DNA of 64,000 bases, from assembly GCA_965229245.1 (NCBI GenBank), contig CBDDIW010000005.1, positions 334,618 to 398,617 on the forward strand, read 5' to 3'. The stretch comes from Verrucomicrobiales bacterium (GTDB taxonomy: Bacteria; Verrucomicrobiota; Verrucomicrobiia; Verrucomicrobiales; V1-33). A program made the translations under genes and the position numbers. The notes below the pieces were generated by a model, which had not been told where the DNA came from, made no database searches, and was given only the letters and a program-made list of their open reading frames with translations. How positions within the stretch are numbered: position 1 is the first letter of the stretch; every line of letters starts with the position of its first letter. Positions 1-64,000 of this stretch are shown piece by piece.

Positions 1-2385
1 CGCTTCAATGAAATCTGGCCTGCCGCGCTGGGCTTCATCAACAAGAACGTCGGTAAGAAACAGCTCTCCGACATCATCTGGCGCTGCTGGCAGACCTCCG
101 GCCATACTGAGACGGTGGCGGCTCTGGACCGTCTGAAGGAAATGGGTTTCAAGGCCGCGACGCTCTCCGGGTGTTCCATCGGGATCACGGACATGGTCAT
201 TCCCTCCGAGAAAAAGGACGAGCTGGAGAAAGCCTATGCCGCCCTGGAGGAAGTGGACAGGTTCCACCGCCGCGGGATCATCACCGACAAGGAGCGCTAC
301 AACAAGGTCATCGACCTTTGGACGCAGGCCGGCGACCACATTCAGCAGAACCTCTTCCGCACGCTGGAATTCAACGACGGCAAGAAGCACGCGAATCCGC
401 TGTTCATGATGGTGGACTCCGGTGCCCGGGGTAACAAGCAGCAGATCAAGCAGCTGGGCGGGATGCGCGGCCTCATGGCCAAGCCCTCCGGTGAAATTAT
501 CGAGCGCCCCATTACCTCGAACTTCCGCGAAGGCCTCACGGTGCTGGAATACTTCATCTCCACCCACGGTGCGCGTAAGGGTCTCTCCGACACCGCGCTC
601 AAGACGGCGGACTCCGGTTACATGACCCGGAAGCTGGTGGACGTGGCCCAGGACGTGATCGTCTTCGAACACGACTGCGGCACCTCGAATGGCATCACCG
701 TCAACTCCATCTATGAAGGTGACGAAGAAGTGGTGGACCTGAAGCAGCGGATCTACGGCCGCGCTTCGTGCGAAACCGTGCGTGACCCGGTGACGAAGGA
801 AACCATCGTCAAGGCGAACGACATCATCACCGAAAAGCAGGCGGAATCCCTGACCCGCATCGGTGTGGAGCAGCTCAAGATCCGCTCCGTGCTCACCTGC
901 GAAAGCAAGCGTGGGTGCTGTGTGCTCTGCTACGGCCTGCACCTGGGAACGGGTGCCGAGGTGAAGATCGGTGAAGCGGTGGGCATCGTCGCCGCGCAGT
1001 CCATCGGTGAACCGGGAACGCAGCTGACCATGCGGACGTTCCACATCGGTGGTGTCGCCGGCGGCTCGTTCAAGCAGCCGATCGTGAAGGTGAAGAACAC
1101 CGGTCTGGTGCGCTACAACGACGTGCGCGCGGTCAAGATCACGGATGGCAACTTCATCGTTCTCACCAAGAACGGCACCGTCAGCGTGCATGACCCCGAA
1201 GGCCGGGAACTGGAGAGCCACAAGCTCGTCATCGGTTCCATCATCTACAAGGCCGAGGGTGAGACGATCAAGAAGGGCGAGACGCTCGTGACGTGGGAAC
1301 AACACGCCGTGCCGGTGATCACCGAGCGCGAGGGTGTCATCGACTTCCGCGACATGATTCCCGGCATCACCCTCGGTAAGAGCGGGGAGAAGGGCTCGGA
1401 CCAGATGATCGTGCTGGAGCACAAGGAGGACCTGCACCCGCAGATCGTCGTCGTGCATCCGAAGAGCAAGGAAGTGCTGGCCAGCTACTCTATTCCCGCC
1501 GGGGCGTTCATCTCGGTGAAGAAGGGAGACACGGTGGATGCCGGAACGACCCTCGCCAAGACACCGCGTAAGGTGTCGAAGGCGAAGGACATCACCGGGG
1601 GTCTTCCCCGGGTGGCCGAGCTCTTCGAGGCCCGGAAGCCGAAGGATCACGCCGAGATCGCGAAAATCGACGGGGTGGTCTCCATCGGCGGCATGGTTCG
1701 CGGCAAGCGCAAGGTCATCGTCACGGACGAGGAGTCCGGCGAGGAGGAGGAACACCTCGTCCCCCGCGGCAAGCACATCATCGTCTTCGAAGGCGACCGC
1801 CTGAAGAAGGGCGACCAGATCACCGAAGGTCCGGTGGTGCCGCACGAAATTCTCGAGATCCTCGGGCCGCATGAGCTCCAGGAGCACCTCGTGAACGAAG
1901 TGCAGATGGTTTACCGCCTGCAAGGGGTGGAAATCAATGACAAGCACATTGAGATCATCATCCGCCAGATGCTCCGCAAGGTGAAGATCAGCGATCCGGG
2001 CGATACCGAATTCCTCTGGGGCGACCAGGTGGAGCGCATCGCCTTCGAGGAAGCCAACGCCAAGATCGTGGATCAGGGTGGTAAGCCGGCGGAAGCCGAG
2101 CCCGTCCTGCTCGGGATCACGAAGGCCAGCCTTGAGACGGACTCCTTCATCTCCGCCGCCTCCTTCCAGGACACGACGCGCGTTCTCACGGACGCCGCCA
2201 CCCTGGGCAAGTTCGACTGGCTGCGCGGGTTCAAGGAAAACGTCATCATGGGTCACCTCATTCCCGCCGGCACCGGCTTCCACCGGAACCGCAACATGCG
2301 CCTCCAGGAGTCCGGCGAGGTCCGGAAGAGCGACGGTCTCGACGATGTCGAGAACGAAGCCGACTCCCTCCTCGAAGCCATGTAA
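1..2385 (+). CDS. rpoC: DNA-directed RNA polymerase subunit beta' (C-terminal ~795 aa; 5' end outside window)
   Basis: Frame 1 is open from nt 1 ([12 protein letters not shown]...) into ORF 115..2385. Beta' hallmark stretches are present: [84 protein letters not shown]. Confidence 0.97.
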
Positions 2386-2409
2386 GCCCTTCGCGGCCTG
2401 ACCTTATGC

Positions 2410-2441
2410 GCCGCGCCCTGGAAACAGGGCGCGGCTTTTTT
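2410..2441 (+). terminator. Rho-independent terminator after rpoC
   Basis: Perfect 11-bp stem GCCGCGCCCTG / CAGGGCGCGGC with a GAAA loop, followed by TTTTTT. It sits 25 nt after the rpoC stop. Confidence 0.8.
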
Positions 2442-2529
2442 ATGCCCCCGGCCCGGCGGCTTATTTCCCTCACTCCCCTTGCATCAGCGCGGCGTATTCT
2501 TTAAGGACTCCCTGACTCTCCCTTTTACC

Positions 2530-3303
2530 ATGGCCGCCGCGACTACCACCCTCAATCTTACCCTCAAAATCTGGCGTCAACCGGGACCCAAAGCCCCGGG
2601 AAGATTTGAAACGCGCGAGGTGAAAGGCATTCCGGATTCCGCCTCCTTCCTGGAGATGCTGGACATCGTGAACGAGGGCATCATCAATGAAGGTGGAAAC
2701 CCGGTGGCCTTCGACCATGACTGCCGGGAGGGCATCTGCGGCATGTGTTCCCTGGTCATCAATGGCATGCCTCATGGCCCGAATCGCGGCGTCACCACCT
2801 GCCAGTTGCACATGCGCAGCTTCCGCTCCGGAGACACCATCTGGATCGAGCCCTTCCGTGCCCGTTCCTTCCCCGTGATCCGGGACCTCGCGGTAGACCG
2901 CGGCGCTTTTGACCGCATCATCCAGGCGGGCGGTTATATCAGCGTGCGCACCGGTTCCGCGCCGGAGGCGAACAGCGTGCCGGTGCCGAAGGATGACGCG
3001 GATGCCTCCTTCACCGCCGCCGCCTGTATCGGCTGCGGGGCCTGCGTGGCCGCCTGTAAGAATGCCAGCGCCATGCTCTTCGTCTCCGCGAAGATCGCCC
3101 ACCTCAATCTTCTGCCCCAGGGCAAGCCGGAAGCAAAGGGACGCTCCCTGGCCATGGTGCGCGCCATGGACAAGGAAGGGTTTGGCAACTGCACGAATCA
3201 GTATGAGTGCGAAGCCGTGTGCCCCAAGGAGATCAGCGCCGACTACATCCGTCAGATGAACCGGGATTACCGCCGGGCCGCGCTCGCGGATGCCGCGGGT
3301 TAA
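2530..3303 (+). CDS. sdhB: Succinate dehydrogenase/fumarate reductase iron-sulfur subunit
   Basis: Three Fe-S cluster motifs: [15 protein letters not shown] (2Fe-2S), [11 protein letters not shown] (4Fe-4S), [12 protein letters not shown] (3Fe-4S). Start placed at internal ATG 2530 ([10 protein letters not shown]); the ORF track starts at 2479. Confidence 0.88.
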
Positions 3304-3375
3304 CGGGCTTTTCTCTCCCGCCCTCTTCTTTCCGGGACTTCTCCCGGCACGGATTTTGCCCTGACCTTCCGCCAC

Positions 3376-6300
3376 ATGGCTTCACGCGTTCATCAGGATC
3401 CCGCGCCCGGAAACGCGGTGCTTTGTCACCGGGGAGATGGGGTCACCGTCTCGCTCCAGACGCCGCCAGGAGGCACGGCCTGGCTGCGAACAAACGCCCC
3501 CGCCGCCGCTATCCGGAGGCAGGAGGTCATTGAAGCCGTGGAACTGGGATATCCCCGGCCCGGACAGGACTGGCAGGATCTTCCGATGGAACCCCTGGGT
3601 GATGGACGCTGGTCCTGTCGCCTGGCACTGGAGGACATTGGTTGTTATGAGGCGAAGGCTTACTGGTTGCCGGAGGGCTCGGACACGCCCTTGTGGCCGG
3701 ACGGCTCGGCGGGCAATCTCCGGCTGAAGGTCCAGCCCGCGTGGACGGCCTCCGGCTGTTCCATTTATTCCGCCTTCACCCGGATGTTTCAGCCGCCACT
3801 GCCCGCTGAACCCGCCGGCGTGGCCGAACTGGACGCCGTCGGCTGGACGGTGATCCCGCCCTCCGGAACCTTCCGGGCACTCGCGGCGGAGGTTCCGCGG
3901 ATCATCGATGAAATGGGGTTCCGCGTCGTGATGCTGCTACCCCCCTTCTCCGTGCCCACCACGCACGCGCGCATGGGCCGCTTTGGCAGTCCGTTTGCCG
4001 CTCTGGATTATCAGACCGTGGACCCTGCCTGCGCGGAGCACGACGGAAAAACCACGCCGCTCGAACAGTTCCAGGAACTCGGCGATGCCATTCATTCCCG
4101 GGGAGGCAGGCTGTTCATCGATGTCCCGATCAACCACACCGGCTGGGCCTCCCGCCTCATGCAGTTGCATCCGGAGTGGTATAAGCGCGACGGGGACGGC
4201 GAGTTTCATTCCCCGGGTGCCTGGGGCGTCGTCTGGGCCGACCTGGTGGAGCTGGACTTCACGCATCGTGATCTCTGGCGGGAAATGGCCGGGGTGTTTC
4301 TCTACTGGTGCCGCCAGGGAGTCGATGGCTTCCGCTGCGATGCCGGATACATGGTGCCCGTGCCCGTGTGGGAATACATCACGGCCAAAGTCCGGGAGGA
4401 ATATCCGGACACCCTCTTCCTCCTGGAGGGTTTGGGCGGCCCGGTGGCGACCACTCTGGAACTCCTGACCACGGGTGGGCTGGACTGGGCCTACAGCGAA
4501 TTGTTTCAGAACGAGGACCGGGGCGCCATCGACTGGTATCTGCCCCAGGCCATCGCGCACAGTGCCACGCACGGCCTGCACGTTCACTTTGCCGAGACCC
4601 ACGACAACAACCGCCTTGCCGCCAAAGGCGCGGTGTGGGCCCGCATGCGAATCGCCCTCTGTGCCCTGGCCTCACCCAATGGAGGATGGGGCCTCACCTG
4701 TGGCGCGGAGTGGCTGGCGGCGGAGAAGGTCCATGTCCACGGCGCATCCCCGCTGAATACCGGCGCGGAGCCGAATCTCATTGCCGGCATCGCGGCTCTG
4801 AACCGCCTGCTGGCCACGCATCCCGCCTTTCGTTCAGGCTCCACGCTGGATCTCATCACCCAGGGCGAAGGCCCCGGGATCGCCCTGCGCCGCCTGCCCG
4901 CGGCGGGAGGACAGTCCGTGCTGGTCGTGGCAAATCTGAATCCCCAGGCTCCCGCCATCGTGCGCTGGAAAGCCCCGGACTTCGCCGCCGCCCGGCCCGG
5001 TTTGTGTCTCTGGACCGGCCAGGCTCTAACTGTCAGGGAAAAGGACGGTTTTTGTGCGCTCGACCTTCCCGCGGGAGCCGTCTTCTGCCTGCCCTCTCCC
5101 GATCCCATCGCCGGGCTCCCATCCAAGACGCCCATCTCCCTGGAAAACGCAGTCATCGTTACCCTTCCCCGCGATGAACGCCGGACCATCGTCTGGCCGC
5201 CAGAGGAGGATCTAGTGGTAGTGGCCCTGGTTCCCTTTTCCGCGGAACTCCGGGATCGGAATACCGTTGCCTCCTCCGCCCACAGCTCCCCTTCACCGGA
5301 AGGCACCAATCATCTGGTCCGCGTTCCTTTTGTCAGGGCCGGCACCCTGCATGTCCGGCTGCACCAGGAGGGCGGCATCACCCGGCTGGACGTGCCTTTG
5401 CATCAGCCGGGAGAGGAAATGGCACTCCACTCCTCCCTGACAGGGGCGGAGGTTCGCGCGTTGCCGGACCTCCACGTTCTCCTGACAAACGGCACGGGAG
5501 CCATGACCCACACCCGCGCCGCGTGGGGAACGTTGCGCACGCAGTATGATTGCCTGCTGGCCGCCAATCCGGACCCGCTTGTCCCCGTGGACCGCCGCAT
5601 CCTGTTGAGCCGCTGCCGGGCGTGGATCGTCCGCCGGGGATTCTCCACGGAACTCACAGCCGCGTGGACCACGGCGGTCTGTCTCCTTTCCTCCGGACAT
5701 GCCGCATGGAGCTTCCATCTACCCTGCGGTGACGGGCACTGGATTGATCTCACGATGACCACCCATCTTGTCGCTGGAGAGGACCGGGTGTTGCTGCATT
5801 TCGAGCGTCAGGACGATGGCACGGAACCCGTCATGCTCATCCTGCGACCGGACATCGAGGATCGCGGATTCCATGAAAAGACCGTCCTCACCGGCGAGGC
5901 TCCGGGCATCATGAGCGCCGCCACCGCCGCAGGGCCGTCCGGCTTTCGTCAGCCCTGCCACAATGGCGGTCTATATGTTAGCATGGAAGGCGCTGACTTT
6001 GTTGTCCAGCCGGAGTTCAAAAACGTCAGCCATCCCCTGGACGCCAGACGTGGCCTGGGCGGGTCCTCGGACCTTTACAGCCCGGGCTATTTTGAAACGA
6101 AGCTTGCCGCCCGCGCCACCGCCGTCCTCAGTGCCTCGCTGATCCCTCACGGCCAGGAAGCCACCGCTCCCGTGCCCCCGTTGCCCGTGACCCACGCGCA
6201 CACGCTGAAAACCGCGCTGATGCAGTTCGTGGTCCGGCGGGATGGAGGGAAAACCATCATCGCCGGTTATCCCTGGTTTCTCGACTGGGGCCGGGACACG

Positions 6301-7383
6301 CTCATCGTGCTGCGCGGGCTTGTCGCCGCCGGGGAGCATGGCACGGTCCGGGACACGCTGCGCACCTTCGCGGGTTTTGAGGAAAACGGCACCCTGCCGA
6401 ACATGATTCGCGGGAACGACTGCTCGAACCGCAGCACCTCGGATGCCCCGCTCTGGTTCTGCGTGGCCACCGCGGACCTTCTCGCGGCGGAGCAGTCCGA
6501 CGCCTTCCTGGACGAACGCGCGGGCGGGCGGACTATCCGGGAGGTCATCCGGTCCATCGCCTCCCATTACATCAGCGGCACGCCCAATGGCATCCACATA
6601 GACCCCGCCAGCGGCCTCATCTGGAGTCCCTCCCACTACACCTGGATGGATACCAATTACCCCGCCGGCACCCCGCGGGAGGGCTACCCGCTCGATATCC
6701 AGGCGCTCTGGCACGGCACGCTCCGGCTGCTGGGCCGCATCGATCCCGGCGGGCAATGGCCAGCCCTCGCGGCAAAGGTCCGGGATTCCATCGCCACGCT
6801 TTATAACAGGAAAACGCCGGAGTTTCTCTCGGACTGCCTCCACGGTCCCTCCGGCACGCCCGCCGCCTCCGCGGAGGCGGATGACCACCTCCGGCCCAAT
6901 CAATTGCTGGCCATCACCCTGGGAGCCGTCACGGATTCCGCGCTGGCCGGACGCATCATCGCCTCCAGTATGGAACTGCTGGTGCCCGGAGCCATCCGCA
7001 CCCTCGCGGACCGGTCCGTCACCTTCGAGCTGCCAGTCTATCGCGATGGCCATTTGTTGAACAATCCCCGGGCACCCTTCTGGCCCACCTATCAAGGCGA
7101 CGAGGACACCCGGCGGAAGCCCGCCTATCACAATGGCACCGCCTGGCCCTGGCCCATGCCCGCGCTGCCGGAGGCTATTCTCCTAACAGGAGGCTCCCCC
7201 GCCCGCGCCCGGGCGATCCTGGCCTCCATGATCCCTCTTTCCTCCACCTTCTGCCTCGGTCATCTGCCGGAGATCGTGGATGCCGGCATCCCCCACACAC
7301 CCGGGGGCTGCGGAGCCCAGGCGTGGTCGGTTTCCGAGCTGCTGCGGGTGGAAAAACTCCTTCATTCATCCCCTTCGCCATGA
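3376..7383 (+). CDS. Glycogen-debranching-type fusion: N-terminal GH13 alpha-amylase catalytic domain + C-terminal amylo-alpha-1,6-glucosidase (GDE_C) domain
   Basis: GH13 conserved regions FIDVPINHTG, GFRCDAGYMVP, LLEGLGG, FAETHDNN. C-terminal GDE_C-like stretches IIAGYPWFLDWGRDTLIVLRGL and HNGTAWPWP. Confidence 0.85.
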   Translation: MASRVHQDPAPGNAVLCHRGDGVTVSLQTPPGGTAWLRTNAPAAAIRRQEVIEAVELGYPRPGQDWQDLPMEPLGDGRWSCRLALEDIGCYEAKAYWLPEGSDTPLWPDGSAGNLRLKVQPAWTASGCSIYSAFTRMFQPPLPAEPAGVAELDAVGWTVIPPSGTFRALAAEVPRIIDEMGFRVVMLLPPFSVPTTHARMGRFGSPFAALDYQTVDPACAEHDGKTTPLEQFQELGDAIHSRGGRLFIDVPINHTGWASRLMQLHPEWYKRDGDGEFHSPGAWGVVWADLVELDFTHRDLWREMAGVFLYWCRQGVDGFRCDAGYMVPVPVWEYITAKVREEYPDTLFLLEGLGGPVATTLELLTTGGLDWAYSELFQNEDRGAIDWYLPQAIAHSATHGLHVHFAETHDNNRLAAKGAVWARMRIALCALASPNGGWGLTCGAEWLAAEKVHVHGASPLNTGAEPNLIAGIAALNRLLATHPAFRSGSTLDLITQGEGPGIALRRLPAAGGQSVLVVANLNPQAPAIVRWKAPDFAAARPGLCLWTGQALTVREKDGFCALDLPAGAVFCLPSPDPIAGLPSKTPISLENAVIVTLPRDERRTIVWPPEEDLVVVALVPFSAELRDRNTVASSAHSSPSPEGTNHLVRVPFVRAGTLHVRLHQEGGITRLDVPLHQPGEEMALHSSLTGAEVRALPDLHVLLTNGTGAMTHTRAAWGTLRTQYDCLLAANPDPLVPVDRRILLSRCRAWIVRRGFSTELTAAWTTAVCLLSSGHAAWSFHLPCGDGHWIDLTMTTHLVAGEDRVLLHFERQDDGTEPVMLILRPDIEDRGFHEKTVLTGEAPGIMSAATAAGPSGFRQPCHNGGLYVSMEGADFVVQPEFKNVSHPLDARRGLGGSSDLYSPGYFETKLAARATAVLSASLIPHGQEATAPVPPLPVTHAHTLKTALMQFVVRRDGGKTIIAGYPWFLDWGRDTLIVLRGLVAAGEHGTVRDTLRTFAGFEENGTLPNMIRGNDCSNRSTSDAPLWFCVATADLLAAEQSDAFLDERAGGRTIREVIRSIASHYISGTPNGIHIDPASGLIWSPSHYTWMDTNYPAGTPREGYPLDIQALWHGTLRLLGRIDPGGQWPALAAKVRDSIATLYNRKTPEFLSDCLHGPSGTPAASAEADDHLRPNQLLAITLGAVTDSALAGRIIASSMELLVPGAIRTLADRSVTFELPVYRDGHLLNNPRAPFWPTYQGDEDTRRKPAYHNGTAWPWPMPALPEAILLTGGSPARARAILASMIPLSSTFCLGHLPEIVDAGIPHTPGGCGAQAWSVSELLRVEKLLHSSPSP

Positions 7384-7487
7384 GACCTTTTCAGTCCTGA
7401 CGCCCTCGCCAAATACGCATCCGCCGGGGAAAGTTATTTGCACTGAGTCTTGAAATCCCTTCATGGCTCAGCCACTTTACGGGCATC

Positions 7488-9473
7488 ATGAGCCATGAAG
7501 TGGAAGTTTACGGAAATGCAGTCGTCGCCACGGTGCATGGAGCGCTGGACGGGGAGGCGGCCCGCGGGTTATCTTCGGGGTTGAGGAGCCGGTCTTCCCC
7601 CGGAGCCACGGTCATCATCGATATGTCAGGAGTCTCCTCCGTGGATGTGGAGGGCATCACCCAGGTGGTGGCGCTCAAGCGGTGGGCGGAGCGGGAAAGT
7701 GGCAAGCTGATCCTCGCGGCCCCCTCCTACGAGGTCATGGACGCCTTGAGATCCAACGGACTGGACCGGATTTTTGAGACCTCCCCCAGCCGGGAGGACG
7801 CCCTGGATATCGCGGGAGCGGGTGGTGGCGCGGGTTCCTCCGCGGCGGCGTATTCCACCGGCGGCTACGGCGCCCCCCCCATGCCTCCCCCGGAGATCAT
7901 TCCCACGGATCCCGAGCCCTTTCATCCCACGACGCCTCCACCCATGTACGCGCCGGAGGAAGCCACACGGCGCGCTCAGCCGGGCGATCCGGAGGAAAAT
8001 GCCTGGGTGAAGCCGGACCGCGCCGCCACCCGGCAGGCCCCGCCGCCCGAGACCTACGCGCCCCCGCCTCTACAGCACCAGCCGCCACGGAAGAAAAAGA
8101 GCGCCCTGCCGCTCATCCTGTTCCTCCTCATCCTCCTGGGTGGCGGCGGCTTTGCGGCCTGGTATTTCCTGCTGAACAAGAAGCCGGAAGTCGTGGCCCA
8201 GACGGGAGGAGCCTGGCCACTGGTGGAGGGCACGGAGGCGGACTTTGAGATCAAATTCCGCAACGCCATTTCCATTTCCATCGTGGATGAACTGCCGGAC
8301 GATCTCACGCTGAATCCGGATGTCAAAACCTACGCGGACGGCACCAAGTCCCAGACCATCGTGGGCGATACCCGGAAGCTGGGCGAGCATGCCTTTTCCG
8401 TCCAGGCCACGCCCGAGGGCGGTGGCACGCCCTCTCCGGCGGTAAAGTTCAGCTTCAATGTCACGCCCGAGGAAGTGCGGAATACCGCGGGCACTTCCAT
8501 CGCCGAAGGATTTGAAAACCAGGCGTTCAAACCGAAATTCCGCGAACTGGCCCGGGGCTGCAAAACCGTCAGTGCCAAAGGATTGGAGGACACCGGCCTC
8601 ACCGTCACGCTGGATGGGCGCACCGCTTATCTGGAAGGCACTCCTGTAAAAGCAGGCACGATTTCCTTCACGCTCAACGCCGAGAACGCCGACGCGAAAG
8701 CCGCGTCCTTCCCCTACACCGTCGTCATCAAGCCGGATAAAGCGAAGGTGGTCAGCGTTCCCGTGAAGGACCCCACTCCTCCTCTGGAGAAAGATCCCAC
8801 GTCCCCGGAAAAGGAGCCCACCACCACGCCGGAAAAAGACCCGACCACTCCTGAAAAGGAGCCCGTGACCCCGGAAAAAGAACCCACGCAGCCGGTCAAG
8901 AAACCGGATCTTCCCGTGAAGGAGAAGCCTCCGGTCATCGTGGAGGAACCGGAGGAAGAGTCCATTGATCCCGCCATGCTCGCGATGCTGCGGGACCGCA
9001 TCGACAAGTCACGCTACTCGGATTCCGACAAGGCCCGGATGCGGAGCGCGGTGAATCAGGTTCAGTTTGCCCGGCGGATCGCCTCCGTGAAATTCGGTAA
9101 CGCCGAGAAATCTCTCTCCTCCGATGCGAAGGATGACCTCCGCAAAGAACTGCGCGCCGCCCCGGAACTGGCCAAGGGCCGGAAGGAAACGCTGGACTTT
9201 GTGGTGATCGGCTACGCCTCCCGCAAAGGCGCGCTGCCCCTGAACATCGCCATTAGCAAGGCACGGGCCGCCTCCGTGGAGGCCGTGCTCAAGGGTTCGG
9301 AATTCGGAGTCACCCCGAAGTTCACGGGCGACTATGGTGCCACGGATGTGCTCGGTTCCTCCGAGGAGGCGAACCGTGTGGTGGAGGTCTATGCCGTGCT
9401 GGTGAAGAAGGAAACCGCCGACACCCTGCGCCGCCTCATTGAGGACATGAAGCGCCTCTCCGGTTCCCACTGA
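7488..9473 (+). CDS. STAS domain - proline-rich linker - TM helix - putative Ig domains - PT-rich linker - OmpA-like peptidoglycan-binding domain protein (first gene of the T6SS operon)
   Basis: N-terminus resembles SpoIIAA/STAS (VATVHGALDGEAA...VIIDMSGVSSVDVEGITQVVAL...LILAAPSYEVMDAL). Single TM helix LPLILFLLILLGGGGFAAWYFLL. C-terminus is OmpA-like (LDFVVIGYASRKGALPLNIAISKARAASVEAVL...RVVEVYAV). A 23-bp gap separates it from the next gene. Confidence 0.7.
   Translation: MSHEVEVYGNAVVATVHGALDGEAARGLSSGLRSRSSPGATVIIDMSGVSSVDVEGITQVVALKRWAERESGKLILAAPSYEVMDALRSNGLDRIFETSPSREDALDIAGAGGGAGSSAAAYSTGGYGAPPMPPPEIIPTDPEPFHPTTPPPMYAPEEATRRAQPGDPEENAWVKPDRAATRQAPPPETYAPPPLQHQPPRKKKSALPLILFLLILLGGGGFAAWYFLLNKKPEVVAQTGGAWPLVEGTEADFEIKFRNAISISIVDELPDDLTLNPDVKTYADGTKSQTIVGDTRKLGEHAFSVQATPEGGGTPSPAVKFSFNVTPEEVRNTAGTSIAEGFENQAFKPKFRELARGCKTVSAKGLEDTGLTVTLDGRTAYLEGTPVKAGTISFTLNAENADAKAASFPYTVVIKPDKAKVVSVPVKDPTPPLEKDPTSPEKEPTTTPEKDPTTPEKEPVTPEKEPTQPVKKPDLPVKEKPPVIVEEPEEESIDPAMLAMLRDRIDKSRYSDSDKARMRSAVNQVQFARRIASVKFGNAEKSLSSDAKDDLRKELRAAPELAKGRKETLDFVVIGYASRKGALPLNIAISKARAASVEAVLKGSEFGVTPKFTGDYGATDVLGSSEEANRVVEVYAVLVKKETADTLRRLIEDMKRLSGSH
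8763..8940 (+). repeat. In-frame PT/PEK-rich tandem repeat (linker) inside the STAS-OmpA gene
   Basis: Translation: VKDPTPPLEKDPTSPEKEPTTTPEKDPTTPEKEPVTPEKEPTQPVKKPDLPVKEKPP. It is a degenerate 7-8 aa unit P-E-K-(D/E)-P-T-T. Confidence 0.8.
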
Positions 9474-9496
9474 CTGGCCATCCCTCCCCTGTCCTG

Positions 9497-10489
9497 ATGG
9501 CCATCAGTGAAAAGATCAATCCGGTCGAGTGGGCCGAACGCACGGCCCAGCGGCTGCGCTGGGCCTATGCCAGTACCGCGGATCTGGGACCCACCCCCCA
9601 GCAGGCGCACCTCGCGGCGGAGATGGAACACCTGGCCGCCGAGCTCCCCGCCAATGGCCGCCGCGAGTGCCTGAAGGAACTGCTTTCCCGTTTCCCCGGC
9701 CTGGAGCGCGCGCCGGCGGACATCACCGCCTCCGCGGGCATGCCTTTTGTAATGCCGCCCTCCTCCCCGGAGGATCTGGCCACGCAGCTGGCGGACTCCT
9801 GGGCGACGATGGATGCAGAGCAAAAGTCCCGCGTGCAGGCCAGGCTCACCGCCGCCGGCATCGTCAGCAAACCTGCGGAGCGGCCCTCCCGCCTCGCGGG
9901 TGGCCTCGTGGCCATGGACCCGGCCAGGGAACAAATGGCCGTCCTGAAAATCGAAGTTCTCAAGGCCCGGCTGGAAATCGACGACCTGGACTCCGTGCGT
10001 CCCCTGGATCTCTACTGGATCTTCAGCATCATGGACGTGCTGCTCCAGCACACCGAGCAGATGGACCGCTTGGTTTCCACCATCTGGCCGTTGTGGAAAA
10101 AGATCGCCCCGGCCTCCCGCATCCAATCGCCGCCTGGCCGCAGCATTCTCGTGCAGGCCATGCGGGATTTCCTCACCGGCCAGGACCGGGAGACCCTGGA
10201 CAAACAGCTTACCTCCCACGAGTCCGCCGTGCGGCTCATGGTGGCCATCGTAAGCGCCATCGGAGCCGGGGGCCGGAATTTCGCCTCCCAGCTCAGCCAT
10301 TCCCAGGCCCCGGAGCATATCATGCGTGAGGCCCGGGCCGCGCGCATCAAGGGCAATGCCCAGGAGGCCGCGTGGTCCTATTACGAACAGTTGAGCAATG
10401 ACTTCACCCCGCAGGTGCTGGAAAACATGCTCCGCGAGGCCATCGCCCACGCCGCCGAGGAACTCTTCCGGTCCAAACCCGCCTGGTAA
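9497..10489 (+). CDS. Hypothetical protein, T6SS-operon associated (no recognisable domain)
   Basis: 330-aa ORF with no signal peptide or TM helix. It is wedged between the STAS-OmpA gene (23-bp gap) and tssK (21-bp gap). Composition looks coding, unlike the Arg/Gly-rich antisense ORFs. Confidence 0.6.
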   Translation: MAISEKINPVEWAERTAQRLRWAYASTADLGPTPQQAHLAAEMEHLAAELPANGRRECLKELLSRFPGLERAPADITASAGMPFVMPPSSPEDLATQLADSWATMDAEQKSRVQARLTAAGIVSKPAERPSRLAGGLVAMDPAREQMAVLKIEVLKARLEIDDLDSVRPLDLYWIFSIMDVLLQHTEQMDRLVSTIWPLWKKIAPASRIQSPPGRSILVQAMRDFLTGQDRETLDKQLTSHESAVRLMVAIVSAIGAGGRNFASQLSHSQAPEHIMREARAARIKGNAQEAAWSYYEQLSNDFTPQVLENMLREAIAHAAEELFRSKPAW

Positions 10490-10510
10490 CCGCTTTCCCA
10501 TCCCCCCGCA

Positions 10511-11893
10511 ATGTCTTCTCAAATCCACTGGCACGAAGGACTTTTTCTCCAACCCCAGCATCTCCAGACGCTGCAGCGGGGAGCCTATAAGACCATCTTT
10601 GGCGAGCGCCGCTTTTCCATGACCTATCCCTACGGGGTCATCGAAGCCCGGCTCGCCGTGGACGATCTGGAGGACCACCGCATCCGGTTTGACAAGCTGC
10701 ACATCGCCCTGCCCAGCGGGGCCATCTTCCGTTATCCGGAGGACGCGGAGTTGCCCAGTCTGGATATCAAAGCCGCCTTCCGCGAGCGTGGCGAAGACTT
10801 CATGATCTACCTCGCCGTCCCGGTGTGGCTGGACGAGCGTCCTAACGTAATCGAATACGGCGCGGGCGTGCCGGGCCAGCGGCAGAAGATCATCTATCAG
10901 GTGGGGGAAACGGAGGTCTGTGATGAAAACACGGGCCGTAACAAACAGCCCATGCAGGTGCGCCGCTTGAACGGCATGCTGATGTTCGAAGACGAGGACT
11001 TTTCGGACACGGAATACGTGCCGCTCCTCCGCGTCATGCGCCAGGTTTCGGACGGAGCCGCCGGGCTGCCGCGGATGAATCCGCGCTACGTCCCGCCCAC
11101 GCTGCTCATGCGTGGCTCGCCGCCGCTCATGCAACTGGTGAGGGACCTCACCGCCCAGGTGGCCGCTACCCGGGATCAACTGGCGAACCACCTGGCTCAC
11201 ACCCCGCTGGACCTTCGCAACCTCCAGGGCATGCAGTTCGAGCAGATGGCGCGACTCCGCTGCCTGCACCGGGCCACCGGTCAGTTGTTCAGCCTCATCG
11301 ATACCGCCGAGGGCCGCGTGCCGCCGTTCGAGGTCTATCTGGAAATGCGCTCGCTCCTGAATGAACTGGAGTCCCTCTATCCTGCCCGGGCGGAATGGAA
11401 CTGCGCGGCCTATGATCATGACAACCCCTGGATGCCGTTCCAGGAGCTGGACACGAAGATCCGTTCCTATCTGGGCGGCGTGGTGAAGCCCCGCTACCGG
11501 AAGGTGGAGTTCCGCTACGCGGATGGCTACTTCACCGGGGATCTCACGCCGGACTTCTTCCCGGACGCCACCGGCTTCTACCTCTCCGTGGAAACCGCCA
11601 TGGACCCCGCGCAACTGGTGCGCCTCATCGAGGACAGCGACCACTTCAAGCTCATGCCCGTGAGCTTCGGCCCGCGGGCCATCCGGGGGCTCTCCCTCAA
11701 GGAGGAGCGGAATCCCCCGTTCGAACTGCCGGTGAAAGCGCGTGTGTACTACTACCGGGTAAACATCGATGGCAGCCGCCGCATCTGGGAGCAATTCATC
11801 CGCGAGCCCCAGGCCATCATTCACTTCGAGTCCCCGGACCGGGCGAAGTTCCAGTTCATCCTTTACGCCACCGTGCCCACACCCCTGGCCTGA
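10511..11893 (+). CDS. tssK: Type VI secretion system baseplate subunit TssK (ImpJ/VasE family)
   Basis: Canonical TssK N-terminus MSSQIHWHEGLFLQPQHLQTLQR...YPYGV...LPSGAIFRYPEDAELPSLDI...IYLAVP. Length 460 aa. Located immediately upstream of tssL/tssM. Confidence 0.9.
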   Translation: MSSQIHWHEGLFLQPQHLQTLQRGAYKTIFGERRFSMTYPYGVIEARLAVDDLEDHRIRFDKLHIALPSGAIFRYPEDAELPSLDIKAAFRERGEDFMIYLAVPVWLDERPNVIEYGAGVPGQRQKIIYQVGETEVCDENTGRNKQPMQVRRLNGMLMFEDEDFSDTEYVPLLRVMRQVSDGAAGLPRMNPRYVPPTLLMRGSPPLMQLVRDLTAQVAATRDQLANHLAHTPLDLRNLQGMQFEQMARLRCLHRATGQLFSLIDTAEGRVPPFEVYLEMRSLLNELESLYPARAEWNCAAYDHDNPWMPFQELDTKIRSYLGGVVKPRYRKVEFRYADGYFTGDLTPDFFPDATGFYLSVETAMDPAQLVRLIEDSDHFKLMPVSFGPRAIRGLSLKEERNPPFELPVKARVYYYRVNIDGSRRIWEQFIREPQAIIHFESPDRAKFQFILYATVPTPLA

Positions 11894-11899
11894 TCCTCC

Positions 11900-12607
11900 A
11901 TGAATGCGCTCCAGCTCTACGAGCCCCTCCTGCTGTATGTCTGCAAGGTGAACCGTCTCGTGCGGAACGGGGTGCCCCTTTCCTTCGGTCAGGTCCGCGG
12001 CGAGGTCATGGGCCTGCTGGGGGATGCCGATGCCAAAGCGGAGGAGGATCCCACGCTGCGGGACCACCACCGGGCACTGCGCGCGCCCATCACGTATTTC
12101 ATCGATGACCTCTTCGCCCAGGGCCGCTACAGTTTTGCCTCCCGCTGGCATGAAAGCCGGCTGGGTTTTGTGAAGGACGGCCTGGCGGGTGACGAGGCGT
12201 TTTTCGATTACCTGGACGAAGCCATCCGGAAGCCGCCGTCAGAGGCGCTTTCCCAGCAGCTCCTCGTGTATTACACCTGCCTCGGCCTCGGCTTCGAGGG
12301 GTTTTATTTCAATCAGCCGGACCGCCTCCGGCAGTATATGAAAGCCCTGGAGCCCGCCGTCCGCCACTACCTCGTGGATGACAGCGTGCCCCGCCTGGTG
12401 CCCCAGGCTTATGAGTACACAGACCAGCGGGATTTCGTCCATCCTCCCCAGTTGAAGAAGGCGCTCATTCTCGCGGGCGTGCTCTGTCTGCTGCTGGCCG
12501 GGATTCCCTTATTCCTTTACCTGGGCAAGCAGATCCTGGCCAATGAAGACCCCGCGCTGAGACAGATTTTCGAATCCCACCAGGGAACGCGCCCCGCCAC
12601 TCCCTGA
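11900..12607 (+). CDS. tssL: Type VI secretion membrane subunit TssL (DotU family), without a C-terminal peptidoglycan-binding extension
   Basis: DotU-like core (LYEPLLLYVCKVNRL..., DEAFFDYLDEAI, LLVYYTCLGLGFEGFY) and a single C-terminal TM helix ALILAGVLCLLLAGIPLFLYL. A 6-bp gap follows tssK. Confidence 0.85.
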   Translation: MNALQLYEPLLLYVCKVNRLVRNGVPLSFGQVRGEVMGLLGDADAKAEEDPTLRDHHRALRAPITYFIDDLFAQGRYSFASRWHESRLGFVKDGLAGDEAFFDYLDEAIRKPPSEALSQQLLVYYTCLGLGFEGFYFNQPDRLRQYMKALEPAVRHYLVDDSVPRLVPQAYEYTDQRDFVHPPQLKKALILAGVLCLLLAGIPLFLYLGKQILANEDPALRQIFESHQGTRPATP

Positions 12608-12675
12608 CTCCTGGAGACTCCGCTCCTCTCTTTAGATTTTTTCCATCCTCACGGCACCTCTGAATTCCCTCGTAT

Positions 12676-15600
12676 ATGGCTAACATACCGAGACCGCATA
12701 TCAACAAGCCGCAGATGGAGACATTCCATCGGGGCCACGCCACCTCCGCGCTGTGGACCGCCCTCCCGGGGCCGGTGACCATGATTTACTCCATGATCGC
12801 GGCGGGCTCCATCACCGGCATGGCGTGGTATCTCGGGGACACCTATGCCGATGGAAAGGGCTCCACCTGGACGTTCATCGCCATCGGCGTCATGACGGTG
12901 ATCGCGCTCATCCTTCTGCTGATCCGGGTGAGCCGTGCCAAAAAGCAGTCACGGATGGCGGGTTCCTTCGAGGAGGCGGTAAAAGGCAGCGCGGCGGGCT
13001 GGGATGGTGGTGGCGCCGCGGGCACGGACCCGGCGGAAATGGCCCGTCTGGACAATCTGCGGAAGCAGTTTCAGAAGGGCATCGACTCCTTCCGGGAGTA
13101 TGGGAAAGACTTCTATTCCCTGCCCTGGTATGTGATGGTGGGCGAACCCGGAAGCGGTAAAACCGAGGCCATCCGCCACAGCGATCTCCGGTTTCCCGAA
13201 ACCCTCCAGGACATGCTCCAGGGCACTGGGGGCACTTACAGCATGGACTGGTGGTTTACGAACCAGGCCGTGCTCCTGGACACCGCGGGGGCCATGCTCA
13301 TGAACCCCGAGGCCACGAAGCGCTTCGAGGAATTCCTGAAACTGCTGCGCACCTACCGCCCGGACTGCCCGGTGAACGGGATCATCCTGGCCATCCCGGT
13401 GGACAGCCTTCTCGCGGACAATGCCGCGAAGCTGGAGGAAAAGGCCAAGCGCATTTCCCAGCAGTTCGGCATCATTCAAAAGGCGCTGGATGTCCGCTTT
13501 CCCATTTATCTCATGGTCACAAAAAGTGACCGCCTACCGGGCTTCCGGGAATTCTCCGATGCCGCCGGGCAACAGACCTTCGACCGCGAAATGTTGGGCT
13601 GGTCGAATCCCGCGGACCTCGACACCCCGTTCGACCCCGCGAACATCGGGTCCGCGTTGCAAGCCATCGCCACGCGGCTTCAGGCCCGGAGCCTGGCGCT
13701 GCTGGCCGATCCCATCCCGCGCCAGGCGGGGAACCGGCGGGTGGACGAAGTGGACAGCCTCTATGGTTTCCCCTCCACCATCCTCTCCCTGGAGCCCCGG
13801 CTGCGGCGTTACCTGGAGATCATCTTTCAGACGGGCACCTGGGCCACGCTGCCCCCCTTCTTCCGCGGGGTGTATTTCACCTCCGCCATGAACGAAGGGG
13901 CCGCGCTGGATGAACAACTGGCCTCCGCGCTGGGCATGTCCATCGAGACCCTGCCAGGAGGAGGTCTCTTCAACCGGGACAAGTCCGTCTATCTGCGCGA
14001 TGTTTTCACCGAAAAGGTCTTTCGGGAACGGGGCCTCGTCACACGTCTGAAGGACATCGGGAAGGCCCTGCGGCGGAAGCTGGTGTGGTTCTACACCACC
14101 GCCGCCATTCTCCTGATGCTGCTGCTCGGCGTGGCCTGGCTGGAGAAACGGAAGATCGACCAGGAACTGCTCCTGGAACAGGAGAACTGGCGGGTGGCCA
14201 ATGCCACCTGGGGAAATGGGGCCTTCCTTCCCATCGTGATCCGCACGGAAAGTCCGGACGTGCCGGGGGTGTCCAAAGCCCGTCCACGCTGGACCGCCGC
14301 CTGGCAGGGCGAAAACGCCCGGGTCTGGAAAAAGCTGGGAGACGGGGACAAGGACAACCTGACCAAAGTCGAATTCCTCGCCTATCTGGAACAACGCACC
14401 GCGAAGGGCCTGCCTGGCGCGGCGATTTTCCACGTCCTGCCTTCCATCAAGGACTTCGAACGCCGGCGCCGCGTGGCCTGTCTGGCGGTGTATGAGGGCA
14501 GCGTGCTCAAGCCGGTGCTCGAAGGCGTGCGGGAAAAGATCGTATGGGACGCCCGCGACGCGGAGGCCCGGAATCAGCACCGCGCTGACGCTCCTCCCTC
14601 CGATCCAGAACAGGACCGCCGCCTCGCCGGTGCCTATGACGCCCTGGTGCGGCTGGAGGCCACTCTGCAAGCCCATGCCGCCGGAGAGAAGATCGAGAGA
14701 TGGAAGGCGGACGACTACCGGAAAATCCTGGAGCCCATGCTGCTCTATCTCTGCCCGCCGTCAGCGGATGGAAAGAATGCGAATCTGAACGCCTCCCTCA
14801 CTTCCAACGCCGCCGCGGATCTGGCGGACATCGCGGAACGCCTTTACGCGGGCTCTCTGTTCGGAAACAAAAAGGGTACGGAAAGCCTCGAAACCCGAAC
14901 CTGGCTGAAGACGCCGGACGACGGCGCGAACAATTCGCTGGGGCGTCTAGCGCTGGAAAAAGGACTGGAAGCCATCCTCGGCACGGGCGGGGTGGCGCAA
15001 ACAGCGGTAGAGTCCGAAGGTGACCGGAAACAGCTTCAGGCGGAAAAGGAAAACGCCCTGAAACTCTTTGAGGAGGCGGAGGACCAACTGGGCGGCCTCA
15101 CGGCGGCCAATGCTACCCGCGCGGTGATCACGGACTCTCTGGTGACTCTCCGCGGGCACCTCGAAAGCCTGGATACCGCCCGCGGAAAGCTGGGCGATGC
15201 CTCGAAGCTGACGGGCATGAGCCGTTCCGATCTCTCCATCCTCTGCAAGTCGCTCAAAACAAGTCTGGATCTCCTGACAGAAGCGCAGATGCCCGCCCAC
15301 CTGCGGCCCGTGTACGCGAAGGCCGGGGATGTGCTGAAATCCAGCCCCGCCCCTGTCTCTCCGCTCACCCCGGAACCCGGCGCGGGCGACGAAAAGGAAA
15401 AAGCCGTGACGGGCAAAACGGCTTCTCCCGAGGACGCCGCGCGCATCCGGTTTGAAACCTATCAAAAGCGGCTCACCCAGGCGGACAAGATCCAGGCATC
15501 CACCCTGACGATCGATCTCGTGGGCCGGCTCGAAGCCGAGGCCCTGGGCATCAATCAGAAAGTGGAAGCTGCCCGTGCCGCGGCAAAGCTGGAATACGAC

Positions 15601-16416
15601 GGCCCGCGCAAAGAGGAATGTGGTAAAGCCTGCGCCGCCATCGATCTCTGCATGGGGGAAATCGCCACGGGGAAACTGCTCAAGGCCTACACGGAGGTGC
15701 TGCGCGCCTTCCTGGACCCGCGGCTGAAGTTCCCCCTCGTGCGGACCGCTAACAAAGACCGCCGGTTTACCCTGCCGGAGTTCAAACCCGCGATCGAATC
15801 CCTGGGGAAAGTGGAAAAGGACCGGCTGTTCTTCGACTCCGCTCCCGCGGGCTTCCGGGCCAGCCAGGGCGCGGATGTGCTGGCCAAATACTTCGAAGCC
15901 TTCAACGATGTCATGACCATCGCCAAGGTGCTCAAACCGGACAACGCCTCCCAGCCGGCCGGTGACGGGCTTTATGCGAAGCGCAGTTTTGTGAAACCGG
16001 CGGAGAAGAAGAACGTGCCGGTGGTGCCGATGATCGACCCCATCACCCGCCAGCCCATTCCCCCGCAGACGACACCGGAGGCAGTGGATGTGGGCGTGAC
16101 CGTGGCCTCCGTGAGCCAGGGCGGGTTCGTGCTCATCGGGGAAACCGGGGCGGCGGTTTCCAAGAAGATCAATCCTAACAAGCCCATCCAGATCCAGGTG
16201 CAGCGCCAGATGGACGTCCGCGCCCTCCAGCCGGAGACGCAGACCCGCACCATTCCGGAACGGGCGGACAATGATCCATGGGGTCTCATCAACTGGTGGA
16301 TCGATAACAAGACCGACCACCAGATACAGGTGCTGGGAATTGTGTTCGGCATCGAGGCCTCCCCTTCCCTGCCCTCCGTCTGGCCGGTGCGCCGCTCCTT
16401 CGGCCTGAATGACTAG
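12676..16416 (+). CDS. tssM: Type VI secretion membrane subunit TssM (IcmF family)
   Basis: N-terminal TM helices, Walker A GEPGSGKT, the IcmF signature WWFTNQAVLLDTAG, and a third TM helix LVWFYTTAAILLMLLLGVAWL. Roughly 1200 aa. Start uncertain; alternatives are ATG 12715 or 12781 (MIYSMIAAG). Confidence 0.9.
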   Translation: MANIPRPHINKPQMETFHRGHATSALWTALPGPVTMIYSMIAAGSITGMAWYLGDTYADGKGSTWTFIAIGVMTVIALILLLIRVSRAKKQSRMAGSFEEAVKGSAAGWDGGGAAGTDPAEMARLDNLRKQFQKGIDSFREYGKDFYSLPWYVMVGEPGSGKTEAIRHSDLRFPETLQDMLQGTGGTYSMDWWFTNQAVLLDTAGAMLMNPEATKRFEEFLKLLRTYRPDCPVNGIILAIPVDSLLADNAAKLEEKAKRISQQFGIIQKALDVRFPIYLMVTKSDRLPGFREFSDAAGQQTFDREMLGWSNPADLDTPFDPANIGSALQAIATRLQARSLALLADPIPRQAGNRRVDEVDSLYGFPSTILSLEPRLRRYLEIIFQTGTWATLPPFFRGVYFTSAMNEGAALDEQLASALGMSIETLPGGGLFNRDKSVYLRDVFTEKVFRERGLVTRLKDIGKALRRKLVWFYTTAAILLMLLLGVAWLEKRKIDQELLLEQENWRVANATWGNGAFLPIVIRTESPDVPGVSKARPRWTAAWQGENARVWKKLGDGDKDNLTKVEFLAYLEQRTAKGLPGAAIFHVLPSIKDFERRRRVACLAVYEGSVLKPVLEGVREKIVWDARDAEARNQHRADAPPSDPEQDRRLAGAYDALVRLEATLQAHAAGEKIERWKADDYRKILEPMLLYLCPPSADGKNANLNASLTSNAAADLADIAERLYAGSLFGNKKGTESLETRTWLKTPDDGANNSLGRLALEKGLEAILGTGGVAQTAVESEGDRKQLQAEKENALKLFEEAEDQLGGLTAANATRAVITDSLVTLRGHLESLDTARGKLGDASKLTGMSRSDLSILCKSLKTSLDLLTEAQMPAHLRPVYAKAGDVLKSSPAPVSPLTPEPGAGDEKEKAVTGKTASPEDAARIRFETYQKRLTQADKIQASTLTIDLVGRLEAEALGINQKVEAARAAAKLEYDGPRKEECGKACAAIDLCMGEIATGKLLKAYTEVLRAFLDPRLKFPLVRTANKDRRFTLPEFKPAIESLGKVEKDRLFFDSAPAGFRASQGADVLAKYFEAFNDVMTIAKVLKPDNASQPAGDGLYAKRSFVKPAEKKNVPVVPMIDPITRQPIPPQTTPEAVDVGVTVASVSQGGFVLIGETGAAVSKKINPNKPIQIQVQRQMDVRALQPETQTRTIPERADNDPWGLINWWIDNKTDHQIQVLGIVFGIEASPSLPSVWPVRRSFGLND

Positions 16417-16428
16417 TCCCTGACTTCC

Positions 16429-17430
16429 ATGAATACCGTCGCCGCCGCCTTTCTCGCTGACTCCCTGCCGCCTGGCGCGGCGGCCCGGGTGGCGATCTTC
16501 GGAAAGCATCCCGCCGCGGCGGATCACCTGGAGGACGCGGGGCTTTCCACCCTGTCCCTGGTGCAGTTCAAACAGGGGCTGTATGTGGAGGGGCTGGGGG
16601 AAATCCTGGCGCGCAAACGCTGGGAAAAGGATCTGGAGGACACTCCGGACCACGTACCGTGGGGTCACGGCATCGTCTGTGCCGGTCCCGCGGGATGGCT
16701 GGTGGCTTACCTCACCGCGTCCTCGGATGCCAAGGGACGGCGTCAGTATCCGCTGGTGGCCGCGGGGCATATGACGGGATTTCGCGCCGCGGCTTCTGCG
16801 GGAGAGGCGGGCGACATTCTCCGGCAGATCCTGCGCCAGGCCCAGGGCGCGGGCTCGATGGATGCCCTCCGGACCGCCCAGGTTTCCGGGCAGCGCCAGT
16901 TGGAGGAAAAGATGAGCTTCGCCTCCTCCGCGGCGGCGGGCACCTCCGTGCGGCTCCGGATGCTGGAAGGCAGCGGCTGCGGCCCGGAATCCGATGCCCT
17001 CGCCCGCGTGCTGCATTCACTTTCCCCGCAAGGAGCCGGCACGGGCCGCGCGCGCGTCCGGCAGAGCACGGCCATTACCGCCTTCCACGCGCTCCTCTGG
17101 ACGGCGCTGGTGCGTTCCGTGCTTCATCTGGAGCGCCATCCTGTCTGCATGACCTGGCAGCAGGGGGACTCGCTGGGGGACATCACCCTGGGGGATCCCG
17201 GAGCGCGGACGTTGCAGAACCTGTTTTCCCCGGAGACCGCCGTCCCGCTCACGGCCTGCGTGCCTTATTCCATCGAGGAGCAGCAGCAGGAAGCCTGGAG
17301 CGAAAGCGTGCAGGCCTGGCTGGATGCGCCGGAGTTTCTGGCGGCTCCGGAAGCCGCCTCCGGCGGTTCCGTCATCAAGAGCATGTTCCGCTCCGTGGGT
17401 GGCTTTTTCAGACCGCGGCATAAATCCTAA
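16429..17430 (+). CDS. tagF: TagF-like type VI secretion-associated protein (DUF2094 family)
   Basis: N-terminal VAIFGKHPAAADHLE resembles the TagF GK-P--GDF motif. The position directly after tssM (12-bp gap) is typical for tagF. The rest of the protein is not diagnostic by eye. Confidence 0.55.
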   Translation: MNTVAAAFLADSLPPGAAARVAIFGKHPAAADHLEDAGLSTLSLVQFKQGLYVEGLGEILARKRWEKDLEDTPDHVPWGHGIVCAGPAGWLVAYLTASSDAKGRRQYPLVAAGHMTGFRAAASAGEAGDILRQILRQAQGAGSMDALRTAQVSGQRQLEEKMSFASSAAAGTSVRLRMLEGSGCGPESDALARVLHSLSPQGAGTGRARVRQSTAITAFHALLWTALVRSVLHLERHPVCMTWQQGDSLGDITLGDPGARTLQNLFSPETAVPLTACVPYSIEEQQQEAWSESVQAWLDAPEFLAAPEAASGGSVIKSMFRSVGGFFRPRHKS

Positions 17431-17440
17431 CCAACACGCT

Positions 17441-18463
17441 ATGGACCTCCAGTCACTGAAATCCCCTGTCAGCCCGTCCGCGCCCTGCGGGGTGGACCTC
17501 GAAAACAACTACGACCCGCGCTGGGCGCAGTTGAACACGCTCGCCGCCGGCGAGAAACGGGAGGGCATCACCTATCCGCCCAAGTGGCAGGATGTGCGGG
17601 ATCTCGCCCTGGAGCTGGCCGCGGAGACGCGGCATCTGCGCCTGGGGGTCATCCTCACGGAATGCGCCACGTTCCTCCAGGGGGTCGCGGGTCTGCGGGA
17701 CGGCCTCAGCCTGCTCCGCTACTGGTGCGAAAACTTCTGGGACGATGTCTATCCCGCCGGGGAACTGGAGGATAAACGGGACTTCCGCCCGCCGGTGATC
17801 GAGGCGCTGAATTACCCCTCATTCCTCGTGAAACTGCTGGCCGTGCCGGTCTCGCAGTCCGCGGGTGGGCGGTTCAGCATCGGGGAACTGGAGGCTTCGG
17901 AAAATCCCTCCGGCGATGCGGATGACGCCAATACCGCGAAACTGGTGCAGGGCGGATTCAAGAACACGCCCCTGGACATCGTCACGGCGGCACACACGGC
18001 GCTCACGGAGTCCCTGGATAACGCCCGGGCCATTGAGGATGTGTTCGATGAAAAATTCGGCAGCGGCTACGGGGTGAATCTAGCGGACCTTCGGGACCAG
18101 CTCAGCCGCATGGCCCGGAAGATCGCTCCTTATTGTGCCACCGAGGCCGAAGCCGCGGGCGGCGAGACCGGGTGGGGCGATTCCTCCGCAGATGGTGGTG
18201 GTTACGCCACGGCTGCAGGTGGCGGTGGGGGCATCGCGGTGGGAGCCATCAATTCCCGGGACGCCGCGGTGAAAGCGCTGGATAAGATCATCTCCTGGTT
18301 CGAGCTCAATGAACCCTCGAATCCCGTTCCCTTCCTGCTCCGCCGCGCCCAGCGCTGCGCCGGCATGAACTTCTTCGAGCTCATCAATGAACTCGCCAAC
18401 GACCGCGCGCAGGCGGAACTGATCCTGAAACCGGATCCACCCGCGGAGCCGGTCTATCAATAA
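17441..18463 (+). CDS. tssA: Type VI secretion protein TssA (ImpA N-terminal domain family)
   Basis: ImpA_N-like SPVSPSAPCGVDLENNYDP...WQDVRDLALELAAETRHLRLGVILTECATFLQGVAGLRDGLSLLRYWCENFWDDVYP. TssA-type C-terminus NPVPFLLRRAQRCAGMNFFELINEL. Start set at ATG 17441 (MDLQSL), 10 bp after tagF. Confidence 0.8.
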   Translation: MDLQSLKSPVSPSAPCGVDLENNYDPRWAQLNTLAAGEKREGITYPPKWQDVRDLALELAAETRHLRLGVILTECATFLQGVAGLRDGLSLLRYWCENFWDDVYPAGELEDKRDFRPPVIEALNYPSFLVKLLAVPVSQSAGGRFSIGELEASENPSGDADDANTAKLVQGGFKNTPLDIVTAAHTALTESLDNARAIEDVFDEKFGSGYGVNLADLRDQLSRMARKIAPYCATEAEAAGGETGWGDSSADGGGYATAAGGGGGIAVGAINSRDAAVKALDKIISWFELNEPSNPVPFLLRRAQRCAGMNFFELINELANDRAQAELILKPDPPAEPVYQ

Positions 18464-18528
18464 AGGGCCACGAAACAGCCCGGCGGACGCTTTCATTTTA
18501 TATTCATAAAAATTGCGTTAGTAACCAT

Positions 18529-18591
18529 CCCGCCCCTGACCTGGTCATAGGAAGGCCTCCTATACACCGGACAGCGGGCGGGTATTTTATT
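18529..18591 (+). terminator. Composite stem-loop plus T-rich tail downstream of tssA (possible operon terminator)
   Basis: Outer stem CCCGCCC(CTG)...(CAG)CGGGCGGG encloses an inner hairpin ATAGGA-AGGCC-TCCTAT and is followed by TATTTTATT. It begins 66 nt after the tssA stop. Confidence 0.4.
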
Positions 18592-18668
18592 GCCTTCCCC
18601 CGGGTAATTTCTCATATTGCGGCCTGTAGAGAACAGGACCCCGTTTCGCCTGTTCATACAAAAACCCC

Positions 18669-21600
18669 ATGAAGACACGCCTCTCTTTCTTACCATCAGG
18701 GCTATCATCCAAAGGAATGTGTACGTTGCTCGCCGCCGGCGCCGGGTTTGCGCGGGCCCAGGTGGCCGGCACCGTCGATCCCTCGTTCTCCGGAGGCACC
18801 ACGTTCAATAGCGATCCGCAATCCGTTGTGGTCCAAGATAACGGGAAAATTGTAATTGGCGGGGCGTTCGAAACCATCGACGGTCAGGCCCGCAACCGGA
18901 TGGCCAGGCTGCTGCCGAATGGCGTGCTTGAAGATCTCTCTACTTTCAATCCCGGCAACTCATTCGCTACCTATTCCGTGCAATGCCTTGCCGGTTTGCC
19001 CGACGGAAAAGTCCTGGCGGGTGGGTATTTTATGCTGTCCCGGCTTTTGCCTGACGGCAGCGTGGACCCGTCATTCAATTCCGGGGCCACTATCGCTTAT
19101 GATGGCAGCAGCACACTCTATTGCATCGCGGTCCAGGCGGACGGAAAGATCCTCATTGGTGGTGAATTCACCACCGTGGACCATCAGTCCAGAAACGGGA
19201 TCGCCCGCCTCCTGCCGGATGGCTCGGTGGAGAGCACGGCTACTTTTAATGCAGGTACCGGTGCCGATGGTGGAAGTATCCACAGTATGGCGCTCCAGGA
19301 GGATGGGAAAATTATCATCGTCGGGGAATTCACCTCCATCAACGGACAGCCCCGGCGTAACATCGCCCGCCTGAATCCTGACGGAACCCTGGAGAGCACC
19401 GCCACCTTTCAGGCATTACCGGGCTTTTCAGGACCTGTCAGTATTGTGGCGCTTCAGGCGGACGGCAAAATTCTCGCGGGAGGGTACGGTTTTTCCGCGG
19501 TTCATGGTCAGTCGCGGCATGGAATAGTGAGGCTGAATGCCGACGGGAGCCTGGAGGATACCTTCAATCCAGGAAACATCGACGCACCTATGAGCATCGT
19601 AGTTCAGACCGATGGAAAGATCCTCGCCGGTGGATATTCCTTTGTCAGGCTGCTGCCAGGCGGACTACCGGAACCGGTTGCCAGCTTCAATCCGGCTGCC
19701 GGCAGCGGGACGCGAATTAACGGAATTGCCTTGAGGCCGGACGGGAAAATTGTTCTCGCCGGGTCCAACATGATCTTTAATGGTCAGCCGAAAAGATGGC
19801 TGGCTCAACTGACCAATGACCCCGCCGCCCAGTCTCTGGCCGTGAGCGGGACATCCACGGTCACCTGGAACCGGAGCGGCTCGGCCCCGGAGGTGGGACA
19901 GGTAACGTTCGCGCTTTCCACGGATACAGGCGTCACGTGGACACCGCTCGGAAGAGGATCCCGGATCCCGGGAGGCTGGCAACTGAACGGCCCCACTCTT
20001 CCTCACACGGGGCTGCTACGTGCCCAGGGCCGTGTGTCCGGTGGTAACCGGAACGAGAGTTCGGGAGTCACGGAACTGGTAGCCCCTTTTACTCTTACTG
20101 AAAATACTGCTCCGGAAATCAGCCTCGAGCAGCCCGCGTTTTCAGTGCTTTCCACGGGAGGAAACCGGGATTTCGGGATGGTCCAGACGGGTGATACGGC
20201 GGAGCTTTCTTTTGTGATCAGAAATACAGGCACGGCTCCCCTCACGGGGATCGGCCTTTCCTTGAGCGGCCCGGACGCGAGTCAGTTCACTCTTGTCTCC
20301 ACCCCGCCGGTATCCGTGCAAACCGGCACGGAGGCCCTGTTAAAAGTGAGGTTTTCGCCCGTTTCCAGCGGTCTGAAAAACGCGATACTGCGTCTGGGGA
20401 GCAACGACGCGGACGAAGAAACCATCGATATCACCCTCACCGGCTCGGGATCATTGCTGCCGATAGCGGAAATCACCGTTAGAGAACCTAATGGCCCGTC
20501 TATCGTCAGTGGGGAAACCCGTGATTTGGGAACCCTCCCGGTCGGCACCCCGGGGGGGATGCAGGTGAATATCACCAATGAAGGAGTTGGCAATCTCACC
20601 GGTCTTCAGGCGACCATTGACGGACCGGACTCGGATATGTTCTCGCTGACCACCGCTCCCGAAAGTCCCTTGGGCCCAGGAGGCGGCACCCGCCTTCATG
20701 TGAGATTTCTTCCCTCCCGCGGAGGGGCGATCTCGGCTACTTTGCATATCGCCAGCAATGACCGTGACGAAAATCCGTTCGATATCAAACTGACAGGATA
20801 TGGCACGGGCATTGATCCGTCGTTCATCCTTCCCGTGCTGGATGGCGACATTGGCAGTGTAGTCGTCCTGCCTTCTGGAAAACTCCTTGTTGGAGGCGGC
20901 TTTACCACCGCCGGTGGAGCCTCACACCGCTACATCGCGCGGCTTGAGAAGGATGGGGCTCTTGATCCCTCCTTTACCTATGGCGCGGCGGGAAGAGTAG
21001 AATTCCTGTCCGTTTTACCGGACGGAAGAATTGTTATTGGAACAGAGGCCGGCATTGAAAGAATCCTTGAAAACGGCACTCCTGACCCCTCATTCACCTC
21101 CCCCTCCCAGGAAACAGGTTATGGCGGGGGGATTCAGTCGGACGGTCGAATGCTTTATTGGAAGAGTGGCGGCACGCCCAACAGTTACATCGTCGGCCGT
21201 CTCAATAGCGACGGGTCACCGGACACAGGCTTCACCACCGGCATCACCACAAGTTCGCCCCTTCTGACCATGGGGGCGAATGATCAATTCGCGGTGCCCG
21301 GCAGTCTGTTGTCGTTAATGTTTTCCAACTATACTGGCTTCCTGAATAACTATTCCCGGGATGGAGGTCTGGCCGAGGGTGGCCAGTATTTTTATACAGG
21401 AAGACCAAATCAACCCACCTGGGTCAACTTCGTCGCGCCGCTGGACGGCGGCGGCTATGCCATTGGCGGCCAACTGGGACCCAATTATTATTTCACAGCG
21501 GCCCCGACCAATGGAGCGGTTAGCAGCGCCCTGGGGCAGGCGGATGGAAAGTTACTCATTGCCGGTTCTTTCACCCAGGTGGGGAATACCGTGGTGGCGG

Positions 21601-22769
21601 GCATCGCGAGAACGGACTCCAGCGGTTCCGTCGATCCAGGTTTTATCGGTGCCAACGCCAAAACGTTTCTGACCATGCAGGAGGACGGCAAAGTGCTCGT
21701 CTTTACACAAGGAGGTTCCTTTCAAAGGCTTCTCAACACTCCCGCCACTCAGAGCCTTTCCGCCACCAGCTCCTCAAGAGTGCAATGGCTGCGTGGCGGC
21801 TCGTCCCCGGCGGCTTTGGGCGTCACTTTTGATGTTTCCACGGATGGCGGGTCCAACTGGACGAAACTGGGCAACGGGACTTTTATGCCGGCAGCCCGCG
21901 GCTGGGAGTTGAACGGGCTCAATCTTCCAGCGTCCGGGATCCTCCGGGCCCGGGCCCGGATCGCCGGTGTCTATAACAAACTCGGAGTGGTGGAATCGCG
22001 CGCCGCCTTTGGGATCAATGCCTCCCCTGAGATCGTGATCGAACAGACTCCTGGCACCGCTTTGGTTTCAGGAAGCGGCGTTCCTTTCCAGTTCGGCCCG
22101 GTGGCTGCCGGAAACAGCGCCAGCCTGACGTTTACGATCCGCAATACGGGATTCGGTGATTTGACCGGGTTGGCTCTGAGCCGCGTGACTCCCGCCGGAA
22201 TGCCGGGCGATTTCACGATCACCGGCCCGGCGGTGACCAGTCTGGCCCACGATGCCTCGGCCACTTTCACGGTCGCGTTCACCCCGGTAGCCGCGGGCAA
22301 CCATTCCCTGATCCTGACCCTGGCCAGCAATGACGCGGATGAAAGTGCTTTCGTTCTCAGCTTTGAAGGCAGTCTGGCAACGCAAAGCGAGCTCTGGAGA
22401 AAACAGAACTTCGACACGTTCTCCAACACCGGCACGGCCGCGGACCTCGCGGATCCGGATGGGGACGGCATTCCCAACCTCCTTGAATTCGCCACCGGCT
22501 CGAACCCCCTGGCAAAGAACCCGGCGACAGGAACGCTTGTGAAAAACGGTGGAGTGCTGGAATTCACCTGGTCCCGGCTCAAGGCGACCACCGCGGAGCT
22601 GACCTGCCGGGTGGAATGGAGCGAAACTCCGGATGGCATCTGGAGAGTGGCGGGAGTTTCGGAGCCTGTCGTCGTCTCGGATGACGGAGTCACCCAGGTG
22701 ATGAAGTCCGAAGTCCCGCCGGGCACCACCGGACGGCGTTTCGTCAGACTGAAGGTCCTGCGGAACTGA
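18669..22769 (+). CDS. Giant secreted protein: delta-60 (beta-propeller) repeats + choice-of-anchor-D/ASH-like Ig domains, internally duplicated, with a DPDGDG...FxRLKV C-terminal module
   Basis: Signal-peptide-like N-terminus (MKTRLSFL...GAGFARAQ). Repeated DGKIL(I/A)GG.F....G..R..IARL..DGS.. units. DFG.V..G......F.I.N.G...L domains occur four times. C-terminus is ADPDGDGIPNLLEFATGSNP...RRFVRLKVLRN. Confidence 0.85.
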   Translation: MKTRLSFLPSGLSSKGMCTLLAAGAGFARAQVAGTVDPSFSGGTTFNSDPQSVVVQDNGKIVIGGAFETIDGQARNRMARLLPNGVLEDLSTFNPGNSFATYSVQCLAGLPDGKVLAGGYFMLSRLLPDGSVDPSFNSGATIAYDGSSTLYCIAVQADGKILIGGEFTTVDHQSRNGIARLLPDGSVESTATFNAGTGADGGSIHSMALQEDGKIIIVGEFTSINGQPRRNIARLNPDGTLESTATFQALPGFSGPVSIVALQADGKILAGGYGFSAVHGQSRHGIVRLNADGSLEDTFNPGNIDAPMSIVVQTDGKILAGGYSFVRLLPGGLPEPVASFNPAAGSGTRINGIALRPDGKIVLAGSNMIFNGQPKRWLAQLTNDPAAQSLAVSGTSTVTWNRSGSAPEVGQVTFALSTDTGVTWTPLGRGSRIPGGWQLNGPTLPHTGLLRAQGRVSGGNRNESSGVTELVAPFTLTENTAPEISLEQPAFSVLSTGGNRDFGMVQTGDTAELSFVIRNTGTAPLTGIGLSLSGPDASQFTLVSTPPVSVQTGTEALLKVRFSPVSSGLKNAILRLGSNDADEETIDITLTGSGSLLPIAEITVREPNGPSIVSGETRDLGTLPVGTPGGMQVNITNEGVGNLTGLQATIDGPDSDMFSLTTAPESPLGPGGGTRLHVRFLPSRGGAISATLHIASNDRDENPFDIKLTGYGTGIDPSFILPVLDGDIGSVVVLPSGKLLVGGGFTTAGGASHRYIARLEKDGALDPSFTYGAAGRVEFLSVLPDGRIVIGTEAGIERILENGTPDPSFTSPSQETGYGGGIQSDGRMLYWKSGGTPNSYIVGRLNSDGSPDTGFTTGITTSSPLLTMGANDQFAVPGSLLSLMFSNYTGFLNNYSRDGGLAEGGQYFYTGRPNQPTWVNFVAPLDGGGYAIGGQLGPNYYFTAAPTNGAVSSALGQADGKLLIAGSFTQVGNTVVAGIARTDSSGSVDPGFIGANAKTFLTMQEDGKVLVFTQGGSFQRLLNTPATQSLSATSSSRVQWLRGGSSPAALGVTFDVSTDGGSNWTKLGNGTFMPAARGWELNGLNLPASGILRARARIAGVYNKLGVVESRAAFGINASPEIVIEQTPGTALVSGSGVPFQFGPVAAGNSASLTFTIRNTGFGDLTGLALSRVTPAGMPGDFTITGPAVTSLAHDASATFTVAFTPVAAGNHSLILTLASNDADESAFVLSFEGSLATQSELWRKQNFDTFSNTGTAADLADPDGDGIPNLLEFATGSNPLAKNPATGTLVKNGGVLEFTWSRLKATTAELTCRVEWSETPDGIWRVAGVSEPVVVSDDGVTQVMKSEVPPGTTGRRFVRLKVLRN

Positions 22770-22810
22770 TCCACGCCCGCGGGGCTGCCGCCTGCCTGAT
22801 GTTTTCCATG

Positions 22811-22850
22811 AAAAGGGCCCCCCACGTTTGACGCGGGAGGCCCCTTTTTT
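22811..22850. terminator. Bidirectional rho-independent terminator between convergent genes
   Basis: AAAA-GGGCCCCCC-(11 nt)-GGGAGGCCCC-TTTTTT. The stem has one mismatch and is flanked by an A-run and a T-run. It lies between the delta-60 gene stop (22769) and the HIT gene stop (22867). Confidence 0.7.
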
Positions 22851-22866
22851 CGTATTGATGGCCGCT

Positions 22867-23283
22867 CTACTGAGCTTCGGTGAAGCCGAGAGAGCGGAGG
22901 GCGCCGCGGAGCTTTTCCGCGGCGGCGTCCAGGTCCGCGGGAGTGGCCCTGGAGTCCTGGCGGGCAAAGTCCATGTCCCGGATTTCGTCGATGGGAGTGA
23001 GGTGAATGTGCATGTGGGGCACCTCCAGCCCGGCGATCATGAGGCCCACTTTTGTGCAGGGAAACGCGGCCTGGATGCCTCGGGCGACGTTTTGGGCGGT
23101 CTGAAAAAGATGGGCGGTGAGGTCCGGCGGGGCATCCAGCCAGGAATCGATCTCCTGGCGGGGCACCACGAGGGTGTGTCCAGGCCGGATGGGAGCGATA
23201 GTCATGAAGGCCACGCAGTGCTCGTCCTTCCAGACAAAACGACCGGGAATCTCGCCGTTGATAATACGGGTAAAAAGAGACAT
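22867..23283 (-). CDS. HIT (histidine triad) family nucleotide hydrolase
   Basis: MSLFTRIINGEIPGRFVWKDEHCVAFMTIAPIRPGHTLVVP plus the histidine triad HMHIHLTP. Confidence 0.92.
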   Translation of the reverse strand: MSLFTRIINGEIPGRFVWKDEHCVAFMTIAPIRPGHTLVVPRQEIDSWLDAPPDLTAHLFQTAQNVARGIQAAFPCTKVGLMIAGLEVPHMHIHLTPIDEIRDMDFARQDSRATPADLDAAAEKLRGALRSLGFTEAQ

Positions 23284-23297
23284 AAGGGAAAAGGACG

Positions 23298-24290
23298 TTA
23301 GCGGTTTTTAGGGAGAAAATAACGGCGTTGCTTGTCGGAGACCGGCATGCCCACGCGCTCCATGACCATGAGCATGTCCTCCCAGAGCTTGCGCTTCTCG
23401 GCATTAGCCACGTCCTCGCCCTCCTGTTCTTTCCGGAGGATGTAGGAGGGGTGGAAAGTGACCATGAGAGGGATGCCCTGGCACTCCAGCCACTTGCCGC
23501 GCACGCGGGAGACGGAGACCGGGTTTTTCAACAGGCCGGCGGCGGCGGTGCTCCCCAGGGCGACGAGCACCCGGGGCTGGATGATGGCGATCTCTTCGTA
23601 CACATACGAAATGCAGGCCTCCATTTCCCCGGCGGTGGGCGGACGGTTTTTGGTGCCCTGGCTGCCGCCTTCAATGGCGGGGCGGAATTTGCAGATGTTC
23701 GAGATATAGACATCCGGGCGGTTCAGGCCCATGGCCTTGAGAATCCGGTCCAGCGTGGCTCCAGCAGGACCGGTGAAAGGCTCGCGGCGCTGTTCCTCCA
23801 CGGCTCCCGGGGCTTCGCCGACCAGCATGATTTCCGCCTCCGGATTCCCCGTGGCAAAGACCATGATGTCCCGGAGCGTGCCCAGGGCGCGGGCCCGGGG
23901 AGAGGCTTCGGCCCGGGCGGCCACTTCGGCGAGCGCGGCTTCCTTTTCGGCCCGGTTGAGCGGGGCGGAGGGGGGAAAGAGGGAGGAGGGTTCGACGGGA
24001 GGAGCGGAGGATGCCGCGGAAAGGGGTTCGGAAGAGTCGGGAACCGTGGGGGGAGGGGGGAGTTCCGCGGAGAGAGAGGGGGACGGAGGAGTAGGAGGGG
24101 AGAGGGGGACAGGGACGGGGGGGGCGAAGGACATACGGCCGGGTTTCATCCGGCAGATTTCCTTCAGGGCGGTCCGGGCTTCCGGAGTCATCCAGAGGCG
24201 CTCCTGGCCGCGGCGGGCCAGGGCTTCGAGATGGGCCGCGAGCACATGCAGGGCGGCGAGTGGATTCAGAGATTCCCCGGCGGATGACAT
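23298..24290 (-). CDS. Uracil-DNA glycosylase family 4 with a ~130-aa Pro/Ser-rich N-terminal extension
   Basis: Family-4 motifs GEAPGAVEEQRREPFTGPAG and FHPSYILR. The N-terminal part is low-complexity (PPVPVPLSPPTPPSPSLSAELPPPPTVP). Confidence 0.85.
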   Translation of the reverse strand: MSSAGESLNPLAALHVLAAHLEALARRGQERLWMTPEARTALKEICRMKPGRMSFAPPVPVPLSPPTPPSPSLSAELPPPPTVPDSSEPLSAASSAPPVEPSSLFPPSAPLNRAEKEAALAEVAARAEASPRARALGTLRDIMVFATGNPEAEIMLVGEAPGAVEEQRREPFTGPAGATLDRILKAMGLNRPDVYISNICKFRPAIEGGSQGTKNRPPTAGEMEACISYVYEEIAIIQPRVLVALGSTAAAGLLKNPVSVSRVRGKWLECQGIPLMVTFHPSYILRKEQEGEDVANAEKRKLWEDMLMVMERVGMPVSDKQRRYFLPKNR

Positions 24291-24342
24291 GCGGGCTATC
24301 TAACGAACGATGGCGGGAACGCGAAGGCGGAGGCGGAATTTT

Positions 24343-25383
24343 TCACGCCCCGGGAGCGGGCCGGAAGCCATACTGATCCCCGAGAGCGAGACACTCCGCG
24401 ACGGGCCGCATGCCCTCCGAAGTGGCCGGGTGCGAAAGGCACATGGCGGCGGCACAAACGGCGTGGCGCAGGCATTCCGGCCAGGAGTATCCTTCGTGAA
24501 TCCCCAGGAGCAGCCCGGCGGCGAAGGCATCCCCCGCCCCGGTGGCCCCGCGGACAAATCCGGAGGGCAGCACCACGGAGCCCTGCCGGCAGGCGGCTCC
24601 GGTGTGATCCACGCACACCGCTCCTTCCACGAAGTGAATGGTCACGGATTTCCGCACGCCCCGGTGGATAAGCCCCCGGGCGGCCTCTTCGATGCCGTCC
24701 CAGTCCGGGCCGGAGGGACCACGCAGGGACAGTCCCGCGAGCTTCCCGGCCTCGATCTCATTCAGAATGAAATGGTCCACCCACGGGAGCGCGCTGAGCG
24801 CGCCGCGGGCGAAATCCGCGTGCTCCACGCTCACCATGTCTGCGGCGGTCACAAGATCGGCGGCGATGGCCTTTTCCAGCACATGGGAGGCCCCGCTGCG
24901 CCCGTCCGGCCCCACGGCATCCAGGGTGTCCAGCAGCATGAAGTAGCCGAGGTAGAACAGGCGGGCGGTGACGCCGGTGAACTCGAAATGTTCCGGAGCC
25001 AGCAGGGCATTCGCCCCGCGCTGGTGGAAAAAGGTGCGACGCCCGGTACTTTCCACGGTAAAGGCGTCCGTGTAGCTGGTGCTCACTTCGGTGGTCTGGC
25101 GGAGCCGGGAGACGTCGATGCCATGCGCCCCACAATCCTCCAGAATCCACCGGCCCGTGCTGTCCGTGCCGATAAGACCGGCTGCCTCAAGAGGGAACCC
25201 GGCCCCCATCTTCGCAAGATCCTTCAGGATGTTATACGGTCCGCCCCCGTTGGCGGAACTTTCCCGCAGGATGCTGGCCAGCATTTCCTCCCCGGGGTAG
25301 TAGTCGAGGATCTTCACGTAATCGACGATGAAGTTGCCAGCGGCGAGCAGCCCGGAGCGGGAGGAGGACGGAAAGTTGGACAT
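24343..25383 (-). CDS. PfkB-family carbohydrate kinase (ribokinase-like)
   Basis: N-terminal GNFIVDYVK, mid GGGPYN, C-terminal GATGAGDAFAAGLL (PfkB signature 2-like). Start set at internal ATG 25383 (MSNFPSS). Confidence 0.85.
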   Translation of the reverse strand: MSNFPSSSRSGLLAAGNFIVDYVKILDYYPGEEMLASILRESSANGGGPYNILKDLAKMGAGFPLEAAGLIGTDSTGRWILEDCGAHGIDVSRLRQTTEVSTSYTDAFTVESTGRRTFFHQRGANALLAPEHFEFTGVTARLFYLGYFMLLDTLDAVGPDGRSGASHVLEKAIAADLVTAADMVSVEHADFARGALSALPWVDHFILNEIEAGKLAGLSLRGPSGPDWDGIEEAARGLIHRGVRKSVTIHFVEGAVCVDHTGAACRQGSVVLPSGFVRGATGAGDAFAAGLLLGIHEGYSWPECLRHAVCAAAMCLSHPATSEGMRPVAECLALGDQYGFRPAPGA

Positions 25384-25476
25384 GGAAGGAAATGGCGAAT
25401 GGCGATGACACTCGGGACGGCCATCGAAATGTACCGGAAGCACCTGCCACCGGACCAGGCAATCACAAAGGATGAT

Positions 25477-25505
25477 CCCGTCCCTCCGGCCCTCGGAGGG
25501 ACGGG
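25477..25505. other. Perfect 12-bp GC-rich hairpin in the divergent intergenic region
   Basis: CCCGTCCCTCCG-gccct-CGGAGGGACGGG. No flanking T-run on either strand. Confidence 0.5.
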
Positions 25506-25696
25506 GTTACCGGCGGGTGGAGTAAGGGATACCGGATTCTCTCCGCCGGTTAATCGTTTTGTATCCGAAATGGATATTCCACATCATTTTTACAGATCAA
25601 CCATTTGGCCGTTCACCAGGTTTTCATCTCGGGATTCCGCCTTAAATGAAAAATGTTCAGGCAGCACAGGCGCGTGGGATGCTCTTTCCATGCACG

Positions 25697-26896
25697 ATGA
25701 AATCATGCCTTCTGTTTTTAAGTTTCTACCTTTTCGCCATTGCCGGAGTTCAAGCCATTCCGGTTAATGCGTCTTTAAGTCTGGCGAATGCAGTGGCTGA
25801 ACAAAGCCCGGAACACTATGACATCTATCTCGCCTCCCAGGCGATTGACGGCAATTTTTCTAATTTCACTCACACCCTTGAAGCCTGCCCGGATCCCTGG
25901 CTCACTGTGACATTGCCGGAAGCCACAGCCTTCACCACCGTGGTAATCTACAATCGTCAGGAGTGCTGCGGGGAACGGTTGAGGGACATCACTGTTACCG
26001 TCTATGCCGGGGTGGAGGAGACTGATCCGCTCTTCACTTCAGAGCTTCTTAACCCTGATGGCGTATTGGGATCTCCGGCTTCCCTCACCGTCGATTTCCC
26101 TTCCTCGCTGGTAGCCCGGAAGGTCAAAATCCGGCGGACCCCGGGGATTGGTCCGGCACCGGGAGTGCTTTCCATCGGAGAGGTGCAGCTTATTCTGAAG
26201 GGAGGAGACGTCGATCTCCCTCCCGGCTCCAACCTGACAGCCGCGGGCATCATCAGTCTCACGGCCACGCAGAGTACCACGCAGGGAAATTTCGCGGCCA
26301 CCAATGCGCTGGATTCCAACTTCAACAATTTCACCCACACGGATGGCGCTGATGCCAATGCCTGGTGGGAGGCGGACTTCGGCACGGAGGTTTCGCTTCA
26401 GAAAGTGACTCTCTACAACCGCTCGTCATGTTGCCAGGGGCGGCTGAGGGATCTGACCATCACCGTCTATGACGCGAACCACCAAGAAGTATGGTCTCTC
26501 ACGGGAATCAATCCCAACAACGAGCAGGCAAACCCCACGCAGATTCTCACGGATATAGAGGCCCTTCGAGGCTCGGCGATTACCGGGAGATACGTGAGGG
26601 TGGCCCGCGCCGGGCTGGGGGGCGTCTCGGATGATAACAATGTGCTCGCGCTGGGCGAGGTAGTCTTCACCGGCGGCACCATTCCCTCCGTCCCCCAGGC
26701 ACTGCCGGTGCTCAGCCTCACGCGGGAAGGAAACTCCGCCACGCTTTCATGGCCCGCGGACACCACAGGGTATCTCCTGGAATATTCCCCGGACCTTGCC
26801 GATCCCTGGACACCGGTTTCAGGAGTGACGGACAACGCGATCACGCTCACCCTGACGGCGGACCGGCTCTTTTTCCGTCTGAGAAAGACTCCGTGA
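25697..26896 (+). CDS. Secreted protein with two F5/8 type C (discoidin)-like carbohydrate-binding domains and a C-terminal beta-sandwich tail
   Basis: Signal peptide MKSCLLFLSFYLFAIAGVQA. A duplicated unit: AIDGNFSNFTHT...W..V.L...V.IYNRQECCGERLRDITVTVY and ALDSNFNNFTHT...WWEADF...VTLYNRSSCCQGRLRDLTITVY. Ends in RLFFRLRKTP. Confidence 0.75.
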   Translation: MKSCLLFLSFYLFAIAGVQAIPVNASLSLANAVAEQSPEHYDIYLASQAIDGNFSNFTHTLEACPDPWLTVTLPEATAFTTVVIYNRQECCGERLRDITVTVYAGVEETDPLFTSELLNPDGVLGSPASLTVDFPSSLVARKVKIRRTPGIGPAPGVLSIGEVQLILKGGDVDLPPGSNLTAAGIISLTATQSTTQGNFAATNALDSNFNNFTHTDGADANAWWEADFGTEVSLQKVTLYNRSSCCQGRLRDLTITVYDANHQEVWSLTGINPNNEQANPTQILTDIEALRGSAITGRYVRVARAGLGGVSDDNNVLALGEVVFTGGTIPSVPQALPVLSLTREGNSATLSWPADTTGYLLEYSPDLADPWTPVSGVTDNAITLTLTADRLFFRLRKTP

Positions 26897-26931
26897 CACA
26901 TGCGTCACGGAGGGGCTAGAGCCCAGCCCGG

Positions 26932-27279
26932 CTATTGGGCCCGCGAAAGATCGGGATGCATGTCTCCCCCGACGGCAAGGCTACATCCACGGGATGCCGC
27001 TTCACGCAGGACATCGCCAAACGATTGGATCTGCGGGTGCCGGACCCTGCCGGCTCCGGCGATCTGTTCCAGTTCAAGCAACGATTCCCTGAGACGATCC
27101 CCGGCGATGATGAACTCGTCGTCGTATCCCATCGCAACCATCGCCTTGAGAGGCGATGGGCTTTCGCTTCCCTCATAGTGGCGGTACAGCGCCTCATAGA
27201 AACTCTGGTCGAGGTAGATCGCGGCCCTCGACCAGTCCATTTCGGACCCAGGATCGTGGAAGCAAACAAGCAACGCCAT
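26932..27279 (-). CDS. Hypothetical small protein (115 aa)
   Basis: ORF with coding-like composition. Start set at ATG 27279 (MALLVCFHDPG). No recognisable motif. Confidence 0.4.
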   Translation of the reverse strand: MALLVCFHDPGSEMDWSRAAIYLDQSFYEALYRHYEGSESPSPLKAMVAMGYDDEFIIAGDRLRESLLELEQIAGAGRVRHPQIQSFGDVLREAASRGCSLAVGGDMHPDLSRAQ

Positions 27280-27342
27280 ATCAACGGGCCTTGAACAGAG
27301 AAGGCCCCACCGCTCTAAAGGAAGCAATGGGGCCGGAGCCTC

Positions 27343-28281
27343 TTACGAAAAGTGCTTCCGGAGAACCTCCAGGCTCTTCGGCACGGCAGTGAGGGGATCC
27401 TCCTTGCCTTCCATTTCCAGGGAGAGGTAGCCGCGATAGCCGCTCTCCCGCATGATGGTGGCGATGCGGGCGTAGTCGAGGTCCAGGGAATACCAGAGAC
27501 CGCCGCCGTAGTAGGTCTTGCACTGGAGGAGCACGGTGCTGGGGGCCAGCTTTTTGAGGCGGTCGTAGGGGTCTTCGAGGAAGTTGCCGGTATCCAGGGT
27601 CACCTGGAGCCAGGGGCTCTTGATGGCGTCCACCACACGCATGACGCCCTCGGCGGTGATGCCGAGACCCCAGTGGTTTTCCAGGCCCATGACCACGCCG
27701 CGCTTTTCCGCTTCGGGGACCAGTTTTTCAAAGCTGTCGATCACCCACTTGAAACCCTCGTCGTCCGTGCGGCCTTCGAGCCGGGGCTCGATGCCGCGGT
27801 TCTTCATGAGCTCGTCGAAGTTCTTGCTGGTGCCCCATCTTCCGGTATTCACGCGGATGGTGGGGATTCCAAGCTCATAGGCCTGTTCCAGAAACTGCGT
27901 GGTCTTCAGAATGTTATCCGTGCGCTTGTCGGCATCCGGCGTCAGGAAGGTCTGGTGGGTGGAGAAGCCCATGAGGTCCAGCCCCAGGGTGAACGCGCGG
28001 CGTTTGATATTCCTCAGGGCGGCGGGACTGGTGTCCGTCATCTGCACCTGAAGGATCTCCACGCCGTCAAAGCCCATGCCCGCGGCGGCCTCCAGGCACT
28101 TATCGATGGGACGCCATTTTGCCGATCCTTCGTCAAAGTGCCAGAAGGAGTAAGTGCTGACGCCGATCCGGTATTTATGCGCCTGGGCGGCGGGGACCGG
28201 AGGGACTTCCGCGTCCGCCGCCCTCAAGCGGCTGGCGGCAAAAAGAGCGGGAGCGGCGGCGAGAAGGTGACGGCGGTTCAT
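27343..28281 (-). CDS. Sugar phosphate isomerase/epimerase (xylose-isomerase-like TIM barrel) with a twin-arginine signal
   Basis: TAT-like N-terminus MNRRHLLAAAPALFAASRLRA. TIM-barrel family stretches GFDGVEI, TIRVNTGRWG, LENHWG, DTGNF. Confidence 0.85.
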   Translation of the reverse strand: MNRRHLLAAAPALFAASRLRAADAEVPPVPAAQAHKYRIGVSTYSFWHFDEGSAKWRPIDKCLEAAAGMGFDGVEILQVQMTDTSPAALRNIKRRAFTLGLDLMGFSTHQTFLTPDADKRTDNILKTTQFLEQAYELGIPTIRVNTGRWGTSKNFDELMKNRGIEPRLEGRTDDEGFKWVIDSFEKLVPEAEKRGVVMGLENHWGLGITAEGVMRVVDAIKSPWLQVTLDTGNFLEDPYDRLKKLAPSTVLLQCKTYYGGGLWYSLDLDYARIATIMRESGYRGYLSLEMEGKEDPLTAVPKSLEVLRKHFS

Positions 28282-28365
28282 GACGGGAGTGATAGCGGAG
28301 CAGGCGGGGAAGAAAACTTCAAAATTCAGATTTCGGGTATTGATCCGGTTTCTCCTGGCGGGCGT

Positions 28366-30753
28366 TCAACGCAGAGCCGCGGGGAGCGCCCGGAGTGCGG
28401 GCAGGCGCATGACGGGATCGTCCAGCAGGTCCTGAATGAGAGTGCGGACTTCCGGGTCCTTCCCGGTCAGCAACGTCTGGAGGGCCAGCTCCCGGCGCTC
28501 CACGGGGAGGGCGGCATCCTTCACCTGCTGGCGGAGGCGGGGGAAGGCGCGCTTGTCGCCATAGGAAACTGCCAGGGCTTCGCGGAGATCCGAGATTTCG
28601 GCGGTCAGGTCTTTGGCATCCGCGCGGCGCTTCAGAATGTCATCGATATTCGCATAGGCACCGTCCCATTCTTTGGGCGGAGTTTCACCGGACCGCCCTT
28701 TGAGACCCTGGAGGGCGGCTTTCATGAGATACACCGCGCCCGCGCCGGTCTTTTCCTTGCCCAGCGCCGCGATGAGGTGCGGCACGCCACCCTCCGCCTC
28801 CGCGAGGCGACGGGCGATGTTCTGGGAAACGAGGGGAATTTGGGATTTGGCCGCGAGTTCCAGAGCTTTGTCAGGATCTGCCGGCACGAGGGGCTCGATG
28901 GCATACCAGTACATCTGCGGGAGATTGTGGTCCTTCACGTCCTCCCCATGGGAAATGAGAGCTTCCGCGATGGGCCAGCGGTCCTTGAGCGGGAGGCGCT
29001 GGAGGGCGCTGGCGAGGGCGAGGCGTACTCTTCGGGGGGACTGTATTGCAGGCTCATCCTCATGTTTGCCGTCGGAAGCTAATCTCTGGAGATTCTGCAG
29101 AACCCTCGTGGATACAGGCATCCGCAGGTTCCCTATCGCGGAGGCCACCGCATCCGTGCTCCTCCTGTTATTAGCATCGTTTTCCAGCCACGTATCCATT
29201 GCTTCCAGCGCCTCCTTTTCCATATCACCGGAAATTTGCCCCAGGGCATAAAAATAGAACGGATGATCGATTCTCCCTTCGATCGCGGTCAGCTTTCGAG
29301 TCTCTTTGTCGGTGCCTGTTCCATTAAAAGAAACGGACAGCTTTCGTAACATGGCATCCGCTTTATGCCGCCCGTCCTGAGGAGTCTCATACAGTGCTTT
29401 CAGCGCCATGCGGGCATGCCAGCCAGTCCGGGACGCCATCTCATCAGTCCAGAAAAGCGCTCTCAAATCCGATGGCGAACCCGGCTTCCACGGCTTCCAC
29501 GTTTTATCATACTTCACGCGATAGATCCGCCCATTGCTGCGGTCCCATACCTCCGGCTGCGGGCGGTGGCATTTTTCCCGGTCATACCAGTCGATGAAAT
29601 ACAGCGCGCCGTCCGGCCCCACCTTGAGGGCCACGCCAGTGAAGTTGGCATCGTTGGCTTTCAGGAAATCCGGAGCGGCCTTTGCCACGTAGCCGGAGCC
29701 CTCCGGCACCAGCAGTTGCTGATTGATGCGTTTCCCATGGATGTTGAAGAGCATGGGGCGACCGCGGTATTCAGGCGGGAAGTTATCCCCGTTGTAGATG
29801 CAAAGCCCGCAGTGCGCGTGACCGCCGCCCGCGGCATCGCTCACGCCATTGCCGCTGTGCGGGGTATTTCCTATGTAGTGCAAATGGTCCGCGATGGTCT
29901 CTATGTTCGTATATACATAGGGATTGTAATGGCCCAGCGGATTGCTCTGGCGCAGGTAGTAACCGCCCTGGATGATGTGCCAGAAGTGGGGAATCACGCA
30001 GGCCTCGCTGAACCAGTCACCGTATTCGTTGCAATCAAAGCCCCAGGAATTGGATGTGCCGGAGGCGTAGATTTCGAAGGTTTTCCGCACCGGATGAAAC
30101 CGCCAGTAGGCGCAGTTGAGCGGGACGCGCTGTTCCTTCGGGGTGCCAGGCGCGCCCACGCTGCTGTAGGTAAAGACCCCGTGGCAGCCGTAGAGCCAGC
30201 CGTCCGGTCCCCAGATGAAGCTGTTCAGCGTTTCGTGGGTGTCCTGGTAGCCCCAGCCGTCCAGAAGGATCTCCGGCGCGCCGTCCGGTTTGTCATCGCC
30301 GTCCCGGTCCGGGATAAAAAGAAGATAGGGAGCCGCGCCCACATACACACCGCCATAGCCGATCTCAATGCCGGAGACGAGATTCAAATGCTCCACGAAG
30401 ACCTTCCGGGTCTCGAATTTCCCGTCCCCGTCCGCGTCCTCGAAAATCAGGATGCGGTCGTCCCCGCCGAGGATGTCCTTCAACTGCGCCTCTCCCGGCT
30501 TCGTGGAGTCTCCCGCCACGGGCTTGCCGCGGCGCGTGGGATAGGTCATGCCCTCCACCACCCAGATGCGCCCGCGCGCGTCCCAGCAGAAAGCGATGGG
30601 CTGCACGATGTCCGGCTCCGCCGCGATGAGGTCCACGCTGAAGCCCTCCGGCACGGTCATCTTTGCCCGGGCCTCCTCCGGTGAGAGCAGCGGATCCGCG
30701 TGAGTGGCGGAGAGGCCCAGCAGGAAAGCGGCGAGGATCGGGCGGAACGTCAT
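28366..30753 (-). CDS. Membrane-bound-dehydrogenase-domain (PVC-type) beta-propeller protein with C-terminal HEAT-like repeats; no CxxCH motif seen
   Basis: Signal peptide MTFRPILAAFLLGLSATHA (start set at ATG 30753). Family-typical DLIAAEPDIVQPIAFCWDARGRIWVVEG, DGDGKFE, GPDGWLY. The helical-repeat C-terminus ends LPALRALPAALR. Confidence 0.78.
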   Translation of the reverse strand: MTFRPILAAFLLGLSATHADPLLSPEEARAKMTVPEGFSVDLIAAEPDIVQPIAFCWDARGRIWVVEGMTYPTRRGKPVAGDSTKPGEAQLKDILGGDDRILIFEDADGDGKFETRKVFVEHLNLVSGIEIGYGGVYVGAAPYLLFIPDRDGDDKPDGAPEILLDGWGYQDTHETLNSFIWGPDGWLYGCHGVFTYSSVGAPGTPKEQRVPLNCAYWRFHPVRKTFEIYASGTSNSWGFDCNEYGDWFSEACVIPHFWHIIQGGYYLRQSNPLGHYNPYVYTNIETIADHLHYIGNTPHSGNGVSDAAGGGHAHCGLCIYNGDNFPPEYRGRPMLFNIHGKRINQQLLVPEGSGYVAKAAPDFLKANDANFTGVALKVGPDGALYFIDWYDREKCHRPQPEVWDRSNGRIYRVKYDKTWKPWKPGSPSDLRALFWTDEMASRTGWHARMALKALYETPQDGRHKADAMLRKLSVSFNGTGTDKETRKLTAIEGRIDHPFYFYALGQISGDMEKEALEAMDTWLENDANNRRSTDAVASAIGNLRMPVSTRVLQNLQRLASDGKHEDEPAIQSPRRVRLALASALQRLPLKDRWPIAEALISHGEDVKDHNLPQMYWYAIEPLVPADPDKALELAAKSQIPLVSQNIARRLAEAEGGVPHLIAALGKEKTGAGAVYLMKAALQGLKGRSGETPPKEWDGAYANIDDILKRRADAKDLTAEISDLREALAVSYGDKRAFPRLRQQVKDAALPVERRELALQTLLTGKDPEVRTLIQDLLDDPVMRLPALRALPAALR

Positions 30754-30948
30754 GAGAGGAGTGTGAGCATGGGATGGCAAAACACAAGTCCCCTCCATGT
30801 CACGCAAGCCTGTGTGGTGAGGGAGAGTGCGGCGTTGGGGCAAGGGGTGGTCTGGTCTGCCGGGGCAAGCCCCAGCCTGTACAGCGGCGGCGAGCCGCAC
30901 GCCGTCCACGGCGCTGCGCGCTGCCTCTTGAGAAAGAGAAGGCCCCGC

Positions 30949-33900
30949 TCAGTGGTTGAAGAGAAACGCCGGATTATTGATGAGCGCCCAGGTGAGGTCC
31001 TGGGCGGCGGTGAGGCGCTTTTTCTGAAGCTGTCCGGCGCTGAGTCCCACGTCCCGGCGCAGAGCGGCCAGGGAGGGGTCCACGGGGAGAGGCTGCATGG
31101 CTTTGGCCAGCTTCATCTTCAGGGCTTCGGTGCCGGCATCCGGGGGGAGAGGCTTCGAAGCTTCGGCAAGGGCGGCGGTCTTCACGATCATCCCGGCATC
31201 CGTGGCTTTCAGGTGGGCCACGAGAATCCCGGTCTGCTCCGGCGTCCGCTTTTCCGGAGGCACGGCCAGGGTTTCCACCACCGGCGAGGGCAGGCCGAAG
31301 TCCACGGGCGCGGGGGATCCGGTGAGGGCCAGGCGGAAGCGGCCCAGGAGGTGCTTTCCATCGGTAAACTGCTGGCGGAGAACGATCTTCACCGTCCCCC
31401 CGGTAGCTCCCAGGGTGACAGGGTCCTTGCAGCGGAGCACGGCGGTCTGCGGTTTGCCCACTCCATCTGGAACGATAGCCCAGCCGTCCGGCTCGCCGCC
31501 CACCTTGCCATTGATGGCATTTTTGATCTCGTAGCTTCCCTGGTTGTAGGTGGCCACGGCGTCATTGAAGACAATCATTTGCGGCTGGCCGCCATCCGGC
31601 GTCCAGGTGGCCTCGATCTCACTCACCACAAAATTCCCGCCGCCACTGCGACCGGGGCCGTTCATGGGAATGCGGGCATCCGTCAGCGCCTCAAGACGCA
31701 GTCCGGTGATGACCGGCAGCGTGGTCCGGGCGGTCACCGTGTAGTCCTGTTTCCCCTCCGCGCCGAGCGCCAGAATGGAAAGGTCCGGCTGCTTCTCCAG
31801 CTTGTTCGCCTTTTTGGAACTCACGGCCTCAGCGGCATCCAGCACCACCCAGGCGGTCTGGTTCTTCCCCAGCGAGGCCTCCCACGCGGGCAATCCGGCG
31901 GACACGGCATTCCCGGCGTCCGTCAGGGCCTTTTGGGCGGCGTCTATTTTCTCCTGACGCTGCTTCATGGCCGCAGCCAGCTTTGGCGCGAGAGCCGCCT
32001 CATACGCGGCTTGCTCCGCCTTCACGGCATCGATGCCCGCCTGCCGCTCCTTTTCCCTCTGTTCCAGGACGGGCTTCATTTTCTCCTCCAAGGCCACGAG
32101 ATCCGCGGCCATGCCGTGATGCTCGCCCTCCATCTCCGCGAGGGCGGCGGCGGCGGTGCGGCTTTCCCCCTCCGAGGGCGGACGGTTGAGGACGCGCATG
32201 AAGATCTCCCGCACCAGTTGGGTATCGTCCTTCACGGCGTCCACCATTTTGGCGAGAGCATTCCCCTCGGCGGAAACCGCGTCCCCCACGGTGGGGCCGG
32301 AAATGAGAGCCATGATGGGGCCCAGCTGAAGATCGCCGTGGCGTTCACACTCACAGGAACTCTCCCGGGCGGGCTTGCCGAGGTTGTTCAAAAACCCGTC
32401 CGGCGTGGCGGACTGGCTATCCGCCAGTTGCGCGGCGCGCACGTTCCCCGGCAGGATGGATTTCGCCCCAGTGACGGCGAAAATAGCATCATAGAGCACC
32501 TCCGCCGGAAGCCGCCGGGCGATGGCGTGGCTGTAGTTGATGGTGTCGTCCTCGTTCCAGCGGTTCGTCTGGAGGGAAAGCTGATAGGTGCGGCTGCGGC
32601 AGATCGCACGAATGAGATGCCGGGTATCGAACCCGTGCGCGATGAAGTCCTGCGTGAGCCACTTCAACAGCTCCGGATTGCTCGGTGGATTCCCCGCGCG
32701 GATGTCATCCAGCGGCTCGATGATCCCCGTGCCGGTGAGATAGCCCCACACGCGGTTCACATAACTGGAGGCGAAATACTGATTGTCCGCGCTGGTGATC
32801 CACGCCGCCAGTTCATCGCGGCGGGAGGCGTTTTCCGCTTTGTCGTGCTTCGCGGGGTATGGGAATGCCGGGGGCGTCACCTTGCCCGTGCGGTCGTGCT
32901 TCACCTCACCCGCCGGGCTGTTGAGCACCATTTCATAGAAGGGCTTCGCGCCCTCCACATCCGTCCCGCCGATGCGGCGGTCCCCGCTGGCGGGATCAGC
33001 CTCCAGCTTCACGCGGGCGAACCAGGCGGCCATTTCATAATACTGATCCTGCGTCCACCGCTCGAAGGGGTGGTCGTGGCACTTGTTGCAGTTGAACCGG
33101 GTGGCAAGAAACAGATGGGTGGTGTTTTCCATCGTCTCCGCGGGATCGCGCAGGATCTTGAAATAACCGGCGGGTGGCACCTCGCGGTTCGAGCCCGTGG
33201 CTGTGAGGATGCTCCGGGCAAAGCGGTCGTAGGGCACATTCTCCTTCACCTGGGAGCGCACCCAGTCGCGCAGGCCCTTCGCCCCTTCCCCGCCCAGGAA
33301 CTTGCTGTTCACCTGGAGGAGATCGCACCATTTGTTCGTCCAGTGGTCCACGAATTCCTCCGAGGCCATGAGGCGGTCGATGAGTTCCTCCCGCTTCCAG
33401 CGGGAATCCCGGGGATCGTTTACAAACGGCTGGATGACCTCCGGCGCGGGCGGCAGGCCGGTGAGGTCGAGATAGACGCGGCGGATGAACTCCAGGTCCG
33501 TGCAGAGGCCGGAGGAGAGCGTCTTCATGCGCTGGAGTTTCGCGGCCACCAGTTCATCGATGGGGCTGTTCGCCGGAGGCTGTTCCCACGCAAAGCCCGA
33601 GCGGTCCCCCATGACGGTGAGCACCGTGGAGGCGTAGGTGCCCTCGTAGCGGGCCAGCACCGGAGCCTCCCCGCGCCGGGCGGCGGAGAGCAGGCCCGTG
33701 CGGTCATGCTTCGCGATGTCCATGTTCCCGCTCTCGATGAACGACTCCTGCGTCACGTCCCGCTGAAGGCCGTCCGCGTAGGTGGCGAGAAGGCGGAACT
33801 GCTGCCGTCCGCCGATCTTCTGCACCACGGGATTCGCGGGCGTGAGTTCGATCTTCGTCACCCGGGGCGTCTCCAGGTTCAGCTTCATGCCCGCCGCGAT

Positions 33901-34578
33901 CCACGCGCGGACGATGCGGTAATACTTGTCCCCCTGCTTCATCACCTGCCCGCCTTCGTGCGGCACCCCCGCCGTGCCCTTCAGGAGCATGAGGGATTCA
34001 TCCGCGCTGGCCACGTTCGTGCGGCGGCCCTTCACATCATCCGTGAAGGCGCGGATGTCATAGATGGGATCGTAACCCCGCAGGCTGAGCTTGAACCCCG
34101 CCTTCCCCTCCTTCGCCCCGTGGCAGGTGCCCGCGTTACAGCCCATGCGGGAAATGACCGGCGTCACGTCGCGGATGTAATCCGGCGCGAGTTCTGCCCC
34201 GCTGCCACTCACCGTCACCGGAGCCTCCGCGGAGAGGCCGCCCAACGTCACCTTCAGCCTCCCCCTTCCGTCCCCTTTGGCCGTCAAAATCCCCGAAGGT
34301 GAAACCTCCGCGCCCTCCGCCGTCCACGTCACCGCCCGCGTGGCGTCCGCCACCGTGCCGTCCTTCATGGTGGCCGTCACCAGCACCTGGACATAAGCCG
34401 AGGGGCCGGTGAGCTTCAGCTCCGCCGGTTCCACCTTCAGCCCCGCCACCTCCCCCGCCAGCGGCAGCACCTCCGGCAGGACGTCTCCGCCGGGAGCCAT
34501 GCTTTCAGCCCTGGAGAGGGCCACTGAAAACACCGGGACGGCGGCCAGGGAAAGTAGAAGGGTTTTCATAAGGGACAT
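30949..34578 (-). CDS. DUF1549/DUF1553 (PSCyt2/PSD1) domain protein with an N-terminal Big_2 Ig domain and a long coiled coil
   Basis: Signal peptide. MGCNAGTCHGAKEGKAGFKLSLRGYDP, DUF1549-like FIRRVYLDLTGLPP, DUF1553-like ATRFNCNKCHDHPFERWTQDQYY. Confidence 0.85.
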   Translation of the reverse strand: MSLMKTLLLSLAAVPVFSVALSRAESMAPGGDVLPEVLPLAGEVAGLKVEPAELKLTGPSAYVQVLVTATMKDGTVADATRAVTWTAEGAEVSPSGILTAKGDGRGRLKVTLGGLSAEAPVTVSGSGAELAPDYIRDVTPVISRMGCNAGTCHGAKEGKAGFKLSLRGYDPIYDIRAFTDDVKGRRTNVASADESLMLLKGTAGVPHEGGQVMKQGDKYYRIVRAWIAAGMKLNLETPRVTKIELTPANPVVQKIGGRQQFRLLATYADGLQRDVTQESFIESGNMDIAKHDRTGLLSAARRGEAPVLARYEGTYASTVLTVMGDRSGFAWEQPPANSPIDELVAAKLQRMKTLSSGLCTDLEFIRRVYLDLTGLPPAPEVIQPFVNDPRDSRWKREELIDRLMASEEFVDHWTNKWCDLLQVNSKFLGGEGAKGLRDWVRSQVKENVPYDRFARSILTATGSNREVPPAGYFKILRDPAETMENTTHLFLATRFNCNKCHDHPFERWTQDQYYEMAAWFARVKLEADPASGDRRIGGTDVEGAKPFYEMVLNSPAGEVKHDRTGKVTPPAFPYPAKHDKAENASRRDELAAWITSADNQYFASSYVNRVWGYLTGTGIIEPLDDIRAGNPPSNPELLKWLTQDFIAHGFDTRHLIRAICRSRTYQLSLQTNRWNEDDTINYSHAIARRLPAEVLYDAIFAVTGAKSILPGNVRAAQLADSQSATPDGFLNNLGKPARESSCECERHGDLQLGPIMALISGPTVGDAVSAEGNALAKMVDAVKDDTQLVREIFMRVLNRPPSEGESRTAAAALAEMEGEHHGMAADLVALEEKMKPVLEQREKERQAGIDAVKAEQAAYEAALAPKLAAAMKQRQEKIDAAQKALTDAGNAVSAGLPAWEASLGKNQTAWVVLDAAEAVSSKKANKLEKQPDLSILALGAEGKQDYTVTARTTLPVITGLRLEALTDARIPMNGPGRSGGGNFVVSEIEATWTPDGGQPQMIVFNDAVATYNQGSYEIKNAINGKVGGEPDGWAIVPDGVGKPQTAVLRCKDPVTLGATGGTVKIVLRQQFTDGKHLLGRFRLALTGSPAPVDFGLPSPVVETLAVPPEKRTPEQTGILVAHLKATDAGMIVKTAALAEASKPLPPDAGTEALKMKLAKAMQPLPVDPSLAALRRDVGLSAGQLQKKRLTAAQDLTWALINNPAFLFNH

Positions 34579-34867
34579 TAAACGCGATACGCTTCCCCTT
34601 CCTTCCCGTTTTCCGCCGCCCCGGCAATTCCGTAAGTCCGGCTAAGGGAATGGGAGGCCGGAAGGGTGCGGGGTGTTTTTCCATCCCACAGGTCCGGGGA
34701 TCAAAGTGGCGGCATTGCAAAGAACTTCGTCCTGGAGGGCTATTTGATCAGATTTGTTCAGGGTATTCATGTGGCCACAAAACGAAAACAATCCGTTTTA
34801 GACATAAAAATACCAATCCTGTCTCTACTCCTTTATACGGCATTGATCGTACTCGCGTCCATCCATA

Positions 34868-35161
34868 CTACTCCCTCCTCCTTTCCCGCGGCCTGGCGGC
34901 GCGCTTGAAGCACAAACCGATGATCATCCCCAGAATTCCCAGGGGGAAGGCGATTATCGGCCAGAACAAAGGACCGCCTATATCCCCGGAAGCAGCGGCA
35001 ATCATCAGGAGTACAAACGGGACCAGACACCCGCCGATGCCAGCCCCGCGGCAACCGTAGGTTTTTTGCCGCTGGACGGGTGTACCCACTCCGGCAACCG
35101 GCGGTGCATAGTGGTCACGAATGTCTGGTTGCCCGGGAACATGCCGGTCCTCGCTACTCAT
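34868..35161 (-). CDS. Small two-TM membrane protein (97 aa), hypothetical
   Basis: Start set at internal ATG 35161 (MSSEDRH...). Hydrophobic segments GGCLVPFVLLMIAAA and FWPIIAFPLGILGMIIGLCF. It follows the haloperoxidase-like gene on the same strand. Confidence 0.4.
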   Translation of the reverse strand: MSSEDRHVPGQPDIRDHYAPPVAGVGTPVQRQKTYGCRGAGIGGCLVPFVLLMIAAASGDIGGPLFWPIIAFPLGILGMIIGLCFKRAARPRERRRE

Positions 35162-35225
35162 GCCAGAGGATCGCGGGCCAAGTCCGGAAGTCATCCACAA
35201 AACAAGGACAGCCGGGAAACCCGCA

Positions 35226-36500
35226 TTACGGTTTACGGGATGGAGTCGAAGCTGCGGCGGGCAGTTTTTTCGCGCATTCCTCCAGGAGGTGTTTGCTGAC
35301 GCTGTTGCCGAGGTCGCGGGCGGTGTCGCAGGAGTAGGTGAAGTGGATGCCGCCGAAGACGCGACTGCGGCTGATCTCCGCGGCGCAGGAGGTGAAGGTC
35401 TCGAAGCGGCGGACCACGCCGGGGAGGGTGTCACTGGTCACGGAGAAGCTCACTTTATCCGTGCCGAAGAACGAGGCGAACACCGTGGCGGCGGCGTAGC
35501 TGAAGGCGCTGTGGCCGGAGACGTATTCCGGGTGGGGCGGGGTCTGGAGCAGGGGAGTCCAGGCGGCATCCTGGATGGTGAGGTCGTTGCCATCGGTATC
35601 GGCGGCGCGGATGGCGGTGACGGGACGCCAGGAGTTATACTGATATTTCCCGTCCCAGACCGCGATGCCCGCGTCCGCCATGGCCACGTTCAGGAGCATG
35701 AAAAGACGGCTGCTGTCCTCCACGCTCAGCTTCCGCTGCCGGGAGAGATCGCGGGCGATCTCATTCCAGTGGCCGGGGGGCGTGGAGGTGTAGCTGAAGT
35801 CCGACCAGAAGCGGGCGAATTCCGTCTGGTCCTTCGTGCGCTCCGCGGATTCCTTCACACCGAGACGCTTCACTTCATTGAAGGCTTCGGCGAACTTCGC
35901 GGAGTCCAGCGCGGGCGGCGCGGGGGGACGGAACTGGTCCGGCGATTTCAGGCTGAACGGTTTCACCGAACCCCAGTGCGGCATCTCCGGCGGACGAAGC
36001 GCGGAGGGCGTGCGCCGCCACTGACCGGGAGCGTCCTTTGGCACATAGTGCACCGTGGTGGAACTGCCGTCGTCCTTGCGGAATTCCAGCCAGGCCAGGG
36101 CCACCTCGCGGCCGGCGGCGGCACTTTGGAGGTCCGGCTGTTGGCCTTCCGCGACCGGTGGTTTGAGGACGGCGAAGTCCCCTTCCCTCGCGGGATAGAG
36201 GGCCTTACAAATGGTGAGCGCAGCCTCGCGGGCGGCGGTCTCCACGTTCTTCGGCGCGGTCTGTCCGGCGGGCAGCGGCAACCAGGTGGGCATGTCCGGG
36301 CGACAGGCGCGCGCGGCATCGTGCATGGCCAGGTGCAGGATGGCCAGGTTCCGGGCGGCGAGCACGGGGGACGGGGCCTCCGCTTTGAAGGCGCGGGTCA
36401 TGGCTTCATTCGCATCCTCCACCACTCCGGCGAAGGAGGGGAGAGGCAGGAGGGCGAGGAGCAGGCCAAGGCGGGGACGGGAGATGGAGGGAGAACGCAT
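35226..36500 (-). CDS. PAP2-superfamily / vanadium-dependent haloperoxidase-like protein
   Basis: Signal peptide. C-terminal acid-phosphatase/haloperoxidase motifs PPHPEYVSGHSAFSYAAA and SRVFGGIHFTYS. Confidence 0.75.
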   Translation of the reverse strand: MRSPSISRPRLGLLLALLPLPSFAGVVEDANEAMTRAFKAEAPSPVLAARNLAILHLAMHDAARACRPDMPTWLPLPAGQTAPKNVETAAREAALTICKALYPAREGDFAVLKPPVAEGQQPDLQSAAAGREVALAWLEFRKDDGSSTTVHYVPKDAPGQWRRTPSALRPPEMPHWGSVKPFSLKSPDQFRPPAPPALDSAKFAEAFNEVKRLGVKESAERTKDQTEFARFWSDFSYTSTPPGHWNEIARDLSRQRKLSVEDSSRLFMLLNVAMADAGIAVWDGKYQYNSWRPVTAIRAADTDGNDLTIQDAAWTPLLQTPPHPEYVSGHSAFSYAAATVFASFFGTDKVSFSVTSDTLPGVVRRFETFTSCAAEISRSRVFGGIHFTYSCDTARDLGNSVSKHLLEECAKKLPAAASTPSRKP

Positions 36501-36745
36501 GAGGGCGGGATGGTGTTTGAGATGGGGGCAGCCGTGGCGGAGGCTTTCAACCTCCGTCCGCCAGGCTTTCCCGCCACACGGGACGCAACCGGAGCCTGGA
36601 TACCCGTGGATGGTTTATTATTGATTCAGGTAATGTGTATCCTGGATTCCCTGACGGCTTTTCCGGCGGAGGGTGGTGTTTGCGGAGGGGAGTGCCGGGG
36701 CTGGCGGGGGCGTGGCGGACGGAGGTTGGAAACCTCCGCCACAGG

Positions 36746-37612
36746 TCAGGGCGTGGCTTTGCGAGTGACTTTGAGGCGGAGGAATTTCTCCCTGGCGTCC
36801 CCGGCGGGGACTTCGACGCGCATGGGGACGCTGGTGCCGTTTCCGGCACCCGTGGCGACCGCCGCCGGGCCGGGGGACCAGAGGAGAAGGTTTTCACTCA
36901 CCTCCGGCGTGAGGGTGATGCCCGGGGCCGCGATGGCCTGCCGGAAGTCCATGGTCAGCACCATCTGGAGCGAGCCATTGACCACGCGGGTCACCACACC
37001 GGCCACCGGTCTTTCCCCGGCTCCCGGCAGACGGGGATTCCCCCCCGTGCCGTATTCCAGGAGGTTCGGGATGCCATCGCCGTCAGGGTCGGCATCGTCA
37101 CCCGTGATGAGCCCGGCGGCCAGTTCCGCCGGGGTGAAGTATTGGGTTTTCCACGCCGAGACCGGGCCGTATTCCACGCCGGGAGCGCTCACCCGGGTCC
37201 CGTCCGCGAGGGCGAGGATGACATTGGAAACCGCAAACCCCGGGCCGCCCGCGGGCGCGCCGGACGCGATGAGCGCCGCCGCGTCCAGGACCACGCCCTT
37301 TGTCAGCGGCTGGTTTCCGGGATTGGAAACCACCACCCGTGTTTTGCCCGGGGCGATCTCCCGCGCCGCCGTGAGCGGCACCGGAGTGGCCCCCGCCGGA
37401 GCCGCCGCGGTGACCGTCAACTGCCCGGCGGTGTAGCTGATGTCGAACTGCAATCCCGTGACCGGGGACGCGCCTTTCAGCGCCACCGGCCAGCGGGCGG
37501 CGGCTCCCGGCGCGGCCTGGAGATCCTGGAGCACCAGAGTGTCCTGAGCGGCGGCATTCAGGGTGAGGACCGCCGCGAGGCAGCCCCAGCGTTTCAGAGA
37601 AGGCATCTTCAT
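36746..37612 (-). CDS. Secreted cohesin-like domain protein with a DPDGDG...FLRLKV C-terminal module
   Basis: Signal peptide MKMPSLKRWGCLAAVLTLNAAAQ. Cohesin-like beta-sandwich cues (WPVALKGASPVTGLQFDISYTAGQLTV...VVVSNPGN). The cohesin call is by eye only. The C-terminus has AWKTQYF...DADPDGDGIPNLLEYGTGGNP...KFLRLKVTR. Confidence 0.6.
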   Translation of the reverse strand: MKMPSLKRWGCLAAVLTLNAAAQDTLVLQDLQAAPGAAARWPVALKGASPVTGLQFDISYTAGQLTVTAAAPAGATPVPLTAAREIAPGKTRVVVSNPGNQPLTKGVVLDAAALIASGAPAGGPGFAVSNVILALADGTRVSAPGVEYGPVSAWKTQYFTPAELAAGLITGDDADPDGDGIPNLLEYGTGGNPRLPGAGERPVAGVVTRVVNGSLQMVLTMDFRQAIAAPGITLTPEVSENLLLWSPGPAAVATGAGNGTSVPMRVEVPAGDAREKFLRLKVTRKATP

Positions 37613-37632
37613 GGGGGACCTTTCTTCCCGTC

Positions 37633-39732
37633 TCAGAGCCCGCCGCCGGCCAGCGGGATAGTGGCGAAGGCCTGCACCGTGCCCACCCCGGCGGGCACCG
37701 TGGCGGTGAAGGTGGCGGTGTTGTTATTCATGACCACCGCCGGAGAGCCGCTGGCGGGGAGTTCCAGAATGCCCGTGCCGCCGGAGATGCGCAGCTTGAT
37801 GGGCGTGCCGTTCGGGATGTTCGTCCCGGTGACAGTGATGGTGGTGGTGCCGGTCTTGTTGAAGATCACGTCCGGGTTCGCCGTGCTGCCACCCGCGGGC
37901 ACGCGGACCGCCACGCCGTCCACGGCGGCCACGGTGAGCGCCGCGTTGTTGAGCTGGCTGAAGGTCTCCGTGGGAGGTCCGCTGGAGGGGGAAACGGAAT
38001 TGCCGTTCGCCGCCAGGGGACGGTAGTAGGCCTCCATGCGGATGCGGCCCGCCGTGGCGCCAGAGCCCGCGCGGACGATGCCGCTGCCACTGATGCGGTC
38101 CGCCACCAGGCGCACGCCGCCGCCGGAGCCCGCGGCACCGGAGGTCCTGCCCGCTCCCGCTCCCGCGCCGCCCGCGGCATCGATGGTGCCATTGACCACG
38201 ATGTCCGCCGAGCTGGCGATGAGGATCGCGCCGCCACCACCGCCACCATTACCACCGTTGCCGCCTTCGTAGGAAGCCCCGCCGCCGCCACCCGAACCGC
38301 CGATGAGAGGCTGGAGGAAGGAGTTGCCGTAGGCTCCGTTGAACTTGCCGGCCTCACCGTTCTGATTCTGCGCGCCCGGCTTTCCGCCACCAGGACCACC
38401 GCCCGCCGTGCCGATGTAGGAGCCGGAGACGTTGAAGTCGCGACCGCCCAGACCGCCATCGTAGCCTCCCGGGCCGCCCGGGGCTTCATTGCCCGGCTCC
38501 ACATTGGCGGCGTTCCGGCCGCCACTGCCGGTGAGGTCGAGGTCGCCATTGATAGTCACCGCGCCGCTGGCCAGCCACTGCACCGGCGTGTTGGCGGCGT
38601 TCTTTTTGAAGGAAACAGTCACACCCGACGGGATGTTAATGGTGGTGAAATTCCACACGCCCGAGGCCCGGGCCGTCATGTCGAACTCAAAGCGGGAGCC
38701 CGTCTTGAAGCTCCAGGCCGTGCCGTTGTATTCCCAGGTGTCATCCTGGCGGGTGGGATTGAGCCCGCCAAAGAGCACCGCGCGCTGGGTAGTGCTGTTA
38801 TAGACCATGGTGTGCCCGGCCCGCGTGGCGGGCATGGAGGGAGGCGCCACCTGCGTCCACGTGGAGGTGGCTCCGTTGTATTCCCACAGGTCGTTCCCGT
38901 AGCTGCCATTCACGAGGCCGCCAAAGAGCACGGAGCGCTGGCGGGTGGCATCGTAGTAGAGGCTGTGCTGGGACCGGTTGGCCGGGACCGTGGAGGGGGA
39001 AACCTGGGTCCACGTGGAGGTGGCGGGATTGTATTCCCAGGTATCGCCTCCATAGGAACCGTTCACCAGACCGCCGAAGAGCAGCACCCGCTGGCGGGCG
39101 GAATCGTAGGAGAGCGCGGAGGAATAGCGGCCCGCGGGCTTGGCGGTGGTGGTCACCTGGGTCCAGGTGGTGCCATTGTATTCCCAGGTGTCATCCAGAT
39201 AGCCCGTGGCCTGGGAGTTGCCGCCGAAGAGGATCACGCGGTTCCGCGTGGAGTCATACACCATGGAGTGGTTGTTCCGGCCCGCGGGCTTCGCGGCGGG
39301 AGCCATCTGCGTCCAGGTGGTGCCGTTGTATTCCCAGGTGTCGTCCAGGAAATTTCCCGCGCTGCCCTTTCCTCCAAAGAGCACCACCTTTTGCCGCGAG
39401 GCATCATAGACCATGGCGTGGGAATTCCGGCCCGGGGGGAGCGTGGTGGGAGCGGCGGGGGTCCAGGCGGTGCCGTTGTATTCCCAGGTATCATTGAAGT
39501 AAGTCACCGCGCCGGTGCCGCCGAAGATCACCATCCGCTGGCGGGCGGCATCGTAGGCCATGGCGTGATCATTCCGGGCGATGGCCGTCCCGGGAATGTT
39601 GAGCGCGCCATCGGCTCCGGTAGAGCCGGAGGTGTAGGGCAGGTCCTGGGCCTCCGCCGGACGCGGAAGAGTGGCGGAAACAAGAAGCGCGGCGGCGAGC
39701 CAGCGGGTACGCGGGGATCTCAGGGAGTGCAT
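37633..39732 (-). CDS. Secreted Kelch-repeat beta-propeller protein with a glycine-rich (beta-helix-like) C-terminal half
   Basis: Signal peptide MHSLRSPRTRWLAAALLVSATLPRPAEAQ (start at ATG 39732). About six ~50-aa repeats of the form GR..H.MVYD..R...VLFGG......DTWEYNGT.WTQ. These are followed by GGPGGYDGGLGG...GGSGGGGGASYEGGNGGNGGGGGGAILIAS...GSGGGVRLVA. Confidence 0.8.
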   Translation of the reverse strand: MHSLRSPRTRWLAAALLVSATLPRPAEAQDLPYTSGSTGADGALNIPGTAIARNDHAMAYDAARQRMVIFGGTGAVTYFNDTWEYNGTAWTPAAPTTLPPGRNSHAMVYDASRQKVVLFGGKGSAGNFLDDTWEYNGTTWTQMAPAAKPAGRNNHSMVYDSTRNRVILFGGNSQATGYLDDTWEYNGTTWTQVTTTAKPAGRYSSALSYDSARQRVLLFGGLVNGSYGGDTWEYNPATSTWTQVSPSTVPANRSQHSLYYDATRQRSVLFGGLVNGSYGNDLWEYNGATSTWTQVAPPSMPATRAGHTMVYNSTTQRAVLFGGLNPTRQDDTWEYNGTAWSFKTGSRFEFDMTARASGVWNFTTINIPSGVTVSFKKNAANTPVQWLASGAVTINGDLDLTGSGGRNAANVEPGNEAPGGPGGYDGGLGGRDFNVSGSYIGTAGGGPGGGKPGAQNQNGEAGKFNGAYGNSFLQPLIGGSGGGGGASYEGGNGGNGGGGGGAILIASSADIVVNGTIDAAGGAGAGAGRTSGAAGSGGGVRLVADRISGSGIVRAGSGATAGRIRMEAYYRPLAANGNSVSPSSGPPTETFSQLNNAALTVAAVDGVAVRVPAGGSTANPDVIFNKTGTTTITVTGTNIPNGTPIKLRISGGTGILELPASGSPAVVMNNNTATFTATVPAGVGTVQAFATIPLAGGGL

Positions 39733-39773
39733 GATAGGATTTCTAAAAGAGGACAGGGAGAAGTGACGGGGGG

Positions 39774-42700
39774 TCATGGTTGATTTCGGAAAGAGGCGGG
39801 AGGCGAGGCGATCAGCAGGTCCGTGCCCGCCGCCCCGTTGCCGGGGGCGGAGTTCAGATAGCTGGCTTGAGGAGAGAAGAGGAGCAGGGTGGTGTCCGGC
39901 ACGCCCGCGCCAGGCACCGCATTCAGGAAGGCGGCGGGGCGGGAGATGACCACCAGTTCCGTGTCCGGAGTGCCCAGGCCGGGCACGCTGTTCAGGAAGC
40001 TGGTGGACCGGGAACTCACCGTGAGACTGGTATCCGGAGCGCCCACGCCGGGCACGGCATTGAGGAAGCTGGCGGTGGTGGAGACGGGTCTCCACGGGGG
40101 CTGGGAATCCGGGCTCAGCGGATTCGAGCCCTCCGCGATTTCCCCGGCGTCGTCCCAGCCGTCCCCGTCGGTGTCCGGGTTCTTCGGATCGGTGCCGCGG
40201 GTGATTTCCTGACCGTCCGGCAGGCCGTCCAGATCGGTGTCCTCCAGGCCGTCATCAATGCCGTTGCCGTTGGTATCACGCAGGCGGGGATCGGTGCCGA
40301 GGAGGAATTCCCCCGCGTTGCTGAGGCCGTCGCGGTCGAAGTCCTCCTGGCCGTCGGGGATGCCGTTGCCGTTGGAGTCCGCCTTGTTGGGATCCAGCCC
40401 CAGCAGCGCCTCCCAGTCGTCCGGCACGCCATCGCCATCCGTGTCCTTGTAGGAGAAGACGCGGAAGGTGGAAGTGGCGGGAGCACTCATGACATTCCCC
40501 GCGACATCGGCGGCGGGAGCCCCGGCGCGGATGCGGTAAAGCCCAGGCGTGAGCGCCCCGGAGGGCGTGAGATACGCCGTGCGGTTTTCCTTGCTGAAGC
40601 TCACGGAGGCTCCTACGGCCTGGTCATCCGCGTTGCCGAAGATGCCGTCCGCCCCCGCTCCGGTGAGGGTCAGGCCGCTCTGCAAAGTGCCCGCGTTCAT
40701 GGCCTCCGAGAAGGTGACGGCGGCGCTGGCAAGGGCTCCGGTGAGCGCGTTGTTCTCCGGGAAGAACGAGATCACCTGCGGCGGCGTGCCATCCGGCACC
40801 AGGGTGAGGGTATAGAGCGGGGTCCACGTGGCATTGCCCCCGGTATCCGTGGCGCGGGCACGCACGGTGAAGGTGGCCTTGCCCGGGGCGCGGGCGGGCG
40901 TGATGAACCGGTGCTCGAAGGGGAAATTCCCGTCCGTGAGCACGAGGACATCGTCCACGTAGAACTCCACGTTCCGCACCTGCACGTCATCCGTCACGGA
41001 GGCGGTGAGCCGCATGAGCGCGCCCTCCTCCGCCGTGCCGCCGGCGAGATTGAAGTTGGAGGAGAGCGCGATGACCGGCGGGACGCCCGCGGTATCGTAG
41101 GCGCGGTAGTTCACCACCTGGAGCCCGCTGTCGCCATCCGCCACGTAGGCGAGGCCGTTGTAAACAGAAACCGCCTCCGCCAGGCCAGGCGTGACGTGCG
41201 TGGTCTGAAAGGTATTCGCCAGGCCATTGGTCCCGATACTATATAGATCGATATCGTGCGGCCCGTCGCTGGTGGAATTCGGCGAAGCCGCGGCCACGGC
41301 GAGGCCGGAGCCCGCGGGCACGAGTTGCTTGAATCCGAACTGCCCCGTGGTGAACTCTGCGGCGCGCGCGGGCTGGAGAGGGTTCGTAAGATCCAGGACA
41401 TTCCAGCCGGTGGTGTGCGCGGCGTAGAGCTGGCCCTGGCCCGGGGAGAGCCGCAGACGGCGCTGCCCGGCTCCAACGCCCGCTCCTGTGACCGTCACAA
41501 AGCCACCCGCCACCGGCACCTGCAGCGCCAGGGAAATGGCGTCCACGCGGCCCGGGCGGTAGGCATAGAGCACCTCGCCCGCCACGGCCACGTCCTGCAC
41601 GCTGCCGCTGCCCAGGCTTACTTTCCAGAGGATGCGGCCCGTGAGGAGATCCACCCCGGAGACGAACCCGGAGGACGTGCCCACGCAGGCCACCGGGCCA
41701 TAGGTGGTGACGCAGGTGGCCGGAGCCCCCAGGTCCGCGGAGCGCACGATCTTCGCGTTCCGCGCATCCGAGACATCCACCACCACGAGGCCGCCGGTAT
41801 AGTCCGCCACGGCCACCAGATTCCCATAGCCCGCCACCGCCAGCGCGGAGCCGGGCGTGTCCACCTCCGCGAGGCGCAGGGGATTCAGCCCGCTGAGGAC
41901 GTTGAAGATGCTGATGCCCCGCGCGCCGTTCGCGGTCACGGCGGTGTCATTCACCGCGAAGATGTCCACCGCGTGCCCCGTGGCGGGCGCGGAGGCGATG
42001 ACGCCCGTGCGCACGGCCAAGCCGTCCAGGGGATTGGTGCCCTGCTGGATCTCGGCACCGTCCTTGATGCCGTCGCCATCCGTGTCGGCCTTCGCGGGAT
42101 CCGTCCCGATGACGCGCTCCGCCGTATTGAAGAGACCGTCCTGGTCGGCATCCCCGTCCGCCTGCATGGGCGCTCCGGGCGGGATCAGGGTCTGCACGCC
42201 GTTCGCGGCGGAGACGAAATAAGCGCGGGTGAAGTGGTTCTCGGACTTCACATACCGCTCCACCAGATAGACCCGGCCACCCGCGAGCACCGTGCCGGGA
42301 ATCCGGCCATCGCGCGTCAGGCTGCCACGAATGACGCCACCGGAGACGGTGTCCTCGATGCGGAACCAGCCTTCCACATTCACCTGACGGTTCACCTCGC
42401 CCACGGCGGCGGCGTAGTATTTGTTCAACGCCTCCAGGCGCGCGGCCAGGTAGTCCGCTTCGTCGAGGCCGCCGGTCACGAGATCGATGCCGGCCTCCAG
42501 ATCCAGGAGGCGGTTCAATTGATCCTGGGTCAGAGCTTCGGCGGACTCCGCGTTGCCCACGATTTGCGCGGCCTGCTGATAGATCTGCTCCAGGAGTTCG
42601 ACATCCGCCACGAGGCGGTTCAGTTCCGCATACCACTGCGCGATGGTGCCGGAGGGAATATCGCGGGCCACGCGGGGGGCGGCGATGGCTTTCCCCGCCT

Positions 42701-44555
42701 GCAGGGGGCAGGGCGGCAGCGGCGGGATTTCGCCGGGCGTGAGATTGCAGTCCAGATAATACTGCTGGCAGGCTTTGGACAGCTCGGCGGCGGTGATGGG
42801 ATCGGTGACGTCCGCTTTTTTGGCCACCTTGCAGAAGACCTTGAAGATGCGGGGAGCGCCCGGGACTTTACACACCACGTAGCGGATGATGACCCCGCCT
42901 CCCACACCGGCGGCTCCACTGGCGAAGCACGCGGCACGGCGCTGATTGTTCATCACCGGGCTGGGATCACAGGGTCCGAAGGGAGGATTGAAATTCCCGT
43001 CCTCACAGCCGGGAGGCGGCGGAGGCGGAGGAGGTCCGGAGCCGGAGGTGCCCGGCTGCGAGCCGTGCCAGCCGGGCTGGCGCACGCCCACGCCCGCGTC
43101 CGTCTTCACATAGTTTCCGTCGTCCGTGACAGTCATGGGTCCCACGACTTCCCAGGAGCCGGTATCGTGATTGAACGACCACAGCGCGGACTTCGCGCCT
43201 GGCGGCAGCTTCTGACCCGTGGCGGGGTCCGGCAGGTTCGGCATCGTCACGGGGACGGGCCGATCGAAGTTGGAGGCCCCGTCCGACTGGATGGTGATGA
43301 CCATGGGGAGATTCAGCCCGGGAGGCAGCGGGGAGGGCAGGCGCGAGGGTGGCACGGGTGCTAGGCCCACCTTGCCGCCGCGGGTGCCGTCATCGGCGAA
43401 AAGCGAATTCGCGGGCACGTTGACCTCCGTGCCGGCCAGGGAAGGATACTCGGCGAGCACGGAGGCGGGAAAGGCCACCTTTGTATCCTGCGTCTGGCTC
43501 ACGCTCTGGAGCGTGCCCGCGATGATCCGGGGAAGATAAATGGTGCCGCGCACGGGGTCCTCCGTGTTGCCCGCCAGATTGTCCGTGCGCCCGGCCACGG
43601 CCTCCCAGCGCTTTCCCACGGTGGGGTAGTAATCGCCGCCCGGCCACGCGCTGGCGGGCGAGGTGCGGCCATCCACGTGCACAAAGAAGGAGCCGGTGGG
43701 ACAGGGGCTGAGGACGAAATTCCCCGACGCATCCGTCACCGTGCGCAGCGTCTGCTCCGCGCCGTCCACCGTCACGGTGACCCCGGCCAGCGGGGTATCC
43801 AGCGGCTGCCCGCCGGGAGCGACCGCGGGCTTCGAGGCCATGACCCGCCCCCGGATGGCGGTGGCCGCCACGGGGGTGATGCTGATGGTATCAAACGAAA
43901 ACCGGTAGTTCCCCGCCGGGGTATCCGCGGAGGGAGACACGAGGCTGACCGGACGGCCCAGGATGTCCGTGAGCCCGGTGCCGTCCAGGGTGACCTGCAC
44001 GCGGGCACTGGAAGGCAGCGGCTCCAGGTAGAAGAGCGTGGCTTTCCTGCGGTCCGAGGACAGGTCCACCCGGGAGAGCACCTTCTTTCCGCCGAAGTCG
44101 GCATGGAATTTTGTGGTGTCGAGAGTGGCGGTGAGGGCCAGCGGGACGGTGAAGTGGACCACGGTTTCCCGCGTCACCGCCACCTCCCCTTCCCCGTGCG
44201 CCGGGGAGGTGAAGCGCACCGTGGTGGCGGGCAGCGCCTCCGGGGTGCGGGACTGCACGACCAGTTGTAACAGCGCTTGCTGGTCATCGCCATTGATCGC
44301 GCCATCCCCGTTGATGTCCGCCAGGAGCGCGGCGGAAGCGGCGAGGGGCTGGGTGCCCTGGATGTGCCCCGCCAGCTTCGCGAGGTCCAGCACCGTGAAC
44401 TCGCCGTCTCCATCCAGATCCCCCGGCAGGGACGCGGCCCGTCCGGAAAGGACGGGGAGCAGGGAGAATAAACCGGTCAGAACGAGAGCCTTTATCCATC
44501 GGAGCCCGCGGGGTAAAAACGGGGACGGACGGCGGCGGGGAGGTTTCACAGGCAT
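39774..44555 (-). CDS. Giant multidomain surface protein (~1590 aa): N-terminal dockerin-like module, SbsA/Big_5 Ig domains, carboxypeptidase-regulatory-like domain, LVIVD repeats, thrombospondin-type-3-like Ca-binding repeats, C-terminal 23-aa tandem repeats
   Basis: Signal/TM LRWIKALVLTGLFSLLPVLSGRA. Dockerin pair DLDGDGEFTVLDLAKLAGHIQG / DINGDGAINGDDQQALLQLV. LVIVD-like GNLVAVADYTGGLVVVDVSD. DTDGDGVPDDWE, DSNGNGIPDGQEDFDRDGLSNAGE, DTNGNGIDDGLEDTDLDGLPDGQE, DTDGDGWDDAGE. Start uncertain (ATG 44555 chosen; the ORF is open to 44642). Confidence 0.85.
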   Translation of the reverse strand: MPVKPPRRRPSPFLPRGLRWIKALVLTGLFSLLPVLSGRAASLPGDLDGDGEFTVLDLAKLAGHIQGTQPLAASAALLADINGDGAINGDDQQALLQLVVQSRTPEALPATTVRFTSPAHGEGEVAVTRETVVHFTVPLALTATLDTTKFHADFGGKKVLSRVDLSSDRRKATLFYLEPLPSSARVQVTLDGTGLTDILGRPVSLVSPSADTPAGNYRFSFDTISITPVAATAIRGRVMASKPAVAPGGQPLDTPLAGVTVTVDGAEQTLRTVTDASGNFVLSPCPTGSFFVHVDGRTSPASAWPGGDYYPTVGKRWEAVAGRTDNLAGNTEDPVRGTIYLPRIIAGTLQSVSQTQDTKVAFPASVLAEYPSLAGTEVNVPANSLFADDGTRGGKVGLAPVPPSRLPSPLPPGLNLPMVITIQSDGASNFDRPVPVTMPNLPDPATGQKLPPGAKSALWSFNHDTGSWEVVGPMTVTDDGNYVKTDAGVGVRQPGWHGSQPGTSGSGPPPPPPPPGCEDGNFNPPFGPCDPSPVMNNQRRAACFASGAAGVGGGVIIRYVVCKVPGAPRIFKVFCKVAKKADVTDPITAAELSKACQQYYLDCNLTPGEIPPLPPCPLQAGKAIAAPRVARDIPSGTIAQWYAELNRLVADVELLEQIYQQAAQIVGNAESAEALTQDQLNRLLDLEAGIDLVTGGLDEADYLAARLEALNKYYAAAVGEVNRQVNVEGWFRIEDTVSGGVIRGSLTRDGRIPGTVLAGGRVYLVERYVKSENHFTRAYFVSAANGVQTLIPPGAPMQADGDADQDGLFNTAERVIGTDPAKADTDGDGIKDGAEIQQGTNPLDGLAVRTGVIASAPATGHAVDIFAVNDTAVTANGARGISIFNVLSGLNPLRLAEVDTPGSALAVAGYGNLVAVADYTGGLVVVDVSDARNAKIVRSADLGAPATCVTTYGPVACVGTSSGFVSGVDLLTGRILWKVSLGSGSVQDVAVAGEVLYAYRPGRVDAISLALQVPVAGGFVTVTGAGVGAGQRRLRLSPGQGQLYAAHTTGWNVLDLTNPLQPARAAEFTTGQFGFKQLVPAGSGLAVAAASPNSTSDGPHDIDLYSIGTNGLANTFQTTHVTPGLAEAVSVYNGLAYVADGDSGLQVVNYRAYDTAGVPPVIALSSNFNLAGGTAEEGALMRLTASVTDDVQVRNVEFYVDDVLVLTDGNFPFEHRFITPARAPGKATFTVRARATDTGGNATWTPLYTLTLVPDGTPPQVISFFPENNALTGALASAAVTFSEAMNAGTLQSGLTLTGAGADGIFGNADDQAVGASVSFSKENRTAYLTPSGALTPGLYRIRAGAPAADVAGNVMSAPATSTFRVFSYKDTDGDGVPDDWEALLGLDPNKADSNGNGIPDGQEDFDRDGLSNAGEFLLGTDPRLRDTNGNGIDDGLEDTDLDGLPDGQEITRGTDPKNPDTDGDGWDDAGEIAEGSNPLSPDSQPPWRPVSTTASFLNAVPGVGAPDTSLTVSSRSTSFLNSVPGLGTPDTELVVISRPAAFLNAVPGAGVPDTTLLLFSPQASYLNSAPGNGAAGTDLLIASPPASFRNQP
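39777..40085 (-). repeat. In-frame 69-bp (23-aa) tandem repeat, ~4.3 copies, at the 3' end of the giant gene
   Basis: Translation: SFLNAVPGVGAPDTSLTVSSR / SFLNSVPGLGTPDTELVVISR / AFLNAVPGAGVPDTTLLLFSP / SYLNSAPGNGAAGTDLLIASP / ASFRNQP. Confidence 0.85.
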
Positions 44556-44726
44556 AGGGGAGACAGGCGCGGTGCGGAAACGAAAGGGGACGGAAACTTG
44601 AGAGGGGGGCCTGCCAGGGGTCAGGCGAATTCCTATCCGCACGCCTTCCCGCGCCCTTGCCAGGATTTTGAATTTTTTGCGAACGAAGCCCGCGCGGCCC
44701 TCCGAACAGGGGGGGTGCTTGGGAGG

Positions 44727-44748
44727 GGGTTATGACGGCATGACGCAC
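44727..44748. repeat. Left arm of a perfect 22-bp inverted repeat
   Basis: GGGTTATGACGGCATGACGCAC is the exact reverse complement of 44990..45011. Confidence 0.95.
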
Positions 44749-44822
44749 AAAAACGAAGTTCTACGGCTCCGCACGGAGTCGTGACGGCACGCCACCTTAA
44801 TCACATCTTCACGCCGTTTCAC

Positions 44823-44850
44823 TTGACTCCCAGTAACTACACTCTAATAT
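44823..44850 (+). promoter_or_regulatory. Sigma70-like promoter candidate inside the cassette, currently facing away from the giant operon
   Basis: TTGACT (44823-44828), a 16-nt spacer, then TAATAT (44845-44850). This is the best hexamer pair I could find on either strand of the AT-rich core. In AT-rich DNA such matches can arise by chance. Confidence 0.3.
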
Positions 44851-44989
44851 GTCTGGATATTATTACTGAATGTTATATTGATATATATCAAATAATATCA
44901 TGTACATTCAACTACTATATATATAGCAGAGAGAGACAGACAGACAAATCCCGGGAGACGGAGAGCCCCCGCCGGGAAAGTCCATTTTA

Positions 44990-45011
44990 GTGCGTCATGC
45001 CGTCATAACCC
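44990..45011. repeat. Right arm of the perfect 22-bp inverted repeat
   Basis: GTGCGTCATGCCGTCATAACCC, preceded by the T-rich TCCATTTTA. Confidence 0.95.
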
Positions 45012-45041
45012 GTCCGGCAATTCCGGCAAAAGTTCATTTCT

Positions 45042-45062
45042 GTGCGTCATGCCGTCATACCC
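45042..45062. repeat. Third copy of the repeat (direct with the right arm), overlapping the tcdA stop codon
   Basis: GTGCGTCATGCCGTCATA-CCC matches 21 of 22 positions (one A missing) and is preceded by the similar T-rich TTCATTTCT. The last codons of tcdA (PGMTA*) are encoded within it. Confidence 0.9.
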
Positions 45063-45841
45063 GGGCTCCCCTCCGCGAGGCGGCGCACCACCTCCCCGGC
45101 GGCGGCGAAACCGAAGACGCCGGTGACGAAGGTGGCCGCGCCAAAGCCGGAGGCGCAGTCCATTTGCAGGCTGGAGCCCGTCTCCGCCTCCGCGCGGCAG
45201 GTGCCGTCCGCCCAGGGGTAAATCTGCGGCTCGGCGGAATACACACAGGACACGCCAAAGGGCCCGTCCTCCCCGGAGGGAAAGCCATGCTCCCGGCGCA
45301 GAAGACGGCGCACCAGCCGCAGGAGATCATCCCCGCCGGACCTCGCGAGATCCCCGCTCCGGATGGCGGTGGCATCCCGGCGCCCCCCGGCACCGCCCAC
45401 CGTCAGCACGGGCACGCCCCGGGACCGGCAGGTGGCGATGATCACCGCCTTGATGGAGGCGCGGTCCACGGCATCGATCACAAAATCACACGGCTCCGCG
45501 AGCAGCGTTCCCGCATTGGCCCGGGTGACAAACTCCGGCACCTCCCGCAGGCCGCACTCCGGATTGATGCGCCGCATGCGCTCCGCGAGCACGCTCACCT
45601 TCGGGAATCCCTCTGTGCCGGAGAGCGCGTGAAGCTGGCGGTTCGTATTCGTCACGCACACATCGTCCATGTCGATCATGGTCACCTGCCCCACGCCGGA
45701 GCGCACGAGGGCCTCCACGGACCACGAGCCCACCCCGCCCACACCGATGACCGTCACGCGGGCGGCCCGCAGGCGCTCCATACCCGCCTGGCCATACAGA
45801 CGGCCCATGCCGCCAAAACGCTGTTCATACCCGTCCATCAT
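45047..45841 (-). CDS. tcdA: tRNA threonylcarbamoyladenosine dehydratase (ThiF/MoeB-family, TcdA/CsdL)
   Basis: RFGGMGRLYGQAGMERLRAARVTVIGVGGVGSWSVEALVRSGVGQVTMIDMDDVCVTNTNRQ. About 260 aa, typical for TcdA. Confidence 0.88.
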   Translation of the reverse strand: MMDGYEQRFGGMGRLYGQAGMERLRAARVTVIGVGGVGSWSVEALVRSGVGQVTMIDMDDVCVTNTNRQLHALSGTEGFPKVSVLAERMRRINPECGLREVPEFVTRANAGTLLAEPCDFVIDAVDRASIKAVIIATCRSRGVPVLTVGGAGGRRDATAIRSGDLARSGGDDLLRLVRRLLRREHGFPSGEDGPFGVSCVYSAEPQIYPWADGTCRAEAETGSSLQMDCASGFGAATFVTGVFGFAAAGEVVRRLAEGSPGMTA

Positions 45842-45960
45842 GCGTCAATGAGGCTCCAGTACCGGAGCAGTGAGTGGTTCGTTCGCTTCAAATGACAGGG
45901 CCACACCGCCCCGCCGGGGTTGCCCCCACCGGGCCGCAGGCCCGTCTCAAGGCACCGCGA

Positions 45961-45986
45961 TAAAACAAGGCCCGGAAAAACGGGCC
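45961..45986 (-). terminator. Rho-independent terminator after khpA (minus strand)
   Basis: On the minus strand: GGCCCG-TTTTTC-CGGGCC followed by TTGTTTTA. It starts 7 nt after the khpA stop. Confidence 0.6.
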
Positions 45987-45992
45987 GGGAGC

Positions 45993-46244
45993 TTACTCCA
46001 GGACTTCCACGCCCACCTCCGCGCCCTGAAAGGCGGCGGCCGCGGCGGCGAGATTCCGGATAGCCATCACCGTATTCCCACTGTGTCCCAGCAGGCGGGC
46101 GATGTCCCCGCCGCCCACGCGCACGTCAAAAACATGGCGGGCTCCCTCCTGGCGGTGCACCACACTGGCTTTCTCCGGCTGATCGGCCAGGGAATGCACC
46201 ACGTAGTTCACAAATTCCTGAATGCCGGTAACAGCGGGGGTCAT
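45993..46244 (-). CDS. khpA: KH-domain RNA-binding protein (UPF0109/YlqC, KhpA family)
   Basis: 83 aa. KH core GDIARLLGHSGNTVMAIRNL. The position directly downstream of rpsP is conserved for this family. Confidence 0.78.
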   Translation of the reverse strand: MTPAVTGIQEFVNYVVHSLADQPEKASVVHRQEGARHVFDVRVGGGDIARLLGHSGNTVMAIRNLAAAAAAFQGAEVGVEVLE

Positions 46245-46320
46245 GACGGAGGAATGGGAATAAAAGCAGAAACCCGGCCCCGGTCATACAGACCGGAACC
46301 GGGTAAAGGTTTCAAAAGCC

Positions 46321-46578
46321 TCAGGCTTTAGGCGGCAGGGCCTTGCGGGCCCGGCGGATGATGCTGGCCACCGTTTCGCTGGCCTTCGCACCCTTGCCGA
46401 TCCACTCGTCCACCTTGGCAATGTCCACCACGGAGTTGTCCGTCTTTTTCATCGGATCGTACGTGCCGATCATTTCGATAAAACGTCCGTCACGGCGGCT
46501 GCGGGAGTCCGCGACGACGATACGGTAAAACGGGCGGTCCTTGGAGCCTTCGCGTCTCAGCCTGATTGCAACTGCCAT
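46321..46578 (-). CDS. rpsP: 30S ribosomal protein S16
   Basis: [42 protein letters not shown]. Start set at internal ATG 46578; the track ORF extends spuriously to 46764. Confidence 0.96.
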
Positions 46579-46828
46579 ACTAACTTGCGGTCTGGGGGTT
46601 GTGGAAATAAATGAGCGCCGGAAAGGAAGAAAGAAAGTCCGGCGCGGGAGGTCGGCTGTAACGCCCGGGAAAAGGGAACGCAAGTGATTTCTCGTCTCAT
46701 TCCATCGTCTTTTCATTCCCCGCATCATGGCGGGGTTTGCGGCCAGTGTGTGCGGCAAACTCATTAGCGTTTACGCCTTTCAGATGCCGGGAGCCGGGAC
46801 TCCGGAGGGCCGAAGGCCTGAATCCATA

Positions 46829-46978
46829 CCAGCCTGGGGCAACGCCCCGGGAATGAACGGAAGGGATGTCTAAAGGGCTGAAAGCCCGCGCCATCCTCTT
46901 CTGGCGAGGCGGAATGGGGCGGGCCTTCAGCCCTGTTCCCTTTTGCGCGGGGACTCCTGGGGCGCTGCCCCAGGCTGG
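46829..46978. repeat. ~150-nt near-perfect extended palindrome (rod-like hairpin) in the non-coding gap between the FHA gene and rpsP
   Basis: Outer stem 46829-46852 pairs with 46955-46978: 22 Watson-Crick pairs, 1 GU and 1 mismatch out of 24. Inner stem 46874-46892 pairs with 46916-46934 at 17 of 19 positions. An extra ~9-bp helix forms between 46858-46866 and 37-45 of the opposite side. The apical loop contains CCTC...GAGG. Confidence 0.85.
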
Positions 46979-47081
46979 CATGGCTTGCGCCTTTGGCGCG
47001 GCTGGGGGAGGAACCATTCCTCTGAAAAAGCTCCCGGAATCCGTCAGCCGGACCCACTGGCCGCCCTCCGCCACGGCGGGC

Positions 47082-47717
47082 TCAGTTCCCGTGAATGTAT
47101 TCCTTCAGGTAGTCCCAGACCCACTGTTTTTCATGGTCCTGGTAATGACGGACGGTGGCTCCAATGAAGAACACGCACGGCAGCACAAAGACCATCGCGA
47201 TGAGGGCAAAGCAGCCATCCCCCCCGCCCCGGCGGACGATGGTGGACACCGGACGCTGGATCACATAGGGCTGCCCTCCCGGAGGCACCGCCACGGGTGG
47301 CGGGGAACCGGAAACCGGGTTCCGCGGCGGCTGATTCACAAAGACCGGCTGCGGCGAGGCGCCGGAGGAACGGTTTTGCTCATAAATCTGGGTCTGCTGG
47401 TTGTCCCGCACCCGGTCCCCGGCGGGCACGTCGGACTCATACACCGCCTGGGTGTCCCCGAACTGGATGACATCCCCGTTCATCAGCATGTAGGTGGACA
47501 CCAGTTGCCCGTTGACCTTCGTGTGGTTCGTGGACTCGAGGTCCGACACGGCAAAGTCCCCCGTCTCCGTGAGCTTCAGCACGGCATGGTAGCTGGAACT
47601 GGCACCGTCCCGGAGGACGATGTCGTTATTCTCCGCCCGGCCGATGGTGAAAACCTTGCCATTGAGGCCGAATTTCGCGGAGGTTCCGTCCGGGTAGTGG
47701 ATGAGGATTTTGGGCAT
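47082..47717 (-). CDS. FHA-domain protein with a C-terminal membrane anchor
   Basis: FHA core FTIGRAENNDIVLRDGASSSYHAVL...DLESTNHTKVNGQLV...LMNGDVIQFG. C-terminal TM helix CFALIAMVFVLPCVFFIGA. Confidence 0.85.
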   Translation of the reverse strand: MPKILIHYPDGTSAKFGLNGKVFTIGRAENNDIVLRDGASSSYHAVLKLTETGDFAVSDLESTNHTKVNGQLVSTYMLMNGDVIQFGDTQAVYESDVPAGDRVRDNQQTQIYEQNRSSGASPQPVFVNQPPRNPVSGSPPPVAVPPGGQPYVIQRPVSTIVRRGGGDGCFALIAMVFVLPCVFFIGATVRHYQDHEKQWVWDYLKEYIHGN

Positions 47718-47868
47718 GGAAAAAGGAGGCAGTGAGCGACGCGCGCGGTATTAACCGCGGCAGCGAAAATCGACAAGTGCTACTTCCCGCACGTTGACGG
47801 GAGGACAGCGTTCCCGTGGAAATGGACCGGTTGAGTTCCGGCCGGGTCCAGGCATATCCTCCGGCGTG

Positions 47869-49134
47869 ATGACTTCCCATTCCCGGCGCTCCGCCTGTTT
47901 TCTCCTGGCCTCCACCTTCACGGCCCTGGGTCTCCGGCCCACCCGCGGCGCGGAGGGAACAGCGGACCTGACGGGCGCGGCGGCACGGCGGCGCATCCAG
48001 GAGGGTTTCGTGGCGCTGGACAGGCTCTACTGGTCGCCCGTGCTGCACATCTGGCTGGACCGCGCGGGGGATGACCTGCGGGCCTATTACGAAGGCCGTC
48101 TGAATCCGCCGTGGTGGTCCGCCGCCAATGCCGTGGAGACGCAACTGGACCTCATGCATCTCACCGGGGATGCCTCCCGTTTGCCCGCGCTGGCATCCAT
48201 GTGGGAGCAGCATCACGCGAATGGAGACCAGGCCCCGGTGGTGGTGGCGGAGCTGAAACGGCGGGGCCAGTGGTCCGCGGAGGACGAAGCCAAACGCCAG
48301 CGCCGCCCCAAAGTCCGCCTGACCACGAAGGCGGGCTACGACGAATTCAAAAACGAATACCTCGACGATTCCGGCTGGTGGGCGCTGACGTGGCTGAAGA
48401 TGTATGACCGGACGAAGGAGGCCAAATATCTGAACACCGCGAAGGCCATCCACGCCCACATGGCCAGCCACTGGCGCGCGGACGGCGGTGGCGTGCTCTG
48501 GCACCTGGAGGATAAGAACCCGGTGGCGAATTCCATCACCAACAGCCTCTTCCTCATCCTCTCCGCCCGGTTGCACCAGCGGACGAAAGACGCGGCGTTT
48601 CTGAAATGGGCGGAACGCACGCGCGAATGGTTCCACCAGTCCGCCCTCTATGACGGCACGGCGGTGGTGGATGCCCCGGGGCACAAGGGGGACTACTGGA
48701 CTTACAACCAGGGCACGTGGATCGGCGGGCTGACCGCGCTGTATCTCACCACCGGCTCCCAGGCTTATCTGGATGACGCCGTCCAGGCGACGGATACCAT
48801 CCTGCACCGCGCCGGGCTGGTACAGGACGGCGTGATCTTTGAGAAGCTGGGTGTCAGCGGCTGGGACCCGGGCCTCTTCAAAGGCGTCTTCGTCCGTTAC
48901 CTGGGACAACTGCGGGACGTGCTCCGCGCACGGAAACTCCACCCCGCGATGGCGGACGAAATCGATAAAGCCCTCCGCTCCAGCGCCGCCTCCATGCTCG
49001 CCCACAGCGTGGACAAGGAAGGCCAGTATGGCATTCACTGGCAAAAGGTGGAGAAGGACCAGGTCTTCAATTATAATACCCACCTGTCCGGCCTGACGCT
49101 GCTGACCACCCTGCTGCCCGCAGAGGCGAAGTAA
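47869..49134 (+). CDS. Glycoside hydrolase family 76 (alpha-1,6-mannanase-like)
   Basis: Signal-like N-terminus (start at ATG 47869, MTSHSRRSACFLLAS). GH76-type YLDDSGWWALTWLKMYDRT, VLWH, FLILSARL, TYNQGTWIGGL. Confidence 0.78.
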   Translation: MTSHSRRSACFLLASTFTALGLRPTRGAEGTADLTGAAARRRIQEGFVALDRLYWSPVLHIWLDRAGDDLRAYYEGRLNPPWWSAANAVETQLDLMHLTGDASRLPALASMWEQHHANGDQAPVVVAELKRRGQWSAEDEAKRQRRPKVRLTTKAGYDEFKNEYLDDSGWWALTWLKMYDRTKEAKYLNTAKAIHAHMASHWRADGGGVLWHLEDKNPVANSITNSLFLILSARLHQRTKDAAFLKWAERTREWFHQSALYDGTAVVDAPGHKGDYWTYNQGTWIGGLTALYLTTGSQAYLDDAVQATDTILHRAGLVQDGVIFEKLGVSGWDPGLFKGVFVRYLGQLRDVLRARKLHPAMADEIDKALRSSAASMLAHSVDKEGQYGIHWQKVEKDQVFNYNTHLSGLTLLTTLLPAEAK

Positions 49135-49151
49135 CCGGAACCGTTGCACCT

Positions 49152-49457
49152 ATGGCTGGCAAAATTGGCTCCCTGTGTCTGGCATTGAGTTTCGTCATGC
49201 TCCTCACGTCATGCGCGACGATGACGAATCCCGTGGATCAGAGACGGAAAGCCCGCGCCGAAGTGGTGGGGGCGGATTTGAAAACGCATGGCCGGGCCTC
49301 GAAATATTTCCGGGACAGTCCTTTTCTGACGGATGTGGGTGGCGGCATCCGGGTATTGTCCAATAAGGACAAAATGGAAGTCCATTACTATTGCTGGCCC
49401 ATGGGCCCCTCCCATGTGCTGGATGTGACTACCGGCGAATGGAGTTTTGAAGAGTGA
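49152..49457 (+). CDS. Small lipoprotein, hypothetical
   Basis: Lipobox-like LCLALSFVMLLTSC. 101 aa. Confidence 0.55.
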   Translation: MAGKIGSLCLALSFVMLLTSCATMTNPVDQRRKARAEVVGADLKTHGRASKYFRDSPFLTDVGGGIRVLSNKDKMEVHYYCWPMGPSHVLDVTTGEWSFEE

Positions 49458-49482
49458 GACGGTAACAGACGGTAACCGCCAT

Positions 49483-49968
49483 TCAAGCCTCCCCGGATAC
49501 CGGCAGCCGCAACGCTTCGAGAAAGGCCTCCGGACGACGGAGCCGGAGAAGAAGCAACGTGGCTCTCCCTTTGCGGTCGTGGAACGAAAACAGCATCAAG
49601 CCGCGACGGAGGCCGTGGTTGCCAATCTTCGCGGAAATGATGGCGTCGCGCGGGATGCGGTGGGTGACATTCGAAAACGTGGGCCAGACGTTGAAGGGGA
49701 ACCAGGGTCTGGTCCAGACTTCGCTTTCCGTGACCGTCACCCGCAGACACCGGCTGGCTCCCGCCAGCAATGTCCATAGATTCCGCGTGGAATTGCCGGA
49801 GGCGCTGCCTTCGTGAAAAAGAACCCGGACGGATCGCAGGGAGGGAAACCGGGGGTGCCGGAAGTAATGCAGGTAGATCCCCAGGAGAAGCCAGAGGAAC
49901 AAATTCGCCACGATCAGATAAACAGATATCTCCGGATACCATCCAAACCATTCCGTGACAAAGCTCAT
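49483..49968 (-). CDS. Hypothetical membrane protein
   Basis: N-terminal TM helix ISVYLIVANLFLWLLLGIYL. No recognisable motif. Confidence 0.5.
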   Translation of the reverse strand: MSFVTEWFGWYPEISVYLIVANLFLWLLLGIYLHYFRHPRFPSLRSVRVLFHEGSASGNSTRNLWTLLAGASRCLRVTVTESEVWTRPWFPFNVWPTFSNVTHRIPRDAIISAKIGNHGLRRGLMLFSFHDRKGRATLLLLRLRRPEAFLEALRLPVSGEA

Positions 49969-49989
49969 GGATAACCGCGGGGTTTCTGT

Positions 49990-51036
49990 TTAAAACCAGT
50001 CCAGCCCCGCCGTTTCCGGCTGGCCGGTCATGAGGTTGAAGGACTGCATGGCCTGGGAGGCCGCGCCTTTCCAGAGGTTGTCCTCGGCGCTCATGAGCAC
50101 ATACCGGCCCGTGCGGGCATCCCAGGCCCAGCCGATATCGATGAAGTTCGTGCGCACCACATCCTTGGTATCCGGGCAGCCGTTTTTTCCGCGCAGCCGC
50201 ACGAAGGGCGAGCCCGCGTAGAACTCCCTGTAAACCGCATCCAGGTCCGCGTTCCCCTTCCCTTCCGCCGGGGTGGCATAAATGGTGGTGGCGATGCCGG
50301 CGGTGACGGGGATGAGGTGCGGCGTGAAGGTGATGCGCAACGGCACGCCCGCGGCCGCGCTCAGTTCCTGCTCGATCTCGCTGAGGTGCCGGTGCTTTGG
50401 CACGCTGTAGGCCCGCACGCTTTCATTGCACTCACAGAAGAGCAGCGGGATGGATTCCTTCCTGCCCGCGCCACTCACGCCGCTCATGCTGAAAACGCCG
50501 ATGCTGTCCGGCTGGAGCAGACCCGCCTTCAGCAGCGGGATCAGCGGCACCAGCACACTGGTGGGGTAACAGCCAGGGGAGGCAATCAGCCGGGCCTTCC
50601 TGATAGCGTCTCCGTGGACTTCCGGCAGGCCATACACCGCCTCCGCCAGGAGTTCCGGCGCGGGGTGCGGATGGTCATAAAACTCCTCATACACCGCCGC
50701 ATCCCGCAGGCGGAAGTCCGCGCTGAGATCAATGACCCGGATGCCGCGCTCCAGGAGGCCGATGGCATACTCATGCGCCACCCCGTGCGGCAGGGCCAGA
50801 AAGGCAACCTCCGCTCCAGTGGCCGCGATGGCATCCGCGTCCGGAGCGATGAAGGCAAGCTCCGAGGCCGGTCCCGCGGCGGCAAAGCGGGGGAACACGG
50901 TCGCGATGGTCTTCCCCGCCGCCTGGCGGGAGGTCACGCATACCAGTTCCGCGGCGGGATGCCGCAGGAGGATGCGCAGGAGTTCAATGCCGGAATACCC
51001 GCTCGCGCCGAGCACGGCGACCTTTGTTTTCTTCAT
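49990..51036 (-). CDS. argC: N-acetyl-gamma-glutamyl-phosphate reductase
   Basis: MKKTKVAVLGASGYSGIELLRIL and the catalytic-Cys motif ASPGCYPTS. 348 aa. Confidence 0.95.
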   Translation of the reverse strand: MKKTKVAVLGASGYSGIELLRILLRHPAAELVCVTSRQAAGKTIATVFPRFAAAGPASELAFIAPDADAIAATGAEVAFLALPHGVAHEYAIGLLERGIRVIDLSADFRLRDAAVYEEFYDHPHPAPELLAEAVYGLPEVHGDAIRKARLIASPGCYPTSVLVPLIPLLKAGLLQPDSIGVFSMSGVSGAGRKESIPLLFCECNESVRAYSVPKHRHLSEIEQELSAAAGVPLRITFTPHLIPVTAGIATTIYATPAEGKGNADLDAVYREFYAGSPFVRLRGKNGCPDTKDVVRTNFIDIGWAWDARTGRYVLMSAEDNLWKGAASQAMQSFNLMTGQPETAGLDWF

Positions 51037-51093
51037 CCGCGCACGGAGCGTTATCGAGCCCCCGGGGGCAAGAGGGGAATGCGCGTCCTCCGG

Positions 51094-52029
51094 TTACTTC
51101 CGCTCCACGGGGCGGGCTCCGGCGGAACTCACGGGCACGACGGTGATGTCCAGGGTCTGCGTGCCGCGCAGGATTGCCAGAGTCACCGGTTCATCGATGC
51201 GGAGGTAAAAACAGGCCTCGGCGGCGGCCACCGCGTCATTCACCGCGAGCGAACCCACCTTCAGGAGCACATCGCCAGGCTGGAGACCCGCGCGCTCCGC
51301 GGGCAGCGCGGCCACGCATTCCTCCACCCGGGGAATTCCGGCGGCCGGGCTGAGCTTGAAGCCCAGCACCGCGCGGGCCAGCGTGCGGCGGTCCGTCCAG
51401 CGTTTTACAAAGTGCGCCACGGCGGCGGCGGGCAGCATGCGGGCGGCCTCCGTGACATCCGGCACCTCCCCGGCCAGCATGCCGGCGAGGGAGCCGTCCG
51501 GATTCGTCAGCGGGGTGCCATGCGCCCAGGTGCCCTGGGGCAGATGCACGCGAAACCACGGAGACTCCAGCAGGCGCGAGCGGTGCAGCAGATCGTGACC
51601 GGCCATGCGCGCGGGCGCGGGCGCGGAGGATTGCAGGGTAAGGCTGGCCCCGGTGGGCGGAGCGGGGGCACCCGTGTCCAGCGGCACCACCGGCCAGGCT
51701 TTGCCCTCTTCCCCGGCGGGGCTCAGGAGGGAAAACCCGCTGTCACCGTCCCGTGCCACCAGTTTCATCACACTGATCCCCTCTTCGGTCACCGCGCGAT
51801 AGGTATCCGTATCCCCTGGCTTCACGAGGATGGTGGCCAGCAGTTTGGGAGCGACGGGAAAGGCCGTGGAAATCTGCGCGGACTCCGCCCCGGCGGGCCA
51901 CCGCTCCAGCTTGATGAGCGCCCTGGCCCACACCGGCGGAGGAGCCGCCGCCTCCGCGCGGGGTGCGAGCCCTCCCAGCAGGAACACAGCGGCCAGCAAC
52001 AGCCGCGCACGGAAACCAGAGGGAGTCAT
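51094..52029 (-). CDS. Secreted HtrA/DegS-like trypsin-fold + PDZ protein, apparently lacking the catalytic Ser
   Basis: Signal peptide. Where HtrA has GNSGGPL.N..G..(I/V)G, this protein reads WAHGTPLTNPDGSLAGM. PDZ-like AGLQPGDVLLKVGSLAVND. Confidence 0.6.
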   Translation of the reverse strand: MTPSGFRARLLLAAVFLLGGLAPRAEAAAPPPVWARALIKLERWPAGAESAQISTAFPVAPKLLATILVKPGDTDTYRAVTEEGISVMKLVARDGDSGFSLLSPAGEEGKAWPVVPLDTGAPAPPTGASLTLQSSAPAPARMAGHDLLHRSRLLESPWFRVHLPQGTWAHGTPLTNPDGSLAGMLAGEVPDVTEAARMLPAAAVAHFVKRWTDRRTLARAVLGFKLSPAAGIPRVEECVAALPAERAGLQPGDVLLKVGSLAVNDAVAAAEACFYLRIDEPVTLAILRGTQTLDITVVPVSSAGARPVERK

Positions 52030-52047
52030 GAGTGGAGGAGGGTGGGG

Positions 52048-52572
52048 TTAAAGCTCACGCAGGGGAGGCTCCGGAAAAGCCTCCGGCTTCGCCGGGACCG
52101 GACCGATCACCTCCTCCGTGTTCTGGGACTGGCCGGAGGTCCGGCGCTTGCCAGGCGGCATGCCGTTCTTCTCCGTATGCTGTACGGGTAGCGTGGTCCG
52201 CGTTCCCGCTCCACCACCCCGGTAGTCCACGGGGATGGAGCTGGGGCCGGCCTCCTGCCCGGTGGCCACCACCACCATGAGCCCCGGGTTTTTGGGCGCG
52301 GGACGGGGCACGAGCCAGAATCCCGCGAGCACGGCGGCATACACTGCGGCGGCACTCCAGATCACGACCGGACGCCGCAGGCCGTCCATCCACGCCTGGG
52401 TGCGCTCCCACAGGATACCCAGGGCACTCCGGCGCATGAGTTCGGTGCGCTGGCGGCGCTGGAATTTCTCCAGAAACTCCTCCGTGAAGCCTTCCTGGGG
52501 CTGCTCGTGGCGTTTCAGGCGCAGCAGCCGTTGCAACTGTTCTTCCTTGTCCATGGGGGGTCCTCCTTTCAT
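52048..52572 (-). CDS. Putative anti-sigma factor (single-pass membrane protein)
   Basis: The start overlaps the sigma gene stop by 4 nt (52569-52572). One central TM helix VVIWSAAAVYAAVLAGFWLV. No conserved motif recognised. Confidence 0.55.
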   Translation of the reverse strand: MKGGPPMDKEEQLQRLLRLKRHEQPQEGFTEEFLEKFQRRQRTELMRRSALGILWERTQAWMDGLRRPVVIWSAAAVYAAVLAGFWLVPRPAPKNPGLMVVVATGQEAGPSSIPVDYRGGGAGTRTTLPVQHTEKNGMPPGKRRTSGQSQNTEEVIGPVPAKPEAFPEPPLREL

Positions 52573-53225
52573 TTGAGGTAATCCGAAAGCAATGCCTGGA
52601 GCTGGCGGTGGGCGTAGTGCAGACGGGAGCGCACCGTGCCGGCGCTCAGCCCCATGATCCGTCCGATCTCGTTGTGCGGCATGCCCTGGATGTCGAACAT
52701 CACCACCACGGCGCGATGGGATTCCGGCAGCTTCAGCAGGGCTTCGTTCAAATGTTGCTGGAGTTCGTTCAGCCCCGCCTCCCGCACGGGATCGCTGGTG
52801 GCCGTGAGTTCCAGATACTCCTCATCGTGCTGGATGGCCCCGTCCATGTCCTCCAGGCTCACATGGCGGCGGCGGCCCCGGCGCTTCAGAAAATTGATGG
52901 TGGTATTCACCGCGATGGTGTGCACCCAGGTGTGAAACCCGCTCTCCCCGCGAAACCGTTTCAGACTCCGGTAGGCCCGGGCGAAGACATCCTGGAGCAG
53001 ATCATACGTGTCCTCCCGGTTGGAAGTCATGTTGTAGATGAGCTGATAGAGCTTCGGGGTGAACTTCCGCACCAGCGTGTCAAAGGCGGTGGTGTCCCCG
53101 TCGCGCGACCGTTCCACCAGCAGGCGGTCCTGTTCTTTCTCGGTCAAGACTCCGTCGGTCATGCGGGTGGCATCGGTCTCCGCGACCAGACCGAATCCTG
53201 ACAGGGTTGTCGTGAAGGTGGGCAC
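52569..53225 (-). CDS. ECF-type RNA polymerase sigma-70 family factor
   Basis: Region 2: DGDTTAFDTLVRKFTPKLYQLIYNMT...DLLQDVFARAY...FHTWVHTIAVN. Region 4: LPESHRAVVVMFDIQGMPHNEIGRIMGLSAGTVRSRLHYA. Start may instead be the internal ATG at 53162. Confidence 0.9.
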   Translation of the reverse strand: MPTFTTTLSGFGLVAETDATRMTDGVLTEKEQDRLLVERSRDGDTTAFDTLVRKFTPKLYQLIYNMTSNREDTYDLLQDVFARAYRSLKRFRGESGFHTWVHTIAVNTTINFLKRRGRRRHVSLEDMDGAIQHDEEYLELTATSDPVREAGLNELQQHLNEALLKLPESHRAVVVMFDIQGMPHNEIGRIMGLSAGTVRSRLHYAHRQLQALLSDYLK

Positions 53226-53234
53226 GGTGATTTT

Positions 53235-53624
53235 TCAGTAGTGGGTGGAGACGGCGGGAGATCCGGCGCCTTGGCGGGTGAGAGTGACCGACACGGCATT
53301 CGTACCGGGAAGAATGAATTTACGCAGGGTGATCCGCACCTTTTTGAGCGGGAAAGCCCCCAGCAGGTCCGCGCACAGCGTGTCCGCCAGCGTCTCGATG
53401 AGCCGGTATTCCCCCCGCCCCGCCGTGCCCCGGCACAGGTTGGCCGCCTGGGAATAGTCCACCGTGCGCGCCAAGTCCTCTCCCAGGTCCGAAAATCCCC
53501 GCTCCGGCCACAGCCAAAGGTCCGCTTCCAGCCGCTGCGGCACCGCCCTCTCCACGTCCGGCACCCCGGCCCGGGCCATCAGCCCGAGCCCGTGCAGGGT
53601 AATATGATCGTCCTCCAGCGGCAT
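53235..53624 (-). CDS. folB: Dihydroneopterin aldolase
   Basis: ITLHGLGLMARAGVPDVERAVPQRLEADL...DYSQAA...YRLIETLADTLCADLL...VRITLRK. Start ambiguous (ATG 53624 or 53639; the ORF is open to 53714). Confidence 0.72.
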   Translation of the reverse strand: MPLEDDHITLHGLGLMARAGVPDVERAVPQRLEADLWLWPERGFSDLGEDLARTVDYSQAANLCRGTAGRGEYRLIETLADTLCADLLGAFPLKKVRITLRKFILPGTNAVSVTLTRQGAGSPAVSTHY

Positions 53625-53755
53625 AAGTCTCCCCAGCATAGACAGGAATTTCCGGGGCGTGTTCAACTTTTTTCCCTTCTCTCCGGATTCCCCGCAGACG
53701 CCCGGCTTTTCCATTCAGCCATTGCCTTCACCTTTTCTCCCTTCCACGCTGCGGG

Positions 53756-54994
53756 ATGGATTTCTCGAATCCCTACTTCACCGTCATCCTTCTTTCCGTG
53801 GTGGGCCTGCATGTTCTGGGGGTCGCCGCCGCCGTGCTGAATCTCCGGCGGCTCTCGCCGCTGCTCCCGGCGGGGCTGGAGGATATTTATGAAGCGGAGG
53901 CCTACGCGAAGAGCCAGGCCTACACGCGGGAGAGCGAGCGTTTCGATATTTTTTCCGGCACCTTCAAGCTCATCGTTTTCATCGCCTTCTGGCTCCTGGG
54001 GGGCTTCGGGTGGGTGGATGGGCTGGTGCGCGGCTGGACGGACTCCCCGGTGTGGCAGGGGCTGGCGGGCATGAGCCTGCTCTACGCCGCTTCCACGCTG
54101 CTGGGGCTGCCGTTCTCGTGGTATGACACGTTTCACATCGAGGCGAAATACGGGTTCAACAAAACGACGCCCGGCACGTTCGTCACGGACATGGTGAAGG
54201 GGCTGGTGCTCTCGGCGGCCATCGGGCTGCCGCTGCTGGCACTGCTCATCTGGCTGTTCGACCAATTCCCGCTCGCCTGGCTGTGGGCATGGCTGGCCAC
54301 CACCGGGCTCATGCTGGCGCTGCAATACATCGCGCCCCGCTGGCTGATGCCGCTCTTCAACAAATTCACCCCCCTGGAGGACGGGTCGCTGAAAAGGGCC
54401 ATCGATGCCCTTTCGGAGAAATGCGCCTTTCCGCTGGCTGGAGTGTTTGTGATCGACGGCAGCCGCCGCTCCACGAAGGCGAACGCGTTCTTCGCGGGAT
54501 TCGGGAAGCACAAGCGCATCGCGCTGTATGACACGCTCATCGAGAAACACCCCGAGCCGGAGCTGGTGGCGGTGCTGGCTCATGAGATAGGGCACTTCAA
54601 ATGCCGCCACATCGTGCAGCGCATGGTGGTGGCCGTGGGGCAGATCGCCCTGCTTTTCCTGCTGATGGGTCTCTTTATGAAAAACGAGTCCCTGAGCGCG
54701 GCCTTCGGAGTCTCCATTCCGTCCGTGTGGCTGAGCTTTGTCTTCTTTATGTTCCTCTTCGAGCCCGTGCAGAATGTGCTGAACATCGCCGGGAACGTGT
54801 GGAGCCGGAAACATGAATATGAGGCCGATGCCTACGCCGCAAAGGTGACCGGCGGTCCTCTCCCGATGATCGCGGGCCTGAAGCGCCTGGCGCGGGACAC
54901 CCTGGCGAATCTCACGCCGCACCCGCTTTACGTTTTCCTGCACTATTCCCACCCGCCCATGCGGGAACGGCTGGGGATGCTGGCGAAAGGTTAG
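53756..54994 (+). CDS. M48-family (Ste24/HtpX-like) zinc metalloprotease
   Basis: Multiple TM helices. HEXXH motif LAHEIGHFKCRH. Downstream EYEADAYA and THPPMRERL-like HYSHPPMRERL. Confidence 0.9.
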   Translation: MDFSNPYFTVILLSVVGLHVLGVAAAVLNLRRLSPLLPAGLEDIYEAEAYAKSQAYTRESERFDIFSGTFKLIVFIAFWLLGGFGWVDGLVRGWTDSPVWQGLAGMSLLYAASTLLGLPFSWYDTFHIEAKYGFNKTTPGTFVTDMVKGLVLSAAIGLPLLALLIWLFDQFPLAWLWAWLATTGLMLALQYIAPRWLMPLFNKFTPLEDGSLKRAIDALSEKCAFPLAGVFVIDGSRRSTKANAFFAGFGKHKRIALYDTLIEKHPEPELVAVLAHEIGHFKCRHIVQRMVVAVGQIALLFLLMGLFMKNESLSAAFGVSIPSVWLSFVFFMFLFEPVQNVLNIAGNVWSRKHEYEADAYAAKVTGGPLPMIAGLKRLARDTLANLTPHPLYVFLHYSHPPMRERLGMLAKG

Positions 54995-55027
54995 CGCGGC
55001 GGAGGGGCGGCCAGGGGGAAACGCCGG

Positions 55028-56329
55028 TTATTTTTTATCCGGGCGGAAGGCCCAGCCATCCTCCACGAATTCCGTGATCTCCACCTGATTCGCGGTCGCG
55101 CCGGTGGCGGGGTACCGCACGCGAATAACGGCATACGCACGATACAGGGACGCCGGAGGGGGCTGGAGCACGAGATGGGATCTGACAGCTTTATCCAGGT
55201 CCGTGTCTTTCGCGCAATAGCCGGAAATGATATGCGCGGAATTCACATCCCTCAGGAGATAACAATGATACTTTGAGGAATCCGTGAAGGCTCCATTGAA
55301 GTAATCAGTGCTCACGCTGTGCTCCATGACCACGCGCATGAGCACCGGCTCCGCGGGGCGTTTGGTCATCAGTTCATCCCAGGTCATCTCCCCGTATCCC
55401 GAGAAGGCCTCCCAGTCCACCAGGAAGGCGTCGTCCGTGCGCTCCAGGGTAATGGGAATCTGCTCGAAATTCGCCAGCGTCACATACAGGGTGACAAACG
55501 GGTCCTCCGCCTTGATGAGCAGATTCGTATCCAGCGGTTTGATCTCCAGAGGCCGCCACGGATTTCCCTCGTGGTAAAAGGCGCGGATCTTCGGCTCCAC
55601 CCGCTCCCGGTCCCGGGCCAGCTTCACCACTTCCTCCACGGAGGGAGCCCCGAGAAACCGGGCGATGGTGCCCCGCACCGCGGTGCTGTATTCATACATG
55701 CCCAGGGTCTGCACCCGCTGGACCGGACCCGTGGCGGGTGCCAGCGTGGAGCCCGGTTTGGGCGGTGGTCCCGCCACGGGGCGGGGATCCGCCGCGGGCT
55801 TGAAAAACTGCTTCCAGCCCAGCCAGCCCGCGCACCCGGCGAGGACGATAACAGCAAAGACGAGGCTGCGGACCACCCTGCTCCCCACCACCTCGCCCTC
55901 ACTCCGCCGCTTCCGGCGGCTGCTTCTCCGGCGTTCGGCCACTTCCGGATCGTCAAAATCCTCCTGGGTTTGCTCCTGCTTCCGGCGGCGCAGATTCACC
56001 CGCACCACGTCCGGCAGGTCCGGAGCGTCCGGCTGCATCTTCGGGGCGGCGGTGCTGGCCAGCCGTTCGCGGAAGGGAACCTCGCCGCCCGTCTGGCGCT
56101 TTCCGATTTCCCAATCGTCTTTGGCACGAAACACACTGTCATCCGGCATGCGACCCGAGGGAAGACGGCTCTGGACCTTGACCTCCCGGATGATGGGCGC
56201 GTTCTCCGGCACGGAGACCTTGGTCCGGCAAAACGGACAGACCACGCTGGAGGAGGCCATGGCGGGCGAGAGTTTGATCTCGCGGCGGCAGGCGCGGCAG
56301 GGGAAGACTAGCCACTCTATCGATTCCAT
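55028..56329 (-). CDS. Zinc-ribbon / single-TM protein with an uncharacterised extracytoplasmic domain
   Basis: Start set at ATG 56329. N-terminus is MESIEWLVFPCRACRREIKL...VVCPFCRTKV (CxxC...CxxC). TM helix VRSLVFAVIVLAGCAGWLGW. Confidence 0.6.
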   Translation of the reverse strand: MESIEWLVFPCRACRREIKLSPAMASSSVVCPFCRTKVSVPENAPIIREVKVQSRLPSGRMPDDSVFRAKDDWEIGKRQTGGEVPFRERLASTAAPKMQPDAPDLPDVVRVNLRRRKQEQTQEDFDDPEVAERRRSSRRKRRSEGEVVGSRVVRSLVFAVIVLAGCAGWLGWKQFFKPAADPRPVAGPPPKPGSTLAPATGPVQRVQTLGMYEYSTAVRGTIARFLGAPSVEEVVKLARDRERVEPKIRAFYHEGNPWRPLEIKPLDTNLLIKAEDPFVTLYVTLANFEQIPITLERTDDAFLVDWEAFSGYGEMTWDELMTKRPAEPVLMRVVMEHSVSTDYFNGAFTDSSKYHCYLLRDVNSAHIISGYCAKDTDLDKAVRSHLVLQPPPASLYRAYAVIRVRYPATGATANQVEITEFVEDGWAFRPDKK

Positions 56330-56399
56330 GGGAGGGTGGGGGGAAGAAGCGCCCCGATGGTGCAGGGACGGGATGGCTTTGCAAACAAAAAAGGCGCGC

Positions 56400-57290
56400 T
56401 CACAACGCCAGATGCCCCAGCGCCAGCAGGCCGTAGTAGGTGTATTCCACGTCCAGTTCATCCTCCGCCCAGTGCCCGTGGAACCCGCCCTCCGCGTTCC
56501 AGAGGGTATCGATATAGTCCAGCAGGGACTCCTTGTAAGCGGCGAAGGACACCTGCATGCCGTCCAGCGCGTGGAGGGCCACCGCCGTGGAGAGCAGATC
56601 CGGCAGCGGCGCGCCCGGCGCGGCGAGGAATCCCCCTCCGGGCGATTGTTGAGCCAGCAGCCAGGCGCCAGTTTCCCCGGGCGGGGTGCGCCGCAGGTGC
56701 CGGTGCAGAGCCACCGCCGCCGCCGTGGCGGGCACTGTTCCCTGGGGCATGCCTGGCTCGTTTCCAAAACCTCCTCCCGGCACCGCCAGGGCGCGCAGGC
56801 AATTCGTTAGCGTTTCACCCTCCGGAAGCGCTCCCTTTAAATCCTGGCGGGCCGCCCAGCCGAGTAGGCACCCGTAGGCCGTGCAGGACGCCGCGCCCTT
56901 TCGCTGATGATATCCTCCATCCGCGCTGCGCCACTCCTCCACCCGGGCCAGCATGGCTTCCCGAACCGTGGCGTCCAGCGTGGTCACCGTTCCCGGCACC
57001 GCCGACCAGCAGCGCGCCAGACAGCAGAGGTGGATGAAATCCAGCCCCGCGCCCTCACCGAAGCCCCGCAGCCACTCCGCGAACCGCGCCCAGTCCGGCT
57101 CCAGTTGCAGTGCCAGCAGCCCCTCCAGTCCGAAGACCGTGTAGTAAAGATCCGCCCGGCCCTCCCGGTCCGGAAAAGCCCCCGTCCCTAGCATCTGCCG
57201 GCGGAGAAAACCGCGCACCAGATCCGCCGCTTCCCCCAGCACCTGGGGGGCAAGCCGCGCCACCTGCAACATTTCCAGACGAAAGCTCAT
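56400..57290 (-). CDS. Prenyltransferase/squalene-oxidase repeat (alpha-alpha toroid) protein
   Basis: Repeats of the type GAFPDREGRADLYYTVFGLEGLLAL, ADGGYHQRKGAASCTAYGCL, PGGGFGNEPGMP, PGGGFLAAPGAPLPDLLSTAVALHAL, AEGGFHGHW. Start at ATG 57290. Confidence 0.7.
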   Translation of the reverse strand: MSFRLEMLQVARLAPQVLGEAADLVRGFLRRQMLGTGAFPDREGRADLYYTVFGLEGLLALQLEPDWARFAEWLRGFGEGAGLDFIHLCCLARCWSAVPGTVTTLDATVREAMLARVEEWRSADGGYHQRKGAASCTAYGCLLGWAARQDLKGALPEGETLTNCLRALAVPGGGFGNEPGMPQGTVPATAAAVALHRHLRRTPPGETGAWLLAQQSPGGGFLAAPGAPLPDLLSTAVALHALDGMQVSFAAYKESLLDYIDTLWNAEGGFHGHWAEDELDVEYTYYGLLALGHLAL

Positions 57291-57463
57291 GATCCCCGCA
57301 GCCGCCGCACCCAGCCCATGACGGAATCCTGGATCCGCCCCCACTCCTTCACGGCCCCCTCCTGAAACTGCCGCTGGCCCGGACCGTGCTCGAAATACAC
57401 GCTCCAGGAAAAAATGGCGGCCGCGTAGAGAAACAGCCAGATGAACCAACGGGGGATGTGCAT
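57287..57463 (-). CDS. Unlisted 58-aa membrane mini-protein, translationally coupled (ATGA overlap) to the prenyltransferase-repeat gene
   Basis: My own translation of the minus strand: MHIPRWFIWLFLYAAAIFSWSVYFEHGPGQRQFQEGAVKEWGRIQDSVMGWVRRLRGS*. It falls below the 60-aa cutoff of the ORF track. Its stop TGA overlaps the next gene's ATG. Confidence 0.35.
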   Translation of the reverse strand: MHIPRWFIWLFLYAAAIFSWSVYFEHGPGQRQFQEGAVKEWGRIQDSVMGWVRRLRGS

Positions 57464-57614
57464 GAATTGTCCGGGACCTTTACCCGGCTACCCCAATCAT
57501 ACACCCTCCCGGTGGTCCAGCGTGAAAAAAGACCGCGCGGAGAAAAGAAGTTCCGGGGCGTGCTCTCTTTCACGCCTCTTGAAGGGAGGACGTTCCCGGG
57601 ATACTCTGCGCGCC

Positions 57615-57866
57615 ATGAGCACTCTGTCTGAAATCGAGGAAGCCATCAAAGCCCTGCCCGCTGACCAGATCGCGGAATTGGCCTCCTGGCTCGACGACAT
57701 GCAGGAGGTCCACCTGGCACCGGATGCCCGGGCCCGGGAATGCCTTTCAGCTCAACCCGGAATCGCCCGCCAGAGGATGGAAGCGCTGGACGCGGGAGGT
57801 TCCCGGGAGATTCCGGGCAATGAGGCTCATTTGATAGTGCTGGGTCATCTAAAAGGCGACCGATGA
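57615..57866 (+). CDS. Putative addiction-module antitoxin component
   Basis: Start at ATG 57615. MSTLSEIEEAIKALPADQIAELASWLDD resembles the 'putative addiction module component' family N-terminus. 83 aa. Confidence 0.55.
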   Translation: MSTLSEIEEAIKALPADQIAELASWLDDMQEVHLAPDARARECLSAQPGIARQRMEALDAGGSREIPGNEAHLIVLGHLKGDR

Positions 57867-57901
57867 CCCATGGATTCGAACAGGGAGCACTGGAGGACTA
57901 A
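57863..57901 (+). pseudogene. 12-codon remnant of a RelE/ParE-like toxin gene (ATGA-coupled to the antitoxin)
   Basis: ATG at 57863 overlaps the antitoxin stop. It translates MTHGFEQGALED* and then stops. The F...A.ED pattern resembles ParE/RelE N-termini. There is no room for a full toxin before the next gene at 57956. Confidence 0.25.
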
Positions 57902-57955
57902 AGGTTACCCAGAAAATTCCACTAACGGAATCCTGGCGGAATTTGTTCCTCCGGT

Positions 57956-58660
57956 TCAACCAATGGAATACTCCGGGGATGTCTGCTCTTTCAACTGCTC
58001 CAGGGGTATAGCGTAGTTGTGTCCATCCGCGGTGAAGTAGATCAGACCGTCTTTGTAACCGGATAAACTGCTATGGTTCCGGGGAGGAATGGCCTCTCTT
58101 CGCGGCAGCACAGGATACCGCACCCGGCCGTCAGCTTCAAAAATGATGATCCGCTGGTTCCAGTAAGACTCCTCGGACACGATGAAGGCTCCACTGGCCA
58201 TGTCATATAAGACGCCCGCCCACTCCACCCGCCCCTTTCTTCCGATATCAGGGGTCGTTATGAGGCTCTCCGCCTCCACCGGCTGGTGTCCGGGAATGCC
58301 GGACAGACGGTAGCGTGAAGTCGTGCGGTATCCATGGCCGGCACTGTATTCCTGGCCGATCTTCAGTGTCAGTTTCCGTTCACCCGCTGTCAGAACCGTC
58401 ATCTGCCGGGAGAGGTTTTTGAATTCTCTCCATTTAAAGTCCGGCAGATAACCCGCGCCCACCTCATAGCGGCTATACTCGCGCTGGAAGCGCTCAATTC
58501 CGGACTTCTCAAAATCCCCTGTAGTGGTTCCTGCCTCAGTGTTGCTGGACGGCGGCGGCTCCGGAACCGGGGCAGGATGCGGTGCCTCCGCCACCGGTTT
58601 CCGGGCGTTGACGCAGGAAGCAAGAAAGACCGGGCAAAGGAGAAAAGAGCGGCGCAGCAT
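57956..58660 (-). CDS. Lipoprotein, hypothetical
   Basis: Start at ATG 58660. Lipobox MLRRSFLLCPVFLASC. 234 aa. Confidence 0.6.
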   Translation of the reverse strand: MLRRSFLLCPVFLASCVNARKPVAEAPHPAPVPEPPPSSNTEAGTTTGDFEKSGIERFQREYSRYEVGAGYLPDFKWREFKNLSRQMTVLTAGERKLTLKIGQEYSAGHGYRTTSRYRLSGIPGHQPVEAESLITTPDIGRKGRVEWAGVLYDMASGAFIVSEESYWNQRIIIFEADGRVRYPVLPRREAIPPRNHSSLSGYKDGLIYFTADGHNYAIPLEQLKEQTSPEYSIG

Positions 58661-58852
58661 GGAAACCGGCAGGGTGTCAGCTCTGGCGGGACCCGCAACC
58701 GGCGGCGTTGAGGGATGCCCGCGGCGCCATCGTGTTTTGATTGCCAGGGAAGTGGCTCGAAAACCCGGACGGGGCTCAAATCCGCCCGGGCCTCTTCGTT
58801 CACGGGGAACTTTCCTCTTTCCCCCCAAGCGGGCCTCCCTCTTGGTGAGGGC

Positions 58853-60262
58853 ATGCTCCGCAAGACCAAGATCATCGCCACTCTGGGACCCGCCACGCAA
58901 TCCGCGGAGGTATTGGACGCGCTCATCCGGGCGGGGGTGAATCTTTTCCGGCTGAACATGAGCCACGCTCCCGCCGCGTGGTGCCGGGAGGTGACGGCCC
59001 GGGTGCGGGCGGCGGCGGCGGGCGCGGGAACGGACGTGGCCGTGCTCATGGACATGCGGGGGCCCACCATCCGCACCGGGGATCTTCCGGCTTCGATCAT
59101 GCTCCAGCCGGGGGACACGGTGGAGTTCACCCTCAGTGACGCGCCAGCCACCCAGGGGATCTCCACGTCCGTCAATTACCCCGGCCTTTACCTGGATCTG
59201 AAAAAGGCGGACACCGTGCTGGTGGACAACGGCATCCTCCAGATGACCGTGCTGGAAACCTCGGCGGAGCGCGTGATCTGCCGCGTCATTACGGGCGGGG
59301 TGCTCGGCTCCCGCCGCCACATCAATCTGCCGGGTATCAAGGTGAACCTGCCGGCACTCACGCAAAAGGATTTCGATGACATCGTGCTGGCCACGGAGAT
59401 CGGTTGTGACTGGGTGGCCATGAGCTTTGTGCGGGACGCCTCGCACATTTACCAGCTCCGCCGGGAACTCCGGGCGCGGAACAGCGGCGCGCGGATCATG
59501 GCCAAGATCGAGGACCAGCAGGCGGTGGCGCATCTGGATGAGATTATCGAGGCCTCGGACGCCATCATGGTGGCGCGCGGAGACCTGGGGATCGAGGTCC
59601 ACATGGAGGAACTGCCGATCATCCAGCGCCGCATCGTGAGCCGCTGTCTGCACCGGGGAAAGCCCGTGGTGGTGGCCACGCACATGCTGGAGAGCATGAT
59701 CACGAATCCCGTGCCTACCCGCGCGGAGGTCACGGATGTGGCGAACGCCGTCTTTGAGGAGGCCGACGCCATCATGCTCAGCGGCGAGACCAGCACGGGA
59801 GCCTATCCCGTGCGTTGCGTGGAAGCCATGGACCGCATCGCGCGGCGCGTGGAATTGTCGGACAACACTCCCAGCATCGCGCGGCACGCCGCAGTCACGA
59901 ATGACAAGCAGCGGCTGGTGAAGGCCGCCGTGGACCTGGCGGACAGCATCGACGGCGCAAGCATCATCGTCTTTACCCAGCGCGGCGTGCTGGCGGGATA
60001 TGCCGCGTGGTTCCGCCCCCAGCGGGCACACGTATTCGCCTTCTGCCCGGATGCCTCCACCACGCGGGCCCTGCACCTGAACCGCGCGCTGAGCCCCTTC
60101 CATCTCGATTTCGACCCGAAGCAGCGGCAGGAGTCCATCACCAAAGCGGTGGAGGTGCTGAAGCAGAAACGCCTGGTGAAGGAGGGCTCGGCCCTGGTGA
60201 TCATCAGCGATGTGGTGGAGTCGGATTCCGCCATGGATTCCATCGTGGTGCGGCGCGTCTGA
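58853..60262 (+). CDS. pyk: Pyruvate kinase
   Basis: MLRKTKIIATLGPAT...GVNLFRLNMSHA...MAKIEDQQAV...IMVARGDLGIEV...ATHMLESM...TRAEVTDVANAV. Start at ATG 58853. Confidence 0.95.
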   Translation: MLRKTKIIATLGPATQSAEVLDALIRAGVNLFRLNMSHAPAAWCREVTARVRAAAAGAGTDVAVLMDMRGPTIRTGDLPASIMLQPGDTVEFTLSDAPATQGISTSVNYPGLYLDLKKADTVLVDNGILQMTVLETSAERVICRVITGGVLGSRRHINLPGIKVNLPALTQKDFDDIVLATEIGCDWVAMSFVRDASHIYQLRRELRARNSGARIMAKIEDQQAVAHLDEIIEASDAIMVARGDLGIEVHMEELPIIQRRIVSRCLHRGKPVVVATHMLESMITNPVPTRAEVTDVANAVFEEADAIMLSGETSTGAYPVRCVEAMDRIARRVELSDNTPSIARHAAVTNDKQRLVKAAVDLADSIDGASIIVFTQRGVLAGYAAWFRPQRAHVFAFCPDASTTRALHLNRALSPFHLDFDPKQRQESITKAVEVLKQKRLVKEGSALVIISDVVESDSAMDSIVVRRV

Positions 60263-60381
60263 GGCGGGGGAAAAGCCGCGGTTTCCCCCGGGCATTGTAC
60301 CCTTGCGCCCCTTGCGGTCGTGGGGAACGCTCGCCCTCCATTCCGGTCCGCGCTTGTGTCTGAGCGGGCCACGCAGCCTGC

Positions 60382-62691
60382 ATGAGCACCCCGACCCGAC
60401 CGGACAAGAAGCGTATTTCCACCAGTGATCTGATCTCCGCCACGCGGGGGCCATACCGCCGGTTGTTTTCGTTTCTCAAGCCTTATAAGAAGCGGTTTAT
60501 CACAGGCCTCGTGTGCGGGGCCATCTATGGCGGGCTGAACGGGCTGCTCATTTTCGCGGTGAACCGGGTCTTCGCGGAGGTGCTGCCCAACGATGGCGCG
60601 GAGGCGCGGAACAACACCACCATCGTGGAGGAATGGCACCCGTCCCGGGAACTGCCGGAACTGCGCGCCGCCATGGCGGCCCTGCCGGAGGAAAAGTGGG
60701 AGGCGGCGGTGCGTTCTTATTCCCAATTTCGCGAGACCCTGCATGACCGGTCCGTCCAGCCGCTGAAGGAAGGCGAGACCGATCCCCTCGCCGCCACCGC
60801 GCCGGACCCGAATCTCCCGGAGGAATTCCGCCTCTGCCTGGAAGGGGAGCGCGCGCTGGTCAGCAAGGGGCTGGAAAAGGGGGATGCGGTCAAAATTCCC
60901 GGAGTCTATCCCGCGCATATTGAAGAGGCCCGGGACCGCTGGGAAAAGATCCTGAGGCTGCCGGAGGACCAGCGCCGCCACCGCACGCTGTGGGCCCGGT
61001 TTCTCCTGGCCTCCACGGAATCCAAAAAGACCGAGAAGGCGGAGCAGCTCACCGCCCTGGAAAAGGACGCCGCCTCCGGACAGTACACGGATGTGCTGGA
61101 TCTCGCGGGCGCGGCTCCGAAGATGAAGCCGCTCCTCACCATCATCCTCCTCTGTCTCTCCATCCCGCTCATGATGCTCACGCGGGCGCTCTTCGGGTTT
61201 TTCAATGCCTACTGCCTCACGTGGGTGAGCCTGCGGGTGCTGAATGACATCCGGGGAAAACTCTTCCAGCGCATCCTGGGGCAGTCTCTGGAGTTCTTCA
61301 ACAAACAGAAGTCCGGCGATCTCATGCAGACCATTCTGTTTCAGACGCGCACCGCCCAGGAGTCCCTTTCGCAGGTGGCGGCGGACATCGTGAAGGAGCC
61401 GGTATCCATCATCGGGGCGCTCATCGCGTTGTTTTATATCGACCCGAAATTCACTCTCATGGCGTTCATCCTTTTCCCCCTGCTCATCGTGCCGGTGACC
61501 ACGGTGGGGAAACGGGTGCGGCGTCTGGCGGGCGCGGAGGAGCGGGAGGCGGGGAATATGAGCGTCATCATGCAGGAGGCCCTCATCGGCATCCGGGAGG
61601 TGAAGTCCTACAATCGCGAGGGGTATGAGACCGACCGCTTCCGCAAGGCGAACTGGAGCATGCTGGCGAACATGCAGAAGTGGCGGCGGATGATGGAGGC
61701 GGTGGGCCCCTCCGTGGAGGTCATGGCCTCCCTGGGTGTGGCGGGCGCGCTGGTGTATGTGTGGAGCCAGGGCATGCCGGCGGCGAAATTCATCGCGCTC
61801 AATGGCGGCCTTGTCCTGCTCTATCCCCCGGCGAAGTCCCTGAGCCGCATCCCCGTGATGCTGCAACGCTGCCTCGTCTCCACGACAAATGTTTTCGAGC
61901 TCATGGACCGCGAGGTGCGGGTGAAGGACGCTCCGGACGCGAAGGCCCTGGCCGCTCCCGCGGAGGGACGCCTTACTTTTGAAAACGCCACCTTTGCTTA
62001 CACGGAGGACGCCCCTGCCCTGCGCGGCATGACACTGGATATCGCCGCGCATGAGTCCGTGGCCTTCGTGGGCCGCAGCGGCGCCGGGAAGAGCACCGTC
62101 TTCAGTCTTCTGCTCCGGCTTTACGATCCCCAGGAGGGCCGCATTCTCCTGGACGGCAAGGACATCCGGAGCCTCACGCAGGAGTCCCTGCGCGCGCAGA
62201 TTGGCGTGGTGAGCCAGGACGTATTCCTCTTCCACGACACCATCTATGAGAACATCCGCTACGGGCGTCTGGATGCCACGGAGGCGGAGATCCATGAGGC
62301 GGCAAAGCGGGCGCACGCGCACGATTTCATCCTCGCCCAGGCGGACGGCTACCAGACGGTGATCGGGGACAAGGGCAGCCTGCTCAGCGGCGGCCAGCGG
62401 CAACGGATTTCCATCGCCCGGGCATTCCTGAAGAACGCACCCATCCTGCTGCTGGACGAGGCCATGAGCGCGCTGGACACCGAAGCCGAGCGCCACGTGC
62501 AGGAAGCCATAGGCGATCTCTCGGAAGGCAAGACCGTGCTCGCCATCGCCCACCGCCTGAGCACCATCATCCGCAGTGACAAGATCGTGGTCATGCAGGA
62601 CGGCGTGGTCACCGCCACCGGGAAACACGAGGAACTGCTGGAGACCAGCGATCTCTACCGCTCGCTCTACACCATGCAGTTCCACGCGTAG
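60382..62691 (+). CDS. ABC exporter, fused permease/ATPase (MsbA-like), with a ~180-aa insertion between TM1 and TM2
   Basis: Walker A GRSGAGKST, signature LSGGQRQRISIARA, Walker B ILLLDEAMSALD. Six-helix exporter TMD. Insertion at aa ~69-247. Confidence 0.9.
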   Translation: MSTPTRPDKKRISTSDLISATRGPYRRLFSFLKPYKKRFITGLVCGAIYGGLNGLLIFAVNRVFAEVLPNDGAEARNNTTIVEEWHPSRELPELRAAMAALPEEKWEAAVRSYSQFRETLHDRSVQPLKEGETDPLAATAPDPNLPEEFRLCLEGERALVSKGLEKGDAVKIPGVYPAHIEEARDRWEKILRLPEDQRRHRTLWARFLLASTESKKTEKAEQLTALEKDAASGQYTDVLDLAGAAPKMKPLLTIILLCLSIPLMMLTRALFGFFNAYCLTWVSLRVLNDIRGKLFQRILGQSLEFFNKQKSGDLMQTILFQTRTAQESLSQVAADIVKEPVSIIGALIALFYIDPKFTLMAFILFPLLIVPVTTVGKRVRRLAGAEEREAGNMSVIMQEALIGIREVKSYNREGYETDRFRKANWSMLANMQKWRRMMEAVGPSVEVMASLGVAGALVYVWSQGMPAAKFIALNGGLVLLYPPAKSLSRIPVMLQRCLVSTTNVFELMDREVRVKDAPDAKALAAPAEGRLTFENATFAYTEDAPALRGMTLDIAAHESVAFVGRSGAGKSTVFSLLLRLYDPQEGRILLDGKDIRSLTQESLRAQIGVVSQDVFLFHDTIYENIRYGRLDATEAEIHEAAKRAHAHDFILAQADGYQTVIGDKGSLLSGGQRQRISIARAFLKNAPILLLDEAMSALDTEAERHVQEAIGDLSEGKTVLAIAHRLSTIIRSDKIVVMQDGVVTATGKHEELLETSDLYRSLYTMQFHA

Positions 62692-62782
62692 GGAAACCGC
62701 GTGTAAAGGCCGCCTCCGGCAAAAGCGGACACGCGGAGACGGATTCGACAGCGCACGCGTTCCGGGGCATGGGGTCGGGAAT

Positions 62783-63520
62783 ATGAGATCACCGTGGACC
62801 TTCACTCTTCGCGCTCTGGCCGTCGCGACGGCTTCGTTTTTGCTCACCCCGGCGGCGGGAGCCCAGGAGACCAAACCGGCCCCGGCGGCAAAACCGGTGG
62901 ATCCGTTTGCCAAATGGGAGAGTGAGATCGCGGGAATCGAGGCGCGGGATAAAAAGAGTCCTCCGCCCCAGGGGGAACTGCTTTTCATCGGCTCCTCCAC
63001 CATCCGCATGTGGAAGTCGCTCCCGGCGGATTTCCCGGAGCACAAAGTGATCAATCACGGCTTCGGCGGATCGGAGATCGCGGATGCCACGCATTTCGCG
63101 GACCGGCTCGTTTTTCCGGTGGCCCCCAGGATTATTTATCTACGCTCCGGCACAAACGACATCCACAATGGGAAATCCCCCGCGCAGGTGTTCGAGGATT
63201 ATAAGAAGTTCACGGAAACCGTGTGGGCGAAGCTGCCGGAGACGGAGATCGTCTTCCTGGGCTTGGCCCCCACCATCCAGCGCATCAAGGAGGTGGATAA
63301 GGGGAATGAACTCATGCGGCTGGTCAAAGAATACACGGCGAAAAACCCGAAGCTGAAGGTGGTGGACACCGCCGACAGCACCGTGGGCCCGGACGGCAAG
63401 CCGCGCGCGGACCTGTTCATCGCGGACGGCCTGCACTTCAATGACGCGGGATATAAGATCCTCGCGGAACGGGTGCGCCCTTTCCTGCCTCCGGTAAAGA
63501 AGGCCCCGGCGAAGGAGTAG
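62783..63520 (+). CDS. SGNH/GDSL-family hydrolase (secreted)
   Basis: Signal peptide. Block I LLFIGSSTIRMW, block II GFGGSEI, block III SGTNDI, block V DGLHFNDAGY. Start at ATG 62783. Confidence 0.8.
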   Translation: MRSPWTFTLRALAVATASFLLTPAAGAQETKPAPAAKPVDPFAKWESEIAGIEARDKKSPPPQGELLFIGSSTIRMWKSLPADFPEHKVINHGFGGSEIADATHFADRLVFPVAPRIIYLRSGTNDIHNGKSPAQVFEDYKKFTETVWAKLPETEIVFLGLAPTIQRIKEVDKGNELMRLVKEYTAKNPKLKVVDTADSTVGPDGKPRADLFIADGLHFNDAGYKILAERVRPFLPPVKKAPAKE

Positions 63521-63524
63521 ACAG

Positions 63525-64000
63525 TCAGGAAAGGAACACGCCTCCCGGTCCAAGACACGCTGGCTGCTCCACCGCTTCCCGCAGACCGGGGAAAAACACC
63601 CGGAAGTCCGCCCGGAACGCCTCATAATGTTCCTCCAATGCGGGCATGGCCAGCGTGAGATCCACCGGCCTCCGGAAACGGCGGCTCATGCGGCGGAGCG
63701 TGGTCGAAATCCCCTGGAGGCTCCCGTAAGAGCCCAGCCAGTCCTGTTCCCGCATCCGGGCCAGCACGGGCCGGGCCTCCTCCGGAATATGCCGGGCATG
63801 GGAATCGAAGGAGCCATACACCTCCGCGATGAGTTCCGGCAGAGGCACATCCGAGAAATGCTCCCAGTCCGTCGAAAGGAAGTGGTCGAAAAACACATCC
63901 GTGAGAATGGCGGCGAAGCGGCGCATGGGAGGCTGGAACCGGACGAAGCCCGCGCGGACCAGCGGATGGGTGTCCGTCCAGGCATCGATGCGGTAATGCC
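63525..64000 (-). CDS. acpH: Acyl carrier protein phosphodiesterase (N-terminus outside window)
   Basis: The reading frame stays open to the window edge (…HYRIDAWTDTHPLVRAGFVRFQPPMRRFAAILTDVFFDHFL…WLGSYGSLQGI…), matching the AcpH family pattern. Confidence 0.7.
   Translation of the reverse strand, partial: HYRIDAWTDTHPLVRAGFVRFQPPMRRFAAILTDVFFDHFLSTDWEHFSDVPLPELIAEVYGSFDSHARHIPEEARPVLARMREQDWLGSYGSLQGISTTLRRMSRRFRRPVDLTLAMPALEEHYEAFRADFRVFFPGLREAVEQPACLGPGGVFLS

Follow-up and report, generated by a model that had tools for sequence, protein, structure and literature searches.

The gene at the head of a T6SS membrane-complex block in Verrucomicrobiota encodes a protein in which a cytoplasmic STAS domain is joined, via a single membrane helix, to two Ig-like domains, a flexible hinge and a C-terminal OmpA-like domain. 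On balance, we favor the reading that this protein is a Verrucomicrobiota-specific accessory of the T6SS membrane complex, combining a cell-wall tether with a cytoplasmic STAS docking module. The gene is located in the window, i.e., the whole stretch of 64,000 nucleotides that was analyzed, and is followed by six genes of the same block (Table 1).

To our knowledge, little has been established on the anchoring and activation of T6SS membrane complexes in bacteria other than Proteobacteria, and the canonical TssJ-L-M picture has already been shown not to be universal in Acinetobacter and Bacteroidota. For the Verrucomicrobiota, an environmentally abundant phylum, a solution can now be defined at the sequence level, comprising a short TssL, a TssM with an unrecognizable periplasmic part and no TssJ seen. 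At the head of the operon stand two lineage-specific genes, one of which links, through the membrane, a STAS domain with a domain of the cell-wall type. The literature searched holds nothing relevant on a STAS domain or anti-sigma antagonist tied to a T6SS, nor does it describe a STAS domain as part of any T6SS or an accessory subunit of this architecture.

Table 1. Features of the STAS-OmpA gene and of the T6SS block downstream of it (positions in the window).
Feature	Position	Strand	Basis
Whole gene: STAS - linker - TM - Ig - Ig - PT hinge - OmpA-like	7488..9473	+	ORF, ATG start, 661 aa
Cytoplasmic STAS domain, aa 1-108	7488..7811	+	PF01740, AlphaFold, Foldseek
D53-V54-E55-G56, equivalent to DSSG of SpoIIAA, Val at the phospho-serine position	7644..7655	+	Profile alignment
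Disordered Pro/Ala-rich cytoplasmic linker, aa 109-203	7812..8096	+	pLDDT <50, composition
Conserved Trp motif WVKP within the linker, aa 173-176	8004-8015	+	Alignment
Single TM helix, aa 205-229	8100..8174	+	Hydropathy maximum 2.28 at aa 206
Two periplasmic Ig-like beta-sandwich domains, He_PIG type, aa 243-326 and 352-414	8214..8729	+	AF2, Foldseek
Disordered Pro/Thr/Glu/Lys (PT) hinge, aa 418-490	8739..8957	+	pLDDT <50
Imperfect tandem repeat inside the PT hinge	8786-8888	+	TRF, period 21 bp, 4.8 copies
Helical hairpin, aa 495-522, and OmpA-like alpha/beta domain, aa 525-658	8970..9461	+	AF2 pLDDT 75-89, Foldseek
Peptidoglycan-site motif S578...N586-x-x-I589-S590-x-x-R593-A594 (canonical D...NxxLSxxRA)	9219..9269	+	Alignment columns
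gene2, 330-aa all-alpha orphan, directly downstream of the STAS-OmpA gene	9497..10489	+	HMM across loci
tssK	10511..11893	+	PF05936 E=2.7e-58; TIGR03353 224 bits
tssL, short form, 235 aa, without periplasmic extension	11900..12607	+	PF09850 DotU E=8e-17, aa 5-203
tssM, non-canonical periplasmic part	12676..16416	+	IcmF-related_N only, aa 214-469
tagF-like gene (weak)	16429..17430	+	TIGR03373 21.7 bits, below cutoff 41.2
tssA	17324..18463	+	PF06812 E=7.6e-23; TIGR03363 175 bits, above cutoff

Architecture and topology

The domain order claimed in the initial annotation is borne out by the Pfam match to STAS, the predicted fold, Foldseek and the relatives. Judged by Pfam cutoffs within the window protein itself, the claim holds for the STAS domain but not for the periplasmic domains, as both OmpA (PF00691; 19.0 bits against a cutoff of 27.2, aa 539-623) and He_PIG (PF05345; 16.2 bits against 24) remain below threshold. 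These two assignments are supported by the predicted fold and by matches in the relatives: PF00691 matches 17 of 17 distant family members at E<=0.01 (best 3e-9), and He_PIG matches 8 of the 17 (best E 9.8e-8).

Hydropathy analysis of the whole protein reveals only one hydrophobic helix (aa ~205-229), with RKKK just N-terminal of it and every other segment at 1.6 or below. No signal peptide was found at the N-terminus. In combination, these features predict an N-in/C-out orientation and fit a single-pass (bitopic) inner-membrane protein. Within the close clade, conservation peaks in the STAS domain (82% mean pairwise identity) and the TM helix (78%), as would be expected if both provide interaction surfaces.

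In the cytoplasmic linker, W173 and V174 are invariant in alignment A1. A W-x-x-[F/Y/W/K/P] motif, of which the last position is mostly aromatic, is present 22-42 aa N-terminal of the TM helix in about 20 of the 28 family members. On the periplasmic side, the strands of the Ig-like domains are modeled with a pLDDT of 74-84 and yield tandem-Ig matches in Foldseek; giant Ig-repeat proteins are also among the matches of the profile for region 250-420.

The STAS domain

The assignment of the N-terminal domain is robust at both the sequence and the fold level. PF01740 matches at 50.2 bits (gathering cutoff 22.6, E=2.5e-13, aa 4-105) and PF13466 at 39.2 bits (cutoff 29.2, E=8e-10). The AF2 model (pLDDT ~83) shows a four-stranded beta-sheet with flanking helices that superposes on solved STAS structures. 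Overall, the Foldseek matches to SpoIIAA, RsbV and 4hyl have TM scores of 0.75-0.87 and rmsd values of 1.7-2.5 A, with a TM score of 0.85 and an rmsd of 1.7 A for 4hyl and TM scores of 0.81-0.87 for SpoIIAA/RsbV. Chains of SLC26 and SULTR are also found among the profile-to-PDB and Foldseek matches.

Profile-to-PDB alignments, including the one with 4hyl, place DVEG on the DSSG/DSAG of SpoIIAA and TM1442 and thereby confirm an alignment that had initially been made by eye. The suspicion that this STAS domain cannot be phosphorylated is likewise strengthened: the phospho-serine position is occupied by Val in the window protein, and just one member of the 28 in the family has Ser in this column, which makes a classical phospho-switch unlikely. 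A role as docking or regulatory domain of a T6SS accessory is more likely. The further suggestion of a phosphomimetic Glu was rejected, as this residue sits at +1 from the phospho-site and just a quarter of the family members have an acidic residue there. Classical partner switching was rejected as well, given the lack of both the phospho-serine and an anti-sigma kinase; genes for kinases of the HATPase_c or RsbW/SpoIIAB type are absent from the gene tables of ~20 loci. As a separate observation, anchoring alone needs no STAS domain, which speaks against a pure anchor.

The OmpA-like domain and its peptidoglycan site

The predicted fold of the C-terminal domain superposes on solved peptidoglycan-binding domains of beta-alpha-beta-alpha-beta-beta topology. 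Foldseek (E~1e-4) retrieves OprF (5u1h, TM 0.61-0.63), A. baumannii OmpA (3td3, 0.68) and Salmonella OmpA (4rha, 0.63). In TagL, residues N494, L497, S498, R501 and A502 of the NxxLSxxRA motif are needed for cell-wall binding, while D486, the Asp of the GxTD motif, hydrogen-bonds DAP, as the corresponding Asp does in OmpA (PMC8253398). Four of these five motif residues (N, S, R and A) are kept in the window protein, and the fifth is a conservative Leu to Ile replacement. Across the 29-sequence family, neither S590 nor R593 varies, and conservation reaches at least 90% at N586 and A594. The equivalent of TagL Asp486, however, is Ser578 within a GYAS motif; Ser occupies this position in 27 of the 29 members and Asp in P0017 only. 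Peptidoglycan binding may therefore be weak, altered or absent. The putative peptidoglycan-anchor role given to this domain in the initial annotation is plausible, with the fold and the NxxLSxxRA motif retained and the DAP-contacting Asp replaced.

The T6SS block and its conservation

The machine encoded by the block appears to lack the usual periplasmic anchors, as follows from three features taken together. TssL ends ~25 residues past its TM helix, in agreement with the claim that it has no peptidoglycan-binding extension. TIGR03348 covers TssM at model positions 9-459 of 1168 only, and the C-terminal 738 aa of TssM have no Pfam match at E<=5. Finally, the reported absence of TssJ stands: neither the block itself (7488-18463) nor any gene table of a related locus shows a TssJ-type gene. 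The TagF said to be present in the operon is retained as a conserved tagF-like gene, weakly matched by TIGR03373 in 7 of 10 orthologs, and its own match in the window is sub-threshold. The TIGR03363 match to the tssA product begins at aa 40, and the true start of tssA is probably located downstream of 17324.

Between the STAS-OmpA gene and tssK lies gene2, which has no matches in Pfam, NCBIfam, PDB sequences or PADLOC and a single-sequence structure model with a pLDDT of 50. Its HMM is present in every T6SS-linked locus and absent from L015 and L016. The intergenic gaps to gene2 and to tssK are 21-23 bp. A promoter/terminator scan of 7200-9600 gave nothing exceeding the shuffled expectation, so the description of the STAS-OmpA gene as first gene of an operon derives solely from synteny and gene spacing. 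On these two grounds, its position at the head of a T6SS membrane-complex block is seen in the window as well as in the related loci.

The family is small. Nine close homologs share 48-59% identity with the window protein, and the same architecture is represented by ~28 clusters at 50% identity among 1.8 billion proteins. All members with known taxonomy belong to the Verrucomicrobiota, and they mostly come from MAGs and other metagenome assemblies; L016 is located on the complete 6.4-Mb chromosome OZ260079.1. The initial annotation would have been undermined by orthologs regularly unlinked to T6SS genes. Instead, when the count is restricted to distinct loci in which the STAS-OmpA gene is full and the DNA downstream of it readable, 17 of 18 (the window and 16 others) are T6SS-linked, counts that are not fully independent since all loci come from one phylum. 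As far as the contigs reach, these loci share the order STAS-OmpA gene, gene2, tssK, tssL, tssM, tagF-like gene and tssA, then followed by tssB/tssC in L017, L019 and L021-L023. The adjacency of the block persists down to ~25% protein identity. The upstream neighbors vary fully and include a glycogen-debranching gene, ABC transporter, RHS, VgrG/PAAR, kinases and FHA-ABC. The single exception, L016, encodes a full-length homolog (P0030) whose surroundings contain adjoining FHA and PP2C genes but, up to 10 kb away, none of a T6SS.

Proposed role and alternative explanations

In the model that we favor, the two Ig spacers and the flexible PT hinge would extend the OmpA-like domain through the periplasm towards the cell wall. 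There, the domain would attach the TssL-TssM complex to peptidoglycan, a job done elsewhere by an extended TssL or by TagL, TagN, TagP or TagW. On the other side of the membrane, the STAS domain would bind a cytoplasmic T6SS partner. The gene2 product and the TagF-like protein are candidates, as are TssK and the cytoplasmic domains of TssL and TssM. Docking of the STAS domain may be assisted by the disordered linker and the Trp motif conserved in it.

Regulatory genes accompany the family in part of its range. FHA, PP2C or Ser/Thr kinase-type genes flank the gene in seven relatives (L010, L016, L017, L018, L019, L021 and L022): FHA, PP2C, FHA-ABC transporter and kinase genes in L016, FHA and FHA-ABC in L019, FHA-ABC in L018 and L021, and a Hanks kinase of 750-790 aa in L010, L017 and L022. 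ABC transporter genes adjoin the gene in six relatives. In addition, one relative (P0010, ~39% full-length identity to the window protein) carries a Ser/Thr (Hanks) kinase domain at the place of the STAS domain on the common TM-Ig-Ig-OmpA-like module, indicating that the cytoplasmic part behaves as a swappable signaling head. The initial annotation's proposal of a checkpoint different from PpkA/PppA/Fha signaling is not supported, given these neighbors and the kinase-headed P0010.

The same observations bear on the possible, if rather doubtful, explanation that the protein is mainly a trans-envelope signaling protein instead of an anchor. Its Ig and OmpA-like module would report the state of the cell wall or envelope, and the STAS domain would relay this state to a circuit of the threonine-phosphorylation type (kinase, PP2C, FHA, TagF-like) that gates T6SS assembly. 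In function, the protein would then be related to PpkA or TagR of the Pseudomonas H1-T6SS. This explanation would account for the directly adjoining signaling genes, for L016, which keeps its regulatory neighbors without structural T6SS genes, for the kinase head of P0010 and for the conservation of the tagF-like gene in the block. Yet, the canonical phospho-site is missing in 27 of 28 members, no locus contains an anti-sigma-type kinase (HATPase_c), and neither the window nor its closest relatives (L001, L002, L004, L005 and L008) have adjoining kinase, PP2C or FHA genes. P0010 itself is represented by a single sequence, on a contig of 5 kb, with a TolB-like gene as neighbor rather than T6SS genes.

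Tethering and regulation might also be combined in an assembly checkpoint, which we regard as unlikely in the full form given here. The tethered, non-phosphorylatable STAS domain would be coupled, mechanically or allosterically, across the envelope to the wall-binding domain and would recruit or release a gatekeeper in the cytoplasm, such as the TagF-like protein, the gene2 product or an FHA protein, with a STAS head that is interchangeable in evolution with a Ser/Thr kinase head. If this were true, T6SS assembly would be confined to sites of wall engagement. In any case, the links with FHA, PP2C and kinase genes and the kinase swap in P0010 offer a testable entry to post-translational T6SS control.

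A general function in the envelope (e.g., Tol-Pal-like or as a cell-wall organizer), with T6SS genes as neighbors solely by shared locus ancestry and no part in secretion, is improbable. The TolB-like neighbor of P0010, the unlinked L016 and the partial dependence of synteny counts taken within one phylum would agree with such a function, but the adjacency outlasts both divergence to ~25% identity and the complete turnover of the upstream neighbors, and the short gaps to gene2 and tssK speak against it as well. A membrane-tethered antagonist of the SpoIIAA/RsbV type, controlling T6SS transcription via an anti-sigma kinase and a sigma factor, is very improbable: the best fold matches of the STAS domain are anti-sigma antagonists, TIGR00377 matches weakly and an ECF-type sigma factor gene is present in the window (52569-53225), but the scores fall far under the cutoffs (TIGR00377, 34.8 vs. 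53.45 bits; TIGR02886, 19.8 vs. 114.75 bits in NCBIfam), the phospho-serine and the RsbW/SpoIIAB-type kinase are missing as described above, and the sigma factor gene, 43 kb off, has no conserved counterpart in the related loci.

Comparison with known systems

SpoIIAA, RsbV and TM1442 share the STAS fold with the window protein, and the sequence profile aligns end to end. These are soluble, single-domain proteins that are regulated by phosphorylation of the serine in DSSG, a motif located at the start of helix 2, whereas the STAS domain of the window protein is tethered to the membrane, carries Val at the position of this serine and lacks a neighboring partner kinase. Non-phosphorylated STAS modules are fixed subunits of membrane machines in MlaB, part of the MlaFEDB lipid transporter, and at the C-terminus of SLC26/SulP transporters. 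They resemble the proposed accessory in that STAS is employed for interaction or regulation on the cytoplasmic side of an envelope machine and not as a phospho-switch. Compared to MlaB, however, the STAS domain of the window protein shows no detectable specific similarity, and no ABC transporter adjoins the gene in the window.

PpkA of the Pseudomonas aeruginosa H1-T6SS is likewise a bitopic inner-membrane protein encoded in a T6SS cluster, with cytoplasmic signaling and periplasmic domains, and the Hanks kinase head of P0010 is a PpkA-like feature within the family. The window protein differs by the lack of a kinase domain and of adjoining kinase, PP2C or FHA genes. The periplasmic domain of PpkA is of a different, von Willebrand A-like type.

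A close parallel is found among the accessories of the TagL type. TagL (SciZ of the enteroaggregative E. coli Sci-1 system), TagN, TagP, TagW, TagI and extended TssL follow the same cluster-encoded, inner-membrane-anchored plan. A 2026 review of T6SS accessory genes names TagL, TagN, TagP and TagI as peptidoglycan binders and nowhere mentions STAS. Whereas TagL binds TssL with multiple N-terminal TM segments, the window protein has one TM helix and a STAS domain; two Ig domains, a long hinge and the replacement of the DAP-contacting Asp by Ser further set it apart. Beyond the OmpA-like fold, no sequence similarity to TagL-type accessories was detected, and NCBIfam yielded no match to TagN, TagP or TagW at E<=0.01. 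The window protein is thus at most a functional analog of TagL, with which it has in common a periplasmic domain at the C-terminus that is OmpA/Pal/MotB-like in type, in a system where TssL itself is without one, and a preserved NxxLSxxRA motif.

Gene Order and Linkage to the T6SS

The association of the STAS-OmpA gene with the T6SS is robust, and its mechanism is what we infer below. In the window, the gene is followed by same-strand genes with gaps of 6-68 bp between them, up to a listed tssA ORF that overlaps the 3' end of the tagF-like gene. Since the TssA family match starts at amino acid 40, the true tssA start probably lies further downstream. The initial annotation had described a short TssL and a missing TssJ, and both descriptions hold: TssL is recognized by DotU only, and the T6SS block contains no TssJ-type gene. 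TagF, also claimed, is represented by a tagF-like gene, yet its TIGR03373 score remains below the cutoff. No tssB/C, hcp, vgrG, clpV or tssEFG was found within the window.

Besides that of the window, the genomic context of 20 further distinct loci was available. The order STAS-OmpA gene, gene2 (an orphan gene), tssK, tssL, tssM, tagF-like gene and tssA is kept, up to the contig ends, in the window and 16 loci (L001, L002, L004, L005, L008, L010, L011, L013, L014, L017-L023) and persists at protein identities down to ~25%. In L020, tssA was not seen after the tagF-like gene; tssB and tssC come next in L017, L019 and L021-L023. The contig of L006 leaves only gene2 readable and that of L007 stops within the STAS-OmpA gene. 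Orthologues are not regularly separated from the T6SS, which would have spoken against the initial annotation; the exceptions are L016 and L015. The upstream neighbours differ wholly among loci (glycogen-debranching, ABC transporter, RHS, VgrG/DUF4123/PAAR, kinase with Sel1, FHA-ABC), indicating that the STAS-OmpA gene is the first gene of the conserved block. The closest relative, L005, also has (at 5017-9138) the glycogen-debranching/alpha-amylase fusion gene that lies upstream in the window, so synteny with this MAG reaches beyond the T6SS block. Directly 3' of tssA lies a gene whose product combines seven DUF5122 beta-propeller repeats with Ig domains of ASH/HYDIN type and may be a T6SS cargo or surface protein; a relative adjoins an RHS protein at the edge of L004.

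For the all-alpha gene2 product, no hit came from Pfam, NCBIfam, PADLOC or the sequences of the PDB. Its gene follows the STAS-OmpA gene in all T6SS-linked loci and is absent from both unlinked ones; gene2 counts as a second T6SS-associated gene specific to the lineage, and its product is a candidate STAS partner. In TssM, TIGR03348 covers model positions 9-459 of 1168 only, and for the C-terminal 738 amino acids Pfam gives nothing, even at E<=5. The periplasmic part is not recognizable as canonical, which fits the absence of TssJ.

Features of the STAS-OmpA protein (amino acids) and of the surrounding genes (window nucleotides)
Feature	Position	Strand	Evidence or remark
Glycogen-debranching/alpha-amylase fusion gene	3376-7383	+	
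STAS-OmpA gene	7488-9473	+	661 aa, ATG start
STAS domain	aa 1-108		AlphaFold2, pLDDT ~83
Disordered linker	aa 112-206		AlphaFold2, pLDDT < 50
Trp motif WVKP	aa 173-176 (8004-8015)		
TM helix, single span	aa 207-229 (model), ~205-229 (hydropathy)		AlphaFold2 and hydropathy
Ig beta-sandwich 1	aa 243-326		AlphaFold2
Ig beta-sandwich 2	aa 352-414		AlphaFold2
Disordered hinge	aa 418-490		AlphaFold2, pLDDT < 50
21-bp imperfect tandem repeat in PT hinge	8786-8888		4.8 copies, 67% matches
Helical hairpin and alpha/beta domain	aa 495-658		AlphaFold2, pLDDT 75-89
gene2, orphan	9497-10489	+	330 aa
tssK	downstream of gene2	+	PF05936, TIGR03353
tssL, short	downstream of tssK	+	235 aa, DotU only
tssM	downstream of tssL	+	IcmF-related_N sole match
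TssM C-terminal part	14200-16416	+	
tagF-like, weak	downstream of tssM	+	TIGR03373 21.7 bits vs cutoff 41.2
tssA, overlap of listed ORF with tagF-like gene	17324-17430	+	107 nt
DUF5122 protein	18669-22769	+	1366 aa

Domain Architecture and Family

In the window protein, Pfam assigns STAS to amino acids 4-105 (PF01740, 50.2 bits, cutoff 22.6), with PF13466 likewise above its cutoff. OmpA (PF00691, amino acids 539-623, 19.0 bits, cutoff 27.2) and He_PIG (16.2 bits, cutoff 24) stay below, so that STAS is the only secure call from the window sequence alone. Among 17 distant members, OmpA was matched in all (best E=3e-9), STAS in 14-15 and He_PIG in eight; all three assignments therefore hold at the family level. 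An AlphaFold2 model, based on nine homologues, was compared with the PDB by Foldseek. The N-terminal domain resembles anti-sigma antagonists (4hyl, TM 0.85, rmsd 1.7 A; SpoIIAA and RsbV, TM 0.81-0.87), the middle part matches tandem Ig modules and the C-terminal domain is similar to the peptidoglycan-binding domains of OprF (5u1h), Acinetobacter baumannii OmpA (3td3) and Salmonella OmpA (4rha) with TM 0.61-0.68. The Pfam STAS match, the model segments, the Foldseek matches and the single TM helix together confirm the proposed order STAS - TM - Ig - PT-linker - OmpA. Hydropathy analysis found no signal peptide and only one hydrophobic helix, preceded by RKKK, which fits a topology with STAS inside and OmpA outside. 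The tandem repeat in the hinge encodes PEKEPTT-type units, and hinge length varies largely across homologues.

A word-indexed search retrieved nine close homologues (48-59% identity) from Verrucomicrobiales MAGs. In 185,579 species, each scanned through a single genome, five loci were found, all in Verrucomicrobiota. When 1.84 billion representatives were searched exhaustively with a profile, 48 matches at E<1e-30 were obtained. Among the matches listed, ~28 proteins of 600-790 aa share this architecture from end to end, and the remainder are giant Ig-repeat proteins aligned over the Ig region only. Some family members carry four Ig domains instead of two. One named member originates from Chthoniobacteraceae; the family evidence comes from a single phylum and mostly uncultured genomes.

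Cell wall binding by TagL needs N494, L497, S498, R501 and A502, and its DAP contacts are D486, N494, L497 and R501 (PMC8253398). The equivalents in the window protein are S578, N586, I589, S590, R593 and A594. The window protein thus retains the NxxLSxxRA motif. Across 29 sequences, S590 and R593 never vary and N586 and A594 are conserved in at least 90%, but Ser replaces the TagL-type Asp in 27, giving a GYAS signature, not GxTD. Judged from these residues, peptidoglycan binding is plausible, not assured.

Signalling Neighbours and the STAS Domain

Ser/Thr-signalling genes directly flank the STAS-OmpA gene in seven relatives; the window's own clade has no such neighbours. An orthologous FHA-ABC_tran-ABC2_membrane fusion (770-874 aa where complete), which recalls TagS/TagT of the Pseudomonas H1-T6SS, is encoded divergently in L016, L018, L019 and L021, with a separate ABC ATPase and permease in its place in L001 and L002. 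L016 and L019 carry a small FHA protein, L016 a PP2C, and L010, L017 and L022 an orthologous 750-790-aa kinase. In P0010 (L015:1784-4210), a Hanks Ser/Thr kinase domain replaces STAS on the same TM-Ig-Ig-OmpA-like module. This singleton comes from a metagenome contig of 5 kb, with selU on one side and a TolB-like gene on the other, and is possibly a chimeric assembly. These flanks and P0010 argue against the checkpoint separate from PpkA/PppA/Fha that the initial annotation suggested; in part of the lineage, the protein may instead be wired into a PpkA/PppA/Fha-like circuit. Signalling rather than anchoring as the primary role is the main rival reading and a real, if lesser, possibility, and the two roles are not mutually exclusive.

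Of the full-length homologues found, only P0030 (L016:8307-11941, OZ260079.1, a complete 6.4-Mb genome) stands apart from tss genes, with neither these nor gene2 within 10 kb. Its gene comes directly after FHA and PP2C genes and faces FHA-ABC, FHA-trypsin and kinase-FGE genes on the opposite strand. An envelope role of the protein that has nothing to do with the T6SS is improbable.

When the profile is aligned with solved structures, D53-V54-E55-G56 falls on the DSSG/DSAG of SpoIIAA and TM1442; the alignment by eye was correct, and Val54 occupies the phospho-serine position. Across 28 STAS-bearing members, this column holds V, G, M, P, Q, I, A, H or R, and Ser once. The next residue, Glu in the window protein, is acidic in only about a quarter of members, hence a conserved phosphomimetic, as had been considered, is unsupported. 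None of the loci has an anti-sigma-type kinase gene, and classical partner switching is very hard to credit. Within the close clade, mean pairwise identity is highest for STAS (82%); the TM helix comes second (78%), and the values fall to 69% for the OmpA-like domain, 60-65% for the Ig domains and 40-49% for the linkers. In the otherwise disordered cytoplasmic linker, a Trp motif, mostly W-x-x-aromatic in other members, is conserved 22-42 residues N-terminal to the TM helix in ~20 of 28 members; P0030 lacks it.

Proposed Role and Comparison With Known Systems

In the best-supported reading, which we consider somewhat more probable than not, the STAS-OmpA protein is an accessory subunit that is specific to its lineage and belongs to a T6SS membrane complex of non-canonical type. 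This machine combines a short TssL with a divergent TssM periplasmic part and has no TssJ. Two Ig spacers and a flexible hinge would extend the OmpA-like domain, which would tether the membrane complex to the wall. The non-phosphorylatable STAS domain could have a docking or regulatory function in the cytoplasm, with the gene2 product, the TagF-like protein, TssL, TssM or TssK as its likely partner. The STAS domains of MlaB and SLC26 offer a comparison for such a function. The association makes T6SS control in Verrucomicrobiota testable.

The full-text literature searched held nothing relevant on STAS or anti-sigma antagonists together with the T6SS, and the words STAS and anti-sigma are absent from a 2026 catalogue-type review of T6SS accessory genes. 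Peptidoglycan-binding accessories in T6SS clusters are already known; what sets this one apart is its STAS head, its Ig spacers and a binding site with Ser in place of Asp. Whereas extended TssL, TagL, TagN, TagP or TagW provides the wall tether elsewhere, the STAS-OmpA protein would take that role here.

Follow-up and report, generated by a model that had tools for sequence, protein, structure and literature searches.

The window, that is, the whole stretch of 64 kb that was analysed, has a G+C content of 64%, and between 35226 and 45063 its gene order is tcdA, an inverted-repeat cassette, a gene for a giant protein, a Kelch gene, a 288-aa ORF (ORF288), a second inverted-repeat cassette and a PAP2/VCPO-like gene. 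The first cassette, the subject of this work, lies downstream of a minus-strand cluster of rpsP (S16), khpA and tcdA that is conserved in relatives, and it is bordered by the following two genes:

45047 to 45841, minus strand: tcdA (tRNA threonylcarbamoyladenosine dehydratase, ThiF family), the last gene of the conserved rpsP-khpA-tcdA cluster
39774 to 44555, minus strand: gene of a giant secreted protein of ~1593 aa with dockerin, Big_5, Big_7, TSP3 and LVIVD domains, the first of the set giant-Kelch-ORF288

With the ATG at 44555 (MPVKPPRRR...) taken as the start of the giant gene, whose product then has a signal-peptide-like N-terminus, the 172 bp that the original prediction placed between cassette and operon are correct. 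The giant gene is followed by a gene for a Kelch beta-propeller protein and then by the 288-aa ORF with a weak cohesin match, and the signal-peptide-like N-terminus, together with the domains of the giant, Kelch and ORF288 products, makes the earlier label of a surface or secreted protein operon a reasonable one.

Other properties of these proteins may be recorded here. In the giant protein a type I dockerin domain is situated close to the N-terminus, and the cohesin match of ORF288 (36746-37612, minus strand) is sub-threshold (E 0.0036); together they are a hint that this member of the Verrucomicrobiales has a cohesin-dockerin pair for surface display. Many Verrucomicrobiota proteins (P0123-P0241) share, at 50-67% identity, the N-terminal region of the giant protein (42156-44555, minus strand; ~490 aa) and differ in their C-termini (RHS repeats, phospholipase A2, DUF900 alpha/beta-hydrolase, peptidase M15), a pattern resembling that of a shared delivery or anchoring module of polymorphic effectors; the C-terminus of the giant protein itself (39774-40000, minus strand) consists of 4-5 tandem repeats of ~24 aa, with the consensus ..SFLNAVPGxGxPDTxL.., which no Pfam family covers. 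At a greater distance, the plus strand of 9497-22769 carries the type VI secretion genes TssK/VasE, DotU/TssL, IcmF/TssM and ImpA/TssA, and after them the gene of a 1366-aa DUF5122 beta-propeller/ASH-Ig protein, where the G+C content is lower (58-59%), and on the minus strand of 30949-34578 a PSCyt2/PSD1 (DUF1549/DUF1553) protein adjoins a DUF7133 protein, the former being typical of Planctomycetes and Verrucomicrobia and consistent with the taxonomic placement. No Phage_integrase, Resolvase, transposase or obvious regulator domain was found in the 56 ORFs that cover the window, in agreement with the original prediction as regards a recombinase; there is no adjacent regulator gene, the neighbouring ORFs yielded no regulator of the HTH type, and the window holds no tRNA gene.

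The repeat units

The repeats of the cassette form three units, which are arranged around a segment of intergenic DNA in this way:

44727 to 44767, plus strand: repeat unit L, with a 22-nt perfect arm at 44727-44748 and the invariant 19-mer at 44731-44749 (nhmmer E 4e-12)
44749 to 44989, no strand: putative invertible segment between L and R1, 241 bp, 42% G+C overall
44971 to 45011, minus strand: repeat unit R1, with a 22-nt perfect arm at 44990-45011, inverted with respect to L (nhmmer E 1e-12)
45023 to 45063, minus strand: repeat unit R2, direct to R1, with the perfect 19-mer at 45041-45059 and a 1-nt deletion at the outer tip

The sequence at 44727-44748, GGGTTATGACGGCATGACGCAC, is the exact reverse complement of 44990-45011, so that 241 nt lie between two 22-nt arms, just as had been proposed, and complementarity of the L and R1 arms continues to 41 nt at 83%. 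No other perfect inverted repeat of the window with its arms within 2 kb of each other is as long, the rest reaching 16 nt at most. The third copy (45042-45062) starts 30 nt past the right arm, is oriented like it and equals it minus one A at the outer tip; the 21 of 22 positions formerly attributed to it are obtained with a 1-nt gap, the ungapped alignment (45042-45063) giving 20/22. As also foreseen, it overlaps the stop codon of tcdA (45047-45049), and R2 codes for the last four codons of that gene (G-M-T-A) as well as for the stop.

A perfect 19-mer, TATGACGGCATGACGCACA, is common to all three copies and lies within a unit of ~41 nt over which the three, when oriented alike, can be aligned, the inner flank RAAAYGRASTTT being partly conserved; in L this flank is A-rich, AAAAACGAAGTT, and conserved in part. 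One hundred dinucleotide shuffles of the window contained no repeat match, against the three observed. A profile built from the three units detected no further copy in the 64-kb window, not even a degenerate one, and the interior is likewise single there; a candidate fourth degenerate unit at ~44781-44800, mirroring R1, was marginal in shuffles (p ~0.04-0.13) and was left out of the count, the three-unit profile having missed it.

The differences between L and R1 are not spread evenly: 7 of the 41 positions differ, and all seven fall in the inner 19 nt, for which the hypergeometric probability C(19,7)/C(41,7) is 0.002. This confinement is what would be expected of a constrained protein-binding core and not of neutral copies, and it suggests that the repeats behave like protein-binding sites, for which they are candidates. 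R1 and R2 are spaced by 52 bp start-to-start, or 4.95 helical turns, and would therefore present themselves on the same face of the DNA. The core is itself a tandem direct repeat of an 8-mer, ATGACGGC ATGACGCA (ATGACGSM boxes), and its internal dyad symmetry is weak (8 of 12 pairs, not significant).

The AT-rich interior

Between L and R1 lies a set of promoter-like and other elements:

44817 to 44936, no strand: AT-rich core, 28% G+C, containing TATATATATA, (AG)4(ACAG)3 and an imperfect palindrome
44823 to 44850, plus strand: sigma-70-like pair TTGACT-16-TAATAT, 9/12, reading away from the giant operon
44882 to 44911, minus strand: sigma-70-like pair TTGAAT-18-TATATA with extended-10 TG, reading toward the giant operon
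44947 to 44920, minus strand: sigma-70-like pair TTGTCT-16-TATATA with extended-10 TG, reading toward the giant operon
44878 to 44891, no strand: FNR/CRP-family-type palindrome TTGAT-N4-ATCAA, TTGATATATATCAA, perfect and the only one of the window
44949 to 44975, minus strand: GC-rich hairpin CCCGGCGGGGGCUCUCCGUCUCCCGGG followed by U-rich AUUUGUCUGUCU, inside the cassette and adjoining R1

The lowest G+C fraction of any 120 nt in the window, 0.28, is found at 44817-44936, the next lowest values being 0.38 and 0.40 and that of the window 0.64; the earlier count by hand of 34 G+C in 44821-44940, overlapping this minimum, was exact, and the segment is the most AT-rich DNA of the window, as had been said. 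With respect to promoters, the plus-strand pair at 44823-44850 is present as predicted, but it is not the best one, since the hexamer pairs on the plus and minus strands of the AT-rich core score equally. The minus-strand pairs are already aimed at the giant operon, and the argument that the best promoter of the cassette points away from it is thus unsupported by consensus scoring. All the intergenic sigma-70-like sites are within the cassette, none being found in the 172-nt leader (64% G+C).

A larger imperfect palindrome of 30 nt (44870-44898) has the FNR/CRP-type palindrome at its centre; 0.04 sites of the FNR/CRP type would be expected in the window and 21 of 20000 local dinucleotide shuffles produced one, figures to be read bearing in mind that the match was recognised after the fact and in AT-rich DNA. 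The FNR/CRP-type site would be situated ~41-43 bp upstream of a hypothetical plus-strand start served by a -10 element TACTAT/TATATA (44913-44921), and this spacing, which fits the plus-strand -10 better than any minus-strand one, would give modest support to an outward-facing promoter. The arrangement recalls the class II FNR/CRP-dependent promoters in the perfect TTGAT-N4-ATCAA, in the -10-like hexamer and in a spacing suited to a site near -41.5, and departs from them in that the window contains no gene of the FNR/CRP family and no other such site.

The hairpin at 44949-44975 (minus strand) is a weak candidate for the terminator of the rpsP-khpA-tcdA operon: terminator-like sites show no enrichment over shuffles. 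A hairpin with T-rich flanks is present at both ends of the cassette. For the 69-aa ORF within the cassette, 1.84 billion representatives yielded no credible homolog and Pfam no match, and a search of 43500-46500 against Rfam returned sub-threshold chance matches only, none of them in the cassette.

Distribution and synteny

The species is known from a single genome; a TcdA identical to that of the window (P0001) is recorded on one contig of 2.32 Mb, the next relatives in rank being 74-78% identical. The exact 21-mer of the repeat had no match in 185,579 species (one genome each) or in 241 million metagenome records, the 19-mer had none in viral contigs, and plasmid and phage collections returned chance-level matches to the cassette only; a looser 17-mer gave more than 120 single matches in metagenomes, a rate as by chance, with flanks mostly unrelated, and the core sequence led in the literature to unrelated papers only. 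Neither the opposite orientation nor an empty site nor a further member of the family was met with in these collections. Among the metagenome contigs, one of 56% G+C (L057; 108-150 and 7790-7870) and another (L058) carry an 80-nt intergenic repeat with a ATTCCCGC-N4-GCGGGAAT (dRS3-like) hairpin, within which both have the 17-mer ATGACGGCATGACGCAC, in L057 in one of the copies. These were discarded as members of the family: the 80-nt repeat is unrelated, and 4 of the 17 positions of the supposed core are different in the second copy of L057.

The rpsP-khpA-tcdA cluster is conserved in three relatives (L001-L003), where the DNA downstream of tcdA is unrelated and unalignable, with neither the cassette nor any inverted repeat. 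In L001 tcdA is followed by a canonical terminator; homology of the candidate tcdA terminator of the window with it was rejected, the sequences being unalignable. The TcdA of the window is 3-7 residues longer than those of the relatives.

On the other side, the best ortholog of the giant gene (L007; 67% identity over 1581 aa) belongs to a locus with the order PAP2/VCPO, giant, Kelch, in which the PAP2/VCPO gene precedes the giant gene with a 60-nt gap and without an inverted repeat, and the DNA upstream of the giant-gene orthologs in L008 and L009 has no inverted repeat either. In the window, the second inverted-repeat cassette (36534-36566 and 36710-36742) has the stop of the 288-aa ORF (36746) on one side and the start of the PAP2/VCPO-like gene (36500) on the other; its arms of 33 nt are 91% complementary, lie 143 nt apart around an AT-rich centre and are each able to form a hairpin of their own, and a promoter consensus was not detected within this second cassette. 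A kinship of the two cassettes was considered and abandoned, their sequences being unrelated. Judged from these gene orders, both cassettes sit exactly at synteny breakpoints and are lineage-specific.

Proposed inversion and its alternatives

The single most likely reading of the cassette, proposed tentatively, with less than even odds, and placed ahead of a MITE-like insertion and then of an operator array, is that of an inverton. The repeats, their orientation, the 19-bp core, the promoter-like interior and the position are observed, and from them we infer the action of a recombinase, inversion and an ON orientation, in the following terms: (i) the three units would be the binding and crossover sites of a site-specific recombinase whose gene lies in another part of the genome; (ii) recombination of L with R1 would flip 241 bp, and that of L with R2 about 293 bp; (iii) the DNA flipped would be the AT-rich promoter region between the end of rpsP-khpA-tcdA and the giant dockerin-bearing operon. 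As this promoter region would be inside flippable DNA in front of the giant operon, flipping would switch the expression states of the operon, that is, it would produce phase variation. The putative plus-strand promoter with the FNR-type spacing, which now faces away, would by a flip be aimed at the giant operon.

Several properties agree with this reading. The geometry is that of an inverton, with a perfect 22-nt inverted repeat around 241 nt of intergenic DNA, an arrangement found 0 times by chance, and the genes downstream code for secreted or surface proteins. The size is also suitable, more than 75% of 10,983 PhaseFinder invertons being shorter than 300 nt (PMC11602134), and the Verrucomicrobiota have been reported as inverton-rich, with a verified example in Akkermansia (PMC13343947). 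The cassette shares with the invertons of gut Bacteroidales and Akkermansia (e.g., cps1) and with fimS of E. coli the short inverted repeats, the ~150-350 bp, a promoter, here a putative one, and the place directly upstream of surface-structure genes. Moreover, the recombinase of an inverton may be unlinked, as with Mpi.

Against the inverton, the equal hexamer scores on the two strands leave no evident ON/OFF asymmetry, which argues against a simple ON/OFF promoter switch, and no tyrosine or serine recombinase domain is encoded by the 56 ORFs across the 64 kb. The dyad symmetry of the core is weak, the orthologous operons of three relatives have no upstream inverted repeat, R2 overlaps the stop codon of a housekeeping gene (tcdA), and the core, at 28% G+C in a genome of 64%, looks foreign. 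Compared with the known invertons, the cassette has three sites and not two, promoter-like elements on both strands, an interior extremely AT-rich for a 64% G+C genome, no recombinase within 64 kb, and an inversion that is putative; nor is its repeat related to the Akkermansia inverted-repeat motif CGGATT..AATCCG (PMC13343947), which is absent from the 41-nt units. The likeness is one of layout, and the cassette is an unverified candidate.

The explanation that ranks next, and which we regard as only slightly less probable, is that the ~337 bp of 44727-45063 are a foreign non-autonomous mobile element of the MITE type, or its remnant, and do not invert. The terminal and subterminal repeats would then be transposase-binding sites of an element inserted at the very 3′ end of tcdA, from which the giant operon would now have its promoter region. 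The terminal inverted repeats with an extra subterminal copy in a short non-coding element speak for it, as do the foreign composition of the interior (28% vs 64% G+C), the lack of a recombinase nearby, the lineage-specific occurrence (absent after tcdA in L001-L003 and before the giant orthologs in L007-L009) and the location at a synteny breakpoint, with the unrelated second cassette at the other one; furthermore, the longer TcdA, with its extra G-M-T-A-stop from R2, is what an insertion at the 3′ end would produce. Bacterial MITEs such as the Correia elements and the Tn3-derived TIMEs resemble the cassette in their 150-350 bp, terminal inverted repeats and intergenic position, can overlap gene ends and can carry promoters or terminators.

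However, no direct target-site duplication is present at the L/R1 or L/R2 boundaries, the flanks being ...GCTTGGGAGG on the left and, on the right, GTCCGGCAAT after R1 and GGCTCCCCTC after R2, without a direct repeat; this is expected of a resident switch and not of a transposed element. In contrast to the Correia and TIME elements, which it also departs from in this duplication, the cassette is single-copy in the window and absent from the collections searched: within the 64 kb, which make up about 3% of the genome, there is no further copy of the unit and no second one of the interior, and the plasmid, phage, viral, genome and metagenome collections gave no match beyond chance. The window has no transposase either. 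A resemblance to the ends of gamma-delta/Tn3 is no better than that of the best random places in the window, and ends of the Tn3 family (38-bp GGGG...TAAG) were accordingly rejected, L scoring 12-14, unrelated sites of the window 12-13 and R1/R2 7-8; the gamma-delta terminal repeat used for this scoring was verified in plasmid F.

Less probable again, and rather unlikely, is an operator array, in which the three units would bind a trans-acting protein (a repressor or activator recognizing the ATGACGSM 8-mers) with no rearrangement of the DNA, the bound protein looping or coating the terminator-promoter region, with an FNR/CRP-type factor that might co-act at the central palindrome. An invariant 19-bp core with variable flanks does imply a protein-binding constraint, and a core made of a tandem 8-bp direct repeat and not of a dyad is atypical of recombinase core sites; R1 and R2, 52 bp apart, are on the same helical face, the sites flank all the promoter-like elements, and a perfect TTGAT-N4-ATCAA occupies the centre. 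Ordinary promoters with flanking inverted repeats that do not invert are, besides, common (PMC11602134). On the other hand, it would be unusual for the three operators of a single promoter to agree perfectly over 19-22 bp, no regulator gene is adjacent and none of the HTH type was found among the neighbouring ORFs, the sites are not conserved in relatives, and the upstream gene has its stop codon within one of them.

The inverton reading may be extended to a more elaborate form, for which the R64 shufflon offers a comparison. The sfx sites on which Rci acts there are more than two and in both orientations, and each is asymmetric, ~19 bp of it being conserved and the arm less so. The cassette is like them in having more than two sites, a conserved 19-bp part and a variable arm, a likeness which may serve as a lead only: in R64 coding segments are rearranged and rci is adjacent, whereas the cassette is non-coding and has no recombinase nearby, and the sequences are dissimilar. 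On this model, which we consider quite improbable as a whole, a three-site shufflon-like switch in a non-gut member of the Verrucomicrobiales, with an unlinked recombinase and a new asymmetric 19-bp core of tandem ATGACGSM would flip the terminator of the tcdA operon together with an FNR-type-controlled promoter, and in so doing it would couple the giant dockerin/cohesin operon to, or uncouple it from, housekeeping read-through and a CRP/FNR-family regulator.

It is very improbable that the repeats act at the RNA level, with read-through from rpsP-khpA-tcdA forming an R2/R1/L duplex that would insulate or process the transcript (an RNase III-type target), for although the minus strand of 44700-45070 folds at -153.5 kcal/mol against -108.9 for shuffles (z = -7.8), with R2 pairing with L, any inverted repeat gives a strong fold trivially, there is no Rfam match, the candidate terminator lies between R1 and L, and the L/R1 differences are mismatches and not compensated pairs, which is not what selection for a pure stem would yield. 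A replication origin with iterons was rejected, there being no DnaA box (up to one mismatch) in or near the cassette and no rep or dnaA in the window.

If the cassette proved to be a MITE or an operator array, it would be an ordinary lineage-specific regulatory insertion, of interest mainly as a marker of local rearrangement. If, as the inverton reading proposes, the segment is invertible, the cassette would be a switch for phase variation in a lineage of the Verrucomicrobiales that is high in G+C and has been little studied, with three sites, a recombination sequence unrelated to the Akkermansia motif and control over a giant dockerin-bearing surface protein; it would thus extend what is known of surface variation in the Verrucomicrobiota and provide a handle for finding the recombinase.
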